64,000 bases of DNA, taken from positions 55,647-119,646 of the forward strand of contig JAILIP010000009.1 of NCBI GenBank assembly GCA_024695235.1. Reading direction: 5' to 3'. Positions within the stretch are counted from its first letter, which is position 1, and the number at the start of each line of letters is the position of its first letter. Both the position numbers and the translations under genes were made by a program. This DNA comes from Bacilli bacterium (GTDB lineage Bacteria > Bacillota_I > Bacilli_A > RFN20 > CAG-826). This document shows, piece by piece, positions 1 through 64,000 of this stretch. Below the pieces are notes generated by a model. The model had not been told where the DNA came from and did no database searches. It was given only the letters and a program-made list of their open reading frames with translations.

Positions 1-1173
1 AACTTTTGGAACTTCAACAGGTTTAGGTTGCTCAATTGGTTTAACCTCAACTTTTGGTTGTTCAACAACAACTTTCTTTTCCTCAATCGGAGCTGTCTCA
101 TGCATTGTTGTGAGTCTAAGAATGATAACTTCGAACATTGTGCGGATATTTGAAACAGTCTTGTAGTCAATTTGAGCCTTCAAGAACGTTCCAATCATTT
201 CATTTAATGAACGAGTGTCGATTAACTTCGCAAGATCATCCGCCATTTCCTCACTTAAAACTGTGAGTTCGCTTTCATCTTTGGTTTTCTTGATGATGAG
301 AACATCTTTTAAGATTTCAAGTAAATCAGATGTGAGACGTTTAAGGTCAACACCACCTTCATAGAAGGCATTAATTTTCTTTAGACATGTTGCAAGGTCA
401 CCATTATAGATGGCTTTGATGAATGCAACTTTTTCTTCCAAAGAAGTTAAACCGAAAAGTGAATAGACATCTTCCTCTTTAAGTGATGAACCACTATAGG
501 CAAGGATTTGATCAAGAATTGATAAGGCATCTCTCATTCCACCATCAGCTAAAGCAATGACAGCTTTGACTGCATCATCGGTGTATGAGACACCTTCTTT
601 ATTAAGAATATCCACCATTCTTTGATAGATATCTGTATCACTCACTTTAGTGAAATCATATCTTTGACAACGAGAAAGAATCGTTGGAAGGATATTATGT
701 GGTTCAGTTGTAGCAAGGATGAAGATAACATGTGAAGGAGGTTCTTCAAGAGTTTTAAGCAAAGCATTAAAAGCATTTGCAGTCATCATATGAACTTCAT
801 CGATGATATATACTTTGTATCTTCCTTTAATTGGGAGGTAGTTGACTTTGTCAATTAAGTCACGAACCTGTTCGACACCATTATTTGATGCAGCGTCGAT
901 TTCAATTACATCAGGATGTGTACCTTCAATGACTTCTCTACAGTTAGAACATTCATTGCATTGACACCCAATTCCTTTTTCACAGTTAAGCGCTTTTGCA
1001 AATAGCTTTGCCATAGAGGTTTTTCCTGTTCCTCTAGGACCGCAGAAAAGGTAGGCGTGAGCAATCTTATTTGTTGCTAATGCATTCTTTAAAGTTCTAA
1101 CGATATGTTTTTGACCCGCTACTTCTTCAAAAGTTTGAGGGCGATATGTTCTGTATAATGCTTTATATGCCAT
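1..1173 (-). CDS. dnaX: DNA polymerase III subunit gamma/tau, N-terminal part (3' end runs off the left edge of the window)
   Basis: Reverse translation from ATG (CAT at 1171-1173) gives MAYKALYRTYRPQTFEEVAGQKHIVRTLKNALATNKIAHAYLFCGPRGTGKTSMAKLF... It has Walker A GPRGTGKTS, a Cys cluster CEKGIGCQCNECSNC and Walker B IIDEVHM. The distal part is P/K/E/V-rich and is still open at position 1. It is missing from the ORF track because no stop lies inside the window. Confidence 0.9.
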   Translation of the reverse strand, partial: MAYKALYRTYRPQTFEEVAGQKHIVRTLKNALATNKIAHAYLFCGPRGTGKTSMAKLFAKALNCEKGIGCQCNECSNCREVIEGTHPDVIEIDAASNNGVEQVRDLIDKVNYLPIKGRYKVYIIDEVHMMTANAFNALLKTLEEPPSHVIFILATTEPHNILPTILSRCQRYDFTKVSDTDIYQRMVDILNKEGVSYTDDAVKAVIALADGGMRDALSILDQILAYSGSSLKEEDVYSLFGLTSLEEKVAFIKAIYNGDLATCLKKINAFYEGGVDLKRLTSDLLEILKDVLIIKKTKDESELTVLSEEMADDLAKLIDTRSLNEMIGTFLKAQIDYKTVSNIRTMFEVIILRLTTMHETAPIEEKKVVVEQPKVEVKPIEQPKPVEVPKV

Positions 1174-1288
1174 ATTTAATTACCGTTTTTGATTATACTA
1201 TTTTTATGACCTACTTAAAAGAATAAAACACGACTTTTAATAATATTATTAATTTCGTGTTACTCCTCTTTATAGAAACTCAAAAATA

Positions 1289-1297
1289 TGATATAAT
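1289..1297 (+). promoter_or_regulatory. Extended -10 box TGaTATAAT upstream of prfA
   Basis: TG at 1289-1290 and TATAAT at 1292-1297 lie 11 nt before the prfA ATG (1309). No Shine-Dalgarno sequence lies between them, which implies a leader of only a few nucleotides. Confidence 0.4.
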
Positions 1298-1308
1298 TTG
1301 CCTCACTT

Positions 1309-2388
1309 ATGGATGCTAGTATGTTAAAAAGACTTGAAGCCACAAAAGAAAGGCTCCAAGAAATCGATGAAGAATTACTCAAAGAAGATGTCATGAAAGA
1401 CATGAAGAAATTTCGTGATCTTTCTAAAGAAAGAAGTAACCTTGCTCCTATCGTAGATAACTATGAAAAGTATCTTAAGATTACAAGTGATCTAAAAGAT
1501 GCTGAAGTAATGTCTCAAGATTCAGATCCAGAGATATCTCAATTCGGTAAAGACGAACATAAACGTCTTTTGGACGATGAAGAAAAACTTGTTGAAGAAA
1601 CAAAAATCCTTCTTTTGCCAAAAGATCCTAATGATGATAAAAACATCATTGTTGAAATTAGAGGTGCTGTTGGAGGAGATGAAGCAAATATCTTTGCTGG
1701 TGATCTATTCAGAATGTACGTTAGATATGCAGAGCATATGGGATATAAGATTCAAATGATTGATGAATACCCATGTGAAGCAGGAGGATATTCTCTTGTT
1801 TCCTTTATGATTAAAGGAGAAGGCGCATATTCAAGACTCAAATTCGAAAGTGGTTCTCATCGTGTCCAACGTGTTCCGAAGACTGAAGCAAGTGGAAGAA
1901 TCCATACTTCCACCGCCACAGTTCTTGTCATGCCTGAAGTTGAAGAAATAGAAGTTGAAATCAACATGAATGATGTTCAAGTTGATACTTATCACTCTCA
2001 AGGTGCAGGCGGACAAAACGTTAACAAAACAGAATCTGCAGTTAGAATGACTCATATTCCAACTGGTGTTGTTGTCGCATGTCAAACTGAGAAATCTCAA
2101 ATTCAAAATAGAGAAATTTGTCTTCAAATGTTAAGAGCGAAAATCTATGCTATGAGGCAAGAAGAACAAGAAGCAAAAATTGGTAACGAAAGAAGACTTA
2201 AAATCGGTACTGGTGAACGTAGCGAAAAAATAAGAACTTATAACTATCCTCAAAATAGAATTACTGATCACAGAATCGGTTTCACAGTTCAAAAACTTGA
2301 TCGCGTAATGGAAGGTGAATTAGATGAAATTTTAGATGCATTAATTCATTACGATCAAGAGATGAAAATGTTAGGTGAGCAAGAGTAA
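1309..2388 (+). CDS. prfA: Peptide chain release factor 1
   Basis: 359 aa with the GGQ motif ([12 protein letters not shown]) and an RF1-type PxT tripeptide (RVPKTEASGRIHTS). It is followed by prmC, the usual arrangement. Confidence 0.95.
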   Translation: MDASMLKRLEATKERLQEIDEELLKEDVMKDMKKFRDLSKERSNLAPIVDNYEKYLKITSDLKDAEVMSQDSDPEISQFGKDEHKRLLDDEEKLVEETKILLLPKDPNDDKNIIVEIRGAVGGDEANIFAGDLFRMYVRYAEHMGYKIQMIDEYPCEAGGYSLVSFMIKGEGAYSRLKFESGSHRVQRVPKTEASGRIHTSTATVLVMPEVEEIEVEINMNDVQVDTYHSQGAGGQNVNKTESAVRMTHIPTGVVVACQTEKSQIQNREICLQMLRAKIYAMRQEEQEAKIGNERRLKIGTGERSEKIRTYNYPQNRITDHRIGFTVQKLDRVMEGELDEILDALIHYDQEMKMLGEQE

Positions 2389-3245
2389 TGCCAACCTTAA
2401 TTGAAGTATATAAAAAAGCCACAAAAAAGCTTGAAAATATTAAAAGAGACGAAAGCGATATTCGTCTCCTTTTATGTGAAGTAAACCACCTCGAAAATAT
2501 GAGTGAATTTTATCTAAAAAAAGATGAAGAAATTTTAGATTTAGATAGATTCAATTCTCTACTTGAAAGATATCAAAAAAGAGAACCTGTCCAATATATT
2601 ATTGGAAAGTGCGATTTTTTTGGTTCTAAATTCAATGTCGATAGACGTGTCTTAATACCGCGAGTTGAGACCGAAGAAGTTGCCCTTTATGCACTTAGAA
2701 AAATCACCTCAGTTTTTGGCGATAAAAAAATCGTTTTAGCAGATGTTTGTTGTGGTTCTGGCTGCATTGGAATTTCTCTTGCAAAACACACCGAAATTTC
2801 TACCTTATTTTTAAGCGATATTTCGCGTGATGCTTGTGATGTTGCTGCCTCAAATTTAGCTTTCAACGAAATAAGTGGATTTGTACTTAATGGTGATGCT
2901 TTAAAACCTTTAATCAAACATAACATTAAGGTTGATGTTATTGTGGCTAATCCACCATATATTTTAAATAAGAACGATGTTCAAAAATCGGTCCTAGATT
3001 ATGAGCCACATAACGCTCTTTTTACCACCGATAATTTAGATGTTTATCGATCAATAATTATGGATGCACAAAAAGTAATGAACGACAAACTTTTAATGGT
3101 GTTTGAAATTGGATACGACTTAAGAAATAAACTAATTACACTTCTTCAAGAACTCAATATCCCGTGCACATTTACTTTTAGAAAAGATATGAATGGAAAT
3201 GACCGTATCTTTTCCATCCTTTTGGAGCGTACAATAGAAGCATGA
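2388..3245 (+). CDS. prmC: Release-factor glutamine methyltransferase (HemK/PrmC)
   Basis: It has the NPPY catalytic motif (VANPPYI) and a SAM-binding loop (DVCCGSGCIG). The TAATG start overlaps the prfA stop. The gene ends in TGA, overlapping the next ATG. Confidence 0.9.
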   Translation: MPTLIEVYKKATKKLENIKRDESDIRLLLCEVNHLENMSEFYLKKDEEILDLDRFNSLLERYQKREPVQYIIGKCDFFGSKFNVDRRVLIPRVETEEVALYALRKITSVFGDKKIVLADVCCGSGCIGISLAKHTEISTLFLSDISRDACDVAASNLAFNEISGFVLNGDALKPLIKHNIKVDVIVANPPYILNKNDVQKSVLDYEPHNALFTTDNLDVYRSIIMDAQKVMNDKLLMVFEIGYDLRNKLITLLQELNIPCTFTFRKDMNGNDRIFSILLERTIEA

Positions 3246-3847
3246 AAGAGTTTAGAATAGATCAATTATCTCAAGCTGCTAATATCCTTCGAAATGGAGG
3301 ATTAATTGCCTTTCCAACAGAAACAGTTTTTGGCTTAGGTGTTATCTATGATAACAAAGAGTCTTATGATAGACTCATCGATGTTAAAAGAAGACCTCCG
3401 GAAAAGCCATTCACATTAATGTGTTCGTCATCAAGCGATATTGAAAAGTATGCCTATCTAAACGATAAAGCCAAAAAATTAATTGCCGCTTTTGTTCCTG
3501 GTGAATTCACAATCATACTAAAAGCTAAAGAAAATTTACCTTCTTGGTGTGTATCTAAAGAAGGAATGGTTGGCATTAGAGTCCCTAACGACATAAACAT
3601 TCAAAAACTTATTAGTTTAGTCAAAAAACCACTTCTTGTTCCTAGTGCGAATAAATCAGGTGAGCCACCACTAACTAAAGATAAAGATGTATTAAATACA
3701 TTCTCTAACGAAATAGATGGTATAATTCTAGGGGAATCAAAGAGTAATGTTCCATCTACAATCGTTATAGTAAATGATGACGATGTTAGCATTGTTCGTT
3801 TAGGAAAAATATCAAAAGAAGATATTGAAAAAACATTGAAGGAGTAA
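3242..3847 (+). CDS. tsaC: L-threonylcarbamoyladenylate synthase, YrdC/YwlC-type (single domain)
   Basis: 201 aa with a YrdC-like N-terminus (LRNGGLIAFPTETVFGLG) and ...SANKSGEPP... It sits after prfA-prmC, as ywlC does in Bacillota. Confidence 0.8.
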   Translation: MKEFRIDQLSQAANILRNGGLIAFPTETVFGLGVIYDNKESYDRLIDVKRRPPEKPFTLMCSSSSDIEKYAYLNDKAKKLIAAFVPGEFTIILKAKENLPSWCVSKEGMVGIRVPNDINIQKLISLVKKPLLVPSANKSGEPPLTKDKDVLNTFSNEIDGIILGESKSNVPSTIVIVNDDDVSIVRLGKISKEDIEKTLKE

Positions 3848-3852
3848 ACAAT

Positions 3853-4278
3853 ATGAAATTAGCAATTGGAAGCGATCACGCTGGATATAATTACAAACAA
3901 GAAATCATTAAATATCTTTCAAGTAAAGGTCATGAAATGGTTGATTGTGGCACTAATTCACTTGAATCATGTGACTATCCTATTTTTGGTAGAGCAGTTG
4001 CTCAAAAAGTAGCTAACAAAGAAGTTGATTTTGGCATTGTTGTTTGCTCATCTGGTGAAGGAATCATGATGGCCGCTAACAAAGTTAAGGGTGTACGTGC
4101 AGGTCTTGCATATAATGATGATGTCGCACGTCTCATTAGACAACATAACAATGCAAATGTTATTGGCTTCGGTGCTAACTTCATGGAACTCAAAGATGTT
4201 TTAAAAAGAATAGACATATTCCTCTCCACTGACTTCGAAGGTGGACGTCACGAAAGACGTGTTAATGAAATAGAATAA
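3853..4278 (+). CDS. rpiB: Ribose-5-phosphate isomerase B (RpiB/LacAB family)
   Basis: 141 aa, beginning MKLAIGSDHAGY..., with CGTN...C.SGEG and GARFM-like motifs typical of RpiB. Confidence 0.85.
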   Translation: MKLAIGSDHAGYNYKQEIIKYLSSKGHEMVDCGTNSLESCDYPIFGRAVAQKVANKEVDFGIVVCSSGEGIMMAANKVKGVRAGLAYNDDVARLIRQHNNANVIGFGANFMELKDVLKRIDIFLSTDFEGGRHERRVNEIE

Positions 4279-4294
4279 AAATATTTTAAAAATT

Positions 4295-4319
4295 ATGGAA
4301 GCTGTGCTTCCATTTTTTT
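4295..4319 (+). terminator. Intrinsic terminator after rpiB
   Basis: An 8-bp stem ATGGAAGC/GCTTCCAT with loop TGT is followed by T7. Confidence 0.75.
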
Positions 4320-4377
4320 GACCTCTGACACACTTTTTGATTTTTAGACTAGATAAAGGGTAGGAGGATTTTTATGT

Positions 4378-5214
4378 ATGGAGAAAATAAAAGTGAAAGA
4401 GGTAGAAATCTCAATTACAGGGATTGCAGATGACGATTTCATTAATCTTACAGACATTGCAAAGATTGCTAATAGCGAATTCCCGTCATATGTAGTCAAA
4501 AATTGGCTGAGGTTAAGAAGTACAATTGAATTTTTAGGACTTTGGGAAAAAATAACTAATCCCAATTTTAATTTGGTCGAATTCGACCATTTTAAAAATG
4601 AATCTGGCACAAATTCTTTTGTGATGACAGCGACAAAATGGGTGAAGCAAACGAACTCTGTCGGATTCAAAACCTCTCGAGGAAAGTATAGTACAGGTAC
4701 GTATGCACACAAAGATATCGCTTTGGAATTTGCATCGTGGATTTCTCCGGAAGTAAGACTTTACATTATTAAAGAGTTTCAAAGATTGAAAAACAAAGAA
4801 TCTAACCAACTTGAATGGAATGGCAAAAGACTCTTAAGCAAATTGAATTACCTTATGCAAACAGAAGCAATTAAAGAAAAACTGATATTGGTCAACTTAA
4901 CCACAGAGCAAAAAAATTCTATCTATGCATCTGAAGCAGATCTTATAAACGTAGCTCTGTTTGGTACAACGGCTAGTCGATGGAGAGCCATGAACCCAGA
5001 ACGAACAGGCAATATCAGGGACTATATCTCAACAATTGAATTATCTATTTTAAGTAATCTTGAACTAATTAATTCAAAACTAATTGAACAAGGCTATTCT
5101 CAAAAAGAAAGGTTAATGATTCTTAATAGAGAAGCGAATAAAGAAAAAGAATTGTTCAAGAGTAAAAATCCAAAAGAAGTTAAGCTTATAGAAAGTGTTC
5201 AAAAAGGTTTATGA
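4378..5214 (+). CDS. KilA-N domain DNA-binding protein (orphan phage-type gene)
   Basis: The N-terminal approximately 130 aa resemble KilA-N/ORF6N domains (FINLTDIAK..., YAHKDIALEFASWISPEV). The C-terminal half is helical. It is wedged between rpiB and comFA, and its TGA stop overlaps the comFA start. Confidence 0.65.
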   Translation: MEKIKVKEVEISITGIADDDFINLTDIAKIANSEFPSYVVKNWLRLRSTIEFLGLWEKITNPNFNLVEFDHFKNESGTNSFVMTATKWVKQTNSVGFKTSRGKYSTGTYAHKDIALEFASWISPEVRLYIIKEFQRLKNKESNQLEWNGKRLLSKLNYLMQTEAIKEKLILVNLTTEQKNSIYASEADLINVALFGTTASRWRAMNPERTGNIRDYISTIELSILSNLELINSKLIEQGYSQKERLMILNREANKEKELFKSKNPKEVKLIESVQKGL

Positions 5215-6353
5215 CAGGCTATGTTTGTCCAAGATGTGGAAACAACGATATCAAATATATTGGATATAAAAATGGCAAACCATATTGTAGAAAATGCATA
5301 TCCTTAAAAGGAGAAGAGGCAAAGCCTTTTCACTATAGTGGTGCTAAACCAGTTTTACATCTTGATTACTCTTTGTCACCTGAACAAAAGAAAATATCAA
5401 ATCAGGTAATTTTGAATTATGTTCACGGCGTGGACACATTGATAAATGCCGTATGTGGAAGTGGTAAAACTGAGCTCATATACGGAGTGATTCAATATGC
5501 GTTAGTTCAAAAACATCCTGTTGCATTTGCTGTACCAAGAAGAGATGTTGCAATAGAACTTTTCTATAGAATCAAATCTGCTTTTCCAAATAATTCTGTC
5601 ACATGTGTTTATGGTGGACACACATCGAACTTGAATGCTGATATTGTTGTTTTAACTACACATCAACTATATAGATATCAAAATTATTTTAAGTTAATTG
5701 TTTTAGATGAAATTGATGCTTTTCCATATAACGGAAACGAACTTTTAACAGCCATGTTTTTAAGATCTTTGTCAGGTCATTCTGTTTTAATGAGCGCTAC
5801 CCCGTCAAAAGAAATTCTTGAATACTACAAAGGAAAAAACAAAGACATTTTAGAACTAAATACAAGGTTCCACCATCACCCATTGCCAGTACCTAAAATT
5901 GCAATTATGATAGGACCGATAAAACTGATGTATTTGATAAAGAAATTGAAAGAGTTTATCAAAGATAAAAAACCAGTATTTATATTTGCTCCAACAATTG
6001 AAATTGCGGAGTCACTTTTTAAGAAAATAGACCTTGTTTTAAAGGGTGGAAATCTTGTTCATTCTAAGAAAAAAGATAGACCAGAAATAATAGATGATTT
6101 TCGTAAAGGTAAATACTCGTTTTTGGTGACTACCGCTGTGCTTGAACGCGGAGTCACAATTAAAAATCTCCAAGTGATTATCTATGATGCTGATCATGAA
6201 CTATATAACGAATACAATCTTGTCCAAATTGCTGGACGAGTAGGAAGGAAATATGATGCTCCAGAAGGCGAAGTCATTTTTCTTGCGTCTAAAAACACAG
6301 ATGCAATGCAAAAAGCAAAAGACACAATCTTGTCCAAAAACAAATATTTGTAA
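5211..6353 (+). CDS. comFA: ComFA-like competence helicase/translocase
   Basis: It has an N-terminal 4-Cys zinc finger (CPRCG...CRKC), Walker A AVCGSGKTE, Walker B VLDEIDA and helicase C-terminal motifs (TTAVLERGVT, QIAGRVGR). Confidence 0.8.
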   Translation: MTGYVCPRCGNNDIKYIGYKNGKPYCRKCISLKGEEAKPFHYSGAKPVLHLDYSLSPEQKKISNQVILNYVHGVDTLINAVCGSGKTELIYGVIQYALVQKHPVAFAVPRRDVAIELFYRIKSAFPNNSVTCVYGGHTSNLNADIVVLTTHQLYRYQNYFKLIVLDEIDAFPYNGNELLTAMFLRSLSGHSVLMSATPSKEILEYYKGKNKDILELNTRFHHHPLPVPKIAIMIGPIKLMYLIKKLKEFIKDKKPVFIFAPTIEIAESLFKKIDLVLKGGNLVHSKKKDRPEIIDDFRKGKYSFLVTTAVLERGVTIKNLQVIIYDADHELYNEYNLVQIAGRVGRKYDAPEGEVIFLASKNTDAMQKAKDTILSKNKYL

Positions 6354-6957
6354 GATTTGCTTTGAACCAATCGAAGATAGTTCTTTGCACTCAGTTTTGT
6401 TTTCTGATGCATCTATTTGCCACAAGTGTTTCAACAAGTTCAAACCAGTTTTTAACAAATTTGATGTATGTGGAGTGAAAGCGATGAATATCTTTAATTA
6501 CGATGAAGTTGTTAAAGAAAAACTATATCAGTTAAAAGGTTGTTTTGATATTGAACTCGGAAGTGTTTTTCTTGAATACTTTCGACCATATCTAAAACTT
6601 AAATATTTAGGGTATCAAATTGTACCTGCTCCATCACATAAATCTCATGATGAAATTCGTGGCTTCAATCATGTTGAAACCATCTTCTCTTCATTAAAAA
6701 TGAAAATGATTAAATGTATTGAAAAAACAAGTGATGTTAAACAATCAGATTTATCTGCTAAAGAACGTGAAAAAATATCAAAGAATTTAATCATCAAAAA
6801 TGGTGAACAAATAACAGGCAAAAAGATACTTATTGTGGATGATGTTTTCACTACTGGATCCACTGTAAAAGCGATGATAAATTTGATCAAAAAATATCAC
6901 CCAAAAAAGATAAAAATATTACTGCTCAGCAAGACATTTTCTCTTTCTGAAAGGTAA
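6301..6957 (+). CDS. comFC: ComFC-like PRTase-fold competence protein
   Basis: It has N-terminal Cys pairs (CKICF...CHKCF) and a C-terminal phosphoribosyltransferase motif ILIVDDVFTTGST. The start is ambiguous. The ATG at 6301 is chosen, and the ORF is open from 6253 and overlaps the comFA end. Confidence 0.7.
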   Translation: MQCKKQKTQSCPKTNICKICFEPIEDSSLHSVLFSDASICHKCFNKFKPVFNKFDVCGVKAMNIFNYDEVVKEKLYQLKGCFDIELGSVFLEYFRPYLKLKYLGYQIVPAPSHKSHDEIRGFNHVETIFSSLKMKMIKCIEKTSDVKQSDLSAKEREKISKNLIIKNGEQITGKKILIVDDVFTTGSTVKAMINLIKKYHPKKIKILLLSKTFSLSER

Positions 6958-7021
6958 TATTTGTATAAGCATTTACTAAATGCTAAAATATTAAAGTTAC
7001 TGCGCTCAAGGAGTAAAATAT

Positions 7022-9439
7022 ATGGCCAATTTTATTGAAAAACTATTTAGGGTAGATCAACGAGTACTCAACAAATATTCTCGTGAAGCTGACAAAGTTC
7101 TCGCATATGAAGACACTATGCGTGCTTTAAGTGATGATGAACTTCGTGCTAAGACGGCAGAGTTTAAAGAAAGACTCGCTAACGGACAAACTCTTGATGA
7201 TATCAAATATGAAGCAATGGCCGTTGCTCGTGAAGCCGCATGGCGTACTCCTTTGCATCAATTCCCATATAAGGTGCAAGTTATTGGCGCTCTTGTTATG
7301 CATGATGGCGATGTAGCCGAAATGAAAACAGGTGAAGGTAAAACTCTTACTGCCACCATGGCAATTTACCTCAACGCTCTTGCAGGTAAAGGCGCATACG
7401 TTGTTACAGTTAACGAATACCTCGCTGCTCGTGACGCTGAATGGATGGGACAAATCTATCGTTTCTTAGGTTTAACCGTAGGTTGCAACCTTAGAGAACT
7501 CACCACTCAAGAAAAACAACAAGCTCACTTATGCGATATTTGTTACACAACAAACTCCGAACTTGGCTTTGACTATCTACGTGATAACATGGCCAAGTCT
7601 AAAAGTGGACGCGTCCTCCGTGGACTCAATTACGCTGTTATTGATGAAGCTGACTCAATCTTAATTGATGAATCAAGAACCCCTCTTATTATTTCTGGAG
7701 GAGCTAAAGCTACAGCTTCTCAATATACAGTTGCAGACCGCTTTGTTAAAACACTTAAAAAAGATAAAGACTTTGATGTCGATATCAAAGATAGAACTGC
7801 TAGCTTAACTGAAGAAGGTTCATTAAAGGCTGAAAGAATGTTTGGTATTCGTAATCTTTATGATCCAGAACATCAAGATCTTGTTCACCGTATTTATCAA
7901 GCTCTTAAAGCTAACTACATTATGACTAGAGACGTTGAATATATGGTTGACCAAGATCATCAAATTCAATTAATTGACCAATTCACAGGTCGTATCCTTA
8001 AAGGCCGTGAATATTCAGACGGTTTACAACAAGCTATTCAAGCTAAAGAAAACGTCGAAATCAAACAAGAGACAGTTACTCTTGCTACTATTACATATCA
8101 AAACTTCTTCCGTTTGTTTACAAAAATGTCCGGTATGACTGGTACTGCTAAAACAGAAGAAGAAGAATTCCAAAAAATTTACAACATGCGTGTTGTTACA
8201 ATTCCAACCAATAGACCAATTCAAAGAATTGACGCTATTGACTACATCTTCGCTCACAAGCAAGAAAAACTCGCTGCTTTAGTTAAAGAAGTTAAAGAAA
8301 GACACGAAAAAGGACAACCAATTCTTATTGGTACAGTTTCCGTTGAATCTTCTGAAGAAGTTTCTAATCTTCTCACAGCAGAAGGCTTAAAACACGAAGT
8401 GTTGAACGCAAAGAATCACGCTCGTGAAGCTGAGATTATTTCTCACGCAGGTGAAAAAGGCGCTATCACAATCGCTACTAACATGGCTGGTCGTGGTACC
8501 GATATTAAGATTGATGATGAGGTCAAGTCCCTTGGTGGACTCTGTGTCTTTGGCACAGAAAGACATGAATCTCGTCGTATTGATAACCAATTACGTGGTC
8601 GTAGTGGACGTCAAGGTGACCCAGGATTCTCTAGATTCTATATCTCCTTTGATGATGATCTCTTAAAGAGATTCGCTGCTGAAAGTGTTCAAAAGAGAAT
8701 TGAAACATTTGGTGAAGGACCGCTTGAATCAAAACTATTCAGCTCCGTTATAACAAATGCTCAAAAACAAATTGAAGGTCAAAACTTTGATATTCGCAAA
8801 AACTTACTTGATTACGATGATGTTATTTCTCGTCAAAGAAAAGCTATCTATGAGAAACGTGATGCGATCATGTTTGCAGATAGCATTGATGACTTAATTC
8901 AAGAGTTCTTTGCTACAACTGGCTTAGTTCTTGCTCATAAGGCTGTCCCAGAAGAAAGCAAAGATGGACTTATCAGTGGCGAAGCACTTCGCAAGTTACT
9001 TGAACCAAGATATATGCCAGAAGGTTCGTTCAAAGAATCAGCATATGATCTTTCTCCAGCTGAAGAAGCAGGTCAAGATTTAGGCGATATGCTTTACGAT
9101 ATTTACCAAATTCGTCGTAAACAATGGCCTGAAGAAGTCGCTAACCAAGTTGAAAGAGAAATCGCTCTTCAAACGATTGACCAAAACTGGACAAAACAAA
9201 TCGATACAATGGCTAGACTTCGTGAAGGTATTCACCTCCGTAGTTATGGTAACGTTAACCCACTTCAAGACTACGTTAATGAAGGCCAAGCCCTCTTTAG
9301 AGAATGTATTGAAAATATTTCTGTTGAAGCAGCATTTAAATTTTTAAATGTTGTCGTTCAAATTAGAAAACAAGCCGAAGCTCCAAAGGAAGAAACTAAA
9401 GGAGCGGTAGACGTTGAAAGTAAGGACAAAAAGGAATAA
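7022..9439 (+). CDS. secA: Preprotein translocase ATPase SecA
   Basis: 805 aa with MKTGEGKTL (Walker A), VIDEADSILIDE (DEAD box) and TNMAGRGTDI. Confidence 0.97.
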   Translation: MANFIEKLFRVDQRVLNKYSREADKVLAYEDTMRALSDDELRAKTAEFKERLANGQTLDDIKYEAMAVAREAAWRTPLHQFPYKVQVIGALVMHDGDVAEMKTGEGKTLTATMAIYLNALAGKGAYVVTVNEYLAARDAEWMGQIYRFLGLTVGCNLRELTTQEKQQAHLCDICYTTNSELGFDYLRDNMAKSKSGRVLRGLNYAVIDEADSILIDESRTPLIISGGAKATASQYTVADRFVKTLKKDKDFDVDIKDRTASLTEEGSLKAERMFGIRNLYDPEHQDLVHRIYQALKANYIMTRDVEYMVDQDHQIQLIDQFTGRILKGREYSDGLQQAIQAKENVEIKQETVTLATITYQNFFRLFTKMSGMTGTAKTEEEEFQKIYNMRVVTIPTNRPIQRIDAIDYIFAHKQEKLAALVKEVKERHEKGQPILIGTVSVESSEEVSNLLTAEGLKHEVLNAKNHAREAEIISHAGEKGAITIATNMAGRGTDIKIDDEVKSLGGLCVFGTERHESRRIDNQLRGRSGRQGDPGFSRFYISFDDDLLKRFAAESVQKRIETFGEGPLESKLFSSVITNAQKQIEGQNFDIRKNLLDYDDVISRQRKAIYEKRDAIMFADSIDDLIQEFFATTGLVLAHKAVPEESKDGLISGEALRKLLEPRYMPEGSFKESAYDLSPAEEAGQDLGDMLYDIYQIRRKQWPEEVANQVEREIALQTIDQNWTKQIDTMARLREGIHLRSYGNVNPLQDYVNEGQALFRECIENISVEAAFKFLNVVVQIRKQAEAPKEETKGAVDVESKDKKE

Positions 9440-10555
9440 TGAAAGAGCTACAAGAACTCAAATTAGCTTTAAACGAGTTAACTGAGCAAATCTATAGACT
9501 CGGTGACTCTCTTTGACCTTGCCTTCTTAAATGACAAAATTGAAAAACTAGAAAAAGAACAAAATCGTGATGACTTTTGGAACGATCAAAAAGCCGCATT
9601 AGCCATCATCGATGAATATAATGACGTTAAAGAAGAACGCGATACTTATCTCAAAATAGATAAGACTCACAAAGACATACAAGACCTCCTTTTAGCGTGC
9701 ACAAACGAAGATGAAGACACCAAAAATTTCATTGATGAAATGATTGATGATCTTGCTAAAACAGTTAAGGTATTTAGACAACGTCTCCTTTTTAAAGGAG
9801 AATTTGATAAAAACGATGTCATTTTAGAAGTTCATAGTGGCGCAGGTGGAACCGAAGCTCAAGACTGGGCGGACATGCTTGCAAGAATGTACGTTAGATG
9901 GTGTGAAAGACATCATATGAAGTTCCAAGTTGTGGATTCTCAACCAGGAGAAGAAGCTGGAATTAAATCGATGGTTCTTTCAATCAAAGGAAAGAATGCC
10001 TATGGTCTTCTTAAAAGCGAAAAAGGTGTCCATCGTTTGGTGAGAATTTCTCCTTTTGACGCGAACAAAAGAAGACATACATCATTTGCCTCAATCAACA
10101 TTGTTCCTCAATTTGAAGGTGACACGACAATCAAGATTGAAGACAAAGATTTAAAAGTTGATACATATCGTAGCGGTGGAGCAGGTGGACAAAACGTCAA
10201 CAAAGTTGAAACCGCTGTTAGAATTACACACATTCCAACTGGAATTGTGGTCTCATGTCAAGTCGAAAGAAGCCAACTCTCTAACCGTGAAATGGCGATG
10301 AATATGCTTAAGAGCAAACTCTATCAACTCGAAATCGAAAAGAAAGAAAAAGCCCTCAAAAACATTGTTGGAGAGCAAAAGGATATTGAATGGGGGAGCC
10401 AAATCCGTTCATACGTCTTTTGCCCATATACAATGGTGAAAGATAATCGCACAAATTATTCTGAAAGTGATGTTGACGCTGTCATGGATGGAAATCTTGA
10501 TGGTTTCATATATGCATATCTTGATATGCTTGCTAGAAACAAAGAATTAAAATAA
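9439..10555 (+). CDS. prfB: Peptide chain release factor 2 (needs a programmed +1 frameshift)
   Basis: Frame 0 starts at ATG 9439 (TAATG overlap with the secA stop) and reads [25 protein letters not shown], ending at the in-frame TGA 9514-9516. The +1 frame continues from GAC 9515 as [13 protein letters not shown]... It has an SPF motif ([15 protein letters not shown]) and GGQ ([12 protein letters not shown]). Confidence 0.9.
9508..9517 (+). promoter_or_regulatory. prfB +1 ribosomal frameshift site (tCT CTT TGA C)
   Basis: The CUU UGA C slippery/stop context at 9511-9517 is identical to the conserved RF2 autoregulatory site. The upstream GGTGA (9502-9506) is only a weak SD-like stimulator. 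Confidence 0.85.
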
Positions 10556-12534
10556 TGCCAGAACATCTATTTAAAATTGAATCGAAATATAAGCCTACTG
10601 GTGATCAACCTCAAGCCATAAAAGAGCTTGTTGATGGCATCAATGAAGGCAAGAAATTTCAGGTTCTTTTAGGCGCGACTGGTACAGGAAAAACATTCAC
10701 TGTTTCAAACATCATTGAAAAGGTTCAAAAACCAACTCTTGTTATTGTTCACAATAAAACATTAGCAGGACAACTATACGAAGAATTCAAACAATTATTC
10801 CCACATAACCGTGTTGAATACTTTGTTTCAAACTTTGATTTTTATCAACCAGAAGCTTACCTTCCAAAGTCAGATACATACATCGATAAGTCTGCAGTTA
10901 TGAATGAAGAAATTGAGATGCTCAGAACGTCTGCAATTAATTCAATCTTAGAAAGAAGAGACACAATTATTGTGGCATCTGTTGCCTCAATTTATGGTTT
11001 GACTGACCCAGATGAATACCGTAATTTAGCGTTTGATATTCGTGTTGGAGAAGAGATTGATAGAAAGGAATTTTTCGCCAAACTTGTGGACGCTCAATAT
11101 CAAAGAAATAGCCTTGATTTAGGCCCTGGTTCTTTTAGAGTTAGAGGAGACGTAATTGAGGTTGCTCCTCCTCACACTGATGATTTTATCATCAGAATTG
11201 ACACTTTTGGCGATGAAATCGAAACAATTTCGGAAGTAAATAGACTCACTGGCGAAGTTAAAAATCAATATAAGACATATCCGTTTTTCCCAGCCTATGA
11301 TCACGCTTCAACAAGAGCAAGAATTAAACGTGCTGTAACCACAATTGAAGAAGAGTTAATTGATAGACTCAAATTCTTCAAAGATAATGGCAAGCTTCTT
11401 GAAGCTGAACGTCTTGAAATGAGAACAAGACAAGATATGGATTCGCTCCTTGAATTCGGAATGTGTCCAGGTATTGAAAACTACTCTCGTCATATTGATG
11501 GAAGAGCACCTGGAAGTAGACCATTCTCTTTGATTGATTATTTCCCAAAAGATTTCTTAATGATCATTGACGAATCTCACGTTACACTTCCTCAATTACA
11601 TGGAATGTATAATGGTGATCGTTCTCGTAAAGAGACACTCGTGGAATATGGTTTTAGATTACCAAGTGCTCTAGATAATAGACCACTTCGTTTTGAAGAA
11701 TTTGAAAAGCTTATTCCACAGGTAATTTTCACATCTGCTACACCTGGAGATTATGAACTTGAAAAAACTAATGGAGTTGTTTCTGAACAAATCATTCGTC
11801 CAACCGGTTTAGTGGATCCAGAGATCGAAGTTAGAAGATCATTAGGTCAAATTGATGACCTCATTTATGAGATTAAAAAGAGAATTGAAAGCAATGAAAG
11901 AGTTATGGTGGTAACCATCACTATTCGTATGGCAGAAGACCTCACGGCTTTCTTAAAAGAAAGAGGCATCAAAGTAGCCTATCTTCATAACGAGACAAAA
12001 ACACTTGAAAGAAGTGAGATTATTTATCAACTTCGCAAAGGCAAATATGATGTTTTAGTAGGCATTAATCTTTTAAGAGAAGGCTTGGATATTCCTGAGG
12101 TTTCTTTGATTGCAATTTTAGATGCTGACAAGGAAGGATTCTTACGTTCAACACGTTCACTCATTCAAATTATTGGTAGAGCAGCCCGTAACAAAAACGG
12201 AAAAGTTATCATGTATGCAGATAATATGACCGATTCAATGAAGGCTGCCATTGATGAAACAAATAGAAGACGTTCCATTCAACAAAAATACAATGATGAC
12301 AACGGAATTATCCCTGAAACAATCATCAAAGAAGTGCGTCCACCAATCAAAAATATTCAAACTGAAAAAGATAAGATGGATAAACTTTCTAAAGTATCTT
12401 CACGTAGTGAAATAGAAAAAGAAATCAAACGTCTTGAAAAAGAAATGAAAGCCGCTGCAAAAGAATATGACTTTGAACGTGCTGCTGAAATACGTGATGT
12501 CATTATTGAGTATCGAACTTCACTTAATAAATAA
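10555..12534 (+). CDS. uvrB: Excinuclease ABC subunit B
   Basis: 659 aa with GATGTGKT (Walker A), IIDESHVT and a C-terminal UVR motif ([11 protein letters not shown]). Confidence 0.97.
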
Positions 12535-12598
12535 AGCGTTTGCTTTATGAATTAGTTTGTGCAATTATATTAAAGCAACTTGAAAGGAGGAAACAAAA

Positions 12599-12829
12599 AT
12601 GAAATGGTATGATGTTATCTTATTAATCGTCTCACTCATCATCATTGTTTTATCCTTGCTTCAAGGTGGTAAATCAGAAGGTGCCTCCGGTGCTATTACT
12701 GGTGGTGGAATGAACATCTTTGTTAAAACAAAAGAAAGAGGTTCAGAAAAAATCATTACATGGTTAACCTTCTCATTTGTTGTTGTATTCATGTTCTTCG
12801 CTATCTTCATTAGCGTATATCGTGGATAA
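12599..12829 (+). CDS. secG: Preprotein translocase subunit SecG
   Basis: 76 aa with two TM segments flanking a Gly-rich loop (GGKSEGASGAITGGG). A strong SD (AAGGAGG) lies upstream. Confidence 0.8.
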   Translation: MKWYDVILLIVSLIIIVLSLLQGGKSEGASGAITGGGMNIFVKTKERGSEKIITWLTFSFVVVFMFFAIFISVYRG

Positions 12830-12840
12830 GACAAACTAAG

Positions 12841-12864
12841 TACCGCATCAGGCGGTATTTTTTT
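12841..12864 (+). terminator. Intrinsic terminator after secG
   Basis: Stem TACCGC/GCGGTA with loop ATCAG, then T7. Confidence 0.75.
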
Positions 12865-12913
12865 ATGTTTGTCACATTTATAATGTGATACAATAGTTCG
12901 CGAGGTAGTTATT

Positions 12914-14143
12914 ATGAAAAAATCTGTATTAAAGAAATATGCAAAACTCATCGTTAGAGTAGGCGGCAATGTCCAAAAGGGACAAGATGTCGAATTATTA
13001 ATTGGAGTAGAGCAAGAATTACTCGCTACATACATTGTTGAAGAATGCTATAAAGTAGGCGCCCGCAAAGTCAATGTTCGTTGGCAAAGTGATAAGACTG
13101 CTAAAGTTGCCTATAAGAAAGCAACTGTTAAAGCTCTTTCAACTATGGAAAATTATGAGATTGAAAGACAAAGATATCTTTCAGAAAAGCTTCCAGTCAT
13201 GATTTACATCGAAAGTTCTGATCCAGACGCTATGAAAGGTGTCAATCAAGCCAAGATTGCTAAAGTCAGCCAAAACGTATATCCAATCATCAAGCCATTC
13301 CGCAAGATGAGAGAAAATAAATATCAATGGATTATTGCAGGTGCTGCATCACCTGAATGGGCTAAGAAAGTTTTCCCGGATCTTCCTAAAAAGAAAGCTG
13401 TTGAAGCTTTATGGGATGCAATCATTAAAACATCCAGATGTGACAACGATGATCCGATCAAAGCCTGGAAAGAACACAATGATGATTTAAAGAAGAGAAC
13501 TACAAAGTTAAATTCTTTGAATTTAGATTATCTCCATTACACATCTAAAAATGGTACAGATTTCAAAGTATGGTTACTTCCAAATGTTAATTGGTTGGCA
13601 GGTGGAGAAGAAGCTCTTGGTTCAAATATTTTCTATAATCCAAATATTCCTAGTGAAGAAGCATTTACTTCTCCTTGCAAAGGAAAAGCAGAAGGTATTG
13701 TTTATTCTACAAAACCACTTTCCTATATGGGTGAACTCATTGAAGACTTCTCAGTGAGATTTGAAAATGGCAAAGCAGTAGAGGTTAAAGCTAAAAAAGG
13801 TGAAGAACTTCTAAAACAAATGATTAAAATGGATGAAAATGCATGTTACTTAGGTGAATGTGCTCTTGTTCCATTTGATTCACCAATCAACAACACAGGT
13901 ATTCTTTTCTTCAATACTTTGTATGATGAAAACGCAGCCTGCCACTTAGCTCTTGGAAGAGGATTTACTAACTTAGTCAAAGACTATCATAAGTACACAG
14001 AAGAAGAACTCATCAAGATGGGTATCAATGATTCTCAAATTCACGTTGATTTTATGATCGGTTCAAAAGATTTATCAATTGTTGGATACACTCGTGATGG
14101 TAAAAAAGTCCAAATCTTTAAAGATGGAAACTGGGCATTTTAA
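12914..14143 (+). CDS. M29-family aminopeptidase (AmpS/PepS-like)
   Basis: 409 aa. The N-terminus, LKKYAKLIVRVGGNVQKGQDV...GARKVNVRWQSD, and the overall length match thermophilic-metalloprotease M29 aminopeptidases as recalled. Confidence 0.75.
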   Translation: MKKSVLKKYAKLIVRVGGNVQKGQDVELLIGVEQELLATYIVEECYKVGARKVNVRWQSDKTAKVAYKKATVKALSTMENYEIERQRYLSEKLPVMIYIESSDPDAMKGVNQAKIAKVSQNVYPIIKPFRKMRENKYQWIIAGAASPEWAKKVFPDLPKKKAVEALWDAIIKTSRCDNDDPIKAWKEHNDDLKKRTTKLNSLNLDYLHYTSKNGTDFKVWLLPNVNWLAGGEEALGSNIFYNPNIPSEEAFTSPCKGKAEGIVYSTKPLSYMGELIEDFSVRFENGKAVEVKAKKGEELLKQMIKMDENACYLGECALVPFDSPINNTGILFFNTLYDENAACHLALGRGFTNLVKDYHKYTEEELIKMGINDSQIHVDFMIGSKDLSIVGYTRDGKKVQIFKDGNWAF

Positions 14144-14160
14144 TTAAAAGAGGTAGAATT

Positions 14161-15060
14161 ATGCAATTAGTTATTTTGGCAGCAGGAATGGGAAGCCGCT
14201 TCGGTGGGCTTAAACAAATGGAGCCAATGGATGAAGCTGGTAACTTCCTATTAGATTATTCAGTATATGATGCTAAACAAGCAGGTTTTGATTCTGTTGT
14301 GTTCATCATCAAAAAAGATTTCTTTAAAGAATTCAAAGACAGTATTGGTAAAAGAGTTGAGAAACTCATTAAAGTCGATTATGCTTTCCAAGACTTAAAC
14401 GATTTACCAGCTGGATTTAAGTGTCCAGAAGGTAGGGAAAAACCTTGGGGTACCGCTCATGCGATATACGCGGCACGTGAATTCATCAAAGAAGATTTCA
14501 TTATCATTAACGGTGATGACTTCTATGGAAGAGATGCTTTCATGGTTGCTGCTAAATATATCAAATCATTACCAGCTAATTCCAAAGGAAAATACGCCAA
14601 TGTTGCCTTCAAAGTTTGTAACACAATGACTGAAAATGGTTCTGTTAAACGCGGCGTTTGCTTTGAAAAAGACGGCATGTTATCTCGTTTGGTTGAATCA
14701 TCAATTCAAAGAGATAAAGACGGCAAGATTATTTGTTCACCACTTGATGGAAGTGCTTCATTTGAAGTTAAAGAAGATCAACCTGTCTCAATGAACCTAT
14801 TTGTCTTCAACAAAGACTTGATGGATAAGTTAGAAGAAAGATTCCCAGCCTGGTTAAAAGATAATATTGGCGATCTTAAAGCCGAATTCCTTATTCCAAC
14901 AGTTGTAGATGAACTTGTCCACGAAGGAAAAGCCACACTTAAATTATTATCAACATCATCAGTCTGGTTCGGTGTCACATATCGTGAAGATAAACCAGGT
15001 GTTGTTAAAGCCTTAAAAGCCTTAGTTGATAAAGGCGAATACAAAGAAGGTTTGTATTAA
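14161..15060 (+). CDS. Sugar-phosphate nucleotidyltransferase family protein
   Basis: It has the N-terminal NTP_transferase signature VILAAGMGSRFGG.K, with ...WGTAHA and INGDDFY. Confidence 0.65.
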   Translation: MQLVILAAGMGSRFGGLKQMEPMDEAGNFLLDYSVYDAKQAGFDSVVFIIKKDFFKEFKDSIGKRVEKLIKVDYAFQDLNDLPAGFKCPEGREKPWGTAHAIYAAREFIKEDFIIINGDDFYGRDAFMVAAKYIKSLPANSKGKYANVAFKVCNTMTENGSVKRGVCFEKDGMLSRLVESSIQRDKDGKIICSPLDGSASFEVKEDQPVSMNLFVFNKDLMDKLEERFPAWLKDNIGDLKAEFLIPTVVDELVHEGKATLKLLSTSSVWFGVTYREDKPGVVKALKALVDKGEYKEGLY

Positions 15061-15063
15061 TAC

Positions 15064-15092
15064 AAAAAACGGATCATCGCGATCCGTTTTTA
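15064..15092. terminator. Bidirectional terminator between convergent genes
   Basis: AAAAAACGGATC-atcgc-GATCCGTTTTT: a hairpin flanked by an A-run and a T-run, between the ends of 14161..15060 (+) and 15099..16775 (-). Confidence 0.8.
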
Positions 15093-15098
15093 ATTTGC

Positions 15099-16775
15099 TT
15101 AGAAGAAGTTTTCACCCCACCAGAAGTCAAACCAATCATCCCAATCATCTGGTGCGTCATGGTAATGATCTTCATGTGGTCTATCATGGTGATACTCACC
15201 ATCTTTAGCGTGATCAATTACTTCACCAAACATGAAGTTAATTTCTTGATTGAACATGTGGAAGAATTCGCTTAATACATCAGCGTAATATTCAATTGTT
15301 CTAATAACTTCATCATATTCATCTATGTTATTTTCATCATTTATAATAAATGAAACCTTTCTTAATGAGGCTGCAAATTCTTTATAGTCTTCAATTGTTA
15401 ATTCCATGCCTCCTTCAGGACCTTCTGGGCCTGGACGAGTGAAACTACGATGATGTGGATGGTCATGACCATAGTCATCCCACCAATCCCATCTATCATC
15501 TTCAAGAGGTGGAAGCTTATCTGGCTTGTGTTGATGGAACTTCTCATTGAAGATTTTGGCTAATTCTTCGTATTTAATTGATAAGCTTTCATATAGTGAA
15601 ACAATATCATCTATAGCTTCTTGATATTCAACACAATCTTGAAGATCCTCAAGGAACATTTCTTTCATTTCTGCATCAGAAATCATTTCATCGATGAATC
15701 TAAGATATTCAAGGTAATCTTGCATTTCTTCTTTAGAAGCATCTTTGTATTTCTCGAGCCAATCTTCATAGTTTGTGGAGAAACAAAGAACTTTAACAGT
15801 CTTACCTTCTTTTGTGACAAATAAACGAGTGACATATTCATAAATTGTTCTAATAAGAATTTCTAATTCACTATCAATTTCAATGCTTTGTTCACTTTCA
15901 GAAATAGTAACTTCGTATTTAGCGATAACTCTATTGGCCTTAATGAATTCTTTAATCACGTTTTCTAATTCTGCTTTAGCAACATCGAAATATTCTTTGT
16001 CATTTTTATCAAATGTGAAGTTGATCGAAATGACATTTTCTTTAGAAGGATTTTGTCTTTCAATGTATCCGAGATTCAAAGCAGTAGATAAATATGTGCT
16101 TGTGAAATCTTTGATTGAGTAAGAAGAAGTGATTGCTCTTTTCACTCCAAAGTTAGAGATGATGTCATTTGATTCATCGTTAAGTGAAACGATTGAATTG
16201 TTATCAACATATCCATCATTTTTAACAGCATAGAAAACAGAAGGATTGAATGATTCACTTGCGGATTTAACATTCATTGAAATTGCGCTGCTAGAAGATA
16301 ATGTCGGAGTAGTACTTTCACTTGGCTCATCATCAATTTTGATTACCTTTTTGTTTCTTGAAAGTAATACTGTGGTGGTAGCAACAGCAGCCACTAAAGT
16401 AGTGGTGATTATTCCAAAAGGAATAGGTCTAAACAATTTGGTAAAGAAAGAAGGCTTTGGCTCTTCTTTGTCGATACCTTGGAAAACACCACTTTTTACA
16501 TTTGGAACAAAATCATTTCCTTCTTCTTTGATGTGGTCTTTTGCATAAACATCTTCACGTGGAGCGTTTGGTTCAACACCAATCATGGCATAGATGCGTT
16601 CGATTTTGTTTGGGGTGAACTTATTACCTTCGTTTTGAATCTTTTCTTCAACAGCTTTTGTTTCTGTCTTTTCAATATATGAAATGCCTAAAGATTCATA
16701 GATTTTGTCTATGTCGTTTTTGACGAAATTCTTGCTTTCGTTATTTAGAATATTCTGCAAGTTTTTTCTGCGCAT
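15099..16775 (-). CDS. Single-pass membrane protein, putative anti-sigma factor with His/Asp/Trp-rich extracytoplasmic motifs
   Basis: Its ATG (16775) overlaps the sigma gene end by 35 nt and is preceded by AAAGGGA. It has one TM segment (FGIITTTLVAAVATTTVLL), no recognisable catalytic domain, and H/D/W-rich segments at approximately 15444-15512 and 15102-15240. Confidence 0.5.
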   Translation of the reverse strand: MRRKNLQNILNNESKNFVKNDIDKIYESLGISYIEKTETKAVEEKIQNEGNKFTPNKIERIYAMIGVEPNAPREDVYAKDHIKEEGNDFVPNVKSGVFQGIDKEEPKPSFFTKLFRPIPFGIITTTLVAAVATTTVLLSRNKKVIKIDDEPSESTTPTLSSSSAISMNVKSASESFNPSVFYAVKNDGYVDNNSIVSLNDESNDIISNFGVKRAITSSYSIKDFTSTYLSTALNLGYIERQNPSKENVISINFTFDKNDKEYFDVAKAELENVIKEFIKANRVIAKYEVTISESEQSIEIDSELEILIRTIYEYVTRLFVTKEGKTVKVLCFSTNYEDWLEKYKDASKEEMQDYLEYLRFIDEMISDAEMKEMFLEDLQDCVEYQEAIDDIVSLYESLSIKYEELAKIFNEKFHQHKPDKLPPLEDDRWDWWDDYGHDHPHHRSFTRPGPEGPEGGMELTIEDYKEFAASLRKVSFIINDENNIDEYDEVIRTIEYYADVLSEFFHMFNQEINFMFGEVIDHAKDGEYHHDRPHEDHYHDAPDDWDDWFDFWWGENFF

Positions 16776-17307
16776 CCGATTCCCTTTTCTCTAGTTCTTT
16801 TCTAAGTTTTTCTAGGGCTACTTTATATTTCCAGGTAACGGTTCCAATCGGTAAGTTGAGAAGTTCTGCGATTTCACGATGTTTGTATTCACCAACGGTG
16901 AACATGATGAGAATCTTGAATTCGCTTTCAGTGAGAATCTCACTAGCGAGCCTGATTGTTGGAGTGTCAACACTTTGATCGATTGAATATAGTCCGTCTG
17001 GAACTACTTGATCTTCATCATAATCAAAGCCAACGATTTTCTTGCGCTTGTTGAACTCGTTAATAGCAAGGTTTTTCGCAATGGTTAAGATCCAGTTACG
17101 AACATTTGTTCCTTCTTGATAGTAGCTAGCTTTCTCATATAAAGCGATATATGTTTGTTGCATAACATCTTCTGCGGTAGCGTAGTCTTTAACTATCGGT
17201 AAGACAAATGTAAAAACCCCTTTGCTTGTCAGATTGTAAATCGTGGCAAGGCTATTAGTGTCGCCATTTTTTAGTGCGATTAAGGCTTTTTCAAGTTTCT
17301 CTTTCAT
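16741..17307 (-). CDS. ECF-type sigma-70 family sigma factor
   Basis: 188 aa with region 2 (DVMQQTYIALYEK...NWILTIAKN) and a region 4 HTH (EYKHREIAELLNLPIGTVTWKY). Confidence 0.85.
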   Translation of the reverse strand: MKEKLEKALIALKNGDTNSLATIYNLTSKGVFTFVLPIVKDYATAEDVMQQTYIALYEKASYYQEGTNVRNWILTIAKNLAINEFNKRKKIVGFDYDEDQVVPDGLYSIDQSVDTPTIRLASEILTESEFKILIMFTVGEYKHREIAELLNLPIGTVTWKYKVALEKLRKELEKRESDAQKKLAEYSK

Positions 17308-17335
17308 ACCTTTATATTATAAAGTATTTGCTTCA

Positions 17336-17373
17336 CAAAAGTGACGCGAATTATGTGTGGGTGTGTGCGTCAC
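17336..17373 (-). terminator. Possible terminator after the polymerase/YolD-like operon
   Basis: On the minus strand, GTGACGC-(19 nt GT/AC-rich loop)-GCGTCAC is followed by TTTT. The long loop lowers confidence. Confidence 0.4.
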
Positions 17374-17407
17374 CTATGGGAGTTATGAAAAACTCTACTA
17401 TATTAAC

Positions 17408-17743
17408 TTAAGCAAAATCAAAATTATTGGAAAAATACTCGCAGTCGATATCGATGATTTCATTAAGAGGTATTTCACCTTCATCTAAAACGAGATTTCT
17501 TTGATATTTATTTATATATTTGATGGTCGTTTTTATTTTATAAATGTAGCCATCATAGAAATATGTGATGGTGATTTCTTCACCTTTATAATTTGAAAGA
17601 ATCACATTAATTTTTTCTGCTCTTTCGTTGGAGATTTTTGGCTTTTCGATTTTATTTTTTTCAAAACGCATCTTCTCTAAACAGGTGGATTGCTCAATTA
17701 AAGATGAGAATGGTGCCCATTTTTTCATGCCGCGATCGCTCAT
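17408..17743 (-). CDS. YolD-like protein
   Basis: 111 aa with the N-terminal motif DRGMKKWAPFSSL typical of YolD/YqjX, encoded directly downstream of a Y-family polymerase. Confidence 0.75.
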   Translation of the reverse strand: MSDRGMKKWAPFSSLIEQSTCLEKMRFEKNKIEKPKISNERAEKINVILSNYKGEEITITYFYDGYIYKIKTTIKYINKYQRNLVLDEGEIPLNEIIDIDCEYFSNNFDFA

Positions 17744-18984
17744 CTTCTATGTCCTCCTATTTGATTATGTCTTTCTTTAGCAGTGCTCTTCTTTAATAGT
17801 GAAGAACCGCGAAGCACGCTATTTTGACCATATTTATTTTTGACTTCATCCATTACTTTTTGCAAAGCCTTTCTCTCGGCGGATGTTTTTTCATCTTCGA
17901 ACAAAGAAAGTTGGTCATATTTTGAGGAAGAAAGTTTTCCATACGAAATACTTATTCCGCGAGTGAGGCTCTTTCCAATATGTTGCCTAAACAAAAGAAG
18001 TAGTTCGTTATATAAAACCTCTGTGTCATCAGTTGGATAGTCTAGTTTGCTTTGATGAGCAAATCCTCCTGGATGATCATAATCATATCTAATCATTAGA
18101 CCAACGACTGAAGTTTTTTGACCATGACTTCTTAGACGTGATGATAAATCATCATTCATCTCTTGAATCAGCATTTCAGCTTCTTTTGGTGTGTAGTCTT
18201 CATGAAGCACTTGTCCAAGCGTAAAACTATTCTCTTGAGGAGTGTATTTATCACGAATATTTGTGTTATCAATTCCGTTAGCGTGTTCCCAAAGCTGTTC
18301 ACCCATAATTCCAAATTTCTCTTTTAAAAGAGTCTTAGGTGTTTGAGCAAGTTGACCCACAGTAAAAACACCTAGATTGTTTAATTTTTGTTCGTATCCA
18401 CGAGATATTCCCCACATCTTTGATAGAGGAGCTACTGGCCATAACTTAGTTGGAATATCTTCTTTTTTCCATTCAGAAATAAATGGTGGTTTTTTCTTAC
18501 CATCTAAATCTAAAGCAAGCTTCGCCATAAGCATGTTTTCACCAATACCAGCGGTGGCAACAAGCTTAGTTCTATCATAGATAGTTTTTTGGATTTTTCT
18601 TACAAGTTGTCTAGAGGTAAGTTTGCACGAATCCAAGTATGGACCAAGATTCACGAACATCTCATCAATTGAATAGACATGGATATCATCTTCTCCGACA
18701 AATTCCATGACAATTGAGACAATCTCAGCTGATTTTTCAACATACATTTCCATCCTCGGGGTGGCAAACACCATATCTTTGAGATTTGGTAACTCTCTTT
18801 TTCTGCATCTAGAAGGGACACCCATTTCTTTTAGAAAAGGTGATACAGAAAGAACAATCGTTCCTTCTCCTCTTGATGGATCTACAACTGCTAAAGGAGT
18901 GGTGAAAGGATTCAAACCACGATCAACACATTCTACGAACGAATAGAATGCTTTCATATCAATTACAGCAATAGATTTTTTCAT
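17740..18984 (-). CDS. Y-family translesion DNA polymerase (UmuC/UvrX-like)
   Basis: 414 aa with IAVIDMKAFYSFVECVDR... and SIDEMF motifs of the ImpB/MucB/SamB family. Confidence 0.85.
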   Translation of the reverse strand: MKKSIAVIDMKAFYSFVECVDRGLNPFTTPLAVVDPSRGEGTIVLSVSPFLKEMGVPSRCRKRELPNLKDMVFATPRMEMYVEKSAEIVSIVMEFVGEDDIHVYSIDEMFVNLGPYLDSCKLTSRQLVRKIQKTIYDRTKLVATAGIGENMLMAKLALDLDGKKKPPFISEWKKEDIPTKLWPVAPLSKMWGISRGYEQKLNNLGVFTVGQLAQTPKTLLKEKFGIMGEQLWEHANGIDNTNIRDKYTPQENSFTLGQVLHEDYTPKEAEMLIQEMNDDLSSRLRSHGQKTSVVGLMIRYDYDHPGGFAHQSKLDYPTDDTEVLYNELLLLFRQHIGKSLTRGISISYGKLSSSKYDQLSLFEDEKTSAERKALQKVMDEVKNKYGQNSVLRGSSLLKKSTAKERHNQIGGHRR

Positions 18985-19068
18985 GATTGATTTAATTTTA
19001 AAGTATCGAAGATGTATTTACATCTAAGAATTCATTTTTTGTTATTCGTATGATAGAATACATTTCAC

Positions 19069-19144
19069 GGGCCTATAGCTCAGCTGGGAGAGCGCCTCGT
19101 TCGCAACGAGGAGGTCGCCGGTTCAATCCCGGTTAGGTCCACCA
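19069..19144 (+). tRNA. tRNA-Ala (anticodon CGC), CCA encoded
   Basis: 76-nt cloverleaf. The acceptor is GGGCCTA/TAGGTCC with the G3:U70 alanine identity pair. D arm GCTC..GAGC, anticodon stem CCTCG/CGAGG with loop TTCGCAA, T arm GCCGG-TTCAATC-CCGGT, and a terminal ACCA. Confidence 0.9.
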
Positions 19145-19215
19145 TTTCTAAACAAGTGTCGTTGTCCAAAGTCACTTATTCAAAATTGGACAAAAAGACT
19201 TATCCAGCATAGTTT

Positions 19216-19240
19216 AGGCCTCTTCGGAGGTCTTTTCTTG
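19216..19240 (+). terminator. Terminator downstream of tRNA-Ala
   Basis: GGCCTC-TTCG-GAGGTC hairpin (UUCG tetraloop) followed by TTTTCTT. Confidence 0.6.
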
Positions 19241-19300
19241 TGTCTTGACTCTTTTTAAGTGCAAAATGCACTTTAAAGCATTTTATGATAATAATTTCCT

Positions 19301-19609
19301 ATGGAAAATAATTATACAAACCGCTACATATTGGAAACTGGCATTGGCCTTCAAGATGTCGATCATTTAAAGAATTCATCATATTTTCTTAGGGAATCCG
19401 AAAGATATTTAAAAGGCGAAATCTCGCTAGATGAATTAGACGACATCGTGGACTCCTATTACAAGAGCAAACCAGCCGTGGGAGATAGAAGCGAGGAAGC
19501 TGATAAAATCTCGATTAGAATAGCCAAAATAATCGGTGAAGATTATTTCACTTTTACCGTTGGGCAGCTACTTTCTATTCATCGAATTCTATTTGAAGGT
19601 ATTTCATAA
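19301..19609 (+). pseudogene. Truncated Fic/DOC-family gene (N-terminal fragment only)
   Basis: The 102-aa ORF ends at ...LLSIHRILFEGIS*, where a Fic core would begin, so the HPFxxGNGR motif is absent. Downstream, 19610-19890 contains only short out-of-frame remnants. Confidence 0.55.
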
Positions 19610-20050
19610 ACTCTTTAGTGATGGCAAACTACACAAACTCACAAAAAGGAATTCATGAAGATAGAACGTACCCCATTAAGTTTCTCAGAAATTTGTTATT
19701 AAACGAGGATAACCGGTTGGAAAACAAAGAATTGCTGTTGTAGCAGTCTTTGCATCTGTTATTGTTAACTTCTATAACGAAATGAATAAAAGAAGAGAAG
19801 ATAGAACTCTTAAAAAGATTCTTAATGAAGTTGAGGAAATAGAAACTGAAAAAGCAAAAGAAGAGTCTAAAGAAAATTCACCGACTTAATATAAATATTA
19901 AACAACAATTAAAGAACCATTGTTTAGTTACTCTATGAACATGATATTTCATGTATCATAAAGTTGTATTCATTTGCTATTATTGATATAGTATTGTCAC
20001 GTGATAGTAAACATCATGACGTTAACTTAAAAAGTATTAGGAGAACATAT

Positions 20051-21067
20051 ATGGCAAAATTCTTAGTTACTGGCGGAGCTGGTTTCATTGGTGGAAATTT
20101 CCTCCATATCATGGTTAATAAATATCCAAACGATAAATATGTTTGCATTGATGCATTAACATATGCAGGTAATATGGAAACATTAGCCCCCATTATGGAT
20201 AAACCAAATTTTAAATTTGTTCACGAAGATATCACAAATAGAAAAGCTGTTTTTGCCTTATTTGAAAAAGAACATTTTGATTTTGTCATTAACTTTGCTG
20301 CTGAGAGCCATGTTGATAGAAGTATTGAAAATCCTGAAATTTTCTTAAAGACAAACATCTTAGGAACACAAGTTTTAATGGATGCATGTAGAAAATATGG
20401 AATTAAAAGATATCATCAAGTTTCAACCGATGAAGTATATGGCGATTTACCACTCGATAGACCAGATTTGTTCTTCCACGAAGATACTCCTATACATACG
20501 TCTTCGCCATATAGTGCTTCGAAAGCTAGTGCTGATTTATTAGTGCTTGCTTATCATAGAACATTTGGCCTACCTGTAACGATCTCAAGATGTTCAAATA
20601 ACTATGGTCCATATCATTTCCCTGAAAAGTTAATTCCGTTAATGATTCAAAAGGCTCTTCGAAACGAACCACTTCCTGTTTATGGTAACGGTGAAAATGT
20701 TAGAGATTGGCTCTATGTTGGAGACCATTGTACCGCTATTGATTTAATTGTTAGAAATGGAAAAGACGGTGAAGTTTACAATATTGGTGGGCATAATGAA
20801 AGAACAAATCTTCAAGTTGTTAAGACAATTCTTAAGGCTTTAGGAAAACCAGAATCCCTCATCAAATATGTAAAAGATAGACCGGGCCATGATTTAAGAT
20901 ATGCAATGGATCCAACAAAAATTGAAACAGAATTAGGTTGGAAACCAGAACACAATTTTGATACTGGTATAGTTGCAACCATCAAGTGGAATCTAGATAA
21001 CCAAGAGTGGTTGAAACACGTTGAATCTGGTGAATATATGAACTGGATGAAAAGGCAATACAAATAG
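20051..21067 (+). CDS. rfbB: dTDP-glucose 4,6-dehydratase
   Basis: MAKFLVTGGAGFIGGNF (Rossmann), STDEVYG and YSASKA catalytic motifs. The start is set at ATG 20051, because the 29 codons upstream in the ORF track lack homology-like features. Confidence 0.93.
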   Translation: MAKFLVTGGAGFIGGNFLHIMVNKYPNDKYVCIDALTYAGNMETLAPIMDKPNFKFVHEDITNRKAVFALFEKEHFDFVINFAAESHVDRSIENPEIFLKTNILGTQVLMDACRKYGIKRYHQVSTDEVYGDLPLDRPDLFFHEDTPIHTSSPYSASKASADLLVLAYHRTFGLPVTISRCSNNYGPYHFPEKLIPLMIQKALRNEPLPVYGNGENVRDWLYVGDHCTAIDLIVRNGKDGEVYNIGGHNERTNLQVVKTILKALGKPESLIKYVKDRPGHDLRYAMDPTKIETELGWKPEHNFDTGIVATIKWNLDNQEWLKHVESGEYMNWMKRQYK

Positions 21068-21069
21068 AT

Positions 21070-21633
21070 ATGGAAAAAGTAATTGGCAATTTTAAATTTA
21101 TAGAAACAAACATCAAAGATGTATTTGTGATTGAACCTAAAAAATATGGTGATAATCGCGGATATTTTATGGAAACATATAAACAAACTGATTTTGAAGA
21201 AGCAGGAATCAAATATAATTTCATTCAAGATAATCAATCAAAATCAAAAAGAGGAGTTCTAAGAGGTCTTCATTTTCAAACGAAACATCCTCAAGCAAAA
21301 TTGGTTAGATGTCTTGAAGGTGAAGTCTTTGATGTGTGTGTTGATTTAAGAAAAAATAGTCCAACTTATGGAAAATGGTTTGGTTTAATTCTTTCTGCTG
21401 AAAAAGGTAATATGCTAATGATTCCTCGCGGTTTTGCACATGGTTTTGTTGTAGTAAGTGAAACCGCTACATTTTGTTATAAATGTGATGAAGTTTATCA
21501 CCCAGAAGATGATGGAGGTATCATTTATAATGATCCTCAAATCGACATTAAATGGCCAGATGTTGGAGAATTACTTTTATCGGAAAAAGATCAAAAACAT
21601 CCAACACTAAAAGAAGCAAATATTACATTCTGA
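21070..21633 (+). CDS. rfbC: dTDP-4-dehydrorhamnose 3,5-epimerase
   Basis: 187 aa cupin with DNRGYFMETY, RGLHFQ and VPRGFAHGF-like motifs. Confidence 0.93.
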   Translation: MEKVIGNFKFIETNIKDVFVIEPKKYGDNRGYFMETYKQTDFEEAGIKYNFIQDNQSKSKRGVLRGLHFQTKHPQAKLVRCLEGEVFDVCVDLRKNSPTYGKWFGLILSAEKGNMLMIPRGFAHGFVVVSETATFCYKCDEVYHPEDDGGIIYNDPQIDIKWPDVGELLLSEKDQKHPTLKEANITF

Positions 21634-21637
21634 AAAT

Positions 21638-22522
21638 ATGTTAAGTAAAGATTCGAAAATAATTGTAACTGGTATAAGAGGGCAGCTTGGCTTTGATTGT
21701 TTAAGAGTGCTTGCCAAACGCGGATACACAAATGTTCTTGGAATAGATAAAGAAGAACTTGATATTACTGATGAGCAAGCTGTCATTTCTTTTATCAAAA
21801 AGGAAAAACCTGTTGCACTTATTCATAATGCCGCGTGGTCTGCAGTAGATAAGGCTGAGGAATTTCCTGAACTTGTTAATAAAGTAAATGCTCTAGGTCC
21901 TAAATATCTTGCGCAAGGTTGTAAAATGGTTGGAGCTAAGATGGTTTATATATCCACTGATTATGTTTTTGATGGACTTGGCGATAAACCATTTGAAGTT
22001 GACGCTAAAAGAAAAGGCTTATCAGTGTATGGTAAATCAAAAGCCGATGGTGAAAAGTATGTTGAAGAAGTTTTAAAAGAACATTTTATTGTACGCACAT
22101 CTTGGGCTTTTGGAATTAACGGTAATAACTTTGTTAGAATCATGCTTAACTTAGCAGATAATGGTAAAAAAGAACTCAATGTCGTATGCGATCAAATTGG
22201 TTCAGTTACATATACATATGATTTAGCAGAACTTCTTACCGATTTAATTGAAACAGATAAATTTGGAATTTATCACGCGACAAATGAAGGTTATATTTCC
22301 TGGGCAGACTTTGCAGAAAAGATATTCGCTTTAGCAGGTAAAGACGTCAAAGTTAATAAAGTGACCACAAAAGAATACCTTGCCTTAAATCCTGTTCAGG
22401 CAATTAGACCGCTTAATAGCAGACTAAGCAAAAAAGCTCTTGATAAAAATGGTTTTAAGAGACTACCAAATTGGGAAGACGCTCTTAAGCGTTATTTGAA
22501 AGAATTGGGTCGTTTAGCCTAA
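21638..22522 (+). CDS. rfbD: dTDP-4-dehydrorhamnose reductase
   Basis: 294 aa with IIVTGIRGQLG, ISTDYVFDG and YGKSKADGE motifs. Confidence 0.9.
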   Translation: MLSKDSKIIVTGIRGQLGFDCLRVLAKRGYTNVLGIDKEELDITDEQAVISFIKKEKPVALIHNAAWSAVDKAEEFPELVNKVNALGPKYLAQGCKMVGAKMVYISTDYVFDGLGDKPFEVDAKRKGLSVYGKSKADGEKYVEEVLKEHFIVRTSWAFGINGNNFVRIMLNLADNGKKELNVVCDQIGSVTYTYDLAELLTDLIETDKFGIYHATNEGYISWADFAEKIFALAGKDVKVNKVTTKEYLALNPVQAIRPLNSRLSKKALDKNGFKRLPNWEDALKRYLKELGRLA

Positions 22523-22637
22523 TTGATATTAGCAAACAATGAGGATAGAAATGATTTTCTATTCTTTTTTTATGTCTTATAATAAGTTGTCAAATATTGG
22601 ACGAAATTAATTTGTAAATAATTAAACGGAGCAGAAT

Positions 22638-23522
22638 ATGAAAGGCATTATATTAGCAGGCGGATCGGGTACACGCCTATACCCATTAACTAAAGTTACC
22701 AGTAAACAATTACTACCAGTTTATGATAAGCCAATGATCTATTACCCATTAGCAATTCTTATGCTAGCAGGTATTAGAGACATTCTCATTATTTCAACAC
22801 AAGAAGACACACCAAGATTCAAAGAACTTCTAAAAGATGGTTCCGATTTTGGTGTTCGTTTCTCATATGTTGTTCAACCATCACCAGATGGTCTTGCTCA
22901 AGCCTTCCTTCTTGGAGAAGAATTCATCGGTGATGATTCATGCGCAATGATTCTTGGCGACAACATCTTCTATGGTGACGGAATTAAAAAGAAACTTAGA
23001 GATAGTGTAGCAGCAGCTGAAAAAGGCTTTTCAACTGTTTATGGTTATTACGTCAACGATCCAGAACGTTTTGGTGTCGTTGAATTTGATGAAAACAACA
23101 ACGCAAAATCAATTGAAGAAAAACCAGCCAATCCAAAGAGTAACTATGCAGTTACTGGTTTATACTTCTATCCAAAAGGTGTTTCCAACATGGCTAAGAA
23201 AGTTAAACCAAGTCCTAGAGGTGAACTTGAAATTACTGATTTAAATGTTCTTTACCTCAAAGAAAAGAAACTATGTGTTGAACTTCTTGGACGTGGAGTA
23301 ACATGGCTTGATACAGGAACACATGAGTCCCTTGTTGATGCTTCTTTGTTTGTTAAAACAGTTGAAGATAAGATGGGTTTGAAGATTTCCTGTCCAGAAG
23401 AAATTGCCTATAAGAATGGTTGGATCAGTAAAGAACAACTTCTTAAAGAAGGCGAAAGCATGTCAAAGAATCAATATGGCAAACACTTACTAAATGTTGC
23501 TAACGGAAAGATCATGTACTAA
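22638..23522 (+). CDS. rfbA: Glucose-1-phosphate thymidylyltransferase
   Basis: [18 protein letters not shown]... with [11 protein letters not shown] and LEITD motifs. Confidence 0.95.
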
Positions 23523-23538
23523 TTCAAGGGTGAATTAA

Positions 23539-24684
23539 ATGAAAAATGTATTTATTATCGGTTCCAAAGGAATCCCTGCTAAGTATGGGGGATATGAAAC
23601 ATTCGTTGAATATCTTACCGCAAGAAAGATAAACAAAGACATCAAATACCATGTCGCTTGTTTAGCAAAAGACAATAACGAATTTGAACATAACGGAGCA
23701 AGATGCTTTAACGTTAAGGTTCCTAATATCGGTGCTGCTAAAGCCGTCTATTATGATATCTATGCTTTAAAAAGCATCATCAAATATGTCAAAGAAAATG
23801 ATATCAAGGATGCAATTGTTTTAATTCTTGCATGCCGTATTGGTATTGTCTTTAGAAAATATGTTAGAAAACTTCACGCCTTAGGTGTTGAAGTTATTGT
23901 TAATCCAGATGGTCATGAATGGAAAAGAAGTAAATGGCCATGGATTATCAAAAAATACTGGAAATATTCTGAACGCAGAATGATTAAATACACTGATAGA
24001 ATTATCTGTGACTCAGTCAACATCGAAAAATATATCCATGAAGAATATGGAAAATATAATCCAAAGACATCTTTTGTGGCCTATGGTTCGGATGTTGTTG
24101 AATTAAAGAAAAACACCGAACTATTCAAATCATGGGCCGAGAAGTTTGATCTTAAGAGTGATGAATACTATCTAGTCGTTGGTAGATTCGTTCCAGAAAA
24201 TAACTATGAGATGATGATCAAAGGCTATATGGCGTCAAACACTAAAAAGCCACTTGTTCTCATCACAAATGTTGAAAAGAACAAATTCTATGAACGTCTA
24301 CTCAAGTCCACTCAATTTGATAAAGATCCACGAGTGAAATTCGTTGGAACGGTATATGATCAAGCGTTGCTTCAAGAAATTAGATACAATGCTTTTGCAT
24401 ATATTCATGGTCATTCTGTTGGAGGCACAAACCCAAGCCTACTTGAAGGTCTTGCCTGCACCGATTTATCAATGCTATTTGATGTATCATTCAATCGTGA
24501 AGTTGGAGGAGATACAGCCCTTTACTTTGACTCAGCTGAATCGTTTACAAAACTCATTGAAGATTCTGAAAAACTAAGCAAAGAAGAAATCGCCAAATAT
24601 GCGAAGGCCTCAAGCCAGAGAATTAAAGACAATTATTCTTGGGAATCAATATGTTCAAAATACGAAGAGAGATTTTATGAGTAA
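23539..24684 (+). CDS. Glycosyltransferase with DUF1972-type N-terminus (rhamnosyltransferase-like)
   Basis: The N-terminus IIGSKGIPAKYGGYETFVE is characteristic of DUF1972/GT4 enzymes of rhamnose-polysaccharide loci, as recalled. It sits directly after rfbA. Confidence 0.7.
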   Translation: MKNVFIIGSKGIPAKYGGYETFVEYLTARKINKDIKYHVACLAKDNNEFEHNGARCFNVKVPNIGAAKAVYYDIYALKSIIKYVKENDIKDAIVLILACRIGIVFRKYVRKLHALGVEVIVNPDGHEWKRSKWPWIIKKYWKYSERRMIKYTDRIICDSVNIEKYIHEEYGKYNPKTSFVAYGSDVVELKKNTELFKSWAEKFDLKSDEYYLVVGRFVPENNYEMMIKGYMASNTKKPLVLITNVEKNKFYERLLKSTQFDKDPRVKFVGTVYDQALLQEIRYNAFAYIHGHSVGGTNPSLLEGLACTDLSMLFDVSFNREVGGDTALYFDSAESFTKLIEDSEKLSKEEIAKYAKASSQRIKDNYSWESICSKYEERFYE

Positions 24685-25813
24685 GAAAGTAATCCTAGTC
24701 GATCAAATCGCTAAAATAAGCTATAAGTATACATTCTCACTAGCAGAATGTCTAATTAAGCAAGGTGTTGATGTTCATCTAGTTTTAGACTTAAAAAAGA
24801 ATGATGAAGTAAATTGTAAAACTGATAGCATCTTCCTTACCGATGAGAAAAATGTCTCAAAAGTTAAGAAGGTTTTTAATCTCTTTTCTTCTTATAGAAG
24901 AATAAGACAAATTATCAAGGAAGAAAACATTGATATTCTTCACATTCAATGGATCAATTTCTCACCAATTGAATATCACCTTTTGAAGCGTATTGCTAAG
25001 AAGACAAAAATTGTCATGACAGTCCATGACATCCTTCCATTTAATGAGAAGGGATATGACAAACGTTATTATCGTAAGATTTATCATCTTCCAAGCAAAA
25101 TCATTGTCCAAGCAGACACAAACTACGATAGATTCAAAGAACTATTCCCAGAAGACATTGATAAAGTCACAATCATTCCTCACGGAAACTCCTTGAAGTA
25201 TGCTGATTTACATTCTCAAGATGAATCACGTGAAAAGATTGGCATCAATAAAGACTACTTCACTTTCCTCTTCTTCGGACAAATCAAGCAAATCAAAGGT
25301 GTTGATATTCTTCTAGAAGCCTTTGAAAAATTCCATCAAAATCATCCTGAATCACAACTTGTTGTAGCAGGTAAACTATGGTATGCCGAAGAAGGTGTCT
25401 ATGAAAAGATATTCAATAGAGATGGATATCCAAAAGAATTCCTTAAATGGGATGAACGTTTCATCGGTGATGAAGAAATTGGATATTACTACTCAGCTTG
25501 TGATGTCACAGTCCTTCCGTACAAAGATTTATATCAAAGTGGAGTTATCCAGCTTGCTTATGCATATAAGAAAGTTCCAATTGTTTCAAATCTAAAACCA
25601 TTCTTAGAAGTAGTGGACGAGAATTCTGGTTACATATTCGAAAACGAGAATGTTGACTCTTTAGTTGAGGCAATGGAAAAAGCATTCCAAAACAAAAAGA
25701 ACGCTGATAAACTCGTTGAAAACGGTATCAAGACGATTAAAGCTAAATACAATTGGGAAGATATCGCCAAAAAGATCATCGATGAATGTTACGATGAAAA
25801 AATACCCGAGTAA
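24677..25813 (+). CDS. GT4-family glycosyltransferase
   Basis: Start at ATG 24677 (MSKKVILVDQ...), overlapping the upstream stop by 8 nt. Two-Rossmann GT-B layout with FFGQIKQIKGVDILLEAF... in the C-terminal half. Confidence 0.7.
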   Translation: MSKKVILVDQIAKISYKYTFSLAECLIKQGVDVHLVLDLKKNDEVNCKTDSIFLTDEKNVSKVKKVFNLFSSYRRIRQIIKEENIDILHIQWINFSPIEYHLLKRIAKKTKIVMTVHDILPFNEKGYDKRYYRKIYHLPSKIIVQADTNYDRFKELFPEDIDKVTIIPHGNSLKYADLHSQDESREKIGINKDYFTFLFFGQIKQIKGVDILLEAFEKFHQNHPESQLVVAGKLWYAEEGVYEKIFNRDGYPKEFLKWDERFIGDEEIGYYYSACDVTVLPYKDLYQSGVIQLAYAYKKVPIVSNLKPFLEVVDENSGYIFENENVDSLVEAMEKAFQNKKNADKLVENGIKTIKAKYNWEDIAKKIIDECYDEKIPE

Positions 25814-25830
25814 AAAACTCGGGTTTTCTT
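25804..25830 (+). terminator. Terminator at the end of the rfb/GT operon
   Basis: ACCCGAG-(7 nt, includes the stop codon)-CTCGGGT followed by TTTTCTT. Confidence 0.6.
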
Positions 25831-25850
25831 GTGCCTACACGTGGGCACAC

Positions 25851-25879
25851 TTGATAAATAAGACACTTGCTTATAAAAT
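25851..25879 (+). promoter_or_regulatory. Sigma-70-type promoter TTGATA-N17-TAAAAT for the GGDEF gene (leaderless candidate)
   Basis: -35 at 25851-25856 and -10 at 25874-25879, with the ATG 7 nt downstream (25887) and no SD. Confidence 0.5.
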
Positions 25880-25886
25880 ATGAACA

Positions 25887-27026
25887 ATGCAAAACTCAAA
25901 AGTTAAAAATGCTCTTCTTTATGGAGGAGTAAGCAAGGAAGAATACGAAAGAACAAAGCCTATTATCAATAGGACTAATCAAAAGATTTGGAAAATCTCA
26001 TCTGTTTTCTTTGAGATTCTCTTTTTAATTTTGTTCGTAGTTTCTTTAGTGACTCACCTTGCAATCGAAGACAAACCAGAGATATCAGAAATGTTCTTTG
26101 CCTACATGATTCCTTTTGGAGTCTTGTCATTTTACATGATAATCCTTGTCCTTGTTTTCCAAGGCGGATTCAAAAATAGTTCAAACGCATTACTTCCCCT
26201 TATTTATATTTCCATGGGAGTAATTCTAATATCGTTAGGTTCAATATCTATCTTTCTTGATGATGGTGTTAGTGGGGCAGCCTTTGTTGTCGCACTTATC
26301 ATTTTTCCGTTCTTTGTAACAGATAGACCTCTTAGATATATCATCTTTACCTTCTTAGCAGGAGTTATATATCTTTTACTTTCTTTATTTGTCAAAAAAG
26401 CATCTGTTGAATTAAAAATTAGAGATGTTATTTTAACAACGGCATCTATTCTTATTTCGATTTTCATCTCTATTGTTCTTAATATCACACGCGTTAGACG
26501 TAATGCGGATTTATACACACTTGAGTTACAAAGAGATACAGATGCCTTAACTTCTGTTAAAAACGTTAACGCTTATGACCGCAAAGTAGATGAACTTAAA
26601 GAAAAGATTCAAAACCATGCGGATGTTAGATTCGCAATCGTTATTTTTGATATCAACGATCTTAAATATATCAACGATAGTTATGGCCATCCTCAAGGTG
26701 ACCAACTCATCATTAGAACTGCAAAACTAATATGTGATGCTTTCAAGCATTCACCTGTCTATCGTATTGGTGGTGACGAGTTCGTCGCTATACTTGAAGG
26801 AATAGATTACTCAAATAGAGAAGTACTCATTCGTCAACTTCATGAAAGAATAGATCAAATTCACCAAGAAGCTAAAACAAGAAAAGATGATACATCAGTC
26901 GCCTTTGGTGTTGGAATATTTAATCCAAAGAACGACTTTGATTACATCACAGTGTTCTCACGTGCAGATGCAGAGATGTACGATAATAAGCGCATTGTGA
27001 AGGCCAGAAATGCTCAAAAGAAATAA
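25887..27026 (+). CDS. Membrane-bound diguanylate cyclase (GGDEF domain)
   Basis: The N-terminal half has approximately 5-6 TM segments. The C-terminal domain has FDINDLKYINDSYGHPQGD and an intact RIGGDEF active site. No RxxD I-site was seen upstream of GGDEF. Confidence 0.85.
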   Translation: MQNSKVKNALLYGGVSKEEYERTKPIINRTNQKIWKISSVFFEILFLILFVVSLVTHLAIEDKPEISEMFFAYMIPFGVLSFYMIILVLVFQGGFKNSSNALLPLIYISMGVILISLGSISIFLDDGVSGAAFVVALIIFPFFVTDRPLRYIIFTFLAGVIYLLLSLFVKKASVELKIRDVILTTASILISIFISIVLNITRVRRNADLYTLELQRDTDALTSVKNVNAYDRKVDELKEKIQNHADVRFAIVIFDINDLKYINDSYGHPQGDQLIIRTAKLICDAFKHSPVYRIGGDEFVAILEGIDYSNREVLIRQLHERIDQIHQEAKTRKDDTSVAFGVGIFNPKNDFDYITVFSRADAEMYDNKRIVKARNAQKK

Positions 27027-27031
27027 TTTAT

Positions 27032-27061
27032 TTGCAATAAATATAAACTTAGTTTTATAAT
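27032..27061 (+). promoter_or_regulatory. Strong sigma-70-type promoter TTGCAA-N18-TATAAT for the 27196 gene
   Basis: -35 at 27032-27037 and -10 at 27056-27061. This predicts a 5' UTR of approximately 128 nt. Confidence 0.55.
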
Positions 27062-27195
27062 TTATGTGTCCCAAAAATCATATCTAAATTGTCCCATATT
27101 AGATCTGATTAATAAGACATTTCCTATCATCCACTCAATTTAAGATAAACGTTGAGTGATTTTCTGCGTTTATCCCCTAGAAAGGAATTATTAAA

Positions 27196-27882
27196 ATGAA
27201 AAAATCAAAAATCGTCGTCCCAGCCGTTGCATTATTAGCTCTTGGTTTGGCCGCTTCTACAACTGCTACAGTTGCATGGTTCCAAGCAACATCAGCAGCT
27301 ACATTAACAGACAAATCAGCACCAGCAACAGTTAATGTTCAATCTTCTACTTATAGTGCAGGTGCATATTATGTTAAAGCAACTGCATCATTCTCACCAA
27401 GCGCAGCTCTTGATTATACTGATAAGAATGGCTCCACTTGGGTAATCGTTAATGGTTATTTAAGAACAGCCGCAGTTAAAAGTGCAAAATACGCATCAGT
27501 TACAATTGCAGTAAACTTCTATTCGAACGAAGCTTGTACACAAGCTGCTACTGTATCCGAACTCGCTGAAATTGGCGCCGCATTTAGTGGTTTAACAGTT
27601 ACAATCAACCCAGATGCAAACACAAGATTAACAACCAGTGATCCAAGTAGCAATTTTGCTACAGCTTTCGCTTCTAAATTGGATGTTAGTGATACGGTCA
27701 ATGTTACCTTAAGCTCTGCCGGCGCAGCTTCATATTCGAATAATACCCATTATGTCTCAGTTAATGGCGATGGTACAAGTGAAGTTGCAGATGCTCACGT
27801 TGATGGCGAAGCCGCCGCATCAGAATACACTACAGATGGCGGACTTACATTAACAATCGCTTCTACAGCAAGATCTGCTTAA
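27196..27882 (+). CDS. Small secreted Ala/Ser/Thr-rich protein with a SipW-cognate-like signal peptide; candidate major fibre subunit
   Basis: 228 aa. The sequence runs MKKSK, then a hydrophobic helix, then TATVAWFQATS. The mature part is A/S/T/V-rich with beta-strand-like alternation. SD AGAAAGGA lies upstream. The gene is monocistronic, with its own promoter and a strong terminator. Confidence 0.6.
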   Translation: MKKSKIVVPAVALLALGLAASTTATVAWFQATSAATLTDKSAPATVNVQSSTYSAGAYYVKATASFSPSAALDYTDKNGSTWVIVNGYLRTAAVKSAKYASVTIAVNFYSNEACTQAATVSELAEIGAAFSGLTVTINPDANTRLTTSDPSSNFATAFASKLDVSDTVNVTLSSAGAASYSNNTHYVSVNGDGTSEVADAHVDGEAAASEYTTDGGLTLTIASTARSA

Positions 27883-27906
27883 TTTATAATCTTTATAAAG
27901 ATTTAG

Positions 27907-27929
27907 GGCACACTATGTGTGCCTTTTTT
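27907..27929 (+). terminator. Intrinsic terminator after the 27196 gene
   Basis: GGCACAC-tat-GTGTGCC followed by T6. Confidence 0.8.
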
Positions 27930-28032
27930 AAAAGAAAGCAAATTATTTGGTTTCTACAATCTGACTTCGAGCAAAAACTTTTTGCATTTTCACACATATG
28001 TTACTATTATTAAAGGTGCGTATAGGTGGATT

Positions 28033-28407
28033 ATGAAACCATTAACAAAAAAGATTTTGATTTATAGTGGCCTTTCACTCGACATTATTGTCACTGTGTT
28101 TTTGTTTGTTTTATCAATCATAATGTTGGCCACAATGCCAGAAACATATCCTGGATTTGATATGAAAATGTATTATGAAAGCCATCCTGGTTTCATAACT
28201 TATTTGCAGGCAAATCCTACAGTATACTTATTAGCATGCGTCTTGCCTCTTGTTATTCTTTTGATTGGCAATATATTTTTACTTATTTTATTCATTAATA
28301 AAGCCGGAAAGAAAAAAGCGGCGTTGTCAGATTTATCAGAGGATCAAAAGGCTGCCCTTCGTGCTGAAATCCTTAAAGAAATGGATTCACCAGAAGAAAA
28401 GAAATAA
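28033..28407 (+). CDS. Small two-TM membrane protein with a charged C-terminal tail, unknown function
   Basis: Start at ATG 28033 (MKPLTKKILIYSG...), preceded by AGGTGG. It has two hydrophobic segments and the tail LSEDQKAALRAEILKEMDSPEEKK. Confidence 0.55.
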   Translation: MKPLTKKILIYSGLSLDIIVTVFLFVLSIIMLATMPETYPGFDMKMYYESHPGFITYLQANPTVYLLACVLPLVILLIGNIFLLILFINKAGKKKAALSDLSEDQKAALRAEILKEMDSPEEKK

Positions 28408-28426
28408 GTGTCTTAGTAGTTTGAAT

Positions 28427-28450
28427 GCGAGCTCATACGGGCTCGCTTTT
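28427..28450 (+). terminator. Intrinsic terminator after the 28033 gene
   Basis: GCGAGCTC-atac-GGGCTCGC (8 bp, one G:T pair) followed by TTTT. Confidence 0.7.
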
Positions 28451-28485
28451 AATTTTCATGAACTTTAGTTCATAAATATTGGTGT

Positions 28486-28515
28486 TTGAATACACGCATA
28501 TATACGTGATATATT
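28486..28515 (+). promoter_or_regulatory. Promoter TTGAAT-N18-(TGa)TATATT driving riboswitch 1 and operon 1
   Basis: -35 at 28486-28491 and an extended -10 TGATATATT at 28507-28515. The predicted start site lies at approximately 28522, at the 5' edge of the aptamer. Confidence 0.5.
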
Positions 28516-28521
28516 TAAATT

Positions 28522-28645
28522 AGCAAAAAGCAAAACCACAGTGATGTGGCGACGCAAAACTAAAGGGTCTTAATTAAGATAGCCAGTTGCCTAGAGGTTC
28601 TTATTGAACGCCACTAAATGGATGATAGGTAGCTGGCTTTTAAAA
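28522..28645 (+). promoter_or_regulatory. c-di-GMP-I (GEMM-I)-like riboswitch 1, aptamer plus terminator-type expression platform
   Basis: GCAAAACCACA-GUGA-UGUGGCGACGCAAAACUAAAGGGUCUUAAUUAAGAUAGCCAGUUGCC (28530-28591) has these features: a GNRA-capped hairpin, a GACGCAAA junction, a second hairpin with a CUAAAG/GAUAGCC receptor-like loop, and an AGCCAG-UUGCC closing. The 3' half (28581-28593) can instead pair with 28626-28638 in a 13-bp stem followed by UUUU. Confidence 0.7.
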
Positions 28646-28700
28646 AGAAATCTCATTGGGACAATAATAATCTAATACTAAACACTGGAAAGATTTTCTT

Positions 28701-29480
28701 ATGGTCGATTTAAGCTTTATTAGGAAACGTAAAGCTAAGAAAATCGTTGCACTAGTTGGCGGGTTATGTGGCGCTGCAGTAGTAGTTGTATCTGCTGTTG
28801 CCCTTTTGGGCCAAAGAGCCGCACCTTTAACTGTCAAGCTTACTAACAGTGGTGCATCATTAGCATTATTCAAGTCTGAATTCGAAAACGATCGTAAATC
28901 ATTCTTACTCGCTACTGATAGCAAACCATATACTGAAATAAGCGAACCCGCTTTACGCGCATATGAGAGCGTACTAGACGTGGATGATTCAAAACCTCTC
29001 CTCACATCGGATGAGCAATCACTCCAATTCTATCAATACACTTTCTATCTCACGAATAGTGGCGCAAGTGCAGCTGATTACACATTCAGCTTAAACATTT
29101 CCTATCCACACAGATCCAGCTTTGACTTAGCTGATGTTTTGCGTGTGCGCTTTTATGAGAATGACGGAAACGATAAGTTGACTCATAACTACAAGACTTA
29201 TGCCAAACACTCGGATATATATAATGCCGAAACAGGTGAATATGAACCTGAACGCATTTCTGGTAGTCAAAGTGAATTTGCTGAGAAGTTTGAAAATGCA
29301 AACACAGTTCTCACTCAAAACGTATCCGCTTTCCCTGCAGGAGCAGTCACACGTTACACAGTTGTCGTGTGGATTGAAGGTGAAGACCCACAAAGTAAAG
29401 GTCCAGCTCCAGTGGACTCTGGTATTGCTCTAGGAGTAAACATTAGTGCCCATGAAGCAGAGGAGACACCTCTCGAATAA
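28701..29480 (+). CDS. N-terminally TM-anchored or secreted beta-rich protein, TasA/camelysin-like candidate (paralogue group, WIEGEDP motif)
   Basis: 259 aa. A basic N-terminus is followed by the TM helix IVALVGGLCGAAVVVVSAVALLG, but with no AW[FY] motif. LTNSGAS occurs twice, like the N-G-S strand motif recalled from TasA. The C-terminal VVVWIEGEDP resembles VFVEGWDEH and QYIEGWDRD in the next two ORFs. Confidence 0.45.
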   Translation: MVDLSFIRKRKAKKIVALVGGLCGAAVVVVSAVALLGQRAAPLTVKLTNSGASLALFKSEFENDRKSFLLATDSKPYTEISEPALRAYESVLDVDDSKPLLTSDEQSLQFYQYTFYLTNSGASAADYTFSLNISYPHRSSFDLADVLRVRFYENDGNDKLTHNYKTYAKHSDIYNAETGEYEPERISGSQSEFAEKFENANTVLTQNVSAFPAGAVTRYTVVVWIEGEDPQSKGPAPVDSGIALGVNISAHEAEETPLE

Positions 29481-30495
29481 ATTATCTGCAACGCTTGCAG
29501 CGTCTATATTAGCCGTAGCACTCACAGGAGTTACCTGTGGGACTTTTGCTTGGTTTACGTACGAGACGCGCGCAAAGATTGAAGAATTTCAAGGAATTAC
29601 TATTGGAGTCGGTGATTTGCAAGTGGGTATTCTGTCAGAAGCATATTTAGATAGAGCTGAAGAATATGGTTTGATTAGAGATGAAAGTAATCCTAACGAA
29701 ACAATTTACTGGTTTGATGGTCATACCATGGAGAATGAAACAATTAACTATGTTTTAAGTTCAAACGGTTATGCCACAAATGCTTTGCATCCAGTAACTT
29801 CGCGTAAATATGTGACTGGTGATCCTCTCACCCTATATGCTGCTCCTGATTTTAAACCCGAAGAAGATGCCAAAGCATCAAAAGATGGTAGAATATTCTT
29901 GCCGTTAGTTTTTAAATACGAAGACATCATTGATGATAGTTTGATTTCAAATGAAAACATATTCCTGTCTGATGTAAAACTTTCAACGCCAAGCAGCGAT
30001 AGTTACATCCACAGGGCAGTTCGTGTTCATACGGATAACAAAAATAACAATCGTCATTTGATTAACCCAACAACAAGCGAAGATGGTTCTACTGGTGTTG
30101 GTGGTGTCTTAGATTTAAATAAAGACGGTTTTTATGATACCGAGGTTACAGGTAGCGACCTCCGAGAACATGTATATGGGCAAGCCGAGTTCCAATACAA
30201 AACTGAAGTAGAAACAGAGGACACTTTTGTTCCTATTGAACAAAGAACAACATTCAAAGCCGGGCATCTAGCAGGTGCCTATTCACTTGAATCGTGTACT
30301 CCTGAAAAAGCAGAGTATGAAGGTTTTTATGGCTTTAGGAATAAACGCAAATGGGTTGCAACTACAAATCCAGAGACGAACAACTATGCTTATCTAGACC
30401 TATCTGTATTTGTTGAAGGATGGGATGAACACGTCATCGATTCTGAACGAGATTTACCATTTTCCATGGAGTTGAAATTTGAAGTAGTATTCTAA
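29446..30495 (+). CDS. Secreted protein with a SipW-cognate-like signal peptide (paralogue A, DxNxDG loop, EGWD motif)
   Basis: The GTG at 29446 lies 9 nt after AGGAG; an alternative ATG is at 29452. The N-terminus is ...LAVALTGVTCGTFAWFTYETRA. It has GGVLDLNKDGFYD and ends with FVEGWDEH...SMELKFEVVF. Confidence 0.55.
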   Translation: MPMKQRRHLSNKLSATLAASILAVALTGVTCGTFAWFTYETRAKIEEFQGITIGVGDLQVGILSEAYLDRAEEYGLIRDESNPNETIYWFDGHTMENETINYVLSSNGYATNALHPVTSRKYVTGDPLTLYAAPDFKPEEDAKASKDGRIFLPLVFKYEDIIDDSLISNENIFLSDVKLSTPSSDSYIHRAVRVHTDNKNNNRHLINPTTSEDGSTGVGGVLDLNKDGFYDTEVTGSDLREHVYGQAEFQYKTEVETEDTFVPIEQRTTFKAGHLAGAYSLESCTPEKAEYEGFYGFRNKRKWVATTNPETNNYAYLDLSVFVEGWDEHVIDSERDLPFSMELKFEVVF

Positions 30496-30496
30496 A

Positions 30497-31561
30497 ATGA
30501 ATAAAAAACGTTTAGCAGCATTTGGAATAGCAATAACGGGTGTGATGTTAGTAGCATCTGTGGCTTTTACTGTTGCTTGGTACAATGGTTCATCTAATTT
30601 AGCAGTCTATAACTTCGACATTTCTCTAGGTGACAAGAAACTTACTATTTCCACAGATAATGTGAATTTCAAAGAAAACTTAACTAGAGATGATGTCAAA
30701 GACGCTATCCCGGAAAAATACAGGCCTGTTAGCAGTGCCTTCTCCAATGAATGGATAAGTCAAAAAGCAACCCTTCCGCAATTTACATCTGGTTACAACT
30801 ACATACCAGAAAAGGTGAATATGACATCAATTGATGATGTCAACAACGCTGATGATGGTGTATTCAGAAAAGTGTTATATCTCAAAAGTGATTCTTATGC
30901 AAAAGTATCTTTAGATGCAGAGAAAACTTACATTAACGCAGATAATGATTCAAATGAAAGCATTTCAGGAAAACTCAAAAAGGTATATCCAAACTTAACC
31001 AAAGAACAAATTGTGGAACAACTTAACAAAATTGAGAATTCACTTCGCTTCTCAATCCTTGTCTTAAATGATGATGGAAAAGAAGTTGATGATAGTGAAT
31101 ATCAATACACGATCGTGGATCCACATAAAAATGGAACCACAAAATTAGGTGGCATCTTGGATGCAGATGGCGACGGTTATTACGATAACGTCAATGGTAA
31201 AGAAGTCATTTATGGCGAAGTTAAAAACGCAAATGATGGAACCATCTCATATAAGAATGCTGAAGCAAACGATGTAGGGGAATCAGAGAATTGTTTTGAT
31301 TCCAAACATAAAGCCGGCGTCCAAGCCTTAGATTTTGAATCTTCAGAATCAAAAGGTATGGAAATAGTCGAAGAACACTCTTTATCCTTAGAGGAACTTA
31401 GTCAGTTCACCTTTACACTTCAGGCTGATGTCTCTAAGAAGATAGTGTTGTCCCAATATATTGAGGGTTGGGATAGAGATAGTGATAATTACACAATGTT
31501 TTCCCGTTTTGTCACTAGTATTTGTTTCAAACTAGCAGACGGGGGGAATGGAGGCAACTAA
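30497..31561 (+). CDS. Secreted protein with a SipW-cognate-like signal peptide (paralogue B, DxDxDG loop, EGWD motif)
   Basis: MNKKRLAAFGIAITGVMLVASVAFTVAWYNGSS, with GGILDADGDGYYD and YIEGWDRDSDNY...ICFKLAD. Its length and motif order match the 29446 ORF. Confidence 0.55.
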   Translation: MNKKRLAAFGIAITGVMLVASVAFTVAWYNGSSNLAVYNFDISLGDKKLTISTDNVNFKENLTRDDVKDAIPEKYRPVSSAFSNEWISQKATLPQFTSGYNYIPEKVNMTSIDDVNNADDGVFRKVLYLKSDSYAKVSLDAEKTYINADNDSNESISGKLKKVYPNLTKEQIVEQLNKIENSLRFSILVLNDDGKEVDDSEYQYTIVDPHKNGTTKLGGILDADGDGYYDNVNGKEVIYGEVKNANDGTISYKNAEANDVGESENCFDSKHKAGVQALDFESSESKGMEIVEEHSLSLEELSQFTFTLQADVSKKIVLSQYIEGWDRDSDNYTMFSRFVTSICFKLADGGNGGN

Positions 31562-31564
31562 AAT

Positions 31565-33091
31565 ATGTCAGCATATTTTCAATATTTAGGTGCAATGATT
31601 GTGGAATTTTTCAAAAACTTTGGAGGATTTTTTGCCGCAGGGTGGAAACTACTTCCAAGCCAATTTGAAAGATATAACGCAATATATAAAGCCTATTCAC
31701 CAGACTTTGGTGCTGGTGGATGGATAATGTGGGTTATTTTCCTCATTGTCTTTATAGGTGCAATTGGAGCACTCGGATTTGGAATTTATCTACTTCTCCG
31801 CAAATACATTAAATTTGCTAAGAAAGAAATTGAGAAGGATGAACTTCAAAGACAAATTGGTAGACTCAATTACGAGTTATATCAAATCATGCAAGAAAGA
31901 GATCGTATCTTAGATATGAAAGTTAAATCTCTTGGCATTGATAAAAAGATTGGACCAGAAGGAGAAGGTGGAGAGCCATCTGAAGATGAGCAAACAATCG
32001 AGGAACTTCAATCTAGATTCCCTAAATTAACTCACGTTGATAATCTCTATCGTGGAAAAGATAACGAAATTCCAGAAGTTGAAGGTCTCACATTAAAAGA
32101 TCTTTGTGAAAACTTCCGTAACTTCGCAGCATCTCAACTTGGTCTATACTATACCATCACAACTATCAGACAATTATTTGCTGGTATCGGTGCTGGTAAA
32201 CTCGTCATTCTCGAAGGTATTTCTGGTACAGGTAAAACTTCCTTACCATATGCTTTAGGTAAATTCTTTGCTCATGATGCTGAAATCTGTTCAGTTCAAC
32301 CTAACTGGAAAGATAGATCTGAACTTCTTGGTTACTACAACGAATTTACTAAGAAATTTAATGAATCCGAATTCTTACGCGCGCTATATACTACTTTATA
32401 TAGAAGAGATTTAAATATCATCGTCCTCGATGAAATGAACCTTGCCCGTGTTGAATATTACTTTGCTGAATTCTTATCCGTTTTGGAAATGCCTAATCCA
32501 AATGAATGGAACATTGAACTTATCGGTTCACATGATGAAAACGATCCAAAACAATTCAAGAATGGCAAAATCAAAATCCCTCAAAACGTTATCTTCTTTG
32601 GAACAGCCAATAACGATGACTCAACCTTTACAATCTCCGATAAGGTTTACGACCGTGCTATTTGCTTGTTCTTCGATAACAAAGGTATTCCATTTGAAGC
32701 TCCATTCCAAGCTCCAATGGTTGTACCATATACACAAATGCAAAGACTATTTGATGAAGCTGACGCCAAATATCCTTGCAGTGAAGATACATTAATGAAA
32801 TTTGCTGAACTAGACGACTTCGTTATTAAGAAATTCCGTCTTGCATTCGGTAACCGTATCTTAAAACAACTCAAGAAATTCGTTCCATGCTTTGTTGCCT
32901 GCGGTGGAACAGAACTTGACGCAATTGACTTTATCTTTACAAACAAGATTCTTAAGAAGTTTGAATCCCTTAACATCGGATTCTTGAAAGTAGAGCTCAA
33001 AGAGCTCAATGCTATGCTTGATAGACTTTTCGGAGCCGATAATTTCCCAATGGCTCACAAGTTTGTCAATAACTTAATTAGAATGGCTTAA
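31565..33091 (+). CDS. Membrane-anchored McrB-like AAA+ (AAA_5/dynein-related clade) NTPase
   Basis: It has one TM segment (WIMWVIFLIVFIGAIGALGFGIYLLL) followed by a basic stretch and a coiled coil. The NTPase core has Walker A GISGTGKTS, SVQPNWKDRSELLGYYN, Walker B plus signature IIVLDEMNLARVEYYFAEFLSVLE, and FFGTANNDDSTFTISDKVYDRA. SD GGAGG lies upstream. Confidence 0.65.
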   Translation: MSAYFQYLGAMIVEFFKNFGGFFAAGWKLLPSQFERYNAIYKAYSPDFGAGGWIMWVIFLIVFIGAIGALGFGIYLLLRKYIKFAKKEIEKDELQRQIGRLNYELYQIMQERDRILDMKVKSLGIDKKIGPEGEGGEPSEDEQTIEELQSRFPKLTHVDNLYRGKDNEIPEVEGLTLKDLCENFRNFAASQLGLYYTITTIRQLFAGIGAGKLVILEGISGTGKTSLPYALGKFFAHDAEICSVQPNWKDRSELLGYYNEFTKKFNESEFLRALYTTLYRRDLNIIVLDEMNLARVEYYFAEFLSVLEMPNPNEWNIELIGSHDENDPKQFKNGKIKIPQNVIFFGTANNDDSTFTISDKVYDRAICLFFDNKGIPFEAPFQAPMVVPYTQMQRLFDEADAKYPCSEDTLMKFAELDDFVIKKFRLAFGNRILKQLKKFVPCFVACGGTELDAIDFIFTNKILKKFESLNIGFLKVELKELNAMLDRLFGADNFPMAHKFVNNLIRMA

Positions 33092-33095
33092 TTAA

Positions 33096-35021
33096 ATGGC
33101 TAAACAATCATCAAGCAAATATCGAAAATTAGAAAGAAGCTATGCTTCAAAATCTAAAAAACTTTATTCATCAAATGATGGTAAAGAACTTTTAGATATC
33201 ATTTCTAGTGGTCGCAATAAGTATTTAAGATTAGATCGATTTGAATCATCCGCGATGGATATGACATGGATTAAACAAATCGAAGATTGTATTGATCCTT
33301 TAGGTGATATTGTTAATAACCCTAAAAAGACAATCCAAACTCTTACAGAGGTTGTACAAGTTGAGAAAGTCAAAAAGATTGGCATTGAAACAGTTCAACA
33401 TCTTTCAAGTCACACCCAATTTATTAAGACGATTGATGAAAATGGTGATGTCACTCCATCAAAACTTCTCAACGTCTACAATGATGACTTCTATGCGATT
33501 TATGAAAATAGATTCATTGCAACATTAATTCGCCATCTATTGATATTTGTTGAAAAACGTTATCAATTCGTTTTGCAAAACGCTACTCTATCTGACGTTG
33601 GAGTTCTTTATATGAAGAACCATACTGAACACGATGGAGCAGTCATCGATATTGAAACAAAAGTAAGATATTCACGTCCTGCTGAAGCAGTTGCTATTGA
33701 TAAACTAAAAGGATATCTCAAACGTATCGAAGATATTCGTAAATATCTAAAGTTCTATGCGAACACAGAATTTATGAAGATTCTCCGTCGTGAAAGAGAC
33801 GTCCGTAACCCAATCTTGCAGACAAACATTATTCGTAAGAACCCTAAGTATCATAAATGTTACTTACTCTGGCTATTTATCAATCGCTTTAAAGAAGCAG
33901 GAATTGAAGTTAAAGTCGAAGAAAACTATTCAGAACTTTCTGAAGAACAAATTCGTGAGATCAACGAAACTATGTGTTCATCGTTCCTCCTATTAAGAGG
34001 AAAAGACATGTCTCCTAGAACTGAAAAGTCCAAGAAGGCATATAAACCAGTCTTCATGAAGACATACGATGATGAAATCTATAAACCAATGGACTACAAA
34101 GGTCCAATTGAATATATCCGTGTTGATGATAAGTATCGCGAATACTCTGAATCTTTACATGTGGTTGAACCACACCCAACCAAGCAACGAAAAGCATACG
34201 ACAAAGAAAAATATGACGACAATAAAGCTCGTCGTGTTAAGAAAGCAGAGGTCGATGCTTTGCTAAAACGTAAAGAAAAAGAAAAAGCTATATATGAAGA
34301 GAACGAGAAACTTGCACTCGAACGCGAGATTGCGCGTGATAAATATGTAGAAGAAAAAGCAGAACAAGAAATCCGTGAAGAAGCTATTGCTAAAGTTGAA
34401 AAAGCACGTGAAAAACTTGTTGGTAAAGCTAATAAGGCTAAACCTGCTCCTAAGAAGAAAGTAGTAGAAAAGAAACAACCTAAGAAAGCTCCTGCCAAGA
34501 AGGCCGAACCTAAAAAGAAACCAGTCAAGAAGGCTGAGCCAAAGAAACAGCCTGTTGAAAAAGCAGAACCTAAGAAGGAAAAACCGGCTAAAAAAGTTGA
34601 GAAAAAAGTCGAAAAGAAGCCTGTTAAGAAGGTAGAGAAAAAGGTTGAACTAAAACCTGCTAAGAAGCCAGTTGTTCAAAAGAAAGAATCTAAACCAAAA
34701 GAGGCTCCTAAAAAAGCACCGGTAAAGAAGGAAACACCTAAAAAGGTGGCTAAACCAAAACCAGCGCCTAAAAAAGAAGAGCCAAAGAAGGTTGAAGAAC
34801 CAAAACCTAAGGTAGAAAAACCTGTTGAAGCTAAACCAGTTGAACCTGTCAAAGTGGTGGAACCTCCAAAAGAGGAAAAACCAGTTGAACAACCTAAACC
34901 GGTAGAAGCTCCGAAGGTTGAGCCAAAACCTGCTCCAAAGAAAGCTCCTAAACCAAAAGCGAAGAAAGAAAAACCTGAAACTTTCGCTAAGCTTTCATCA
35001 TTTAGAAGCAAGATTAAATAA
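33096..35021 (+). CDS. McrC/DUF2357-like partner protein lacking an obvious nuclease domain, with a coiled coil and a Lys/Pro-rich tail
   Basis: 641 aa with no TM segment. The central segment YAIYENRFIATLIRHLLIFVEKRY...NPKYHKCYLLWLFINRF resembles the ENRF-type core recalled from McrC-family partners of McrB-like NTPases. It is translationally coupled to the AAA+ gene (4-nt gap). The C-terminal approximately 230 aa are low complexity. Confidence 0.45.
   Translation: MAKQSSSKYRKLERSYASKSKKLYSSNDGKELLDIISSGRNKYLRLDRFESSAMDMTWIKQIEDCIDPLGDIVNNPKKTIQTLTEVVQVEKVKKIGIETVQHLSSHTQFIKTIDENGDVTPSKLLNVYNDDFYAIYENRFIATLIRHLLIFVEKRYQFVLQNATLSDVGVLYMKNHTEHDGAVIDIETKVRYSRPAEAVAIDKLKGYLKRIEDIRKYLKFYANTEFMKILRRERDVRNPILQTNIIRKNPKYHKCYLLWLFINRFKEAGIEVKVEENYSELSEEQIREINETMCSSFLLLRGKDMSPRTEKSKKAYKPVFMKTYDDEIYKPMDYKGPIEYIRVDDKYREYSESLHVVEPHPTKQRKAYDKEKYDDNKARRVKKAEVDALLKRKEKEKAIYEENEKLALEREIARDKYVEEKAEQEIREEAIAKVEKAREKLVGKANKAKPAPKKKVVEKKQPKKAPAKKAEPKKKPVKKAEPKKQPVEKAEPKKEKPAKKVEKKVEKKPVKKVEKKVELKPAKKPVVQKKESKPKEAPKKAPVKKETPKKVAKPKPAPKKEEPKKVEEPKPKVEKPVEAKPVEPVKVVEPPKEEKPVEQPKPVEAPKVEPKPAPKKAPKPKAKKEKPETFAKLSSFRSKIK
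34435..34980 (+). repeat. Lys/Pro/Glu/Val-rich low-complexity coding repeats (imperfect KKxEPKK / PKxxEKPVE units)
   Basis: The translated tail reads KPAPKKKVVEKKQPKKAPAKKAEPKKKPVKKAEPKKQPVEKAEPKKEKPAKKVEKKVEKKPVKKVEKKVELKPAKKP...EPKPKVEKPVEAKPVEPVKVVEPPKEEKPVEQPKPVEAPKVEPKPAPKKAPKPKAKK. The spurious antisense ORFs at 34094-35011 are by-products of this composition. Confidence 0.85.
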
Positions 35022-35026
35022 ATTAT

Positions 35027-35794
35027 ATGAGTGAGGAAAAATTAGAAGTAGTCGATAAACCAAAAAAAGACAAAAGCAAAGGTAAGAAGATTAAATCCAT
35101 TGTTGAATGGACCATTATTGGAATCTTCATTAGTGCTGCGTTAGTCTTGGTAGGTTTTAAGATTTACTCAAGCAAGACAAACAAGTCAATGTTTGGTTCA
35201 CAATATCCAGTCGTTCTTACTGACTCAATGGAACCAGACTACAAGGTTAAAGACGTATTGGTAGTAAAAGAAGTTGATCCCGCAGTACTTAAAGAAGGCG
35301 ATGATGTTACCTTCTATTGGGATTTAACTGGTAAAGGTGATGTTTATCCGATGACCCATAGGGTCAAGTCCATTGAATACTTCGCAAATGCCGAAGAAAA
35401 CGATGGATATCACTATACAATCATCACTCATGGTATCAATACCAAATCAAACCAATGTGGTAAGCCTGAAGGATGCGACATGACGTGGCAAACTCAAACA
35501 TTTCACGAAGATGCCCTCATTGGAAAAGTGGTTAGAAAAAGTTGGTTCTTGAAATTTGTTACTTCTGTTTGGGGATTGATTCTTTTAATTCTTCTGCCGT
35601 GTCTATACATCATGACTACAACTGTTGTAGATGCGTTCAAGAAGCTTGAAGAAGCCGATAAAGAAGCAGAACTTACTACTGTGGGCGTTGGAGAAAAACC
35701 AGATAATGATCCACTTGCAGGACTATCTGAAAATGATATTGAAGCCCTTAAGAAACAGATGCTTGATGAGATGTTAAATAAAGGAAAGAAATAG
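35027..35794 (+). CDS. SipW-like (archaeal/ER-type, S26B) signal peptidase I
   Basis: It has an N-terminal TM segment, the catalytic Ser box VVLTDSMEP, the His box PMTHRV, and a C-terminal TM segment (VWGLILLILLPCLYIMTTTVV). This is the same architecture as B. subtilis SipW as recalled (LSGSMEP/THRI), plus N- and C-terminal charged extensions. Confidence 0.75.
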   Translation: MSEEKLEVVDKPKKDKSKGKKIKSIVEWTIIGIFISAALVLVGFKIYSSKTNKSMFGSQYPVVLTDSMEPDYKVKDVLVVKEVDPAVLKEGDDVTFYWDLTGKGDVYPMTHRVKSIEYFANAEENDGYHYTIITHGINTKSNQCGKPEGCDMTWQTQTFHEDALIGKVVRKSWFLKFVTSVWGLILLILLPCLYIMTTTVVDAFKKLEEADKEAELTTVGVGEKPDNDPLAGLSENDIEALKKQMLDEMLNKGKK

Positions 35795-35795
35795 T

Positions 35796-37331
35796 ATGAA
35801 AAACAAATTGTATGCAAAACCTAAACAACTATTGGTGATTTCATCGATCGTTTTCGTGCTGGTTTTAGCAGCATCTGTTGTTTTATTCGTGCTTGGTTTC
35901 TTTACCGAACTCCCATTTATTGCATATATTTCCTTCGTGTTGTTACCACTCGCAGGTGCGTTCTTACTATTTTCAATTTTAAATTATGCGAAGAATGACA
36001 ATATGCTAAGAACACTTCAAATTGAAAACCAATATCAACTTGGCATCGGAAACTATTTCTTCAATTATCAAATGTTCTCTGAACGAGTAAAAAAATTACG
36101 TCGTAAACATGATCTTGATAAGACATATGTTATCGCATTCTCTGTATATAACATCCTCAGTAGTGGAACCATATCTTCATATCAAAGAAGATTGAATGGT
36201 TATATTGCATCATTTATTGGGGCAAAGGTTTTCCAAACCAAGATGGTAAACCCAAATGATATTGCTTTCTGTTTCCATAGAAACGTATTCATCGTGTATT
36301 CCTTTATGGATTTAGATAAGACTCGTGAATTAATCGAGATACTCCGTAAAGCAATATATGAAATCGTTAAAGAAAAGGAACTCAAAGTATTTGTTCAACC
36401 ACATTTTGGTGTTGCAGAAATTCTTCCTACAACAGACATTATCGTTGGAGTGGATAATGCCATCTTTGCTCGTAACGTAGATGAAAGAAACTTTGAAGAA
36501 TTGACATTCTACAAAGATGACTTCCGCGTCGAAACAAATAAAGATGAGATCGAAGAAATTAGAGATGCATTAAAGAACAATGAATTTGTTGTCTACTATC
36601 AACCAAAGTTTGATGTATCCAAAAAGAAATTTGTTGGCTTTGAAGCTCTTATTAGATGGAATTCACCTAGATATGGTTTACTCCTTCCGGGAAGATTTAT
36701 TGAAAAAGCTGAAATCGGTGGTCTAATCCATGAATTAGATATGTTCGTTCTTAGACAAGTTATTAAGGATTTAGAAAACCTTAAAGCAAGAAACATGAAT
36801 TTACTTCCTGTTTCTGTTAACTTCTCATTATATGAATTCTATTCCTCAGCATTTTTAACAGAATTAATTGAACTTATTGATAGATCTGCTTTAAAGCCAG
36901 AACTTATTGAAATTGAAATTACCGAAACTACAACCCAAGCCAATACATTCATGGCTACATCGATTCTTAATCGTCTCCGTAATCACGGACTCAAGATTTT
37001 AATGGATGATTTTGGAAGTGGATTCTCAAATCTTCTCCAACTTAATTCATTACCATTTGATGCAGTTAAGATTGATAAGTGCCTTATTGATGGAGTTGCC
37101 TCTGATCCTAAGACAAAAGAAATCGTTAAACTTGTTATTGGTTTATGCAAAGCCAATCAACTAGGCATTGTTGCAGAAGGTGTTGACTCCAAAGAAAAAG
37201 TCGATGTCTTAACCAAAATGGGTTGTGATGTCATCCAAGGATTCTACTATTCTGAACCTCTATCTCTATTAGAGGCCCTAGAATTTTTAGATGACAATCC
37301 GTTCACCAAGAAAGGAGGAAGTAAGAAATGA
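35796..37331 (+). CDS. Membrane-anchored c-di-GMP phosphodiesterase (degenerate GGDEF plus intact EAL)
   Basis: It has two N-terminal TM segments. The GGDEF-like domain has HRNVF in place of GGDEF. The EAL domain has all hallmark motifs: FEALIRW, VNFS, EIEITE, DDFGSGFS, KIDK, AEGVD and QGFYYS. Confidence 0.8.
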   Translation: MKNKLYAKPKQLLVISSIVFVLVLAASVVLFVLGFFTELPFIAYISFVLLPLAGAFLLFSILNYAKNDNMLRTLQIENQYQLGIGNYFFNYQMFSERVKKLRRKHDLDKTYVIAFSVYNILSSGTISSYQRRLNGYIASFIGAKVFQTKMVNPNDIAFCFHRNVFIVYSFMDLDKTRELIEILRKAIYEIVKEKELKVFVQPHFGVAEILPTTDIIVGVDNAIFARNVDERNFEELTFYKDDFRVETNKDEIEEIRDALKNNEFVVYYQPKFDVSKKKFVGFEALIRWNSPRYGLLLPGRFIEKAEIGGLIHELDMFVLRQVIKDLENLKARNMNLLPVSVNFSLYEFYSSAFLTELIELIDRSALKPELIEIEITETTTQANTFMATSILNRLRNHGLKILMDDFGSGFSNLLQLNSLPFDAVKIDKCLIDGVASDPKTKEIVKLVIGLCKANQLGIVAEGVDSKEKVDVLTKMGCDVIQGFYYSEPLSLLEALEFLDDNPFTKKGGSKK

Positions 37332-38077
37332 TTTTAATCATTGGAACAAATCATGATGATGTTCTTTACTATGAAAGCATTCTTTCATCTCCTAAAGAAG
37401 AAGTTATCCTAGATAAGTATCACGCACTCGTTGGAACAATCGCTTCTCAAGAAACAATGGTCCTTCAAGATGTGTATACATCATACTTATCAGGAATACT
37501 TGCAACATATATCATCAATCATTACTTCATTTCTTTAATCATCAATGTCGGTAGATGTGAAGCTATCTCTGATTCACTTAAAGTAGGGGATATAGTGCTC
37601 TCTGAATCTATTGTCTTTGGTGATGTCGATCAAATTGCCTCTTTGAAAGGTACGACCCTCGGTCAAATTCCTGGATATCCTCGTTCATTTGCGGTTCCAA
37701 ATAACCTAACTAGGAACTTATATACTTCTTTAGAGAAGATTGTTGATAAACGATTTGTTTTAGCAACATTTGTTTCCTCCTCGTTCTTTAGACAAAGCAA
37801 AGAAAGAGTAGGAGAAATTTCTAAGGATGAATATATTAACTCTCTAAATCAAAATATTGTCCTCGATGGAGAAAGTGCTGGCATCGCTTTAGTGAGTCAA
37901 CTCACACATGTTCCATTCATTGCTGTTAAAGTGGTGGAAGCTAAGGCTGGCAATTATACTTCCTTAGAAGATTACTTACTTGTTTTAGATGAGTATGCAC
38001 CTCTAGGCAAAGCTGTATCAAACTTCATTGGTGAGATTTCTCGTACTGATATTTTAAGAATAGGAGGTAAGTTCTAA
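37328..38077 (+). CDS. Divergent MTA/SAH-nucleosidase-fold (PNP_UDP_1) protein
   Basis: It is collinear with Pfs/MtnN (MILIIGTNHDDV, IINVG..., LKVGDIVLSE, GQIPGYP, LDGESAG, VPFIAVK), but several canonical residues are substituted: EME becomes DGE and RAISD becomes KVVEA. Confidence 0.55.
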   Translation: MILIIGTNHDDVLYYESILSSPKEEVILDKYHALVGTIASQETMVLQDVYTSYLSGILATYIINHYFISLIINVGRCEAISDSLKVGDIVLSESIVFGDVDQIASLKGTTLGQIPGYPRSFAVPNNLTRNLYTSLEKIVDKRFVLATFVSSSFFRQSKERVGEISKDEYINSLNQNIVLDGESAGIALVSQLTHVPFIAVKVVEAKAGNYTSLEDYLLVLDEYAPLGKAVSNFIGEISRTDILRIGGKF

Positions 38078-41000
38078 TGGCAAAAAAAGAAGTTATGTCT
38101 TTAAAGTCCTATTCTAAAAAGGCTTTACTAACCATTATCCTTTTATTCTTAATGGTGCTTATTCTTACCGGAGGAGTAATTGCTTCTATTTATCTAGTTT
38201 TAAACCAATTACTTCAAATTCTTATTTGTTCATTCCTAGTTTTAGGAATTCTTATTGCTCTTTTCTACATCGTCTTTATTGGTAAACGCTTATATGATCT
38301 TTTCTATAAGCAAGGAATTGAGATTACAACTCATAATATTCAAGCGTTATCAAATTTTGATAAGAGTTTTGACTATTATGAAGAAGATGAATATAAAGAA
38401 CTTAAAGATTTAAATACAACATTTAAAGATATTGCAAAAAACGTTGGGGGAAGAACAATTATCTCTCAAGGCCTTGCTCATCAAGAAGTGCCATTAAAGT
38501 ATGACGATGAGGCAAAACATTTTGTGAATGAATCATCTCTTATCAAGAATATGCATTCACTTATAATTGCTTCTGAATCATATCGAAATGCATTGATTGA
38601 TATTTCATATAACTTAGGCAAAGAGACAATTGAAGAAAAAAGTGTTTCTCGTATTTATAATACGATTAAAGAAAACCTTTCATATGAACATGTTCTAATT
38701 TCTTTTAAAGAAAACAAACAAGGATTTGTTGTATATGTTCCGGCATTTGATTCAATCAACCAATTAAAAGAAGAATTAGAATATATCATTAAAGATATTT
38801 CTCTAGTGAAAAAAGGCGGAACAACAAAACGTGCTGTAGTTGCGCACGTAAGTGTTGCTATTTATCCATATTCATCAATTGATAATCTTGTTAAAGACTT
38901 ATCTAAAGCTAGAAAAGAAAAGAAAGTTCTTAATATTTATATTCCAGAAAGAACATTTGAATTTAATAACAAATTGCTATTCTCTTCGATGAATATCAAT
39001 AACACAACTAAACTCATTGAAGATGTCTCATCAATTGTTCCAGATCCAAAACTATATGCATCTAATTTAACAAGAATTAAAAAGTGCATTGATAACACAT
39101 CTAACTATTATGGCTTTGATGCCGCAGGATATCTTGGATATGACAAAGATAACGAAAAATATATAAATGTATACTCATTCACATCTAAAGACGAAGTCAT
39201 ATTCAAAGATTCAGTCGATATATCTAAGAAATTTATCCAAACTCTTAACGCTGTTAAAGATAGCGATTCAAGTTACTACTTCTCAAGCAGAAAACATATT
39301 AATAACAGACTAGCGTTATATGTCGATCAATACCGCATCCGTTCAGGTTTATTTTACATCCTATCGCGTGATGATAAACCATTCGGTGTGTTATATTTCC
39401 TTAATCGTCATAAAGACTTATCCTTTGACGCATATATGAAGGAATCTTTGATTACTTCATGTCATGTCTTAGGTAGCGTTTTAGAAAAGATGGACGCAAG
39501 AAGAAATGTTAATGTTGCAGATAAGCGTCTCAGTGAGATATTAAAAATCTCTGGAATGACCCTATATTCGGTCAATAAGGCCAATTATGAGATTGTTAGG
39601 TATTCTCAATCACTTTTGCGTTTATTCCCGTCATTTGACCCTTCTATGCCTTGTTATAAGGCTCTATATGGTTTAAATAAACCTTGTAAGAACTGTCCAC
39701 TTAAGCAAAAACGTCATATGATAAGTGAAATTAATTCACATAAATATGAAGTATATCCTGTCTTTGCTAACAAGTATGATCCAACTGCTCACTTATTAAT
39801 TCAACCTCAAAAAGGTGATGATGTATCTGAAAGATTTGATGATGAAACATTACTTTCAAGCTTTGCTTCATTTAGAACGGATTTATCTAACCAATTGCTT
39901 TCTAACGTAAGTGGCAAGATTCTCCTACTTAAAGTCAAGAACATCAAAGATGTTATATCCTCAGTTAAAAACGGTGGATATGTCACACTTATCAAAGAGT
40001 TCTCTGATAGAGTATTAACTCATTATGTAGACTTTGCTGACGTATATCAATTTAATAGTTCAACGCTTGCGTTGATTCTTCATGATAAGAGCGATGAAGA
40101 CATCGTTTCTATCTGCCAAGAAATCTGTGATATTGTTCAATCAGAAAAGGTTGATGATACACATCTATCATTTATGTATTTAGTTAAGAACTACTCCGCT
40201 AATGATACAAATGACGCACTTCAAAAAACATTGCTTGATGCGCTTGATAAATACAAAGATGAAAATGAAGATGAAATCGTCTTTGTTGATACTGAATATA
40301 AGCGTAGTGCATCTTTAGACGGATACCTTCTTGAACAACTATTGTCCTCCTTTGGAGAAAAGACATATGATATGGAATTCACTCCATTATTATCAAACAA
40401 CACCCGTCTTGTTTATGGAGTTGAAATCACTCCTAATATTGTCGATAGAAATGTAAATAAACGATTAGATATTTCTAAGGCAATAGAAGTGGCACATAAT
40501 AAGGGCTTTGGAGACATCTATAGTGATGGAATGTTATTGTATTTAGATGATCTAATTAGTAGATATACGTATACCTTCTTTATGTCCACAGATATATCAT
40601 GTATGTCACTTAAAGTTGATCATAATTTCATCAATCAAGATCGCTTTATAGAGCATCTAAAAGAGATATATTCTAAGCATCAATTGCCTAAAGGATTTAT
40701 TGCCTTTGAGGTGAGTGAAGATGATGTCTACGAACACGAAAAAGAATACAAAGAAATCGTTAGAAAAGCTGCTCAAATTGGTGTTAATTTCATAGTCTAT
40801 GACTATGAAGGTAACAAATATACAGTTGCTTCATTAGGCGAACTTGGCTTTAAAGAAATTAAGTTCTCTAAGAAGATTTTGTCCTCTATTAATGATCGAG
40901 ATTCATATAACCAAACAACCTATATGTGGCTTGAAGCTATCAAGCAACAAATGAAGGTCAATTTCACTGGTGTTGAATCTCGTAAATCATCAGAAGCTAT

Positions 41001-41124
41001 CGTCTTTGAAGGTTACGATTGCGGAGTTCAAGGTGACTATTACTTCAAGCCAATGGATGAAGTAAAAGCCTTTGAAGTTATTAGAACTCGTAACATGAAA
41101 GACAAAGATAATCTTGATAACTAA
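38077..41124 (+). CDS. Large membrane-anchored protein with degenerate GGDEF and degenerate EAL domains (candidate c-di-GMP receptor)
   Basis: 1015 aa with two closely spaced N-terminal TM segments and a Cys motif PCYKALYGLNKPCKNCP. The GGDEF-like segment ILLLKVKNIKDV...VYQFNSSTLALILHD has no GGDEF. The EAL-like C-terminus has substituted motifs: GVEITPN for EAL, FEVSED, VYDYEGN for DDFGTG, IKFSK for KIDK, TGVES and QGDYYFKP. Confidence 0.55.
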   Translation: MAKKEVMSLKSYSKKALLTIILLFLMVLILTGGVIASIYLVLNQLLQILICSFLVLGILIALFYIVFIGKRLYDLFYKQGIEITTHNIQALSNFDKSFDYYEEDEYKELKDLNTTFKDIAKNVGGRTIISQGLAHQEVPLKYDDEAKHFVNESSLIKNMHSLIIASESYRNALIDISYNLGKETIEEKSVSRIYNTIKENLSYEHVLISFKENKQGFVVYVPAFDSINQLKEELEYIIKDISLVKKGGTTKRAVVAHVSVAIYPYSSIDNLVKDLSKARKEKKVLNIYIPERTFEFNNKLLFSSMNINNTTKLIEDVSSIVPDPKLYASNLTRIKKCIDNTSNYYGFDAAGYLGYDKDNEKYINVYSFTSKDEVIFKDSVDISKKFIQTLNAVKDSDSSYYFSSRKHINNRLALYVDQYRIRSGLFYILSRDDKPFGVLYFLNRHKDLSFDAYMKESLITSCHVLGSVLEKMDARRNVNVADKRLSEILKISGMTLYSVNKANYEIVRYSQSLLRLFPSFDPSMPCYKALYGLNKPCKNCPLKQKRHMISEINSHKYEVYPVFANKYDPTAHLLIQPQKGDDVSERFDDETLLSSFASFRTDLSNQLLSNVSGKILLLKVKNIKDVISSVKNGGYVTLIKEFSDRVLTHYVDFADVYQFNSSTLALILHDKSDEDIVSICQEICDIVQSEKVDDTHLSFMYLVKNYSANDTNDALQKTLLDALDKYKDENEDEIVFVDTEYKRSASLDGYLLEQLLSSFGEKTYDMEFTPLLSNNTRLVYGVEITPNIVDRNVNKRLDISKAIEVAHNKGFGDIYSDGMLLYLDDLISRYTYTFFMSTDISCMSLKVDHNFINQDRFIEHLKEIYSKHQLPKGFIAFEVSEDDVYEHEKEYKEIVRKAAQIGVNFIVYDYEGNKYTVASLGELGFKEIKFSKKILSSINDRDSYNQTTYMWLEAIKQQMKVNFTGVESRKSSEAIVFEGYDCGVQGDYYFKPMDEVKAFEVIRTRNMKDKDNLDN

Positions 41125-41144
41125 TTTAAATGATTATCTGAATG

Positions 41145-41167
41145 AGTAGGCTTATTGCCTACTTTTT
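41145..41167 (+). terminator. Intrinsic terminator ending operon 1
   Basis: AGTAGGC-ttatt-GCCTACT followed by TTTTT. Confidence 0.8.
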
Positions 41168-41279
41168 CGTATAAAGTTAATAATTTATCAAAAAGATATT
41201 TATTTAATTAAATTTCATAAATTAAATATATCAAAGATATATTTGAATGTGCATACATACTTATACGAGCAATATATAC

Positions 41280-41308
41280 TTGTATTGTGTGCGCATAGTA
41301 TATAAAAT
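41280..41308 (+). promoter_or_regulatory. Promoter TTGTAT-N17-TAAAAT driving riboswitch 2 and operon 2
   Basis: -35 at 41280-41285 and -10 at 41303-41308. The predicted start site lies approximately 10 nt upstream of the aptamer. Confidence 0.45.
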
Positions 41309-41324
41309 ATACTTGAACTTGATA

Positions 41325-41412
41325 AAGGCAAAACTACAGTGATGTAGTGACGCAAAGCTAAAGGGTCTTGATTAAGATAGCCAGTTGCCAATAATGGTGA
41401 CTGGCTTTTAAA
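41325..41412 (+). promoter_or_regulatory. c-di-GMP-I (GEMM-I)-like riboswitch 2, aptamer plus terminator-type expression platform
   Basis: GGCAAAACUACA-GUGA-UGUAGUGACGCAAAGCUAAAGGGUCUUGAUUAAGAUAGCCAGUUGCC (41327-41389). GGCAA/UUGCC closes P1. 57 of 63 positions are identical to copy 1, with one compensatory C-G to U-A change in the GNRA hairpin. 41379-41390 can alternatively pair with 41395-41406 (12 bp, loop AUAA) followed by UUUU. Confidence 0.75.
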
Positions 41413-41437
41413 AATATCAGTCAAGAAAGGTAAGCTA

Positions 41438-44400
41438 ATGAATCGTTTCCAAAAAAGAATAATGATCATCGCTGCAGCAATCTGCAATGTTTCGCTTACC
41501 CTTACAGCAGCTGGTGTTGCAACATATGCTTGGTTTAAAGCTAAAGCAAATCTTGTAGCCGTTTCAAATAATCTCTCAATCAGTGTTGCCGACCCTGATG
41601 AAAAATTTGAATATGACATTTATAAATATGATGATAACCTTAAGGCTGGCAAAAAATTTACTGATCCTAGTGATTTTACCTTGCCTGATTATGATACATA
41701 CATCACCGAGAAAAACGTTTACGCGAACTGCATCATACGCGCTGAAGTCACAGTCCCCTCATTAAATACATCCGATGAGTATTTCACCATTGATGTCACA
41801 AGACTTGCTTCAAACTACTTCATTACAAGTACAACAAAGGTTGATAAAAAGACATCTAATGTTATTCAATTAAAATCTGCTGTCTATTCTTTCTTAGAAA
41901 GTGGCGAAACCGATTTTACAGAAAACACTAATATGATTGGACACGGAGATATTGACGAAACCTCTCCTGCGACAATCTATTCAACTGTCAGTGACTATTT
42001 TGCCACTAAACAAACTCCAACAACATTCGTTCCTATTAGATATGATGATAATGGTAATCCTATTGTTAATCGTGGAGATGACGAGAACAAAAGAACCATT
42101 ACCCTTATTCCAGACTTACCTACAGGTTATACAATCACAAAGGTAATTATCTATCTCGAATGTTCTTATCACGAAGATTTAGTTGATAAGTATGTTGAGT
42201 CTAATTCTACAGATTCTGCTGCAACAAAATATGCACTTCAAGGCGATGTTTCGTCAATTGTTTTTTCACATAAAGAAAAAGTTGCAAAAACATCACAAGC
42301 AACTGGTAAATACATTAAGGTAGAATCTACTGCTGCTTTAGCTAACGGTCAGTATTTGCACGCGTACGAGACGGATGAATCCACAGGCGCCGCAAAACTT
42401 ATGAAGGGTAGTTTAGCAACCAGTGATAAAGCTGCTACCAACCCATCCGGAATCTTTGTAGCAGATAACATTAGAGATGCAACGATAAACTCACTACCAT
42501 CCAACGAGCCAAAATCAATTGACACCACCGACGCCATTGATAGTGATGCATTTGCTTACACTAAAAAGAGTGGTGAAAATTCTATAAATACATTTAAGTC
42601 AAAAGCTGGTTACTACATTGGTAACGATACCCAATCTAATGGTATTGCGACTAACGATGACTATGCCAATGGTTACAAACACCAAATTACTTTCAGTGGA
42701 GATCATGCAAACGTTGATGCTTATGGTACTGGCTCAAACAACATGAGATTAGGATACTATACATCTGGAAATGGCAGATTCTATTATCAAAAGGATTCTG
42801 GAAAACAAACAGACCTGTTTAGATATACCGAAAACGTTGCAGAAATGCCCACATTAACCGGTATAGAAATTACAACTGCAACAACTGCCACCTCATTCTA
42901 CACATCACAAAAATTTGCTATTACTAATTTAGTTGTAACAGCCACCTATTCCAATGACTCATCTGCAATAGTTACGAAGTCATGTACTTTCACTTCAGAT
43001 ACCGATCCAGCTACACTAGTGCCTGGCACTACTACTTTGAGCACTGTGACCCAATCAAAGAATATTTATGTCAGTTATTCTGAAGGCGGAGTAACGATTA
43101 ATGGTGAAGGTGTAGCTGCTTTAACATACACAATTAGTGTTGCTCAAGATGAACTAAATTCAATTTCTGCAACTGCTCCAACCAAATCTTATTATTTTGT
43201 CAATGAAGAGTTTTCATCAGCAGGCATGACTGTTACCGCTCATTATAAATCTGGCAATCCTGTCAACATTGAATTAAATAATCCTAATTTAACAATTACT
43301 GCTCCTAGCATGTCATCAGTTAGTGATCCATCTGTTAATGTCTCATATACTGATGGAGTTACAAAATCTACTACTGTTACAATTCACATTGTCGCAAGGT
43401 ACTTAAGCATCAATAAGAACAGTGCATCTGTTGCAGAGGGCGGAGATGTAACAATCACTGTAGATCATAATCAGGATGTCACAATCACAAATACTCCTGG
43501 AACTGGAACTGTTTCCTTAAATCCTAGTTCAATTGAGTACACAGGAACAAATAAGGCTAGAACAACCACTGATGTAACGGTTCATGGCGAGACAGCTGGC
43601 ACCGTAACTCTCACATTTTCTTCCAGTGGATGTTCACCTGTTTCATGCAATATTACTGTTACCGCTACACCTGCTGATGTGATTACTATGACCGCAGATG
43701 AAGTCATCACCGATTCGGGTTATAAGGCATATGCTACAAACATTTCAAAGGATTACAATGGTACAGGAAGTGAATCAAAAGGATGGCTTGTAACATTTGG
43801 CGGAAATAACTACACATTTGGTACAAATAATAATGCTACCAATTTTGATAATTGTAATTTGTCTTCGTATGACAAGTATGCTGTCAGTACAGTGGCAACT
43901 ACTTCAGAAACCGCTGCTGCGTTTGCAAATACGAGCGTGATGCACAAGATTAGGAATATCTCGTTCACATGTACTGGTGGTACAAATTTGAACACAACAA
44001 CCGCATATATAATCTATTCTGCTGATAATATTACTTTTTCAAAACCAACATTAGCTTCCGGTTCTACATCACAAGGTACTACTGTGACTTCTGGAACAAC
44101 GTATACCTTTAAATTTAATTCGGCATTGGCCGGATATTTTGCGATTGTATTTAAATCAAGTCTTTCTAGCGTTGGCAACTGGAAGATAGAGGGCCTATCT
44201 GTAACTTACAACCCTAAAGCTCTTGATCATATCGCTATCACTGGAGATGTTTCGAATAAATCTTACACAAGTGGACAATCGTTAAATATGTCAGGTTTAG
44301 TTGTTACAGCGTATTACACAGATAATACAAACGAAGTTGTAACAGGAAGTGCAACATTAACCTCTTCTGTAGATCCATTAACCACTGGTACTACATCAGT

Positions 44401-45220
44401 TACTGTTACTGCTTCTTACACATTCGGCAGCTCTACAGAGACGGCGACTAAGAGCGTTACTGGTTTAACAGTTACAGCACCGTCGACGCTAATAACTGCA
44501 ATTACTTTAACTGCTGCAAGTTCATCAATTGTAGCTGGGAATACTACAACAGTTACAATTGGAATTACACCAAGCAGCGCTTCGTCACAAAATATTACAG
44601 TCACTTTAACTGCTGGCGGCGGAACATATGGTAGATTTGATAATTCGACCGGCAGCACAACAACAAAAGATGTTCAATGTAGTAGTGGTTCTGGCTCGTT
44701 TACTGTTTATGGTGTTGCAGCTGGTTCATTCAAACTTCAAGCTGCAGCAAATGATGGATCTAGTATAACTTCCAATCAAATCACTATTACAGTTACCGCT
44801 CCATCCAGTATTACATTCACAACTAATAGATCTAATCTATCGCCAACTTGGTCTTCCTCTGGTACGTATACCGTTACTTCAAGCGGTGAGACTATAACGT
44901 TTAGTAATTTGACTGCATCCAGCAATAGTGATATTCAAATGGCAAAGAATTCCACAGCAACTAGTACTGAATTCTCAGGAAATATTTCTCAAATCATATT
45001 GTATGGTTGTGCACATACAGGTTCTAAGAGCGATGGTTCATTTACTGTTAGCGGTAGTGCGAATGGATCGTCGTGGACAGAGGTGTACTCAATTTCAAAT
45101 ATGAGTCCTTCTCAAGGAAACATCACTATTTCAGTTTCTTCGGGGTATAAGTATTTTAAAGTTACAGTTGGCAGCTCACGTGTCCTTAAGATTACTGGAA
45201 TTAAGGTTACATATTCATAA
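41438..45220 (+). CDS. Giant secreted adhesin-like protein with a SipW-cognate-like signal peptide, Ig-like repeats and two jelly-roll/CBM-like modules
   Basis: 1260 aa, N-terminus MNRFQKRIMIIAAAICNVSLTLTAAGVATYAWFKAKANL. It has repeated Ig-like units of the type L(T/D).I.(I/A)T...K.(Y/F)....(F/L)...G(L/M).VTA.Y and Big_2-like units (SASVAEGGDVTITV; IVAGNTTTVTIGITPSSAS). It has no LPXTG, no C-terminal TM segment and no lipobox. SD AAAGG lies upstream. Confidence 0.75.
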   Translation: MNRFQKRIMIIAAAICNVSLTLTAAGVATYAWFKAKANLVAVSNNLSISVADPDEKFEYDIYKYDDNLKAGKKFTDPSDFTLPDYDTYITEKNVYANCIIRAEVTVPSLNTSDEYFTIDVTRLASNYFITSTTKVDKKTSNVIQLKSAVYSFLESGETDFTENTNMIGHGDIDETSPATIYSTVSDYFATKQTPTTFVPIRYDDNGNPIVNRGDDENKRTITLIPDLPTGYTITKVIIYLECSYHEDLVDKYVESNSTDSAATKYALQGDVSSIVFSHKEKVAKTSQATGKYIKVESTAALANGQYLHAYETDESTGAAKLMKGSLATSDKAATNPSGIFVADNIRDATINSLPSNEPKSIDTTDAIDSDAFAYTKKSGENSINTFKSKAGYYIGNDTQSNGIATNDDYANGYKHQITFSGDHANVDAYGTGSNNMRLGYYTSGNGRFYYQKDSGKQTDLFRYTENVAEMPTLTGIEITTATTATSFYTSQKFAITNLVVTATYSNDSSAIVTKSCTFTSDTDPATLVPGTTTLSTVTQSKNIYVSYSEGGVTINGEGVAALTYTISVAQDELNSISATAPTKSYYFVNEEFSSAGMTVTAHYKSGNPVNIELNNPNLTITAPSMSSVSDPSVNVSYTDGVTKSTTVTIHIVARYLSINKNSASVAEGGDVTITVDHNQDVTITNTPGTGTVSLNPSSIEYTGTNKARTTTDVTVHGETAGTVTLTFSSSGCSPVSCNITVTATPADVITMTADEVITDSGYKAYATNISKDYNGTGSESKGWLVTFGGNNYTFGTNNNATNFDNCNLSSYDKYAVSTVATTSETAAAFANTSVMHKIRNISFTCTGGTNLNTTTAYIIYSADNITFSKPTLASGSTSQGTTVTSGTTYTFKFNSALAGYFAIVFKSSLSSVGNWKIEGLSVTYNPKALDHIAITGDVSNKSYTSGQSLNMSGLVVTAYYTDNTNEVVTGSATLTSSVDPLTTGTTSVTVTASYTFGSSTETATKSVTGLTVTAPSTLITAITLTAASSSIVAGNTTTVTIGITPSSASSQNITVTLTAGGGTYGRFDNSTGSTTTKDVQCSSGSGSFTVYGVAAGSFKLQAAANDGSSITSNQITITVTAPSSITFTTNRSNLSPTWSSSGTYTVTSSGETITFSNLTASSNSDIQMAKNSTATSTEFSGNISQIILYGCAHTGSKSDGSFTVSGSANGSSWTEVYSISNMSPSQGNITISVSSGYKYFKVTVGSSRVLKITGIKVTYS

Positions 45221-45231
45221 AAGGAGAAAAG

Positions 45232-48200
45232 ATGTTTAAGTTTTTGAAGCAACACAAATTCACAATCTTACTCACAGCATTAAATGCTCTCCTTTTAAGT
45301 GCGGCTGTTATCGGAACTGTCGCTTGGTATTCAATCAAAATGGAGATTGATCCACCTACTGGTACAACTCAAACAAGTGGTATTTTAAAATCATATTTTG
45401 ATTCTGGAAGTGGTACCCAGGGTGATCCTTATGTAATCACAAGGCCTATTCATTTTTATCACCTATCATATCTTCAAAATTCTGATTATTTCGGGGATAG
45501 CACAAAATATTTCCGTTTTGGGAAAAACATTGATGGCGACGCTAATGGAGAATATGAATTCTACAATTATGGTGATGATGGCAAACTTCTTGCTGGAACT
45601 TCAAAAGAATTAAATGTTAAGTATTACAGTGGCACAAATGCCTTATATCCAATCGGCACGCCTCAACATCCATTTAAATCAGTTATCTATGGAACAAACC
45701 TTACTGTTAAAAATGTACACATCAAAGGTGATGGTTTAGCAGATATAGGTGTCTTTGGATATGTTCACGAAGATGCTGAAATACATAACTTGTATTTTGA
45801 TACAGTATCTATTGATACAGGAACGCCTACATCATCTAATGGTACTCACTCCCACACAAGTGGAAAATACAACGTTGGCTACTTAGCCGGTCATATACAA
45901 TCTAGTGATTCTTTTGACAATGTCTATGTGAATAAATGCGAAATTTACAATAGTGGCATCCCTAACATCCAAGGTTTAACTGAATATGGATATTTTGGTA
46001 AATGCGATTCTATTGAGACACCTTTAACTACATCGAGTACAGATGAATATAGAATTGATCCAGCTACTGTCCAAGGATATTTCAAAGACAACTGGACATC
46101 TGGCAAGCAATTGTCTAGTAAGTCTGTCACCACAAGAAACACAGAGTATACTGTGAAAGGAACAGATTTCACATCTGTAGTTAATAGTAGCGATAATAAC
46201 CATAATGCAAGTACATCTTACACAATGAAAGGTACGGCATCGAGTGTTCCGCACAATTATTCATTATCTACTATTGGCCATCAGGGTGAAGAAACCAGTT
46301 ATGAGATTTCATACTCCAGCAGTCACTTGAATATGGACGTAAGTACCACCGTTATTCCGGATGGAGTAAATATTAATACTATTACAGAACCAGGTTCTTA
46401 CATGTATTGGGATACATCCGCTTCAAAATGGGTATATTATGTCATTTCTCCAGGTGGCTCAACATCTTCTAAAACCTTTAACGTTTTCTCATTGTCCTAT
46501 CAATATAACGGCAATACGTACTATGTTTATGTTAGTGGCAATGTTACTGAAAGCAATGGTGTAAAAAATTACTCAGGATTGTCACTTGCTGTTTCTTCTA
46601 CAGTGCCATCGATTAGCAATAGACGTTATTGGTTCTCTTTGAGATCGTCAAACACCGATTATGGTATAACATCAATTGCTACTAATTCTGGCGCTGAACG
46701 CTACTATTTATTCTGTCCAGATGTTGATGCTTATGCCTATATTACAAGCAACACAACAATTAATTTCGGCAATTATTCAACTGTGAAGGACTTATCGGGC
46801 ACAGGATCATCTAAGACATTCACTTTTGATGGTGTTGATACAAAGATTGAATGGGTCGGTTCTAGTAATACGAACTATGGTTTCCAAGCAACATCATCCT
46901 CTATTACAGCAATAAGACCTGTTAGTGGAAATGATGCAACTATTTTCGCACTTAATGGTACAGGTGCTCGCACTTCGGAAAGCTCATCTGATACAGATAA
47001 GTATCAATTGGTTACGGATACATCTCAGTTGAAGAATAATCAAGAATACTCTATCGGCTATGATGCTGGTGATTTGCACAGGTTGATTGGCGAGCAAAGA
47101 ACTAATAATAGAACCGCAGTTACAGTAACTGTCGATTCTGGAACAACTTTAAATTCTGCATCTGGTGTTAGAAAATTTACTTTGGGTGTCGATGATGAAA
47201 CAATAACTGGGTCAACTGTATATTCGTTCTTTGACCAAGCAGAATATACTGGTAATGGTGGCTATTTGTATGCGGCATCATCATCGCATAACTACTTAAG
47301 AACTCAACAAACAAACAATTTAAACGGATTATGGTCGATAACTTTTGGCAGTGGCGGAGCAGCAACAGTAACAGCACAAGGTAGTAACTCTCGAAACCTA
47401 CTTAGATACAATTCGTCAGATGATTTGTTTGCATCTTATGGTCAAGGTCAGAAACTAGTTAAAATCTATAAATATATTGCCGGGTCTGGAACTATCCAAA
47501 CCGCAAATCATGCGGAATTGATTGCAACCGTAGAAGATGGAACTGATGTCGATCCAGTACCGTATGATGCATTTTATGATGCTGATACAACCGGTGGAAC
47601 AAACTATCAATCCATTACTTTTACTCGTGAACGCATTACATGGGATTTTACAAATCATTTAATAACCATTTCCCCACAATCCAACCAACATTATGAAAGA
47701 ATAACATCAATTGACGATCTTTCAGATGGTGAATATTTAATTGTTACAGAATCAGGCGGGAAGGCTCTTAATGGTCAAGGAAGTGGTGGCGCGAGCGCAT
47801 CTGTCACAATAACCAACCATACTATTCCTTACAATGAAACAACAACAGGGTATGCTTTTACATTGGATTCTGAGAATGGAAGATTCCTGGCAAAAGACAG
47901 CTACTATATATATAGTGCTGGCAGTGGTACAAGCATGTCTTATACTCAAACAGAATCAGACCTAGTTAACCACTCGATTTCTTTTGATGGTAACAATGTT
48001 GTAATTAAATCGCCAAACAATAATAGAAAATTGGCTTACTATTCATCAGGACCTAATTTTAGATACTATGCTTCGATTGGCAGTGGCCAAGAAGTTCAAT
48101 TGTACAAACTTATTAGTGAAACAACCGAACCTGAATATATTGCTGATACAATAGCTACTTTGGATAACAAATATAATAAAGATAAAATTGATGCTGTTGG

Positions 48201-49122
48201 TACAGTAACCTATTCATCTTCATCGATGACATTTGCATCAAATCTTAGCAATATCAAAGCAGTTAGTAAATGGAATACAGAAAATAGTGAGCTTGGTATT
48301 GGTGCCAAATTCTATCAAACAAGATACTTATCTAATTCCTTAGTGTTATTTGTCCCTAACCAAGGTGCATTAGATTTCGGAACAATTCATTTGGAATCAA
48401 CTGGAACAGCCCCTGTATTTGTGAAAGGATCAGATAATGGCATAACTAATTTTGAACCATCAATTGGATTTACTGATGCGAGAATCGGCTGTACTGATGA
48501 TTTGGTGGGAGACAGCAACCATAGTTATACTTTAAGTCTTAACATGCATAATATATTCAACCTATGTTATGCAGCATTAGATTCGGATGGTAAAATACTT
48601 GCATCATATGATACTGATGGCGCTAAAGTGCTTCCTGCAACCGCAATCAATCCATCTAATATTGCAACATTTGTACTAGCAATAAGTGTTCCTTCTTCAT
48701 CAATGTCTGTTTCAGCAATCAACTTAAAGATTCGTCATCTTGAAGGCGAAATGGCGAACTTCAGTAATGTTGGTTATAGAAACGCAACGTACACTTCTGG
48801 TGCTACGATTGTTGATTCAATCGTAACAGACAATGTCAATACAACCACAAGTACTATCGCAAGAGAAGCTATTGATTTTAGAATTGATAGTGGTTCTAAT
48901 TCTAATAAGATCTTCTTTAGAATGATGTATAATGCTACGACGAAAACGTACGATATTACATTCAAATGCACGTCGAACACACACATACTAATCTTTAATT
49001 TTGATGCTGAAAGAGTAAAACTGTATTTGAACGATTCGCAATTAACTGAATCTTATCATGATGAAACTGTGTCAGGAACAGCTTGGACGTATCCAGTAGC
49101 ACTTCCGTCAAACTATAGTTAA
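45232..49122 (+). CDS. Giant secreted protein with a SipW-cognate-like signal peptide, a beta-helix/GLUG-like region and two copies of a recurrent approximately 160-aa module
   Basis: 1296 aa, N-terminus MFKFLKQHKFTILLTALNALLLSAAVIGTVAWYSIKME. It has IGVFGYVHEDAEIHNLYF (GLUG-like). It has no C-terminal anchor. A strong SD AAAGGAG lies upstream, 11 nt after the upstream stop. Confidence 0.75.
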   Translation: MFKFLKQHKFTILLTALNALLLSAAVIGTVAWYSIKMEIDPPTGTTQTSGILKSYFDSGSGTQGDPYVITRPIHFYHLSYLQNSDYFGDSTKYFRFGKNIDGDANGEYEFYNYGDDGKLLAGTSKELNVKYYSGTNALYPIGTPQHPFKSVIYGTNLTVKNVHIKGDGLADIGVFGYVHEDAEIHNLYFDTVSIDTGTPTSSNGTHSHTSGKYNVGYLAGHIQSSDSFDNVYVNKCEIYNSGIPNIQGLTEYGYFGKCDSIETPLTTSSTDEYRIDPATVQGYFKDNWTSGKQLSSKSVTTRNTEYTVKGTDFTSVVNSSDNNHNASTSYTMKGTASSVPHNYSLSTIGHQGEETSYEISYSSSHLNMDVSTTVIPDGVNINTITEPGSYMYWDTSASKWVYYVISPGGSTSSKTFNVFSLSYQYNGNTYYVYVSGNVTESNGVKNYSGLSLAVSSTVPSISNRRYWFSLRSSNTDYGITSIATNSGAERYYLFCPDVDAYAYITSNTTINFGNYSTVKDLSGTGSSKTFTFDGVDTKIEWVGSSNTNYGFQATSSSITAIRPVSGNDATIFALNGTGARTSESSSDTDKYQLVTDTSQLKNNQEYSIGYDAGDLHRLIGEQRTNNRTAVTVTVDSGTTLNSASGVRKFTLGVDDETITGSTVYSFFDQAEYTGNGGYLYAASSSHNYLRTQQTNNLNGLWSITFGSGGAATVTAQGSNSRNLLRYNSSDDLFASYGQGQKLVKIYKYIAGSGTIQTANHAELIATVEDGTDVDPVPYDAFYDADTTGGTNYQSITFTRERITWDFTNHLITISPQSNQHYERITSIDDLSDGEYLIVTESGGKALNGQGSGGASASVTITNHTIPYNETTTGYAFTLDSENGRFLAKDSYYIYSAGSGTSMSYTQTESDLVNHSISFDGNNVVIKSPNNNRKLAYYSSGPNFRYYASIGSGQEVQLYKLISETTEPEYIADTIATLDNKYNKDKIDAVGTVTYSSSSMTFASNLSNIKAVSKWNTENSELGIGAKFYQTRYLSNSLVLFVPNQGALDFGTIHLESTGTAPVFVKGSDNGITNFEPSIGFTDARIGCTDDLVGDSNHSYTLSLNMHNIFNLCYAALDSDGKILASYDTDGAKVLPATAINPSNIATFVLAISVPSSSMSVSAINLKIRHLEGEMANFSNVGYRNATYTSGATIVDSIVTDNVNTTTSTIAREAIDFRIDSGSNSNKIFFRMMYNATTKTYDITFKCTSNTHILIFNFDAERVKLYLNDSQLTESYHDETVSGTAWTYPVALPSNYS

Positions 49123-49128
49123 TAAAAT

Positions 49129-49154
49129 AGCACGTTCAAAATAACGTGCTTTTT
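49129..49154 (+). terminator. Intrinsic terminator ending operon 2
   Basis: AGCACGTT-caaaat-AACGTGCT followed by TTTT. Confidence 0.8.
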
Positions 49155-49265
49155 CATATGTGTTACACATGTATACACGCTTAAATTATTTTGATTATTA
49201 ATCTTATTAGCATATAATGAGAATGCATATTTAGTTTTAATGTAGACTTTTATAGGAGATTAGAT

Positions 49266-50696
49266 ATGGAAAAAGAAAATATAATCGAAGAAGAAAAGCC
49301 AAGTAAATGGACATTTGGTAAATACCTTAAAGGTATTGCTAAATATAAATGGTGGGTTGTTGGATCCACTGTCTTAGGTACAGTCTTAGGTTTTGTTGGG
49401 TTTAAATTCGTTTTAAATCCAATTCGTAAGAATCTAACTGCTCAATATTCATATAACTTAGCAGGAACATACGAAGATGAAGATACAATTCGCTTTGTCG
49501 ATGGTACAGTCTTTAACTCATATGACCTTACCAATATCGAAAACTTGAAGAAAGTTAAAGATAGCAAGGAAGAATATAGCAGAATCGATGTTGAAAAAAT
49601 CATCACCGACGGTGGTATCACAATCACAAAGGATATCATTGAAAAAGATACAAGTACTACAACCGTTAAAGATAAAACAACAGAGAATGTTTCTATTACA
49701 TACACTCTTGTTGCAAAAGCTAGATGCTTCCCAAATGATAAAGTTGGAAAAGAATTCTTATATGATTTAATTACTCTTCCAAAATCATTATCAAACGCTG
49801 CTATTAGTAACTACCATGTTGGTTCATATTTCTCACCAGTTTTTGAAACATTATCATTTGAAACTCAAGTTGAACAACTTGGTAAGCAATATGATGCCAA
49901 TATTGAAGTGTATACTGCATTATCAGAGAAGTTCTCAACATCTGCCGCTGTTGATAGTGATGGTACAAAACTCTATCAAGCATTGAATGCTTTCCAAAGT
50001 AAGTACTATTCAGCAGGTTCTCAAGTCTTCTATAAAGAACTTGAATCCTCATTAGCAGCTAATAAGTATGTTAAATACAATGCAGATGATATTGATCAAG
50101 CAATTGCAGATATTAAAGCTACTGCTAATTCAAACATTGAATCAGTTGATAGACTTAAAGATCAAATTGCTACATATGAATCAATTCTCACCCAATGGAC
50201 AAATATCAAAACATACATCACCGATGAATCAATCCTCCATGAAAAGATTATTGAACTCAGTGACAAGATTGCTGCCTTAAAAACAGAACTATTCAACGTC
50301 ATTAAAGAATTAAACAAATTTGGATATGAATGTGATAGTGATGGCAAATGGGAATATAAAGCAGCTTTAAAAGGTTCACGTTATTACCTTGAACAAATCA
50401 AAGCCGATCCAACAAGTGAAGAATCAGTTGCATTCGCAAACGGATGCAAAGCATTCACTAAACGTATTGCTGACTACCATGATGTTCTTGAAGATGATAG
50501 TGAAGTCACAACAAGTGTTCTTAGATACTGCTATGACTCATATCAAAACAGAGTCTCCATTCTTGGAACAGGTTATGTTGTTACAGCTAAAGGCATCTCT
50601 GACTTCATTGGTCTAGCAGCCGGATTAGTCCTTGGATTTGCAATCTCCTCATTAATCTGCGCTTCCATCTACATCAACAAAGAAGAAGAGAAATAA
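49266..50696 (+). CDS. Wzz/polysaccharide co-polymerase-like chain-length determinant (no kinase domain)
   Basis: 476 aa with PCP topology: an N-terminal TM segment (WWVVGSTVLGTVLGFVGF), a large coiled-coil-rich ectodomain, and a C-terminal TM segment (GLAAGLVLGFAISSLICASIYI). Confidence 0.5.
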   Translation: MEKENIIEEEKPSKWTFGKYLKGIAKYKWWVVGSTVLGTVLGFVGFKFVLNPIRKNLTAQYSYNLAGTYEDEDTIRFVDGTVFNSYDLTNIENLKKVKDSKEEYSRIDVEKIITDGGITITKDIIEKDTSTTTVKDKTTENVSITYTLVAKARCFPNDKVGKEFLYDLITLPKSLSNAAISNYHVGSYFSPVFETLSFETQVEQLGKQYDANIEVYTALSEKFSTSAAVDSDGTKLYQALNAFQSKYYSAGSQVFYKELESSLAANKYVKYNADDIDQAIADIKATANSNIESVDRLKDQIATYESILTQWTNIKTYITDESILHEKIIELSDKIAALKTELFNVIKELNKFGYECDSDGKWEYKAALKGSRYYLEQIKADPTSEESVAFANGCKAFTKRIADYHDVLEDDSEVTTSVLRYCYDSYQNRVSILGTGYVVTAKGISDFIGLAAGLVLGFAISSLICASIYINKEEEK

Positions 50697-50741
50697 TTAA
50701 CTAAAATAAAAATGGCATCATGCTGATGCCTTTTTTAATAC

Positions 50742-51401
50742 CTATTCTCCAGTATGATCTGTAATAACAAACCAGATAGCTTTGAAGATAATCTTTAGGT
50801 CTGTTTTAACTGATCTTGTTTGGATGTATTTAATATCTAGTTCAACCCATTCATCGAAACTCATTTGGTGTCTATTGTGGGTTATTTGCCATAAGCAGAT
50901 GACTCCACCTTTAACTTTGAGTCTATTCATTTGATATGGGGTGTATTCAGCAACTTCTTCTGGAAGTGGTGATCTAGGACCAACGATTGAAAGTCTCCCC
51001 ATTAAGATATCCCATATTTGTGGTAATTCATCTAATGATGTCTTTCTTAGGAATTTACCAAATTTGGTAATACGTGGGTCATCTTTCATCTTGAAGACAG
51101 GACCATCAGCTTCGTTTTTGCCTTGCTTGATGAGTTCTTCTTTCATTTGCTCGGCGTTTGGTTTCATAGAACGAATCTTATGGAACTTGATGATCTTTCC
51201 ATCTTTACCAACACGATCAGAAGCGTATATTGGGCGATGTCCATCTTCACAGAACTTAATGAACATCAATATCAATAGCACCCAACCAAATAGTAAAAAG
51301 AACATTATAGATGCAAAAATATCAAATGCTCTTTTAATAAAGAGATAGAATTTTCCACCGGCAGGTTGTATATCTTGATTTTTACTAATTTCGTTTGTCA
51401 T
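50742..51401 (-). CDS. Priming phosphoglycosyl transferase (bacterial sugar transferase family, WbaP/EpsL-like)
   Basis: 219 aa with KRAFDIFASI, then a TM segment, then KFHKIRSM, DDPRITKFGKFLRKTSLDELPQ and SIVGPRSP. Confidence 0.85.
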   Translation of the reverse strand: MTNEISKNQDIQPAGGKFYLFIKRAFDIFASIMFFLLFGWVLLILMFIKFCEDGHRPIYASDRVGKDGKIIKFHKIRSMKPNAEQMKEELIKQGKNEADGPVFKMKDDPRITKFGKFLRKTSLDELPQIWDILMGRLSIVGPRSPLPEEVAEYTPYQMNRLKVKGGVICLWQITHNRHQMSFDEWVELDIKYIQTRSVKTDLKIIFKAIWFVITDHTGE

Positions 51402-51538
51402 AAGTCTTGTATCAAACTACTATCGTATTTTATATATTCGTTATCTAAAATGCAAGGTGTTAGGGCATGTAATTTCTAATTACTGACCCTAAAGCATATA
51501 CGTGCTTATACATAAAAAGTGTATTATTATATTTAAGT

Positions 51539-52978
51539 ATGTTGACTGAACTATTCCCAAAACTTAAAGAAAACATAGTCATCAAGTACATAAATAAATT
51601 TCTGTACTCAAAGTTTTATATTGCACTTATTGCTTTATGCACATTGCTCTGCAACATCTTTGGTTTTGAAATTATTTACTATTATCCACTTGTCTTAGTA
51701 AGTGTCATTTTCCCATGCTTCTTCTCAGAAGATATGCTACCTATGGTAGCACCTCTAGGAATGACGTATGCTTCTGTGTCAATTAAGAGCAATGGAAACT
51801 ATGTTACAGGTCATTCTTTATTTGATGGTAGTTCTAAAATTAATTTGTTCATTCTTTTTGGATTAGCGATTGGATTTACTCTTGCTAGAGTTATGTATAA
51901 CTTTATCAAAAGAAAGGATCTTACAAGAAGAATGCCTTCATTATTATTTGGATATATAGGAATGGGGCTTGCCTTTATTCTTGCAGGACTATTTTCCATC
52001 TACTATGAAGCTAAGCACATCTTATACCCAGTAGTGGTATTCCTATCATTGTCATTCTGTTATTTTATCCTTCTATTTGTTATTGATTGGAAGAAGACAG
52101 AAAAGAGTTACTTTGCCTGGGTTATGACATTCTATGGATTAGTTATCTCATGTGAAGTTATCTATATTGTTATTTCCATTAAGATGGGCAACACAATATT
52201 CATCTCTAACCTTGGACAAATATTTACAGGCTGGGGCATGAGAAATAATATTGCCGGACAAATTAGCTTATGTGTTGCTGCTCCTATCTATCTCGCAATT
52301 AAATCTAAAAAGCCACTCATCTATTTATGGATGCCTTTATTCATGATTGTTAGCTGCTTCTTAGTTAACTCTCGTGGTGGAGCATTAACATCATGCTTAA
52401 TCTTTGTTATTGCTATTATCATTTACTTTGTAAAAGTTGATAAGATTGCTCGTATTAAAGGTATAGCAATGCTAGGTGCCGCTACACTGGCTGGTATCGT
52501 TTTATTCGTCGTTAAATTTAACGCTATTAAAGAGCTACTATCTCGTTTCTTTGCCTCTATTGGTGAGTCTGATATGTATGTCATCACTCAAGGAAGAAAT
52601 GAAACATGGATGCATGGCATGAGTAACTTCTTTGAGAACACCTTGTTCGGTGTTGGATTCTATCAATGTAAAGATTATATCTTCTATAATTTCACAACCG
52701 GATTTGTTCCTGCTAGATATCATAATATCTATATTCAATTCTTAGCATCTACTGGTCTATTTGGTATAGCAGCATATTTCTATCACCGCGCTCAAACATT
52801 ATTTATCACATTTAAAAAGCCTTCACTTGAGAAGACATTTATATACTTTACAGTGCTTGCACTTGTGATCTCTTCACTAACAGACAATCATTTCTTCAAT
52901 ATTGGTCCAGGGCTTAACTACTGTATGGCGCTCGCCTTTATTGAAGGCATGAATATATTAGAAGAAAAGGCTGTTTAA
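51539..52978 (+). CDS. O-antigen ligase/polymerase-like (Wzy_C family) integral membrane protein
   Basis: 479 aa with approximately 10-12 TM segments and NSRGGALTS and ARYHNIYIQFLASTGLFG motifs typical of Wzy_C proteins. Confidence 0.65.
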   Translation: MLTELFPKLKENIVIKYINKFLYSKFYIALIALCTLLCNIFGFEIIYYYPLVLVSVIFPCFFSEDMLPMVAPLGMTYASVSIKSNGNYVTGHSLFDGSSKINLFILFGLAIGFTLARVMYNFIKRKDLTRRMPSLLFGYIGMGLAFILAGLFSIYYEAKHILYPVVVFLSLSFCYFILLFVIDWKKTEKSYFAWVMTFYGLVISCEVIYIVISIKMGNTIFISNLGQIFTGWGMRNNIAGQISLCVAAPIYLAIKSKKPLIYLWMPLFMIVSCFLVNSRGGALTSCLIFVIAIIIYFVKVDKIARIKGIAMLGAATLAGIVLFVVKFNAIKELLSRFFASIGESDMYVITQGRNETWMHGMSNFFENTLFGVGFYQCKDYIFYNFTTGFVPARYHNIYIQFLASTGLFGIAAYFYHRAQTLFITFKKPSLEKTFIYFTVLALVISSLTDNHFFNIGPGLNYCMALAFIEGMNILEEKAV

Positions 52979-52990
52979 CAGCCTTCTTTT
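52967..52990. terminator. Shared palindromic terminator containing both convergent stop codons
   Basis: AAGGCTGT-tta-ACAGCCTT, with the TAA of the + gene at 52976-52978 and the TAA of the - gene (complement of 52975-52977) in the loop. A T-run lies on the + side and an A-rich run on the other. Confidence 0.6.
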
Positions 52991-53457
52991 CTTATCTTAA
53001 CAAATCCTTTGACTGAATAGACAATTCCTATTATTAACACAAAGAAGAGACAACCAAGGGAGTTAATCCCAACATCTTTCCAAGATCCTCCACGTCCTTC
53101 AACAAATAGTTGAATGAATTCAGATAATCCAGCGATAAGGATTCCAAAGAATAAACCTATCGGTAAAACAACTCCTCTATGAGGGAATTTATCTTTTGTG
53201 TAGAACATCAATGTCAAAGTTGCAAAGCAAGCATTAAGTCCATTAAGAAGAAAATGACCAATTGATTTTCTAACAATCGTGGCAAATGTATCTTTATCAG
53301 TAGATGGTTTTATGACATCCGAAATATCTTTTGCTAAGTTTTGAGACATAGCAGCAGAAATATTCTCTTTGATAAAAGCATTAACAATAATTGTGATTGT
53401 AGCCACAATAGTTAATCCAAGAAATATTAATGTTACAATCAGACGTGACTTTTTCAT
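52975..53457 (-). CDS. VanZ-like membrane protein
   Basis: 160 aa with 4 TM segments. The motif SEFIQLFVEGRGGSWKDVGINSLG matches the VanZ-family E..Q.F...R....D...N..G pattern. Confidence 0.65.
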   Translation of the reverse strand: MKKSRLIVTLIFLGLTIVATITIIVNAFIKENISAAMSQNLAKDISDVIKPSTDKDTFATIVRKSIGHFLLNGLNACFATLTLMFYTKDKFPHRGVVLPIGLFFGILIAGLSEFIQLFVEGRGGSWKDVGINSLGCLFFVLIIGIVYSVKGFVKIRKEGC

Positions 53458-53494
53458 CTTTTATATTGTATATCTTTTGTTTTAATAGAAATAA

Positions 53495-53520
53495 CTATAT
53501 TTTTTCTAGAAAAAGTATAG
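53495..53520. promoter_or_regulatory. 26-bp near-perfect palindrome upstream of fba (candidate operator)
   Basis: CTATATTTTTTCT|AGAAAAAGTATAG has 12 of 13 arm positions complementary. It overlaps a TAGAAT -10-like hexamer (53517-53522). Confidence 0.3.
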
Positions 53521-53555
53521 AATATTTATGTAACTAAAAATAAGGAGCAAATAAT

Positions 53556-54533
53556 ATGCCATTAGTAAATAGTAAAGAATTATTCAAAAAAGCATATGAT
53601 GGTGGATACGCTATCGGTGCTTTTAACTGCAATAACATGGAAATTGTTCAAGCTATCACTGAAGCCGCTCAAGAATGCAAATCACCAGTCATTCTTCAAG
53701 TCAGCGCAGGCGCTAGAAAATATGCAAAGCCATGTTATCTTAAACACTTAGTTGAAGCAGCATGTGAAGATACAGACATTCCAATCGTTCTTCACCTTGA
53801 CCATGGTGCAGACTTTGAAATTTGCAAAGACTGCATTGATGGAGGTTTTACCTCAGTCATGATTGATGCTTCAAGTAAATCCTTTGAAGAAAATATCGCT
53901 TTAACAAAGAAAGTCGTTGAATACGCTCATGCTCATAAGCCATATGTTACAGTTGAAGCTGAACTTGGTACATTAGCAGGTATTGAAGACGATGTTAAAG
54001 TTGAACATGGTGCTGAATCATACACCAAACCAGAAGACGTCGAAGAATTCGTTCGTAGAACCGGTTGTGATAGCCTCGCTATCGCCATTGGTACAAGCCA
54101 CGGTGCATATAAGTTCAGACCAGAACAATGTACAAGAGATCCTAAGACAGGCATCTTACTACCTCCTCCACTAAGATTTGATATCTTAGAAGAAGTTAGC
54201 AAACGTCTACCAGGATTCCCAATTGTTCTCCATGGTTCTAGCTCAGTTAACCAAGAATACGTTAAGATCATCAATGATCACGGTGGAAAACTTGTTGATG
54301 CTGTTGGTGTTCCTGAAAGCCAACTTCGTCAAGCTGCTAGACTCGCTGTTTGTAAGATCAACATCGATAGTGATCTTCGTTTAGCAATGACAGCTGGTAT
54401 CCGTGAACACATGGAAGCACATCCAGATCATTTCGACCCACGTCAATATGTTGGTGATGGCCGTAAATACGTCAAAGACCTTGTTAAACACAAAATTACT
54501 GAAGTTTTAGGTTCAGACGGAAAAGCTGAATAA
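53556..54533 (+). CDS. fba: Class II fructose-1,6-bisphosphate aldolase
   Basis: 325 aa with AFNCNNME, VILQVS, LHLDHG, GTSHGAYKF and LHGSS motifs. SD AAGGAG lies upstream. Confidence 0.93.
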   Translation: MPLVNSKELFKKAYDGGYAIGAFNCNNMEIVQAITEAAQECKSPVILQVSAGARKYAKPCYLKHLVEAACEDTDIPIVLHLDHGADFEICKDCIDGGFTSVMIDASSKSFEENIALTKKVVEYAHAHKPYVTVEAELGTLAGIEDDVKVEHGAESYTKPEDVEEFVRRTGCDSLAIAIGTSHGAYKFRPEQCTRDPKTGILLPPPLRFDILEEVSKRLPGFPIVLHGSSSVNQEYVKIINDHGGKLVDAVGVPESQLRQAARLAVCKINIDSDLRLAMTAGIREHMEAHPDHFDPRQYVGDGRKYVKDLVKHKITEVLGSDGKAE

Positions 54534-54544
54534 TTAATTGGATT

Positions 54545-54567
54545 AGCATCACATTTGTGGTGCTTTT
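54545..54567 (+). terminator. Terminator after fba
   Basis: AGCATCAC-attt-GTGGTGCT (one G:T pair) followed by TTT. Confidence 0.55.
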
Positions 54568-54582
54568 CTAGTGGAGGTTTAT

Positions 54583-57264
54583 ATGAAGAAAAGAATAATT
54601 GCTGCTTTAGTATCGCTTGCACTTCTTGGTGGTAGTGCACTTGTTTTAAGCCATAAAGAAGCAGTGGAAACTAAAGCTGCTGGTAGCTACTACACAAGAG
54701 TCACCAGTTTAAGCGAATTATCTGTTGGTGATGAAGTTGTTATTGCGTCTGCAACAAGCCAAGTCGCTAATGGTTCAGAAGTAGATAGCAAATATTTAAG
54801 TAAAGTCTCAGTTTCAATTACTGGAAACACATTATATGATTCAACATCATCTGCAGTTAGGTTAAGAGTTGAAAATGGTTCTTCTTCAGGAACATATTCT
54901 TTTAAGAATACAAACAACAATAAATATTTAGCGTCAAATAAAAATAGCGATCAATATCTCAGATATTTCAACACTACTAAAGCGGATTATTCATCATATA
55001 ACTTAACTATGGCAGGAGATAACTCATATATCTCCATGCAAGTTGTTGCAACTAACTCAAACAATTACCGTTATATTAAATACAATCCTGCAAGTGCCAC
55101 CCAACAATTTAGAACATACAAATCCAATTCTGGTGGCATGGAAGAAATTAACCTATATAAGTACACTGGTGCAGAAAAGAAAATCTCAATTGATCAAAAG
55201 ACATCTGATGATAATGTAGAAGTTGAGGTTGGTAACACAGTTAACCTCACAACAACAGCTGAGAACTTTACTCCAGTGTCATATTCATGGTCAGTCAATA
55301 GTGGCAATGAATCAAAAGTTCAAATTACTCCTGATAACGATAAAGTATCAGTGAAATTCTTATCTGAAGGCACTGATATTCAAATAACCGTTACTGCAAC
55401 AGATTCCTCATCAAATGAATATACTGCCTCAATTAAATATGATGCAGTCGTTTACTCATACACCTATCAATTCAATGATGGCAACTACTTTATCAATGTT
55501 AAAAATGAAGACGAGTTTATATTTGTTAATAATTCATTTGCCGAGAAAAATAATGACATTACATCAAATTACTTGATTGACGATAATGGTAAAGTGATAT
55601 TTGAACACGCAGCAAAAGGCAATAACACATATTATTTAAAGAATAGTAGTGGCAAGTATCTTGTTGCTGGTTCGAATGCAAGACTTAATATAAGCAATTC
55701 TCAACCAGATACATATTGGACCATTACTGAAAATTCAACACCTGGAACTTATAAGATTTCTGATCACGATACATCTAAAGTTCTTGTGTATTCTCCTAGA
55801 CAATCTAACTATGGAAAATTCATGTGTTTCTTAGAAAGTGGTGTTCAAACATATGATGGAGATATCATGTGGCTAAACATTTCAAAGCCATGGACATTCT
55901 CTAGTTTTGAACACACTGATATTATTCCTGATAAATTAACATATAAAATTGAAGAATCATTCGATCCTACAGGAATGATCCTTAAAGCTAATTTCACCGA
56001 CGAAGATTCGAATGTATATCCAATTGATGTCACAAACGAATATAGTTGGCCTGCATTTTCTGAAAATCAAACATCTATTACTGGTACATTCTCTATTGGT
56101 ACCAATAATGATTCTGTCACAGTTACAGGATTAAAAGTTCTCAGTTATGAGTTGCACTCAATTAGCGTTAATTATGCTGGAGCAAAAGTATCTTACATTG
56201 AAGGTCAAACAATTAAGAAAGATGATCTAATTGTTACCGCTACATATAAAGCTGATGGTGGAGACGATGAAATAGTCACATTGAACGCAAGTGACTACAC
56301 TGTCTATCCAACAAAAGCCGGTAGAAACACAACTGAAATCACAGTTGGATACGAAGGCAAGACTTCTACTTATCCAATCAGTGTCACTCCAAATCATTTC
56401 ATCCATTGCGATGATGATTCTAAAGTTAGACCAGGCCATAATGTCATCTTCACCGAAGAAGTTTATGGTGTGGAAATGAAAGCAGATTTCACTGCTCAAG
56501 ATTATGAGGAAATCCCAACTGCGGTAGGTCAATTTGAAGTTGAACAAGGTGCAAAACCACTTACAGTTTCATTTAAAAATAGTGGTGGAAAATACCTCGG
56601 AATTGATGGCACAAAAGTTGCATTATTAGACAGCAAAGTTGAGTTATCTTCTTGGACAGTTATCTTTGCTCACGATGAATGCTACATTGAAAATGTAGGA
56701 AAGACGAATTATTACCTCTGTTACAGCTATTCAGGCAAAAAATTCCAAGTCTATGAAAATGGCTCTGGTGGTAATGGTTTTGCAGTAATTTGGATTGACG
56801 AAAACTCAACTCCAGAAGAATTTATTGATCATCTTGAACTCGATACTTCATCAGTTAAGAAAACATTCGCAGTCAATGAAGCTTTCTCATATGACGGTTT
56901 AATCGTTAAAGCTGTTTATGAAAGTGGCTCAAAAGTAACACTTGATGATTATGTCGTAGTTGCTCCAAACATGTCTAGTGCTGGTAGTAAGACTGTCACA
57001 GTTAGATATATCAACATCTTTGAGGCAACATATCAAATCACTGTTAGTAACGGTGATACACCATCCGGAGGTGGAGATTCTAGCGGTGGAGGCTCATCAG
57101 GCGGCGGATCATCTACATCTGGCGATTCTGATGAAGGAGAAAAAGCCAAAGGAAAACTTAATTTTGGTGCAGTAATTGGTATATCCGTTGGTAGCTCCGT
57201 CCTTATCTTAGGTGGTGTCGGATTAGCGGTATTCCTAATCGTCACAAAGAAGAAAAAACAATAA
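54583..57264 (+). CDS. Tail-anchored surface protein with Ig-like repeats and recurrent approximately 160-aa modules
   Basis: ATG 54583 follows GGAGG. It has the signal peptide MKKRIIAALVSLALLGGSALVLS and the same Ig-like repeat type as the 41438 protein. The C-terminus has a Gly/Ser linker (GGDSSGGGSSGGGSSTSGDS), then the TM helix GAVIGISVGSSVLILGGVGLAVFLIV, then TKKKKQ. No LPXTG is present. Confidence 0.75.
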   Translation: MKKRIIAALVSLALLGGSALVLSHKEAVETKAAGSYYTRVTSLSELSVGDEVVIASATSQVANGSEVDSKYLSKVSVSITGNTLYDSTSSAVRLRVENGSSSGTYSFKNTNNNKYLASNKNSDQYLRYFNTTKADYSSYNLTMAGDNSYISMQVVATNSNNYRYIKYNPASATQQFRTYKSNSGGMEEINLYKYTGAEKKISIDQKTSDDNVEVEVGNTVNLTTTAENFTPVSYSWSVNSGNESKVQITPDNDKVSVKFLSEGTDIQITVTATDSSSNEYTASIKYDAVVYSYTYQFNDGNYFINVKNEDEFIFVNNSFAEKNNDITSNYLIDDNGKVIFEHAAKGNNTYYLKNSSGKYLVAGSNARLNISNSQPDTYWTITENSTPGTYKISDHDTSKVLVYSPRQSNYGKFMCFLESGVQTYDGDIMWLNISKPWTFSSFEHTDIIPDKLTYKIEESFDPTGMILKANFTDEDSNVYPIDVTNEYSWPAFSENQTSITGTFSIGTNNDSVTVTGLKVLSYELHSISVNYAGAKVSYIEGQTIKKDDLIVTATYKADGGDDEIVTLNASDYTVYPTKAGRNTTEITVGYEGKTSTYPISVTPNHFIHCDDDSKVRPGHNVIFTEEVYGVEMKADFTAQDYEEIPTAVGQFEVEQGAKPLTVSFKNSGGKYLGIDGTKVALLDSKVELSSWTVIFAHDECYIENVGKTNYYLCYSYSGKKFQVYENGSGGNGFAVIWIDENSTPEEFIDHLELDTSSVKKTFAVNEAFSYDGLIVKAVYESGSKVTLDDYVVVAPNMSSAGSKTVTVRYINIFEATYQITVSNGDTPSGGGDSSGGGSSGGGSSTSGDSDEGEKAKGKLNFGAVIGISVGSSVLILGGVGLAVFLIVTKKKKQ

Positions 57265-57276
57265 AAATTAAAAGGT

Positions 57277-57306
57277 GCTTATTCAAATTGAATAGGCATC
57301 TTTTTT
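57277..57306 (+). terminator. Intrinsic terminator
   Basis: GCTTATTC-aaatt-GAATAGGC, then T6 after 3 nt. Confidence 0.65.
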
Positions 57307-57483
57307 ATACAACTATTTTCGGTATGTCATTTTTGCATTTACTAACATAACCTTATATTTTATATAAAAGCAACTTGAGTCAAAATGTGAGCTCAAAGCT
57401 GCTTCCAAGAAATATACAAAGTATTTGCTTTTATAATTATGAAAGTGTTATGCTCTTTGCATAAACGAAAGGAGATTCCTTTT

Positions 57484-58905
57484 ATGAAAAAACGAATTCT
57501 ATTATTATCAACTGCAGCCTTATTATCGCTAGGTGCCTTAGGAGGCTGTAACAAAGATGACAAGAAGTCTTCTGATGAACCAACATCTGAAGCTCCAGTA
57601 GATCCTGAAGAAAACTGGCCAGTAAAAGAATGGTCATCCGAAGAAAAGGCAGTTATCGAATCAGTCCTTGGTAGTGGAAACACAATTCCTTTCTATTACA
57701 TCAAAGACCAAACTGTTAAAGCTGGTAAGAAGAGTGGAGTTATGACTCTTGTTATCTCTTCTACAAATACAGAAGCATTCTCAACTGATGATTTATCAGC
57801 ATATGTCAGAAAACTTTTAAGATTCGGTTATGAAGCTTGTGATGATTCTTCATCCAGCACATATCATTATCGTGTCAAATTATCTTCTGATTATGTTTTT
57901 GATCACTATATCGATGTCAAATTTGCCATCGTTAATAAGAAATCATGGACAATCAACGCAATCCTTGGTGATGAAGTTAGAAACCATAGCTTTGCTGGAA
58001 GAGATGCACCTTATGGAGCAAGTAAATTTGCTACATTAAATAGTGAGATTTCACAATACTTTGCTAGTAGCGGTATTAAGAATGCATTAGTCTTACCAAC
58101 TGCAATCGAAGATGAAACTGCTGCAGAAAAAGCAATCACATCATACGATTTCATTGATATGCGTTATAAAGCAATGGATGCCAAGAAACATCCAAGTAGC
58201 TCATCTGAAGATTTGCCAGTTTATTACTATGATAGTGGAGCACCTGCTGCTAGATTTGTCTTCACATCTACTGATGATAAAATAGCATTAGCGGAAGAAA
58301 GAGTTAACGCAGCTTATGCTTCAGCATTCAACAAGATCGTTCAAAACGATTCTAACTTCAAGATTGCTGGTGCATATCGTAGTGAAAGTGGATTTGAACT
58401 CTCAGTATCATCCTCTAAAGTTGATAAAGAAGAAGGTATCCCAGCTAAAGTAAATGCTGACTTTGCTTTCCAAGAAGTTCATGACTTCTCTGGTAAATAC
58501 CACAGAATCTTCGATAATGGTTCGGGCGATGAACTTGAACTTGGTATTGGTTCTCTTGTTGAAAGATACATCAATGCCGAAGTACCTTCTGAAGGCGTAG
58601 AGATTTCATTCCCTGTTATCGAAGTTGGAAGTAGCTTCACTGCTGTTGCAAAAGATGTCCGCTTCAGCAATTGGTCAAAGACAAAAATTGTTGGCAACGC
58701 ACAAATCGAAGCAACATTAGTTGGTGTTACAGATCCACTTGAAGGAGTAACACAATCAATCACCGTTGATGCAGGTTACACAGCTGTGGGTGAATCTGGT
58801 GGAGTATATACCTTCACAAAAGGTAATTGCACATTGACGATGAAATATACTGCTTCTGCACTTAACACAGTAGTATTAACATTCACATACGGTCTTCCTG
58901 ATTAA
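57484..58905 (+). CDS. Lipoprotein of unknown function
   Basis: ATG 57484 follows AAGGAG. It has the lipobox MKKRILLLSTAALLSLGALGGC|NKDD, and the mature part has no recognisable domain. Confidence 0.75.
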   Translation: MKKRILLLSTAALLSLGALGGCNKDDKKSSDEPTSEAPVDPEENWPVKEWSSEEKAVIESVLGSGNTIPFYYIKDQTVKAGKKSGVMTLVISSTNTEAFSTDDLSAYVRKLLRFGYEACDDSSSSTYHYRVKLSSDYVFDHYIDVKFAIVNKKSWTINAILGDEVRNHSFAGRDAPYGASKFATLNSEISQYFASSGIKNALVLPTAIEDETAAEKAITSYDFIDMRYKAMDAKKHPSSSSEDLPVYYYDSGAPAARFVFTSTDDKIALAEERVNAAYASAFNKIVQNDSNFKIAGAYRSESGFELSVSSSKVDKEEGIPAKVNADFAFQEVHDFSGKYHRIFDNGSGDELELGIGSLVERYINAEVPSEGVEISFPVIEVGSSFTAVAKDVRFSNWSKTKIVGNAQIEATLVGVTDPLEGVTQSITVDAGYTAVGESGGVYTFTKGNCTLTMKYTASALNTVVLTFTYGLPD

Positions 58906-58916
58906 ACAAAACGACT

Positions 58917-58940
58917 AACCGGATTTATATCCGGTTTTTT
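58917..58940 (+). terminator. Intrinsic terminator after the lipoprotein gene
   Basis: AACCGGA-tttata-TCCGGTT followed by TTTT. Confidence 0.75.
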
Positions 58941-58976
58941 GTTGAATGGATATATTATTTTATATAAAATATAAGT

Positions 58977-60212
58977 ATGAAAAAACCATTAGCAGATTCA
59001 TTACGTCCAGTATCACTTGATGAAGTTGTTGGTCAAAAACATCTTTTAGCAAAAGATGCTGTTTTCCGTAAGAGCGTCGATTCAGGCAAAATCTCTAATA
59101 TGATTTTCTACGGCCCTCCAGGTGTTGGTAAAACCACACTTGCTAATATCATCGCCAAAAAGGCCAATATGACCTTGTATAAACTTAATGGTACAAGTGC
59201 ATCCACAGATGATATTAAAAAGGTAATCGGCGATGTGAATTCTGTATTCACTCAAAACGGCATTCTTCTATATTTGGATGAAATACAATACCTCAACAAG
59301 AAGCAACAGCAATCTCTTTTAGAGTTCGTTGAAAGTGGAGATATCACTTTAATTGCATCTACAACTGAGAATCCATTCTTTTATGTATATCCAGCACTTC
59401 TATCTAGATGTTCTGTTTTTGAATTCAAAGCAATCTCAATCGATGATATCAAAGAAGGACTCAAAAACATTCTTAAAAAGATAGATGTTAAATGTGATGA
59501 AAATGCTTTAGAAAAACTCGCCATGTCTGCAAACGGTGACATGCGTAAAGCCATCAATAATTTAGAGTTCCTTGTATCAAGCAAAAAAGAAAATGAATCA
59601 ATATCTCTAAGTGATGTTGAAAACATGATTCCTAAAGCCAATATCTCTTATGATAGAGGTGAAGATCATCATTTTGATACATTATCAGCATTTATGAAAT
59701 CACTCCGTGGCTCTGATCCAGACGCTGCGATATTCTACTTAGCTAAGCTTCTTGAAGGAGGAGATTTAATCGCTGCCTCAAGAAGACTATTATGTTCTGT
59801 TAATGAAGATGTTGGTCTTGCATATCCTCAACTCATTCCAATTGTTAAGGCGTGTGTTGATTCTGCTCTTCAACTTGGTATGCCTGAGGCTAGATTGCCT
59901 TTGAGCAATGCGACAATTCTAATTGCAACAGCACCTAAATCTAATTCAAGCTATCTTGCATATGCCTCTGCTCAAAAAGACATTGAAAATGGCAAAGGAA
60001 CATCTACTCCTCGTCAACTTCAAAACACTCACTTCGATGGAAAAGATGCAAAAGTGAAAGGACAACATTATAAGTATCCTCATGATTATCCTCATCACTA
60101 TGTGAAACAACAATATCTACCAGATGATTTAAAAGATTCTAAATACTATATTCCTCAAGATAATAAAAACGAGAACGCTACTAAAGAATATTGGGATAAG
60201 ATTAAAAAATGA
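58977..60212 (+). CDS. rarA: Replication-associated recombination protein A (MgsA/RarA AAA+ ATPase)
   Basis: 411 aa with LRPVSLDEVVGQKHL, GPPGVGKTTLA, LDEIQ, and a C-terminal MgsA domain (YLAKLLEGGD..., HYKYPHDYPHHYV). Confidence 0.9.
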   Translation: MKKPLADSLRPVSLDEVVGQKHLLAKDAVFRKSVDSGKISNMIFYGPPGVGKTTLANIIAKKANMTLYKLNGTSASTDDIKKVIGDVNSVFTQNGILLYLDEIQYLNKKQQQSLLEFVESGDITLIASTTENPFFYVYPALLSRCSVFEFKAISIDDIKEGLKNILKKIDVKCDENALEKLAMSANGDMRKAINNLEFLVSSKKENESISLSDVENMIPKANISYDRGEDHHFDTLSAFMKSLRGSDPDAAIFYLAKLLEGGDLIAASRRLLCSVNEDVGLAYPQLIPIVKACVDSALQLGMPEARLPLSNATILIATAPKSNSSYLAYASAQKDIENGKGTSTPRQLQNTHFDGKDAKVKGQHYKYPHDYPHHYVKQQYLPDDLKDSKYYIPQDNKNENATKEYWDKIKK

Positions 60213-60895
60213 AAAAGAAAACGTTAGATCTTTTAGGAATAATCATTAACGCTTGTACAGCTCTTTTCTCTTTGGCTGGTATTCTTTGGTATTACATTTC
60301 CCAATTATGTATCAAGATGGAAGTTGAACCTGAAGTTCTTAATTTCTATTTCACAGTTAATTCAAATATTTTCTTAGTTATTTGTTCTATCATCGCATTG
60401 GTCTTTTACGTACTCGCGTATTTAAAAGATAAAGATATCCCGTATTGGGTATCAATTATGAAACTCACAGCTGTAACTGCTGTATCTTTAACATTCTTTA
60501 CAACAGTATTTTTCTTAACACCTGTATTTGGATCTCAAGACATTAATCTAATGATTTCTTTCTATACCAAAGCAAGTTTCTTTATGCATGTTCTTTCACC
60601 AATTACCGCAATGGTGGGATTTGCGTTATTTGAAATTCATAACGTTATCAAATTCAAACACATCTGGATTGCGATTGTCCCAATTATTATCTATGAAACC
60701 ATTTATATGTCTTTTGTGTTTGCTACTGGCAATCTCCATTACGATTTATATGGTTTTGCTCATAGTTACGAGGGTGATACCCTTCATGTAGGTAGAGCAA
60801 TCGTCTCAATTATTGCAACGCCTATTATTTCATTTGGCTTAGCCACTTTATGGTGGTATCTAAACAAACTATCTCGCAAGAGATTTATCAAATAA
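60209..60895 (+). CDS. Integral membrane protein (approximately 6 TM), unknown function
   Basis: 228 aa and highly hydrophobic. The ATGA start overlaps the rarA stop. Confidence 0.6.
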   Translation: MKKKTLDLLGIIINACTALFSLAGILWYYISQLCIKMEVEPEVLNFYFTVNSNIFLVICSIIALVFYVLAYLKDKDIPYWVSIMKLTAVTAVSLTFFTTVFFLTPVFGSQDINLMISFYTKASFFMHVLSPITAMVGFALFEIHNVIKFKHIWIAIVPIIIYETIYMSFVFATGNLHYDLYGFAHSYEGDTLHVGRAIVSIIATPIISFGLATLWWYLNKLSRKRFIK

Positions 60896-60899
60896 AAAA

Positions 60900-60925
60900 G
60901 ACCACATCTCTGTGGTCAATTTTTA
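60900..60925. terminator. Bidirectional terminator
   Basis: GACCACA-tctc-TGTGGTC flanked by AAAAAA and (aa)TTTTT, between convergent genes. Confidence 0.7.
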
Positions 60926-60937
60926 TATCAGGAAGAA

Positions 60938-61387
60938 TTACTTTTCTTCTTTTGCTTCTTCGGCTGGTTTTTCTTCTTTGTCTTTAGCAACTACATCTTT
61001 GACTTGTTGTTTAGAGATAGCTTGGATTTCTCCTGCATCTTCACCTCTAATGACTAAGATCAATGAGAGAATACCACCAACAAGGTAGCAAATGTTTCCG
61101 ATTGCACCAGCAACGATACACATGATGTGTGGAGCTTTGCTCTTGGAATCTTCTTTTTGTTTTCTGATGGCAACGCCAACAACGATCCAAATAGCAATCT
61201 CAACAAGTAAGTAAACGAAGCAGACGATTGCGCGAGCAACCCAATAAATGACGCCTTCTTCATTTGCTTGAACGGCATAGACAGCAATTGCAATGCCACA
61301 TCCGATAATGCCAAGGGCTAAAAGGATGACAGCAACTAATTGAAGCCATTTACCAACTGTGTAAAAGACATGAGCAGTTTTCTTCAT
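60938..61387 (-). CDS. Small membrane protein (4 TM) with a Lys/Glu-rich tail, unknown function
   Basis: Start at ATG 61387 (MKKTAHVFYTVGKW...), preceded by GGAGG. The 40 extra codons in the ORF track upstream lack an SD. Confidence 0.6.
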   Translation of the reverse strand: MKKTAHVFYTVGKWLQLVAVILLALGIIGCGIAIAVYAVQANEEGVIYWVARAIVCFVYLLVEIAIWIVVGVAIRKQKEDSKSKAPHIMCIVAGAIGNICYLVGGILSLILVIRGEDAGEIQAISKQQVKDVVAKDKEEKPAEEAKEEK

Positions 61388-61450
61388 AATTATTTCCTCC
61401 GTTAGATATGGTATCACTATACAAAGTAAAATCAATTGTCGATTCATAAA

Positions 61451-61459
61451 TGCTATAAT
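61451..61459 (+). promoter_or_regulatory. Extended -10 TGcTATAAT, 6 nt upstream of the nucleoside-hydrolase ATG (leaderless candidate)
   Basis: TG at 61451-61452, TATAAT at 61454-61459 and ATG at 61466, with no SD. Confidence 0.5.
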
Positions 61460-61465
61460 CCTTAT

Positions 61466-62398
61466 ATGGACAAAAGAAAAATCATTATCGATTGTGATCC
61501 AGGGCATGATGACGCTGTTGCTATTATGATGGCGGCGTCTGCGCCTAATTTAGAATTAATTGGAATCACAGTTGAAGCAGGTAACCAAACATTAGAAAAA
61601 ACAGGTAGAAACGCCTTAAATATGGTGCAATACCTTAATTTAGATATTCCTGTAGCATTAGGCGCTAATCATCCTTTAAAAAGGGAACCTCAAACATGTG
61701 CTGAAATTCATGGAGAAAGTGGACTAGATGGTTTTACATTTCCTCCATTAAAAATATCTTTTGATAAAAGAGACGCTGTTACATTATTGAAAGATTTACT
61801 TTTAGCAAATGACAAAGTCACATTAGTTCCAACAGGACCATTAACAAATATTGCATTATTACTTCAAAAGCATCCAGAAGTTAAATCTCATATTGAAGAG
61901 ATTGTATTAATGGGTGGCTCAATTGGATACGGAAATGTTTCTCCTGCAGCAGAATTCAACATTCTTTGTGATCCTGAAGCTGCAGAAGTTGTTTTTGAAA
62001 GTGGGCTTACTGTGAAGATGATGGGGTTAGATGTCACTAGACGTGTTCTTTTATATCCAGAGATTCTTGAAAGAATGAATAAGATTGGAAACAAGGTATC
62101 TGATTTGTTTTATGCCTTGATGAAAACATTCAACGCAAATCAAAAGAAAATATTTGGACACGAAGGTGCGCCTTTACATGACCCTGCTACAATTGTTTAT
62201 CTAATTAATCCAAATGTCATCACACTTAAAAAGATGAATGTTGAAATAGATGTTAGTGGTGGACCATCTTATGGTCGCACAAACTGTGATCAATTTGATT
62301 ATCTACATCGTCCACATAATGCCTACGTTGCAATTGATATTGATGTAGATGAATATTGGAATGTAATAGAAAAAGGCCTTAAGGCCTTCTCTAATTAA
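61466..62398 (+). CDS. Ribonucleoside hydrolase (IUNH/RihA-like)
   Basis: MDKRKIIIDCDPGHDDAVAIM carries the DxDxxxDD nucleoside-hydrolase fingerprint. The ATG at 61466 is preferred over the TTG at 61436. Confidence 0.85.
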   Translation: MDKRKIIIDCDPGHDDAVAIMMAASAPNLELIGITVEAGNQTLEKTGRNALNMVQYLNLDIPVALGANHPLKREPQTCAEIHGESGLDGFTFPPLKISFDKRDAVTLLKDLLLANDKVTLVPTGPLTNIALLLQKHPEVKSHIEEIVLMGGSIGYGNVSPAAEFNILCDPEAAEVVFESGLTVKMMGLDVTRRVLLYPEILERMNKIGNKVSDLFYALMKTFNANQKKIFGHEGAPLHDPATIVYLINPNVITLKKMNVEIDVSGGPSYGRTNCDQFDYLHRPHNAYVAIDIDVDEYWNVIEKGLKAFSN

Positions 62399-63363
62399 GC
62401 TTGAGGCTCTTCACTAGGAGCCTTTTTCTTTCTAAACAATAATAAGTAGTTAATTAGTGAACCAACTAATAATGTAGTTCCGAATCCAGCAGCTGTATCA
62501 CTTAAGAAGTGAGCGCCTGCATATACACGTGATAATCCTGCAAGGATGCACCAGAGCATTCCGACATAGAATAATGCAACCATAATTCTTCTATCATCTC
62601 TTACTTTTGGTGAGCAGCAAGCAATATATGGGAGCACGAACATTGCTGTGCCTGCATATACTGTATGTCCACTTGGGAATGATTTGAGATTGTTGGATTT
62701 AAATGATTTATCTTTGATTGAAGCAGTAATTGATTTAAATGGATCAAGTTTCCATAACGGATGGAATGCAGCCTCTGGGTCATCTAATGTGAAGATATAT
62801 CTTGGACGTGGTCTTGACCATAAGAATTTCATTCCGTTAGATACAATTGCACTTGCAGCAGCGATAATAATCATAGCGATTCCTAAGATAAACATATCGT
62901 GTTGATCAAATCCCCATTTAAATCTACCTAATGCTGCTAGTCCTACAAATAGACCTTCCATAATGAAAGCAAAGAAAACAGCAAGTATTTTAATAACTGA
63001 AGCGTGTTCTTGCATTCTAATGATATCTTTACTGATATCGTTGAATGTGTCATAGACAAAATAGTAACTGACTAGAATTGCTAATGCACCTATAACAATT
63101 GAGAATACTTCCCAAACTTTCTTTCCTTTATATCTACAGAAGATTAAAGAACCGCCTGCAAAGCCTAGTCCTAAACAAACTGGCAATTCTACAAGTGCTG
63201 CTCCAACGATGCCAAACCAGCTTTCATTTCCTGGAACATACACTGCACTTGTTAATTTGTAGTCAAAGATACCACCTAAAACAAGTATTGCTACTACAAT
63301 ACATGCAGCGATAATAATATCTCTTAATTTAATTGGATTTTTTGCATTAACACTAATTTTCAT
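62395..63363 (-). CDS. PAP2-family phosphatase (membrane)
   Basis: It has the tripartite PAP2 motif KFLWSRPRP ... PSGH ... SRVYAGAHFLSD, and several TM segments. Its stop overlaps the convergent hydrolase stop (TTAA at 62395-62398). Confidence 0.85.
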   Translation of the reverse strand: MKISVNAKNPIKLRDIIIAACIVVAILVLGGIFDYKLTSAVYVPGNESWFGIVGAALVELPVCLGLGFAGGSLIFCRYKGKKVWEVFSIVIGALAILVSYYFVYDTFNDISKDIIRMQEHASVIKILAVFFAFIMEGLFVGLAALGRFKWGFDQHDMFILGIAMIIIAAASAIVSNGMKFLWSRPRPRYIFTLDDPEAAFHPLWKLDPFKSITASIKDKSFKSNNLKSFPSGHTVYAGTAMFVLPYIACCSPKVRDDRRIMVALFYVGMLWCILAGLSRVYAGAHFLSDTAAGFGTTLLVGSLINYLLLFRKKKAPSEEPQA

Positions 63364-63372
63364 AACAATCTC

Positions 63373-63930
63373 CTAACGTGTTAGCCTTCTTGCATTGGAC
63401 ATAACAAGATTGCTTAATATTTTAACATTATCTTCAATTGAACCGGTATCATAAATGATCCATGATTTAACAACTCCGTATACACCCTGAACAATATAGT
63501 TGACTATTATTGTGTTTTTCTTTGTATCCTCGCAGTACGCTGATACTAGTTTACGAATATCTCTTAGTTTTCTTTCAATGTAACCACTTAAATTTTGATC
63601 AGTAAGGATGATTCTGTATAAATCCATTTCATCCGCTAAAGTTTCAAACATTGAAGTAAAGAACTTATCCACGATTCTTTTGCTAATTACTGTTTTTGGT
63701 ATTAAATCAATATCAATTTCATCAAACTTCTTTTGGAATGACTTGGCAACAATGGAAGTAATAATGTCTTCTTTAGTACCATATCTAATATAAATTGTAT
63801 TACGATTTACATTTGCTCTTTTAGCAATATCGACAAGGTGGATATTCGCATATCCTTTTTCTTCAATTAATTCTAAGAATGCTTGTTCAATTGCAACTTC
63901 TGTTTTTTCAATTCTTAAATCTTTACTCAT
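63373..63930 (-). CDS. TetR/AcrR-family transcriptional regulator
   Basis: MSKDLRIEKTEVAIEQAFLELIEEKGYANIHLVDIAKRANVNRNTIYIRYGTKEDI is a TetR N-terminal HTH. The gene lies 9 nt upstream of the PAP2 gene, which has its own AGGAG. Confidence 0.85.
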   Translation of the reverse strand: MSKDLRIEKTEVAIEQAFLELIEEKGYANIHLVDIAKRANVNRNTIYIRYGTKEDIITSIVAKSFQKKFDEIDIDLIPKTVISKRIVDKFFTSMFETLADEMDLYRIILTDQNLSGYIERKLRDIRKLVSAYCEDTKKNTIIVNYIVQGVYGVVKSWIIYDTGSIEDNVKILSNLVMSNARRLTR

Positions 63931-64000
63931 ATTTAGCATTTTACTATAAATGCACAATAATAGGCAAATGCAAAATTATGTCTATTGAAATATATTCAAT

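Follow-up and report, generated by a model that had tools for sequence, protein, structure and literature searches.

A conserved ER/archaeal-type peptidase gene and candidate substrates with a putative T-x-A/W-[F/Y] site in uncultured Bacilli

Dedicated SipW-type peptidases are an entry point to TasA-like matrix fibres. In the tapA-sipW-tasA operon of Bacillus subtilis, as in sipW-tasA-calY of B. cereus and sipW-bsaABC of C. perfringens, the gene of an ER-type peptidase lies among those of its own exported matrix proteins, and the locus described here is arranged likewise. The TasA site has Trp at P2 and Phe at P2′; its cleavage needs SipW, LepB cuts it poorly, and an aromatic P2′ is reported to hinder LepB-type enzymes (PMC10269814). 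In mature TasA the donor strand comes first, starting at residue 28 (PMC9674648). A passage of PMC8767453 that cites Tjalsma 2000 reports the box-E Asp106 of SipW as essential. In a second described arrangement, CoCoPALM, a membrane-tethered coiled-coil McrB-like GTPase and a partner stand beside a signal-peptidase-family gene in Bacillota (Bell, Makarova, Wolf and Koonin, eLife 2024, PMC11090510). That paper names the arrangement in one paragraph and defers its analysis, describing no cargo, site, Asp-less active site or c-di-GMP control. In the literature searched, we found no later paper on CoCoPALM and no description of either the Asp-less active site or the T-x-A/W-[F/Y] site motif.

The window analysed here is a stretch of 64,000 nucleotides from an uncultured Bacilli bacterium. 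An earlier note on its sequence had proposed a SipW-like peptidase with five candidate cognate substrates that share an AW(F/Y) motif, and all of the open reading frames it listed exist (Table 1). The proposed pairing is supported by the S26B-like sequence and predicted fold of the peptidase, its invariant Ser and His, synteny, co-occurrence and the LepB-type genes of related genomes. We consider it likely, judging from these sequence comparisons, that a dedicated accessory peptidase of ER/archaeal type cuts five co-regulated proteins (families A, C, D, E and F) at T-x-A/W-[F/Y].

Table 1. Features of the locus, in window coordinates; the slash in a predicted site marks the predicted cut.
Feature	Coordinates	Strand	Motif (nt)	Predicted site	Basis
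Cargo family A, 228 aa, Ala/Ser/Thr-rich	27196..27882	+	TATVAWF (TVAWF at 27268-27282)	TVA27/W28F, cut after nt 27276	
Small, conserved two-helix membrane protein, ~124 aa; gene lies between families A and B	28033..28407	+			
c-di-GMP-I riboswitch aptamer	28519..28594	+			RF01051, 57.7 bits
Family B, 259 aa; N-terminal membrane helix without AW[FY]	28701..29480	+			
Cargo family C, 349 aa; gene call begins at 29452	29446..30495	+	CGTFAWF (GTFAWF at 29539-29556)	TFA35/W36F, cut after nt 29550	
Cargo family D, 354 aa, paralogue of C	30497..31561	+	FTVAWY (30566-30583)	TVA27/W28Y, cut after nt 30577	
Putative McrB-like AAA_5 NTPase, membrane-tethered	31565..33091	+			AAA_5 E 2.9e-4 (weak), TM helix
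Partner protein, 641 aa, Lys/Pro/Glu-rich tail	33096..35021	+			Synteny
Signal peptidase, divergent ER/archaeal-type (S26B-like), 255 aa	35027..35794	+			Profile, conservation, AlphaFold, Foldseek
Second c-di-GMP-I-type riboswitch aptamer, before two giant cargo genes	41318..41393	+			RF03167, 60.7 bits
Cargo family E, 1260 aa, Big_3 repeats	41438..45220	+	ATYAWF (41519-41536)	TYA31/W32F, cut after nt 41530	
Cargo family F, 1296 aa	45232..49122	+	GTVAWY (45313-45330)	TVA31/W32Y, cut after nt 45324	

By sequence and modelled fold, the peptidase is of the ER/archaeal type. The Ser box TDSMEP, the His box THRV and the transmembrane segments at both ends, all read from the letters by the earlier note, were located as described: in the translation Ser67 lies inside VVLTDSMEPDYKV and His111 inside PMTHRVKS, and there is one hydrophobic helix per end. 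The AlphaFold model (pLDDT 81.6) has helices at residues 18-51 and 181-219 that flank a beta core (77-171), followed by a tail helix (235-252). Along the chain, an N-terminal TM helix thus precedes the extracytoplasmic beta core, which carries Ser67 and His111; a second TM helix follows towards the C-terminus, and then a cytoplasmic tail of 55 residues (DPLAGLSE..LKKQMLDEML) that is near-invariant among homologues. A profile of the peptidase family matches human SEC11A (E 7e-5), with Ser67 on Ser56 and His111 on His96. Foldseek searches with the model returned SEC11C (9e-5) and SEC11A (1.3e-4) as best PDB matches, ahead of SipA, SpsB and LepB, the top entries being 7p2q_A and 7p2p_A with probability 1.00. 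Across 121 homologues, a set that reaches down to ~27% identity, His111 is kept in every sequence and Ser67 in 120, the remaining one having a gap. The assignment to an S26B architecture like that of SipW holds as regards sequence, fold and the invariant residues, with a Ser nucleophile box, a His where P-type enzymes have Lys, and a beta-core fold with membrane anchors; but the box-E Asp (G-D-N) is absent, the scores fall below the curated cut-offs of TIGR02228 (44 bits, E 1.9e-11; cut-off 51.85) and of the SipW model NF046067 (42.9 bits, E 3.9e-11; cut-off 190), and Pfam Peptidase_S26 and S24 give no match at E up to 10. At 50% identity, the branch of the peptidase falls into about 120 clusters; its distant relatives number more than 10,000.

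In 119 of the 121 homologues, box-E G-D-N is replaced by G-I-N. The Ile (Ile137 here), whose equivalence is based on spacing and on the SEC11A profile alignment, aligns with D116 of SEC11A, and the position of SEC11A D122 is variable in the family. Conserved acidic residues among these homologues are Asp66, Asp93 and Glu161. More distant peptidases from the same type of operon keep R-G-D-N, and in a rough regex sorting of 144 representatives, many of them unclassified, Ile dominates the top scorers and Asp is found among weaker scorers. A family that keeps Ser and His and has dropped the Asp considered essential in SipW and Sec11 bears on the catalytic mechanism of ER-type signal peptidases.

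All five AW(F/Y) motifs are present at the edge of the N-terminal helix, although the earlier coordinates for the 30497 protein (30565-30582) were one base off. Each is preceded by a K/R-rich start and then a hydrophobic stretch of 15-20 residues. The whole 0.99-Mb assembly has 1026 ORFs of 100 aa or more, in which AW[FY] occurs 13 times, and the five occurrences that lie at residues 26-34 after a hydrophobic helix belong to exactly the five genes of the locus. For the 27196 protein, the predicted cut would give a mature N-terminal peptide WFQATSAATLTDK. From 41 sites in 14 loci, a set that includes the orthologues in 12 related loci and one further locus, we obtained the site logo G/S-T-[VFY]-A / W-[FY] (cut at the slash): P3 is Thr in 38, P1 is Ala, P1′ is Trp in 40 and Tyr in one, and P2′ is Phe or Tyr in all. 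Family E orthologues retain ATYAWF, and those of family F have SCVAWF.

The Trp had been taken for a lineage-specific twist on the GT[FWY]A[AFY]F pattern. Kinship with that pattern is borne out by deeper homologues of the 29446 family, which have CGTFAYY, and by one related locus (L015) in which CGTFAYY occurs alongside TVAWY with one peptidase of the same type, which points to interchange of Trp and Tyr. A narrow lineage specificity does not stand, however: at least 25 genera of the order have the Trp form, alongside peptidases of the G-I-N as well as the G-D-N type. Scoring of the N-termini with the TIGR04088 HMM, proposed as a check, did not bring them above threshold; the best value was 12.4 bits (27196, E 0.14) against a cut-off of 19, the 27196 N-terminus was the only one in the window's set to score at all, and 34 full-length family C members received no score. 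What the locus does have in the manner of TIGR04088 is a predicted site of the G-T-[aromatic]-A-[Y/A]-F type at the end of the hydrophobic core, beside a SipW-type peptidase gene.

The riboswitch at 28519 stands at the head of an operon with the genes of families B, C and D, of the putative GTPase pair and of the peptidase. Family A, a candidate major subunit, has its own transcription unit, with a promoter-like site at 27032-27061 and a terminator-like site at 28427-28446. The cytoplasmic C-tail of the small membrane protein encoded at 28033, LSDLSEDQKAALRAEILKEM, resembles the tail of the peptidase. The McrB-like gene is syntenic in all related loci, and its product matches the PADLOC model PDC-M26A (E 6.6e-40), a candidate-cluster model that is uninformative. 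Directly upstream of the peptidase gene, at a conserved position, lies the gene of the partner protein, for which NCBIfam-type HMMs, Pfam and PADLOC gave no family match.

Families C and D match each other with a probability of 98.6% (hhalign). The AlphaFold model of family C (pLDDT 82) is beta-rich and has no PDB match with E <0.1 in Foldseek, TasA not being listed; no cargo protein matches Pfam Peptidase_M73 (TasA/camelysin), and no PDB sequence relative was found with profiles A5 and A3. On these grounds, we do not class the cargo as TasA-like. Family B has an invariant segment, A-[IV]-A-LLGQ[RK]AAPLT, at the position where the others have AW[FY], and carries the shared C-terminal W-[IL]-E-G-x-D motif. 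It had been suggested that this protein, having a TM helix without the motif, stays anchored in the manner of TapA; helix and missing motif are as described, and anchoring is favoured by the cytoplasmic N-extension of 45-65 residues in its relatives, but nothing indicates a TapA-like role. Family B is probably a true signal-anchor (base) protein.

A scan with an 8-sequence alignment identified 12 related MAG loci, in which the operon is fully syntenic, motif-bearing genes included. Among 301 genomes of the order, 52 have both peptidase and cargo, five the peptidase only, two the cargo only and 242 neither (Fisher 6.5e-50, not corrected for phylogeny). At a looser cargo threshold (E <= 1e-8), some genomes appeared to have cargo without peptidase; in the three that we examined, from genera g20 and g25, a more divergent peptidase lies at the same operon position, and the apparent absence was due to the E-value threshold. 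These divergent peptidases keep G-D-N and accompany T-[FY]-A-W-F cargo.

In the mechanism that we propose, families A, C, D, E and F would be exported by Sec with the N-terminal helix in the membrane, and the peptidase would cut at G/S-T-[V/F/Y]-A / W-[F/Y], with small residues at P3 and P1 before the cut and two aromatics after it. The released subunits would have an N-terminal strand that begins with Trp and, on the analogy of TasA, might serve as donor strand for the assembly of a surface fibre or matrix, while family B is probably the base that remains in the membrane. Because the family C model has no TasA-like fold by Foldseek and no cargo protein matches Peptidase_M73, the donor-strand idea is an analogy only. 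What we infer in this scheme is that the cargo is cut, where exactly the cut falls, that the subunits assemble by donor strands, and any part played by the putative McrB-like GTPase pair. The reported hindrance of LepB-type enzymes by an aromatic P2′ would account for the presence of a private peptidase beside this cargo.

The peptidase might instead be the organism's general type I signal peptidase, its substrates owing their shared motif to common ancestry as paralogues. The window's own assembly has no LepB gene, and families C and D are indeed paralogous; but the completeness of that assembly is only 69.6%, and the site is shared by families A, E and F, whose mature regions show no detectable similarity to C and D. 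Each of the 24 other same-genus genomes searched has a gene of the LepB type (TIGR02227), from which we infer a housekeeping enzyme of this type in the window's own strain. Strong matches to the peptidase of the locus occur in nine of 25 same-genus genomes, the window's own included (eight of the 24 others). Because the LepB-type genes are present in every one of these 24 genomes and the peptidase is patchy, we reject this reading as highly improbable; the same 24 LepB-type genes suggest that the peptidase is accessory and probably dedicated. An accessory peptidase could still be an inactive or altered homologue that helps to assemble or chaperone the surface proteins, comparable to SipA/LepA of the pili of Streptococcus pyogenes, with a LepB-type enzyme removing the signal peptides. 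Such a role would agree with the Ile that occupies the place of the SipW-essential Asp, with SipA (4n31) as third structural match of the model (E 0.035), and with the wording of Bell et al. 2024, who call the CoCoPALM peptidases 'likely pilus assembly factors' (PMC11090510). SipW, moreover, has a second, non-proteolytic role via its cytoplasmic tail (PMC8767453), and the tail of the present peptidase is longer and near-invariant. We nevertheless regard this reading as improbable: a pseudo-enzyme would be expected to drift, whereas Ser67 and His111 are invariant down to ~27% identity, relatives in the same position keep G-D-N and serve T-[FY]-A-W-F cargo, and the aromatic P2′ disfavours cleavage by LepB-type enzymes (PMC10269814).

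A different possibility concerns the motif rather than the enzyme. AW[FY] could be a membrane-interface or recognition element of an anchor helix that is retained, so that the proteins stay tethered and the peptidase processes something else or a subset, for example family B. The signal region of family A is 72% identical among orthologues and the mature part 21%, the pattern of an N-terminal helix that keeps a function; Trp and Tyr typically sit at the membrane interface; the giant proteins E and F have no visible sortase motif or other anchor; and in a cell whose wall is reduced, tethering would be apt. Against this, T-x-A has invariant small residues at P3 and P1, in keeping with the rule for signal peptidases and with the TasA site (PMC10269814); over the 301 genomes, the motif goes with the peptidase; and family B, the sole true signal-anchor candidate, is exactly the one that lacks the motif. 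Retention of the helices is, on balance, quite improbable.

With cleavage at T-x-A/W-[F/Y] by a dedicated peptidase as the preferred reading, a more far-reaching picture can be drawn, which is speculative and in our view doubtful as a whole. The signal, the Asp-less Ser/His peptidase and the McrB-like GTPase pair might together constitute a new kind of surface-fibre machine of reduced gut Bacilli, switched by c-di-GMP, in which Trp donor strands would link base B, adaptors C and D, the fast-evolving major subunit A and the giant adhesins E and F, and cleavage would be coupled to the GTPase through the cytoplasmic tail that the small membrane protein shares with the peptidase. For practical purposes, T-x-A/W-[F/Y] offers a testable, conserved, putative substrate rule for a large unannotated branch of enzymes. 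Pfam and NCBIfam annotate neither peptidase nor cargo in uncultured rumen and gut Bacilli, and the motif is a simple finder for the surface proteome of these bacteria. The locus may also supply the missing cargo side of CoCoPALM clusters.

The arrangement of genes in the window may be that of CoCoPALM, with conserved adjacency, a weak AAA_5 match (E 2.9e-4) at 31565 and a partner without family match. SEC11A/C and the archaeal signal peptidase I (S26B; TIGR02228) give the best profile and structural matches of the peptidase; in contrast to SEC11A, both box-E Asp positions (D116, D122) are non-acidic or variable, and unlike SEC11 and the archaeal enzymes, the peptidase has an extra C-terminal TM helix with a 55-residue cytoplasmic tail and stands alone with a private, putative substrate set. 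SipA/LepA of S. pyogenes, also a homologue of signal peptidases, is the product of a surface-fibre operon. SipA is a P-type protein that is not known to have the catalytic residues, whereas the present family keeps Ser and His invariant.

With tapA-sipW-tasA, the locus has in common the Ser/His centre and TM helices at both ends of the peptidase, the tail of SipW being functional, and a site pattern of Thr at P3, Ala at P1 and an aromatic P2′ (T-W-A/A-F in TasA); the biofilm or matrix context of SipW is counted among the shared features. It differs in having Trp at P1′, where TasA has Ala and the TIGR04088 consensus Tyr, and G-I-N where SipW has G-D-N. Its cargo is not recognisably similar to TasA/camelysin by HMM (all proteins) or by Foldseek (family C model) and comprises five or six families, two of them with proteins of about 1300 aa. 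Riboswitches for c-di-GMP exert the control here and SinR does so in B. subtilis, and here a putative McrB-like GTPase pair lies inside the operon. By analogy, then, the locus can be read as a variation, conserved but unstudied, on the biofilm-fibre theme of TasA/SipW in an uncultured gut or rumen bacterium with a small genome.

The open reading frame that the earlier note had called an ER/archaeal S26B-type, SipW-like peptidase encodes 255 aa. Its translation has the expected Ser box (VVLTDSMEPDYKV around Ser67), His box (PMTHRVKS around His111) and hydrophobic helix at each end. The nearest NCBIfam model is TIGR02228 (archaeal-type signal peptidase I; 44 bits, E 1.9e-11, under its cut-off of 51.85), followed by the Bacillus SipW model NF046067 (42.9 bits against a cut-off of 190), and Pfam gave no S26/S24 domain match even at E up to 10. 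A word-indexed search returned 120 homologous clusters, nearly all unnamed metagenome proteins. A 17-homologue profile matches human SEC11A (7p2p_A, E 7e-5), pairing Ser67 with Ser56, His111 with His96 and the family's G-I-N-T with G-D-N-N in box E, an active-site motif. In the AlphaFold model (71 input sequences, pLDDT 81.6), long helices at the N-terminus (18-51) and at residues 181-219 flank a beta core (77-171), and a short helix (235-252) forms the tail; SEC11C (E 9e-5) and SEC11A (1.3e-4) lead its PDB matches, ahead of S. pyogenes SipA, SpsB and LepB at E 0.03 or weaker. Among 121 aligned homologues, His111 and Thr110 occur in all, Ser67 in 120 (the remaining one has a gap), and position 137 is Ile in 119. 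PMC8767453, citing Tjalsma 2000, reports that SipW requires Ser47, His87 and Asp106, and by spacing and the SEC11A alignment this Asp106 would be the counterpart of the G-D-N Asp. Because of the HMM, profile and model matches and the conserved Ser/His pair, the protein is, in both sequence and fold, an ER-type signal peptidase; the S26B assignment falls short at the box-E Asp, replaced by Ile137, and at the curated HMM cut-offs.

The Asp-to-Ile change appears to be a derived trait of this peptidase subfamily (122 representatives at E up to 1e-30, out of 10,995 at E up to 1e-3), because more distant peptidases at the same operon position retain R-G-D-N and, among representatives at 50% identity, Ile predominates in the top scorers with Asp confined to weaker ones. 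In one same-genus genome the orthologous frame contains two in-frame TGA codons: the gene there may be a pseudogene, the codons may stem from a sequencing error, or that genome may translate TGA; unlike that frame, the window reads cleanly under table 11.

All ORFs named earlier are present, and translation bears out five AW[F/Y] motifs at the end of N-terminal hydrophobic helices, although the coordinates proposed for the motif of the 30497 protein, unlike the other four, were shifted by one base. Each motif comes straight after a K/R-rich start and a hydrophobic core of 15-20 residues. The window (C22:55647-119646) belongs to a 0.99-Mb assembly of 33 contigs (69.6% complete), in which AW[FY] occurs 13 times among the 1026 ORFs of 100 aa or more. 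Just five of these motifs come after an N-terminal hydrophobic helix, and they are those of the five candidate substrate (cargo) genes; this concentration is not chance. Scoring the N-termini with TIGR04088, as had been proposed, placed none at or above cut-off.

Locations of the features discussed
Feature	Location	Remarks
Glycosyltransferase genes (GT4/GT1)	24599-25813 and upstream	directly upstream of GGDEF gene
Family A cargo	27196-27882	TATVAWF
Small membrane protein	28033-28407	two helices
c-di-GMP-I riboswitch	28519-28594	standard RF01051 type; heads operon with peptidase
Family B	28701	membrane helix
Family C cargo	29446	CGTFAWF
Family D cargo	30497	FTVAWY
AAA_5 protein	31565-33091	membrane-tethered, McrB-like NTPase
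Lys-rich partner	33096-35021	Lys/Pro/Glu-rich tail
Peptidase	35027-35794 (+)	G-I-N box E
c-di-GMP-I-type riboswitch	41318-41393	best as c-di-GMP-I-GGC variant (RF03167, 60.7 bits); heads two giant genes
Family E cargo	41438	ATYAWF
Family F cargo	45232	GTVAWY
R-G-D-N peptidases, reduced operons	L017:4922-5725; L018:5258-6067; L019:2304-3485 (minus strand)	
Family B-like, reduced operons	L017:10904-11857; L018:10869-11828; L019:11254-12336 (minus strand)	
Peptidase frame with two TGA codons	G004:C82:6392-7147	same-genus genome

A logo of 41 cargo N-termini (from the window, 12 related loci and a further locus, L015) has G, S or A at P4, T at P3 in 38, V, F, Y or I at P2, A at P1, W at P1' in 40 with Y in one, and F or Y about equally at P2'. 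Deeper family C homologues carry CGTFAYY. Since L015 combines such a protein with a TVAWY-bearing family D protein and one G-I-N-type peptidase, Trp and Tyr at P1' are interchangeable inside one system.

The same operon recurs in 12 of 12 related loci (rumen, buffalo and horse-gut MAGs labelled uncultured Bacilli or Erysipelotrichaceae), in the order family A, small membrane protein, families B, C and D, AAA_5 protein, Lys-rich protein, peptidase, EAL protein, PNP_UDP_1-like protein, EAL protein of ~1015 aa and, where the contig extends far enough, giant proteins. In the window, the genes for family A and for the small membrane protein make up a transcription unit of their own, apart from the peptidase operon. 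A GGDEF gene lies upstream of the locus, and from the adjoining glycosyltransferase genes a polysaccharide locus may therefore border this protein-fibre locus. Despite its setting in a surface-protein operon, the AAA_5 protein hits PDC-M26A, a candidate-defence model of PADLOC (E 6.6e-40); it has GTANNDDS near residue 350.

Of 41 close relatives, 10 gave a strong peptidase match. Family C/D cargo was found in 11: in those 10, on the same contig as the peptidase and a few kb from it, and in one fragmented genome whose cargo gene sits at a contig end. Across 301 genomes sampled from the order, at E up to 1e-30, the peptidase occurs in 57 (23 genera) and cargo in 54 (52 both, 5 peptidase only, 2 cargo only, 242 neither; Fisher's test 6.5e-50, uncorrected for phylogeny). 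Weaker matches add 27 cargo-only genomes, mostly from two genera. The three inspected (L017-L019) all encode a divergent G-D-N-type peptidase in a reduced operon (A-like, small membrane protein, B-like, D-like, GTPase, partner, peptidase; no family C) with T-[FY]-A-W-F cargo. Because these pair a G-D-N enzyme with the same site, the enzyme-site link is, on comparative sequence grounds, general across this order and independent of the Asp-to-Ile change.

Cargo families C and D proved to be paralogues (98.6% probability in hhalign), and family B shares with them only a C-terminal W-[IL]-E-G-x-D. Family A is highly divergent: its orthologues are 72% identical in the signal region and 21% in the mature part, the opposite of ordinary signal peptides, which suggests strict leader recognition with a fast-evolving exposed subunit. 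The cargo has no Peptidase_M73 (Pfam) match and its profiles no PDB sequence relatives, and a beta-rich AlphaFold model of a family C member (pLDDT 82) has no PDB match at E below 0.1; the cargo is therefore not classed as TasA-like. Residues 41-53 of that model, the first strand past the predicted cut, have low confidence and are compatible with a donor strand. Family B, as noted earlier, lacks T-x-A-W-[FY]; the equivalent position is occupied by a segment, A-[IV]-A-L-L-G-Q-[RK]-A-A-P-L-T, that is invariant. Its suggested retention in the membrane is reasonable: reduced-operon relatives carry a charged, cytoplasmic N-extension of 45-65 residues ahead of the membrane helix, which looks like an uncleaved signal anchor, and F-L-G-[KR]-V-S-G after it.

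The small membrane protein and peptidase residues 229-252 have a common cytoplasmic tail motif, L-x-[DG]-L-S-E-x-[DQ]-K-x-x-L-[KR]-x-x-[IM]-L-x-E-M, kept in related loci (L003-L012). The peptidase tail is near-invariant across the 121 homologues, and the shared motif may be a common docking peptide. The cytoplasmic tail of SipW has a separate signalling role (PMC8767453).

We consider the following mechanism the most likely, with a good degree of probability: the five cargo proteins would be exported by Sec, the dedicated Ser/His peptidase would cleave past T-x-A, and the cargo would be freed with W-[F/Y] at its N-terminus, a site that the LepB-type housekeeping enzyme would handle poorly. By analogy, the strand at the newly formed N-terminus could drive assembly into a fibre, for which family B would be the base. 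The missing box-E Asp would also fit a non-proteolytic assembly factor, against which the invariant Ser and His speak; the AW[FY] motif could alternatively be part of a retained anchor. Were the peptidase itself the general housekeeping enzyme, the LepB distribution would be hard to explain: each of the 24 further genomes of the genus that were searched has a TIGR02227 peptidase, and for that reason the lack of one in the window's own assembly is most likely incompleteness.

In the literature searched we found neither the Trp-type site rule nor the non-TasA cargo set, nor an Asp-less active site of the G-I-N kind with a G-D-N sister group. Already known are SipW-type peptidases with private cargo and the CoCoPALM gene arrangement named by Bell et al. 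(PMC11090510), on which we found no later literature; the AAA_5 protein and its partner, encoded immediately before the peptidase, fit that arrangement. SipW cuts TasA at T-W-A|A-F, where the P2 Trp and P2' Phe hinder LepB (PMC10269814), and mature TasA starts at residue 28, with residues 28-38 as the fibre donor strand (PMC9674648). The cargo site shares with that of TasA the P3 Thr, P1 Ala and aromatic P2', but differs by its Trp at P1'.

Follow-up and report, generated by a model that had tools for sequence, protein, structure and literature searches.

The locus analyzed here raises the question of what a 1015-aa membrane protein with a degenerate GGDEF-EAL tandem senses, and specifically whether it is a c-di-GMP receptor coupled to adhesins. 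The earlier note on the window, the whole stretch of 64,000 nucleotides from a Bacilli bacterium, had proposed this by analogy to LapD, the inner-membrane degenerate GGDEF-EAL c-di-GMP receptor of Pseudomonas fluorescens and Vibrio cholerae. Our analysis points to a pseudoenzyme sensor or scaffold, with the LapD-like receptor reading being only partly supported. The ORF itself holds up as a real gene: its ATG is preceded at 8 nt by an AGGAGG ribosome-binding site and overlaps the stop codon of the upstream gene for an MTA/SAH-nucleosidase-like (MTAN-like) protein in the sequence TAATG. It closes an operon of nine genes (28701-41124) with intergenic gaps of at most 5 nt (Table 1). The product is a member of an uncharacterised family, which comprises about 100 clusters that are all approximately 1015 aa in length.

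Table 1. Features of the locus, in coordinates of the window
Feature	Position	Strand	Evidence and remarks
Membrane GGDEF protein	25887..27026	+	Pfam GGDEF 91.3 bits; canonical RIGGDEF motif
c-di-GMP-I aptamer (28519-28594) and terminator hairpin (28581-28638) with U-tract	28519..28642	+	Rfam RF01051
Three small secreted or membrane proteins (259, 349, 354 aa)	28701..31561	+	T-x-A-W-F/Y signal motif in two
McrB-like AAA+ protein, N-terminal TM segment	31565-33091	+	AAA_5; E. coli McrB E 8e-4; syntenic
DUF2357 protein, Lys/Pro-rich tail	33096-35021	+	DUF2357 E 1.2e-6; syntenic
SipW/archaeal-type signal peptidase I homologue	35027..35794	+	TIGR02228 44 bits; SipW model 42.9 bits
Membrane EAL phosphodiesterase, 511 aa	35796..37331	+	Pfam EAL 224.6 bits; all canonical motifs
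MTAN-like (PNP_UDP_1) protein, translationally coupled to the 1015-aa protein	37328..38077	+	Pfam E 7.7e-11
1015-aa membrane protein	38077..41124	+	ATG start; dN/dS 0.06 against 93%-identical orthologue
TM hairpin, aa 11-76	38107..38304	+	Kyte-Doolittle scan; AF2 helices 9-40 and 44-92
N-terminal degenerate GGDEF-like domain (nucleotidyl-cyclase fold), aa 135-295	38479..38961	+	hhalign; secondary-structure order
GAF domain, aa 320-475	39034..39501	+	Foldseek
PAS-like domain, aa 485-585	39529..39831	+	Model fold order; Foldseek; conserved Cys triad
C-terminal degenerate GGDEF domain, aa 586-748	39832..40320	+	Family profile; consensus
Degenerate EAL domain, aa 750-1005	40324..41091	+	Pfam EAL 56.4 bits; dN/dS 0.08
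Intrinsic terminator-like hairpin closing the first operon, just 3' of the 1015-aa protein gene	41144..41164	+	
Second c-di-GMP-I-class aptamer (41318-41393) and terminator hairpin (41379-41406) with UUUU	41318..41410	+	Rfam RF03167
Two giant secreted proteins (1260 aa with Big_3; 1296 aa)	41438..49122	+	T-x-A-W-F/Y signal motif in each

The protein comprises, in order, a TM hairpin, a degenerate GGDEF-like domain, a GAF domain, a PAS domain with three cysteines (Cys3-PAS), a degenerate GGDEF domain and a degenerate EAL domain. Its single hydrophobic stretch (aa 11-76) is modeled by AF2 as two helices with a joint of only about 3 residues (previously given as about 5); hence, there is no extracytoplasmic domain, and the proposed absence of a periplasmic output domain stands. 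A degenerate GGDEF-EAL tandem makes up the C-terminal 430 aa: the Pfam EAL model hits aa 755-992 with 56.4 bits against a cut-off of 31.3 (E 3.6e-15), over the tandem the family profile finds MorA (E 1e-46), LapD (1e-32) and FimX (5e-28), as well as DosP, and Foldseek recovers RbdA, DosP, MorA and LapD with E-values from 1e-17 to 6e-21. Profile searches and structural comparisons thus bear out the GGDEF-EAL order ascribed to this region. Diguanylate cyclase structures are matched by the family profile over 612-741 (E 7e-9); the Pfam GGDEF model detects 15 of 47 family members and gives no match in the window copy, and the RxxD I-site is absent from its C-terminal GGDEF domain. The GGDEF motif is lost as had been claimed, but its replacement is not QFNSS: the signature position aligns two residues further on with N-S-S-T-L (aa 659-663; family consensus "iYrYn..TlAllL").

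Three domains account for the approximately 500 aa formerly left unassigned: a further degenerate GGDEF-like domain, followed by GAF and PAS domains. Support for the first of these is moderate: hhalign pairs aa 135-295 with the C-terminal GGDEF region at 67% probability (E 5e-5, 131 columns) against at most 2.5% for the controls, and their modeled secondary-structure order fits the nucleotidyl-cyclase fold. In Foldseek searches the model of aa 96-595 is matched along its full length by phytochrome sensory modules (PAS-GAF-PHY), and single GAF domains match at TMt 0.63-0.73; PAS-GGDEF-EAL segments of RbdA and DosP align to the protein model over 568-700 columns. The PAS-like domain is modeled with the order two strands, three helices, three strands and contains the Cys triad C526-X10-C537-X2-C540 (nt 39652-39696), which corrects both the spacing and the position of the motif earlier read as CX9CX2C at nt ~39658-39705. 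This triad is 99% conserved across 93 family sequences; in other proteins the same motif falls within Pfam PAS_4/PAS_9 matches, and sigma-54 activators, histidine kinases and GGDEF/EAL proteins carry it in their PAS domains. OrpR likewise has a three-Cys PAS domain, which binds a redox-sensitive 4Fe-4S cluster (PMC8359166). The likeness lies in the count of exactly three conserved cysteines in a PAS context, in an anaerobe, and in the sharing of the motif with sigma-54 activators, whereas the spacing differs (CX8CX3C in OrpR, CX10CX2C here). The triad could also be a purely structural Zn site.

To map the EAL residues, we aligned both this sequence and that of the operon's canonical EAL protein to a single family HMM. 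The EALxR motif corresponds to E783-I-T-P-N787, DDFGTG to Y908-D-Y-E-G-N (first Asp replaced by Y908), KxD to K929-F-S (Asp position S931) and EGVE to T964-G-V-E967 (general-base position T964), and QG is kept as Q985-G986. The alignment confirms the EAL substitutions and the retained QG noted earlier, and adds two losses absent from that list: K846 replaces the metal-binding Asn, and T769 the Gln in the QP motif. The wording that every catalytic motif is substituted is nevertheless slightly overstated, since E783, the ExxE pair E878/E881, D909, K929, E967 and Q985 remain; these may allow nucleotides to bind weakly or in an altered way. Across the family, only 11 of 93 members retain the general-base Glu, and N, R or Q stands in for the second Asp. 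Based on these residues, the protein is predicted to be unable to make or hydrolyze c-di-GMP. That it is still a working phosphodiesterase despite its odd motifs, or a GTP-regulated one like PdeA/CC3396, is hardly credible: the Pfam EAL score over threshold and the presence of E783, the ExxE pair, K929 and E967 speak for it, but all of T964, K846, Y908 and S931 sit at key catalytic positions, the GGDEF domain has no GTP-binding signature, and a fully canonical EAL enzyme (motifs EALIR, N, EITE, DDFGSG, KID, EGVD and QG) is already encoded two genes upstream.

A rival reading is a LapD/FimX-type receptor, in which the degenerate EAL domain would bind c-di-GMP and signal an output such as SipW processing or adhesin display. 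The fold of the tandem is close to those of LapD and FimX, the locus is under c-di-GMP control, and the family consensus, a complete pocket without the general base, is a classic receptor signature. At least 8 of the 9 c-di-GMP pocket residues are kept in 63 of 93 members, and among these 63 pairwise identity is 0.97 at the nine pocket sites versus 0.31 across the domain. The corresponding values are 0.20 and 0.23 in 24 eroded members, and 0.50 and 0.62 in the clade of the window, where they are no different from random columns and the pocket is no slower to evolve than the remaining EAL domain. The window copy keeps four of the nine residues (E783, E878, K929 and Q985) and has T769, T785, N787, K846 and Y908 in place of Gln, Leu, Arg, Asn and Asp, respectively; N787 takes the place of the Arg following the EAL motif, which is at the center of the c-di-GMP site of LapD (PMC3032553). 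Close relatives have N, K, R or E at the Arg site and Y, N, E, S or R at the Asp site, and therefore the pocket is under no specific constraint in this clade. These replacements, together with the lack of a periplasmic or HAMP output module, speak against the proposal that the protein is a c-di-GMP receptor, which we accordingly regard as unlikely for the window copy.

Every domain of the protein is under strong purifying selection (dN/dS 0.03-0.12 relative to the 93%-identical orthologue) although the canonical pocket is eroded. Such selection on the degenerate EAL domain could reflect a different ligand, with the remodelled EAL pocket, a degenerate GGDEF domain or the GAF domain binding another nucleotide or nucleoside, maybe one related to the reaction of the MTAN-like protein. 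In 37 of 49 loci the gene for the latter immediately precedes that for the family member. The family of the MTAN-like protein keeps the acidic residues HDD, D180 and E204, cyclic nucleotides are common GAF ligands, and fold matches include the Lcd1 GAF domain with cAMP. However, while the MTAN-like protein matches PDB MTAN structures (E 1e-15), the MTAN catalytic Asp aligns with Ala, the sequence names no candidate ligand, and the variation of the pocket even in close relatives argues against a newly fixed specificity there, leaving this a doubtful proposition.

The genomic neighborhood is conserved: the gene for the EAL phosphodiesterase is syntenic in 25 of 33 loci and that for the SipW-like peptidase in 23 of 29, and the giant secreted proteins are likewise syntenic with the family, confirming that they and the peptidase belong to one cassette. 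The peptidase models match at E ~1e-11, with the TIGR02228 and SipW scores both under curated cut-offs, and S67 and H111 are invariant. Its co-transcription with the 1015-aa protein is right as to the tightly packed operon, but the two are not adjacent, two genes lying between them. The McrB-like AAA+/DUF2357 pair (31565..35021) gives a PADLOC PDC-M26A match (E 6.6e-40), while family searches with the three small secreted or membrane proteins yielded no matches. Among loci with sufficient upstream sequence, about one-fourth have no MTAN-like or EAL gene beside the family member, so that these are not obligatory partners for the family; loci without the MTAN-like, EAL and SipW-like genes still adjoin genes for T-x-A-W-F/Y proteins.

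Two riboswitches bracket the cluster, one 5' of the nine-gene operon and the other 5' of the giant-protein genes. The first (57.7 bits against a gathering score of 35; fold z -3.7) shares 14 nt between aptamer and terminator hairpin and recurs at the same position in loci L001 and L003; the second (60.7 bits against 59; fold z -6.7) shares 15 nt and recurs in L001, L003, L006 and L007. Both are predicted to have ON-type terminators. With the intact EAL enzyme and the nearby membrane GGDEF protein, likely a local c-di-GMP source judging by its canonical motif, they substantiate the suspected tie of the locus to c-di-GMP. Given this conserved bracketing, the link between c-di-GMP and the adhesins is real but RNA-mediated, the control that can be read from the sequence being via the riboswitches. 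In B. thuringiensis a c-di-GMP-I riboswitch controls the adhesin gene Bc2-cap (PMC4933901), and tapA-sipW-tasA and sipW-bsaA are SipW-dependent matrix fiber operons (PMC7395162). Here a riboswitch directly 5' of large surface-protein genes and a SipW-type peptidase encoded with its presumed substrates are united in one cassette, which unlike those systems adds a phosphodiesterase, an MTAN-like protein, the McrB-like AAA+/DUF2357 pair and the dead GGDEF-EAL sensor, and whose secreted substrates show no detectable TasA or camelysin homology.

The LapD analogy accordingly holds in part. Like LapD, the protein is anchored by two TM helices, has catalytically dead GGDEF and EAL domains (fold match 3pjw, E 1.6e-17; profile E 1e-32) and is encoded with a protease and giant adhesins. 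It differs on the output side, lacking the periplasmic LapG-binding domain and HAMP, in having Asn for the pocket-center Arg, and in an additional sensor region of about 450 residues (GGDEF-like, GAF, PAS); moreover, a SipW-type signal peptidase stands in place of a LapG-type Cys protease, and the adhesins have SipW-like signals instead of being T1SS/RTX substrates. FimX, a REC-PAS-GGDEF-EAL c-di-GMP receptor for type IV pili in P. aeruginosa and Xanthomonas, shares the succession of PAS, degenerate GGDEF and degenerate EAL (structures 4j40 and 3hv9 were matched), but is a soluble protein whose EAL pocket binds c-di-GMP, whereas the present protein is membrane-bound with an eroded pocket. RbdA, DosP and MorA are the best structural (440-700 aligned columns) and profile matches, yet are active with intact motifs, as against the missing general base, Asn, Asp and GGDEF signature here. 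CsrD, YdiV/STM1344 and BluF/YcgF are degenerate EAL or GGDEF-EAL proteins that act through macromolecular interactions independently of c-di-GMP; YdiV is described as interacting with FlhD (PMC3510510). Residues 836-992 align with the NCBIfam CsrD model, and by analogy such c-di-GMP-blind regulators offer the closest functional parallel for the window copy, with homology confined to the shared domains, differences in architecture, partners and taxa, and partners that are putative here.

Hence, we favor, with a probability of roughly 0.55, a catalytically dead membrane-tethered sensor or scaffold that reads its cue through the GAF and Cys3-PAS domains and does not act by binding c-di-GMP. High c-di-GMP would stabilize the aptamers, block terminator formation and turn on both transcription units, placing the protein in the membrane next to the other TM-anchored proteins of the cassette. 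There it would read a cytoplasmic cue, most likely redox or metal status via Zn or an Fe-S cluster bound to the Cys triad, and relay it by protein-protein contacts of the dead GGDEF-EAL module. With partners assigned entirely from gene neighborhood, the most likely one would be the MTAN-like protein and the next candidate the co-encoded EAL phosphodiesterase, through EAL-EAL heterodimerization, which would tune local c-di-GMP breakdown and thereby feed back on the two riboswitches. In LapD, EAL dimerization is linked to c-di-GMP binding (PMC3032553).

Most other members of the family keep an intact non-catalytic pocket and on that account probably bind c-di-GMP. Against this background, the clade of the window looks like a receptor lineage that has turned c-di-GMP-blind.

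A consensus ribosome-binding site lies ahead of the target gene, whose ATG start overlaps the preceding gene's stop codon (TAATG). The gene codes for a protein of 1015 aa that opens with a single hydrophobic stretch (aa 11-76). This stretch is modelled as two helices with a joint of about 3 residues, which suggests that the protein is anchored by a membrane hairpin, faces the cytoplasm and has no external domain; hydrophobicity and the model thus bear out the short transmembrane loop and the lack of a periplasmic domain claimed previously. Pfam recognizes in the single sequence only an EAL domain (PF00563, aa 755-992, 56.4 bits against a gathering score of 31.3), which it also finds in 47 of 47 family members, and the NCBIfam DosP model aligns over aa 607-993. 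A word-indexed homologue search recovered only 12 relatives, all of about 1015 aa, and an exhaustive profile search recovered approximately 100 full-length family clusters at 50% identity. A single-sequence search of the PDB with the target gave marginal matches only. The family profile aligned aa 570-1006 with the solved GGDEF-EAL tandems of MorA (E 1e-46), DosP (3e-45), LapD (1e-32) and FimX (5e-28), and aa 612-741 with stand-alone diguanylate cyclases (E 7e-9). The AF2 model (mean pLDDT 77.7) matched the PAS-GGDEF-EAL region of RbdA (E 6e-21) as well as DosP, MorA and LapD in Foldseek, with alignments spanning whole GGDEF-EAL tandems. These searches, which could have refuted the GGDEF-EAL assignment of the C-terminal region in the earlier note, instead uphold it. 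The Pfam GGDEF model (PF00990) does not match the single target sequence even at E 10, and matches 15 of the 47 family members individually. The C-terminal GGDEF domain of the target displays the fold and homology of the cyclases and lacks the GG(D/E)EF signature, in place of which the family alignment puts NSSTL rather than the QFNSS read earlier.

The approximately 500 aa formerly left unassigned were partitioned into GGDEF-like, GAF and PAS domains. In profile-profile comparison, aa 135-295 align over their full length with the GGDEF region of the C-terminal half (probability 67%, E 5e-5, controls at most 2.5%), which lends moderate support to a second, even more degenerate cyclase-fold domain; a Foldseek search with aa 96-595 confirmed the GAF and PAS-type folds, and did not independently recover the N-terminal GGDEF-like fold. 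As the family consensus conserves an RxxD I-site in neither GGDEF-like domain, we reject the reading of the target as an I-site receptor. In the model, aa 320-475 form a GAF domain, and aa 485-585 adopt the topology of a PAS domain that carries a Cys triad. A profile of the latter region matched nothing among PDB sequences or in Pfam, and its predicted PAS identity rests on the fold and on Pfam PAS matches over the same motif elsewhere.

The triad has the spacing CX10CX2C (C526, C537 and C540), correcting the CX9CX2C given before, and together with the following Pro is 99% conserved across the 93 aligned sequences, whose identity goes down to 14%. We found the motif C-[YH]-K...P-C-x-x-C-P inside Pfam PAS_4 and PAS_9 matches of metagenome-derived sigma-54 activators, histidine kinases and active GGDEF/EAL proteins; within PAS domains, unrelated metagenomes provide it as C-[YH]-K-x8-P-C-x2-C-P in the loci L029, L114, L066, L101, L046, L011 and L080. 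Its recurrence in the PAS domains of other protein types therefore points to a reusable sensor module, and this Cys3-PAS may be a candidate for a general PAS subtype, as yet uncharacterised, that senses metals or redox state. The three-Cys PAS domain of OrpR carries a redox-sensitive 4Fe-4S cluster (PMC8359166). Its Cys spacing differs from that of the target, and hence we treat the likeness as a lead and not as membership.

For a comparison of catalytic residues, the target was aligned on a single family HMM with the canonical EAL protein from two genes upstream. By its spacing, and with the residue numbering of RocR and BlrP1 as a guide, the general base was placed at the first Glu of EGVE, which lies 36 residues beyond the catalytic Lys. 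In the target, T769 occupies the place of the Gln of QP, E783-I-T785-P-N787 that of E-x-L-x-R, K846 that of the metal-binding Asn, Y908-D909-Y-E-G-N that of DDFGTG, K929-F-S931 that of KxD, and T964 that of the general-base Glu; ExxE (E878 and E881), the second Glu of EGVE (E967) and QG (Q985-G986) are retained. Relative to the set found in active EAL phosphodiesterases, the target thus has N787, K846, Y908, S931 and T964 for R, N, D, D and E. The substitutions listed in the earlier note are essentially correct and its intact QG stands, but its statement that every catalytic motif is replaced goes slightly too far, as several acidic residues and the Lys survive. Across the family, just 11 of 93 members have the general-base Glu, and N, R or Q has taken the place of the second Asp in DDFGTG; most members retain the pocket Gln, Glu, Leu, Arg, Asn, Glu, Asp, Lys and Gln. 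A decaying pseudogene is ruled out by the dN/dS of the target against a 93%-identical orthologue, which is 0.06 overall (0.08 for the EAL domain).

The nine residues lining the EAL substrate pocket divide the family. In a pocket-intact group (63 of 93 sequences) at least eight of the nine are kept, with a pairwise identity of 0.97 at these sites and 0.31 across the EAL domain, and this group shows the signature expected of a binding-competent, non-hydrolysing pocket. A pocket-eroded group (24 of 93), which includes the target with 4 of 9, keeps at most four, with pairwise identities of 0.20 and 0.23 respectively. In the seven-member clade of the target the values are 0.50 and 0.62, column sets drawn at random equal or exceed the variability of the pocket sites in 11% of cases, and close relatives disagree mutually at the positions of Arg, Leu and Asp. 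In LapD, the Arg following the EAL motif occupies the centre of the c-di-GMP site (PMC3032553). With N787 at this position and 4 of 9 residues kept, the target appears to lack a LapD-type pocket. Of the LapD-like c-di-GMP receptor formerly proposed, the loss of catalytic residues holds, but 5 of the 9 pocket residues, the Arg among them, have gone as well. In our reading, the family was probably ancestrally an inactive receptor in the style of LapD and FimX, and the lineage of the target may have become c-di-GMP-blind and now act through other surfaces, by analogy with CsrD and YdiV.

Other features of LapD are likewise missing. LapD has a periplasmic LapG-binding domain between its transmembrane helices and a HAMP domain, whereas the target has only the minimal loop and no HAMP match in Pfam. 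LapD is partnered by a LapG-type protease and a LapA-type T1SS adhesin; in contrast, the only protease of the cassette, the conserved gene set around the target, is a type I signal peptidase homologue, and its giant proteins have N-terminal signal sequences. With no periplasmic/HAMP module, no pocket Arg and no LapG/LapA partners, the target falls outside the LapD family. It is structurally closest to the PAS-GGDEF-EAL enzymes, LapD and FimX, whereas in its mode of action it would most resemble c-di-GMP-blind degenerate regulators such as CsrD, YdiV and BluF.

The nine genes of the operon that ends with the target are separated by at most 5 nt or overlap, and a terminator-like hairpin follows the target; after a gap of 313 nt come the genes for two giant proteins, one of 1260 aa that contains a Big_3 domain and a second of 1296 aa. 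The peptidase and the giant proteins of the earlier note are thus placed within, and next to, one tightly packed operon. The peptidase matches the NCBIfam models for SipW and archaeal-type signal peptidase I at E ~1e-11 in all 5 orthologues, its 44 and 43 bits lying below the cut-offs of 51.85 and 190, and both S67 of the SM-E-P box and H111 of T-H-R are invariant. In the MTAN-like protein the MTAN catalytic Asp aligns with Ala, and its family still conserves HDD, D180 and E204. The pairing of a McrB-like AAA+ protein with DUF2357 is normally seen in restriction and defence systems and is odd inside a secretion or adhesin cassette. PADLOC matched only this AAA+ neighbour to a candidate defence family and gave no match for the target, which was therefore no longer considered part of a defence system. 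The cassette is set in a region of cell-surface polysaccharide genes, and a possible dedicated source of c-di-GMP, a RIGGDEF protein, is encoded 1.5 kb upstream of the first riboswitch.

Positions of the cassette components and surrounding features in the window
Feature	Position (nt)	Details
rmlBCDA-like dTDP-rhamnose genes and glycosyltransferases	19964-25813	Polysaccharide region, upstream flank
Multi-TM protein with canonical RIGGDEF	25887-27026
T-[VFY]-A-W-[FY] protein, 228 aa	27196-27882
c-di-GMP-I aptamer	28519-28594	5' of first operon gene
Nine-gene operon	28701-41124	First genes: three small secreted/membrane proteins
T-[VFY]-A-W-[FY] small protein	29446-30495
T-[VFY]-A-W-[FY] small protein	30497-31561
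McrB-like AAA+ protein, N-terminal TM segment	within 31565-35021	AAA_5; PADLOC PDC-M26A, E 7e-40; E. coli McrB, E 8e-4
DUF2357 protein	within 31565-35021	Partner of AAA+ protein; Lys/Pro/Glu-rich tail of ~270 aa
SipW/archaeal-type signal peptidase homologue		Operon gene
Membrane EAL phosphodiesterase		Operon gene; all catalytic motifs
MTA/SAH-nucleosidase-like (MTAN-like) protein	37328-38077	Translationally coupled to target
Target	38077-41124 (+)	Last operon gene
Cys motif of target	39652-39696
134-aa ORF	41215-41619 (-)	Overlaps riboswitch and giant-gene start; probably spurious
Second aptamer	41318-41393	Between target and giants
First giant T-[VFY]-A-W-[FY] protein	41438-45220
Second giant T-[VFY]-A-W-[FY] protein	45232-49122
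Sugar transferase and Wzy-like ligase	50742-52978	Other flank of cassette
897-aa protein with Big_3 domain	54571-57264	Outside cassette

Each of the two transcription units is preceded by a c-di-GMP aptamer. The first scores 57.7 against a gathering score of 35 (Rfam RF01051); the second fits the GGC-variant model best (60.7 against 59, RF03167), by a margin so narrow that its subclass is ambiguous. In both aptamers, the final 14-15 nt also serve as the 5' arm of a strong hairpin with a U-tract behind it (z -3.7 and -6.7). As the 3' end of the aptamer would thus double as a terminator arm, ligand binding would block termination, and both riboswitches are predicted ON switches. Aptamers scoring 55-68 occupy orthologous positions in the related loci L001, L003, L006 and L007, and relatives with 37-63% identity in the target protein have aptamers at the same two positions. 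The predicted control of the adhesin cassette by c-di-GMP is RNA-based.

Directly after the N-terminal hydrophobic segment, T-[VFY]-A-W-[FY] occurs in five proteins and nowhere else among the six-frame ORFs of the window; the 228-aa bearer lies outside the riboswitch-controlled unit. The motif is conserved in orthologues and is probably a cleavage signal of SipW type; it resembles the SipW-cognate signal of TasA and camelysin, in which a G-T-x-A-x-F-like motif comes after an N-terminal hydrophobic segment. In the small secreted proteins, neither NCBIfam nor Pfam detected a SipW-cognate signal or a domain of TasA or camelysin, and the homologues of the 354-aa protein recovered by homologue search are all unnamed.

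A scan of GTDB with the family alignment gave 2 loci only, and about 65 further family loci were recovered by scanning metagenomes for a degenerate DNA pattern that encodes the Cys motif. Among loci with enough upstream DNA, an MTAN-like gene lies directly upstream of the family member in 37 of 49, an EAL gene is present in 25 of 33 and a SipW-like gene in 23 of 29, with the AAA+/DUF2357 pair and the small proteins further upstream. Where these genes are missing, the family member still adjoins genes for T-x-A-W-F/Y-signal proteins. The flanks of the cassette include a phage integrase (L130, 1-256), a ParE toxin (L001, 1-282) and an LPG synthase (L003, 21254-22774), and this difference between loci suggests that the cassette, of about 20 kb, is a discrete and possibly mobile unit. 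No description of the family or the cassette was found in the literature searched.

We propose that c-di-GMP would turn on both transcription units through the riboswitches, and that the target, held in the membrane among the other transmembrane proteins of the cassette, would sense a cytoplasmic cue, probably redox or metal status, through its GAF and Cys3-PAS domains and signal by protein-protein contacts. We assign a probability of roughly 0.55 to the broader reading of the target as a pseudoenzyme sensor or scaffold. The translationally coupled MTAN-like protein ranks first among its candidate partners, followed by the co-encoded phosphodiesterase, with which EAL-EAL pairing might modulate the negative feedback on the riboswitches; that the target regulates the phosphodiesterase is a specific step we consider rather unlikely. 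More doubtful still is the extension in which it gatekeeps an undescribed Gram-positive surface-fibre or adhesin system, the redox state of an Fe-S Cys3-PAS controlling the phosphodiesterase or the MTAN-like enzyme: here the SipW-type peptidase, the AAA+/DUF2357 pair and the T-x-A-W-F/Y subunits would build or export the structure, and the riboswitches would license transcription of the system. If true, this would combine redox sensing and c-di-GMP turnover in one membrane complex.

The more novel elements, in our view, are the Cys3-PAS module and the cassette taken in its entirety. Uncharacterised and apparently widespread in rumen, gut and digester metagenomes, the cassette unites two predicted ON riboswitches, a SipW-type peptidase, giant secreted proteins, a phosphodiesterase predicted to feed back on the inducer of its own operon and a McrB-like ATPase, and may represent a new c-di-GMP-controlled route of surface display in anaerobic Firmicutes. 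The Cys3-PAS, common to sigma-54 activators and histidine kinases, merits characterisation as a possible general sensor of redox state or metals. Degenerate GGDEF-EAL proteins are usually labelled "probable c-di-GMP receptors" for no other reason than that their motifs are lost. The present family allows a natural comparison, in that about two-thirds of its members keep a strongly conserved non-catalytic pocket and about a quarter, including the target, have abandoned it, with every domain under purifying selection. It is thus a test case for the passage from a second-messenger receptor to a messenger-blind scaffold, and argues against reading receptor function from degeneracy alone.

Follow-up and report, generated by a model that had tools for sequence, protein, structure and literature searches.

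The locus raises the question of which signal controls two large genes of an uncultured Bacillota lineage, and of how the structured leader in front of them might convert that signal into expression. The window, that is, the whole stretch of DNA that was analyzed, comprises 64,000 nucleotides of contig JAILIP010000009.1 from a Bacilli bacterium; positions refer to the window, and (+) denotes its forward strand. A first-pass annotation had read this site as another class I riboswitch for c-di-GMP, acting through a terminator-type platform on the operon behind it, and that reading stood up to the Rfam match, the ligand-contact nucleotides, the orthologous leaders, and the covariation in 121 relatives. 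We consider it likely that the arrangement as a whole, a class I aptamer together with an overlapping terminator, would act as a c-di-GMP ON switch for two genes encoding secreted proteins. The RNA is an ordinary one, both its class and its type of control being already well described.

A cmscan search of the whole window against Rfam 15 returned three features, namely one tRNA and two aptamers of Rfam clan CL00126, which we refer to as copy 1 and copy 2. Copy 1 (28519-28594, +), a paralogous c-di-GMP-I aptamer with an A at position 20 (28529), matched RF01051 (c-di-GMP-I) with 57.7 bits. Copy 2 (41318-41393, +), the c-di-GMP-I (GEMM-I) aptamer in question, matched RF03167 with 60.7 bits (E 7.4e-12, gathering score 59). 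An extra match from the same clan, above its own threshold, was suppressed in the cmscan output; by elimination, this is RF01051 on copy 2, because the RF01051 score of copy 1 (57.7 bits) lies below the RF03167 threshold, and copy 2 thus also scores at or above the gathering score of RF01051. Orthologous aptamers reached 56.5-66.7 bits on RF01051. We also built our own covariance model from seven aptamers. Run over the window together with 95 fetched loci, it matched 121 aptamers, only two of which lie in the window; copy 2 scored 100.2 bits.

Copy 2 has the three-way junction architecture of the class, in which the hairpins P1a (41328-41353, +) and P1b (41356-41386, +) are closed by a P1 of about 3 bp (41319-41321 with 41389-41391, +), and this architecture is backed by covariation. 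A script check found standard pairs at all 21 modeled pairs. The GNRA loop of P1a is GUGA (41339-41342) in copy 2 and GCAA, GCGA, or GUAA in the orthologs, so that all of them keep a GNRA tetraloop; in this class, the tetraloop of P1a docks into a receptor in P1b. The junction reads GACGCAAAGC, and its identity with the consensus, noted in the first-pass annotation, was borne out by the RF01051 line printed by cmscan. Alignment to the Rfam consensus places the equivalents of the contact nucleotides G20, A47, and C92 at G41327, A41354, and C41388, and we presume for them the roles known from structures of Vc2. In Vc2, these three nucleotides contact the ligand (PMC6140456). The aptamer lies on the sense strand of a 5' leader and is overlapped by its expression platform; 45 nt separate its end from the ATG at 41438. 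Judged by these features, copy 2 is a canonical class I c-di-GMP riboswitch aptamer and is predicted to bind c-di-GMP.

The structural argument is carried by the family as a whole. In the alignment of 121 aptamers, fitted to the covariance model, 94.2% of cells are standard pairs, compared to 24-41% when the partners are slid; double-sided changes occupy 485 cells and occur at 12 pairs. Covariation over this alignment is strong, none of 500 shuffles reaching the observed score. Because GACGCAAARCTAWAGGGTC served as the search pattern by which the loci were gathered, part of P1b is invariant by construction; in the GNRA hairpin, all six pairs covary. In the smaller alignment of seven orthologous sequences, 93.9% of aptamer pairs and 95.2% of terminator pairs are paired, compared to 10-50% in slid controls, with double-sided changes at three aptamer pairs and two terminator pairs; for this set alone, the covariation is statistically indistinguishable from shuffles. 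Helix P1 is 78.6% paired among the orthologs and does not form in every one of them.

A different P1, the 5-bp helix GGCAA/UUGCC, had been proposed in the first-pass annotation, and we rejected it. Its covariation score over the 121 sequences (0.034) does not exceed the mean of the shuffles (0.037), and in 491 of 500 shuffles the pairing is no worse. The helix would engage G20, the GC pair of P1a, a strand of P1b, and C92, and it breaks wherever it varies. The sequence is complementary, and RNAfold draws the helix for the isolated aptamer. Because it lacks covariation and would tie up the ligand contacts G20 and C92, we do not regard it as a helix of the family, whose P1 is of about 3 bp.

The two copies in the window allow a direct comparison, and the sequences at 41318-41412 and 28519-28645 agree with their earlier description. 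As claimed earlier, and as confirmed by MAFFT, their cores (28529-28591 and 41327-41389) align over 63 nt without gaps and with six differences, all of them transitions. The pair C28537-G28548 of copy 1 is replaced by U41335-A41346 in the GUGA hairpin of copy 2, a compensatory change; at the base of the same hairpin, an A.C mismatch in copy 1 is an A-U pair in copy 2; a P1b pair is A-U in copy 1 and G-U in copy 2; and one difference sits in the P1b loop. Position 20, the contact position just 5' of the GC pair, is A28529 in copy 1 and G41327 in copy 2. Beyond the core, an A-U pair in P1 of copy 1 is inverted to U-A in copy 2. When the differences were mapped by script on the Rfam structure lines, none was found to break a pair. 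In simulations placing six random transitions in the core, the probability of at least one compensatory pair was 0.13, that of keeping as many pairs was 0.04, and that of both was 0.009. The compensatory pair is thus present, as the first-pass annotation had noted, but with a chance of about 0.13 of arising at random it is not the direct evidence of selection it was taken for: the two-copy comparison alone is only suggestive, and it is the family-wide covariation that carries the weight for structural selection.

The leaders share more than the aptamer core, having the same terminator arms and the same GGCUUUUAAAAA tail. The loop insertion ascribed to copy 1 does lie between the arms of the equivalent downstream hairpin, at 30 nt by MAFFT rather than the approximately 32 nt first claimed. 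Homologs of the first gene after copy 1 fall into 39 clusters, and the copy-1-type leader, recognizable by the long insertion in its loop and by a TTGGGACA box that is conserved downstream, was found in five loci (L131-L135) and more distantly in four others (L050, L014, L029, and L122). Each leader type is conserved upstream of its own gene family in organisms that share just 40-70% protein identity. From these sequences, both leader types are judged to be old and separately maintained. The possibility of a recent DNA duplication with no constraint in orthologs, raised beforehand as a potential refutation, fails because both types occur separately upstream of their own gene families.

The gene directly behind copy 2 encodes a protein of 1260 aa that is sparsely distributed. 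An exact look-up of this protein returned no record, and scanning 185,579 species genomes with a protein pattern turned up no relative; among 5.8 billion proteins, 12 relatives were found, all of them metagenomic and with 31-53% identity. All available homolog loci (six distinct metagenomic loci, 40-53% identity) carry an aptamer with an overlapping terminator. The aptamer lies immediately upstream of the homolog in every fetched locus, in full in L001, L003, L006, L007, and L009/L010 and cut by the contig end in L002, L004, L005, and L008; L006 keeps it despite having different upstream genes. The nearest named relatives of the aptamer or operon are MAGs labeled Bacilli, Erysipelotrichaceae, Candidatus Enterosoma, and Mollicutes. 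A metagenome scan for the conserved promoter plus the start of the aptamer found nothing; a second metagenome scan yielded 15 more distant loci, of value as context only.

Upstream, the leader appears to be separated from the preceding nine-gene operon. A terminator-like hairpin at the end of that operon (41144-41164, +), with an 8-bp stem formed by GAGTAGGC and GCCTACTT and followed by TTTCG, lies 20 nt past the stop codon of a gene for an EAL-domain protein of 1015 aa. Farther downstream lies a putative sigma-A-type promoter (41280-41308, +), with the -35 element TTGTAT at 41280-41285, a spacer of 17 nt, and the -10 element TAAAAT at 41303-41308. In five of six orthologous leaders, TTGnAn and TATAAAAT recur at equal spacing. 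The promoter scan made no call at 41280-41308, where the -35 element matches at three of six positions. Transcription would start at about 41315-41316. Since the leader has this candidate promoter of its own, located 3' of the terminator-like hairpin, we treat it as a separate transcription unit.

The expression platform would consist of a putative terminator hairpin with a U run (41379-41409, +), whose arms AGCCAGUUGCCA (41379-41390) and UGGUGACUGGCU (41395-41406) form 12 bp, including two G.U pairs, with a folding energy of -18.8 kcal/mol and a z-score of -6.3. The stem of 12 bp and the loop AUAA are as described in the first-pass annotation; the UUUU said to follow them is not entirely outside the hairpin, as the first of the four U (41406-41409) is the last nucleotide of the stem, and only UUU stands past it, followed by A5. 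The terminator scan, which required at least five T in eight positions, did not call the hairpin at 41379-41406. In the orthologs, the hairpins are followed by 4-5 U and then by A/T-rich sequence, and their pairs include two double-sided changes, such as AGCU/AGCU in L001, which track the change in the aptamer strand. The terminator is present in the minimum free energy fold of five out of five orthologous leaders. A crude scan found the overlapping design in 48 of 118 related aptamers; it recurs widely among relatives from the Bacillota, where the U tract is often longer. The predicted folds do not obviously sequester the ribosome-binding site GAAAGG (41425-41430), which was read from the sequence together with the ATG at 41438-41440 (41425-41440, +).

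The 5' arm of the terminator (41379-41390) is composed of the 3' strand of P1b, G70 and C71 (C71 being the equivalent of C92), and the 3' strand of P1. Aptamer and terminator are mutually exclusive, because the 5' arm of the one is the 3' strand of the other, and, as ligand binding can only disfavor the hairpin, the switch is expected to work in the ON direction. The consensus aptamer fold has -10.4 kcal/mol, compared to -24.9 to -31.8 for terminator-containing folds; since the latter are so much more stable, the default state would be termination and the decision would be co-transcriptional. We therefore propose a model in which the aptamer (41318-41393) would be transcribed from its own promoter at about 41280-41308. 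Without ligand, the far more stable terminator would form and transcription would stop after about 92-95 nt. If c-di-GMP bound the nascent aptamer, the shared nucleotides would be held in the aptamer, the terminator would be blocked, and RNA polymerase would read into the genes at 41438-49122. Such an ON switch would operate by repression and de-repression, and high c-di-GMP would turn on the production of surface or matrix proteins. The direction in vivo is thus predicted to be ON.

Other mechanisms have to be weighed against this model. The aptamer might be genuine and yet not bring about ligand-induced anti-termination, acting instead as an OFF switch or through translation or RNA stability. 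The weak tract of four U and the absence of a terminator call by the scan would fit such a reading, and both class I riboswitches of V. cholerae act without termination, in opposite directions (PMC6366702). Neither the function nor the direction of copy 2 can be simply extrapolated from Clostridioides difficile either, where five of the 16 c-di-GMP riboswitches predicted do not function and every working class I member is an OFF switch (PMC6366702). Against this stands the fact that the 5' arm of the hairpin is the aptamer 3' strand in every ortholog, which leaves the ligand able only to disfavor the hairpin; neither aptamer nor hairpin includes the ribosome-binding site at 41425-41430, and the frequency of the overlap design among Bacillota relatives, often with longer U tracts, points the same way. 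We hold a mechanism other than anti-termination to be improbable. Less probable still, and in our view quite unlikely, is that copy 2 is a decaying or non-functional aptamer that a DNA duplication of the copy 1 leader left behind and that regulates nothing. The cores are 90% identical, the terminator arms and the GGCUUUUAAAAA tail are common to both copies, and a sizeable share of the predicted riboswitches of C. difficile is non-functional (PMC6366702). Yet leaders with a compact terminator and leaders with the long insertion and TTGGGACA box are each kept before their own gene family at 40-70% protein identity; none of the differences between the copies breaks a pair, one of them mends a mismatch, and P1 shows an additional compensatory change; and the aptamer accompanies the large-protein genes even in L006, where the upstream context differs.

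A second set of alternatives concerns the ligand. RF03167, the top Rfam family for copy 2 with 60.7 bits, is the c-di-GMP-I-GGC variant, for which altered ligand specificity has been proposed, and the ortholog in L007 also scores best on it (60.3 bits); copy 2 might accordingly be such a variant and sense something else. The overall fold is common to both. The defining position, identified by comparing the two Rfam consensus lines in the cmscan output, is the nucleotide after GACGC: the RF03167 consensus has G there (GACGCGAA), the RF01051 consensus has A (GACGCAAA), and copy 2, which reads GACGCAAAG, has A at the A47 equivalent (41354). The RF03167 threshold is exceeded by 1.7 bits only, near-identical orthologs (L003 and L009) are assigned to RF01051 with 59.7-65.8 bits, and the RF03167 model takes in P1 pairs, a plausible source of the extra score. 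The RF03167 label is thus a marginal scoring artifact; because of the A at 41354, we do not file copy 2 as a GGC variant and reject its membership, and an altered ligand on this account is the least probable of the readings considered. As to the signal itself, a diguanylate cyclase gene lies nearby (25887-27026), and its product has the motifs GHPQGD and GGDEF. A cGAMP-making Hypr GGDEF enzyme next door was considered and rejected on the motif GHPQGD, which we read as not being of the Hypr type. With a canonical GGDEF protein adjacent and two EAL-domain proteins encoded in the operon behind copy 1, c-di-GMP is evidently both made and degraded in the source organism.

Copy 2 could also sense 3',3'-cGAMP, or both cyclic dinucleotides, in the manner of GEMM-Ib. 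GEMM-Ib riboswitches and the Vc2 variant G20A (PMC6140456, PMC7266159) have the same fold as here, and A20 occurs in copy 1 and most copy-1-type orthologs. With the G20A change, Vc2 takes 3',3'-cGAMP as well as c-di-GMP, and dual specificity is also seen in some natural A20 aptamers (PMC6140456). Of the 121 relatives, 86 have G at position 20 and 23 have A; among the copy-2-type leaders, those of the window, L003, L007, and L009 carry G and those of L001 and L006 carry A, and the copy-1-type lineages have A in six of seven. A20 is a necessary and insufficient requirement of GEMM-Ib, present in copy 1 (A28529) and absent from copy 2, which has G at 41327, and in Vc2 G20 discriminates against cGAMP (PMC6140456). 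Furthermore, the neighboring GGDEF protein has the canonical guanine-specifying GHxxGD motif, and within the window neither a cGAMP synthase nor other evidence of cGAMP signaling was seen. A response of copy 2 to cGAMP is therefore very improbable, and c-di-GMP remains the predicted ligand. The earlier proposal that one second messenger co-regulates both operons is likely and yet not assured, since copy 1 and most of its orthologs carry the A20 that accepts cGAMP in Vc2 and in bispecific natural aptamers (PMC6140456); for the same reason, with A in copy 1 and G in copy 2 at this contact position, there is no assurance that both copies respond to the ligand identically.

The two genes placed under copy 2 encode Thr/Ser-rich proteins. 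The first (41438-45220, +) specifies a secreted protein of 1260 aa, whose hydrophobic N-terminal segment terminates in TYAWF and which contains a single Big_3 Ig-like domain; the second (45232-49122, +) specifies a protein of 1296 aa whose N-terminus is of that type too (TVAWY) and which matches no Pfam family, and this second gene follows the first in all orthologous loci. Big_3 was the one significant match in the regulated proteins, whose homologs also match Big_2 and Flg_new. A relaxed Pfam search found nothing besides Big_3, an NCBIfam search found nothing, and a sequence search of the PDB gave only pilin fragments with E ~0.07. An LPXTG-type wall anchor was looked for in both the 1260-aa and the 1296-aa protein and is absent. 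An AlphaFold2 model of an ortholog (P0005) is beta-rich and of low confidence (mean pLDDT 57.6, pTM 0.31), and Foldseek with this model returned generic strings of Ig-like domains, with TM-scores normalized to query length of at most 0.14. Describing the products as large secreted surface or matrix proteins seems justified by their sequences. Of the "giant-adhesin" operon of the first-pass annotation, the large secreted proteins (1260 and 1296 aa) with Ig-like domains thus remain; their being adhesins is unproven, with one Big_3 domain and no wall-anchor motif, and is neither confirmed nor excluded by our analysis. Membership in a c-di-GMP regulon suggests that they take part in surface attachment or in forming a matrix, which would be their putative function.

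Copy 1 (28519-28594) lies upstream of the nine-gene operon (28701-41124, +), which encodes a SipW-like signal peptidase, an AAA-type ATPase, and the two EAL-domain proteins, as well as two small proteins with a TxAW[FY] N-terminus. The match of the SipW-like peptidase is below the cut-off (44 versus 51.85 bits), and the SipW-cognate signal peptide TIGR04088 matched one of five N-termini, also below the cut-off (12.4 versus 19 bits). The TxAW[FY] proteins may nevertheless be linked to the SipW-like peptidase. One could go further and imagine the two riboswitches as twin control points of an undescribed c-di-GMP-governed system of secreted fibers or surface proteins in uncultured Bacilli-like Bacillota of gut and rumen, in which copy 1 (A20) would gate the machinery and copy 2 (G20) the two large substrates, the A/G difference conferring different thresholds or specificities (c-di-GMP only versus c-di-GMP plus cGAMP). 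We think this unlikely, albeit not far-fetched. If true, it would mean a staged response of machinery and substrate operons and not simple co-regulation. The G/A contrast at position 20, being conserved in orthologs, offers a natural pair for studying the tuning of ligand responses.

Among known systems, the closest precedent is Bc2, which precedes cap, the gene of a collagen adhesion protein, in Bacillus thuringiensis BMB171 (PMC4933901) and is a class I ON switch (PMC4933901, PMC6366702). Like copy 2, Bc2 is a class I aptamer located in the 5' leader of a Bacillota gene and regulates a large surface protein (PMC4933901), and its default termination is relieved by c-di-GMP, as is predicted for copy 2. 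Unlike Bc2, copy 2 has a terminator whose 5' arm is the aptamer 3' strand, making a separate anti-terminator unneeded, and its regulated proteins are without collagen-binding or LPXTG features. With Vc2 of Vibrio cholerae, the structural reference of class I, copy 2 shares the three-helix architecture, the GNRA tetraloop of P1a, and the G/A/C contacts (PMC6140456); it differs in its much shorter P1 and its terminator platform, Vc2 acting without transcription termination (PMC6366702). The regulon of C. difficile, with 12 class I and four class II c-di-GMP riboswitches (PMC6366702), resembles the present case in having multiple such riboswitches per genome that coordinate surface and adhesion genes (PMC6366702). 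Its ON switches precede predicted adhesins (CD2831 and CD3246) and pilA1 (PMC6366702); there, however, the adhesin ON switches are of class II and the functional class I members are all OFF (PMC6366702), whereas copy 2 would be a class I aptamer wired ON.

Riboswitch biology itself gains little from this locus, as class I aptamers, multiple copies per genome, ON-type termination, and the association with surface proteins are all established. The aptamer is of use as an annotation clue, which places two sparsely distributed large secreted proteins and a nine-gene operon in the putative c-di-GMP regulon of an uncultured Bacillota lineage. At the downstream end, a terminator-like hairpin (49129-49150, +), with an 8-bp stem followed by TTTTC, closes the two-gene unit, and we therefore take the unit controlled by copy 2 to consist of these two genes. 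Separately, a promoter-like site with 10 of 12 matches was observed at 49191-49218, 3' of that hairpin.

The two paralogous c-di-GMP-I aptamers of the window, copy 1 (28519-28594, plus strand; leader of the nine-gene operon at 28701-41124) and copy 2 (41318-41393, plus strand; leader of the two-gene unit at 41438-49122), differ at a ligand-contact nucleotide, position 20 in the numbering of Vc2, the class I reference riboswitch from Vibrio cholerae. This nucleotide is A in copy 1 (28529), whereas it is G in copy 2. We compared it in related loci with copy-1-type leaders, that is, those with a long terminator-loop insertion (L131, 9804-9889; L135, 3200-3285; L050, about 250-325; L029; and L122), and A20 was kept in six of the seven lineages with such leaders, the sole G being that of L014. 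Because a G-to-A change at position 20 of Vc2 allows binding of cGAMP as well (PMC6140456), the ligands that the two leaders accept, or how tightly they bind them, may not be the same.

Just 3′ of the terminator, copy-1-type leaders carry TTGGGACA, a short box with A/T-rich sequence after it, which is kept across distant relatives (L131, L135, L050, L014, and L136-L139); in the window it lies at 28656-28671 and reads TTGGGACAATAATAAT. The box TTGGGACA is absent from the copy 2 leader. At the putative copy 2 promoter, a 15-nt palindrome, GTATATAAAATATAC (41298-41312), overlaps the inferred -10 element and is almost invariant in four orthologous leaders. It may represent the promoter alone or serve as the operator of a regulatory protein that acts in addition to the riboswitch.

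Among the related loci, five independent metagenomic contigs (L002, L004, L005, L008, and L133) start inside the aptamer, at position 1 of each. Such starts are what one expects of assembly breaks at a near-identical repeat and therefore indirectly indicate that these genomes, too, hold at least two aptamer copies. Tandem c-di-GMP-I aptamers, an arrangement already known for this class, were found within about 100-200 nt of each other in L137, L142/L143, L146, L148, L018, and L087 and are not present in the window.

Both riboswitch-controlled units are enclosed by a surface-polysaccharide gene cluster (19964-25813 and 49266-52978), with dTDP-sugar genes and glycosyltransferases upstream and, downstream, a Bac_transf gene, a Wzy_C gene, and a gene for a 476-aa protein (49266-50696) with hydrophobic segments close to both termini. 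The presence of secA, prfB, uvrB, and a dinB-like gene farther upstream shows that the DNA is chromosomal. A canonical GGDEF cyclase is encoded at 25887-27026, and the copy 1 operon encodes two EAL-domain membrane proteins (35796-37331 and 38077-41124), the first with an EALxR motif.

Five window proteins (27196-27882, 29446-30495, 30497-31561, 41438-45220, and 45232-49122) share an N-terminal hydrophobic segment closed by an invariant T-x-A-W-[F/Y] motif, which is also invariant in their orthologues. The copy 1 operon product at 35027-35794 resembles signal peptidase I of the archaeal/SipW type, with a TIGR02228 score of 44 bits that falls short of the 51.85-bit cut-off. Together, the shared N-termini and this peptidase candidate suggest a dedicated system for secretion or fibre formation, similar to SipW/TasA or BsaA, with its parts divided between the two riboswitch-controlled units.
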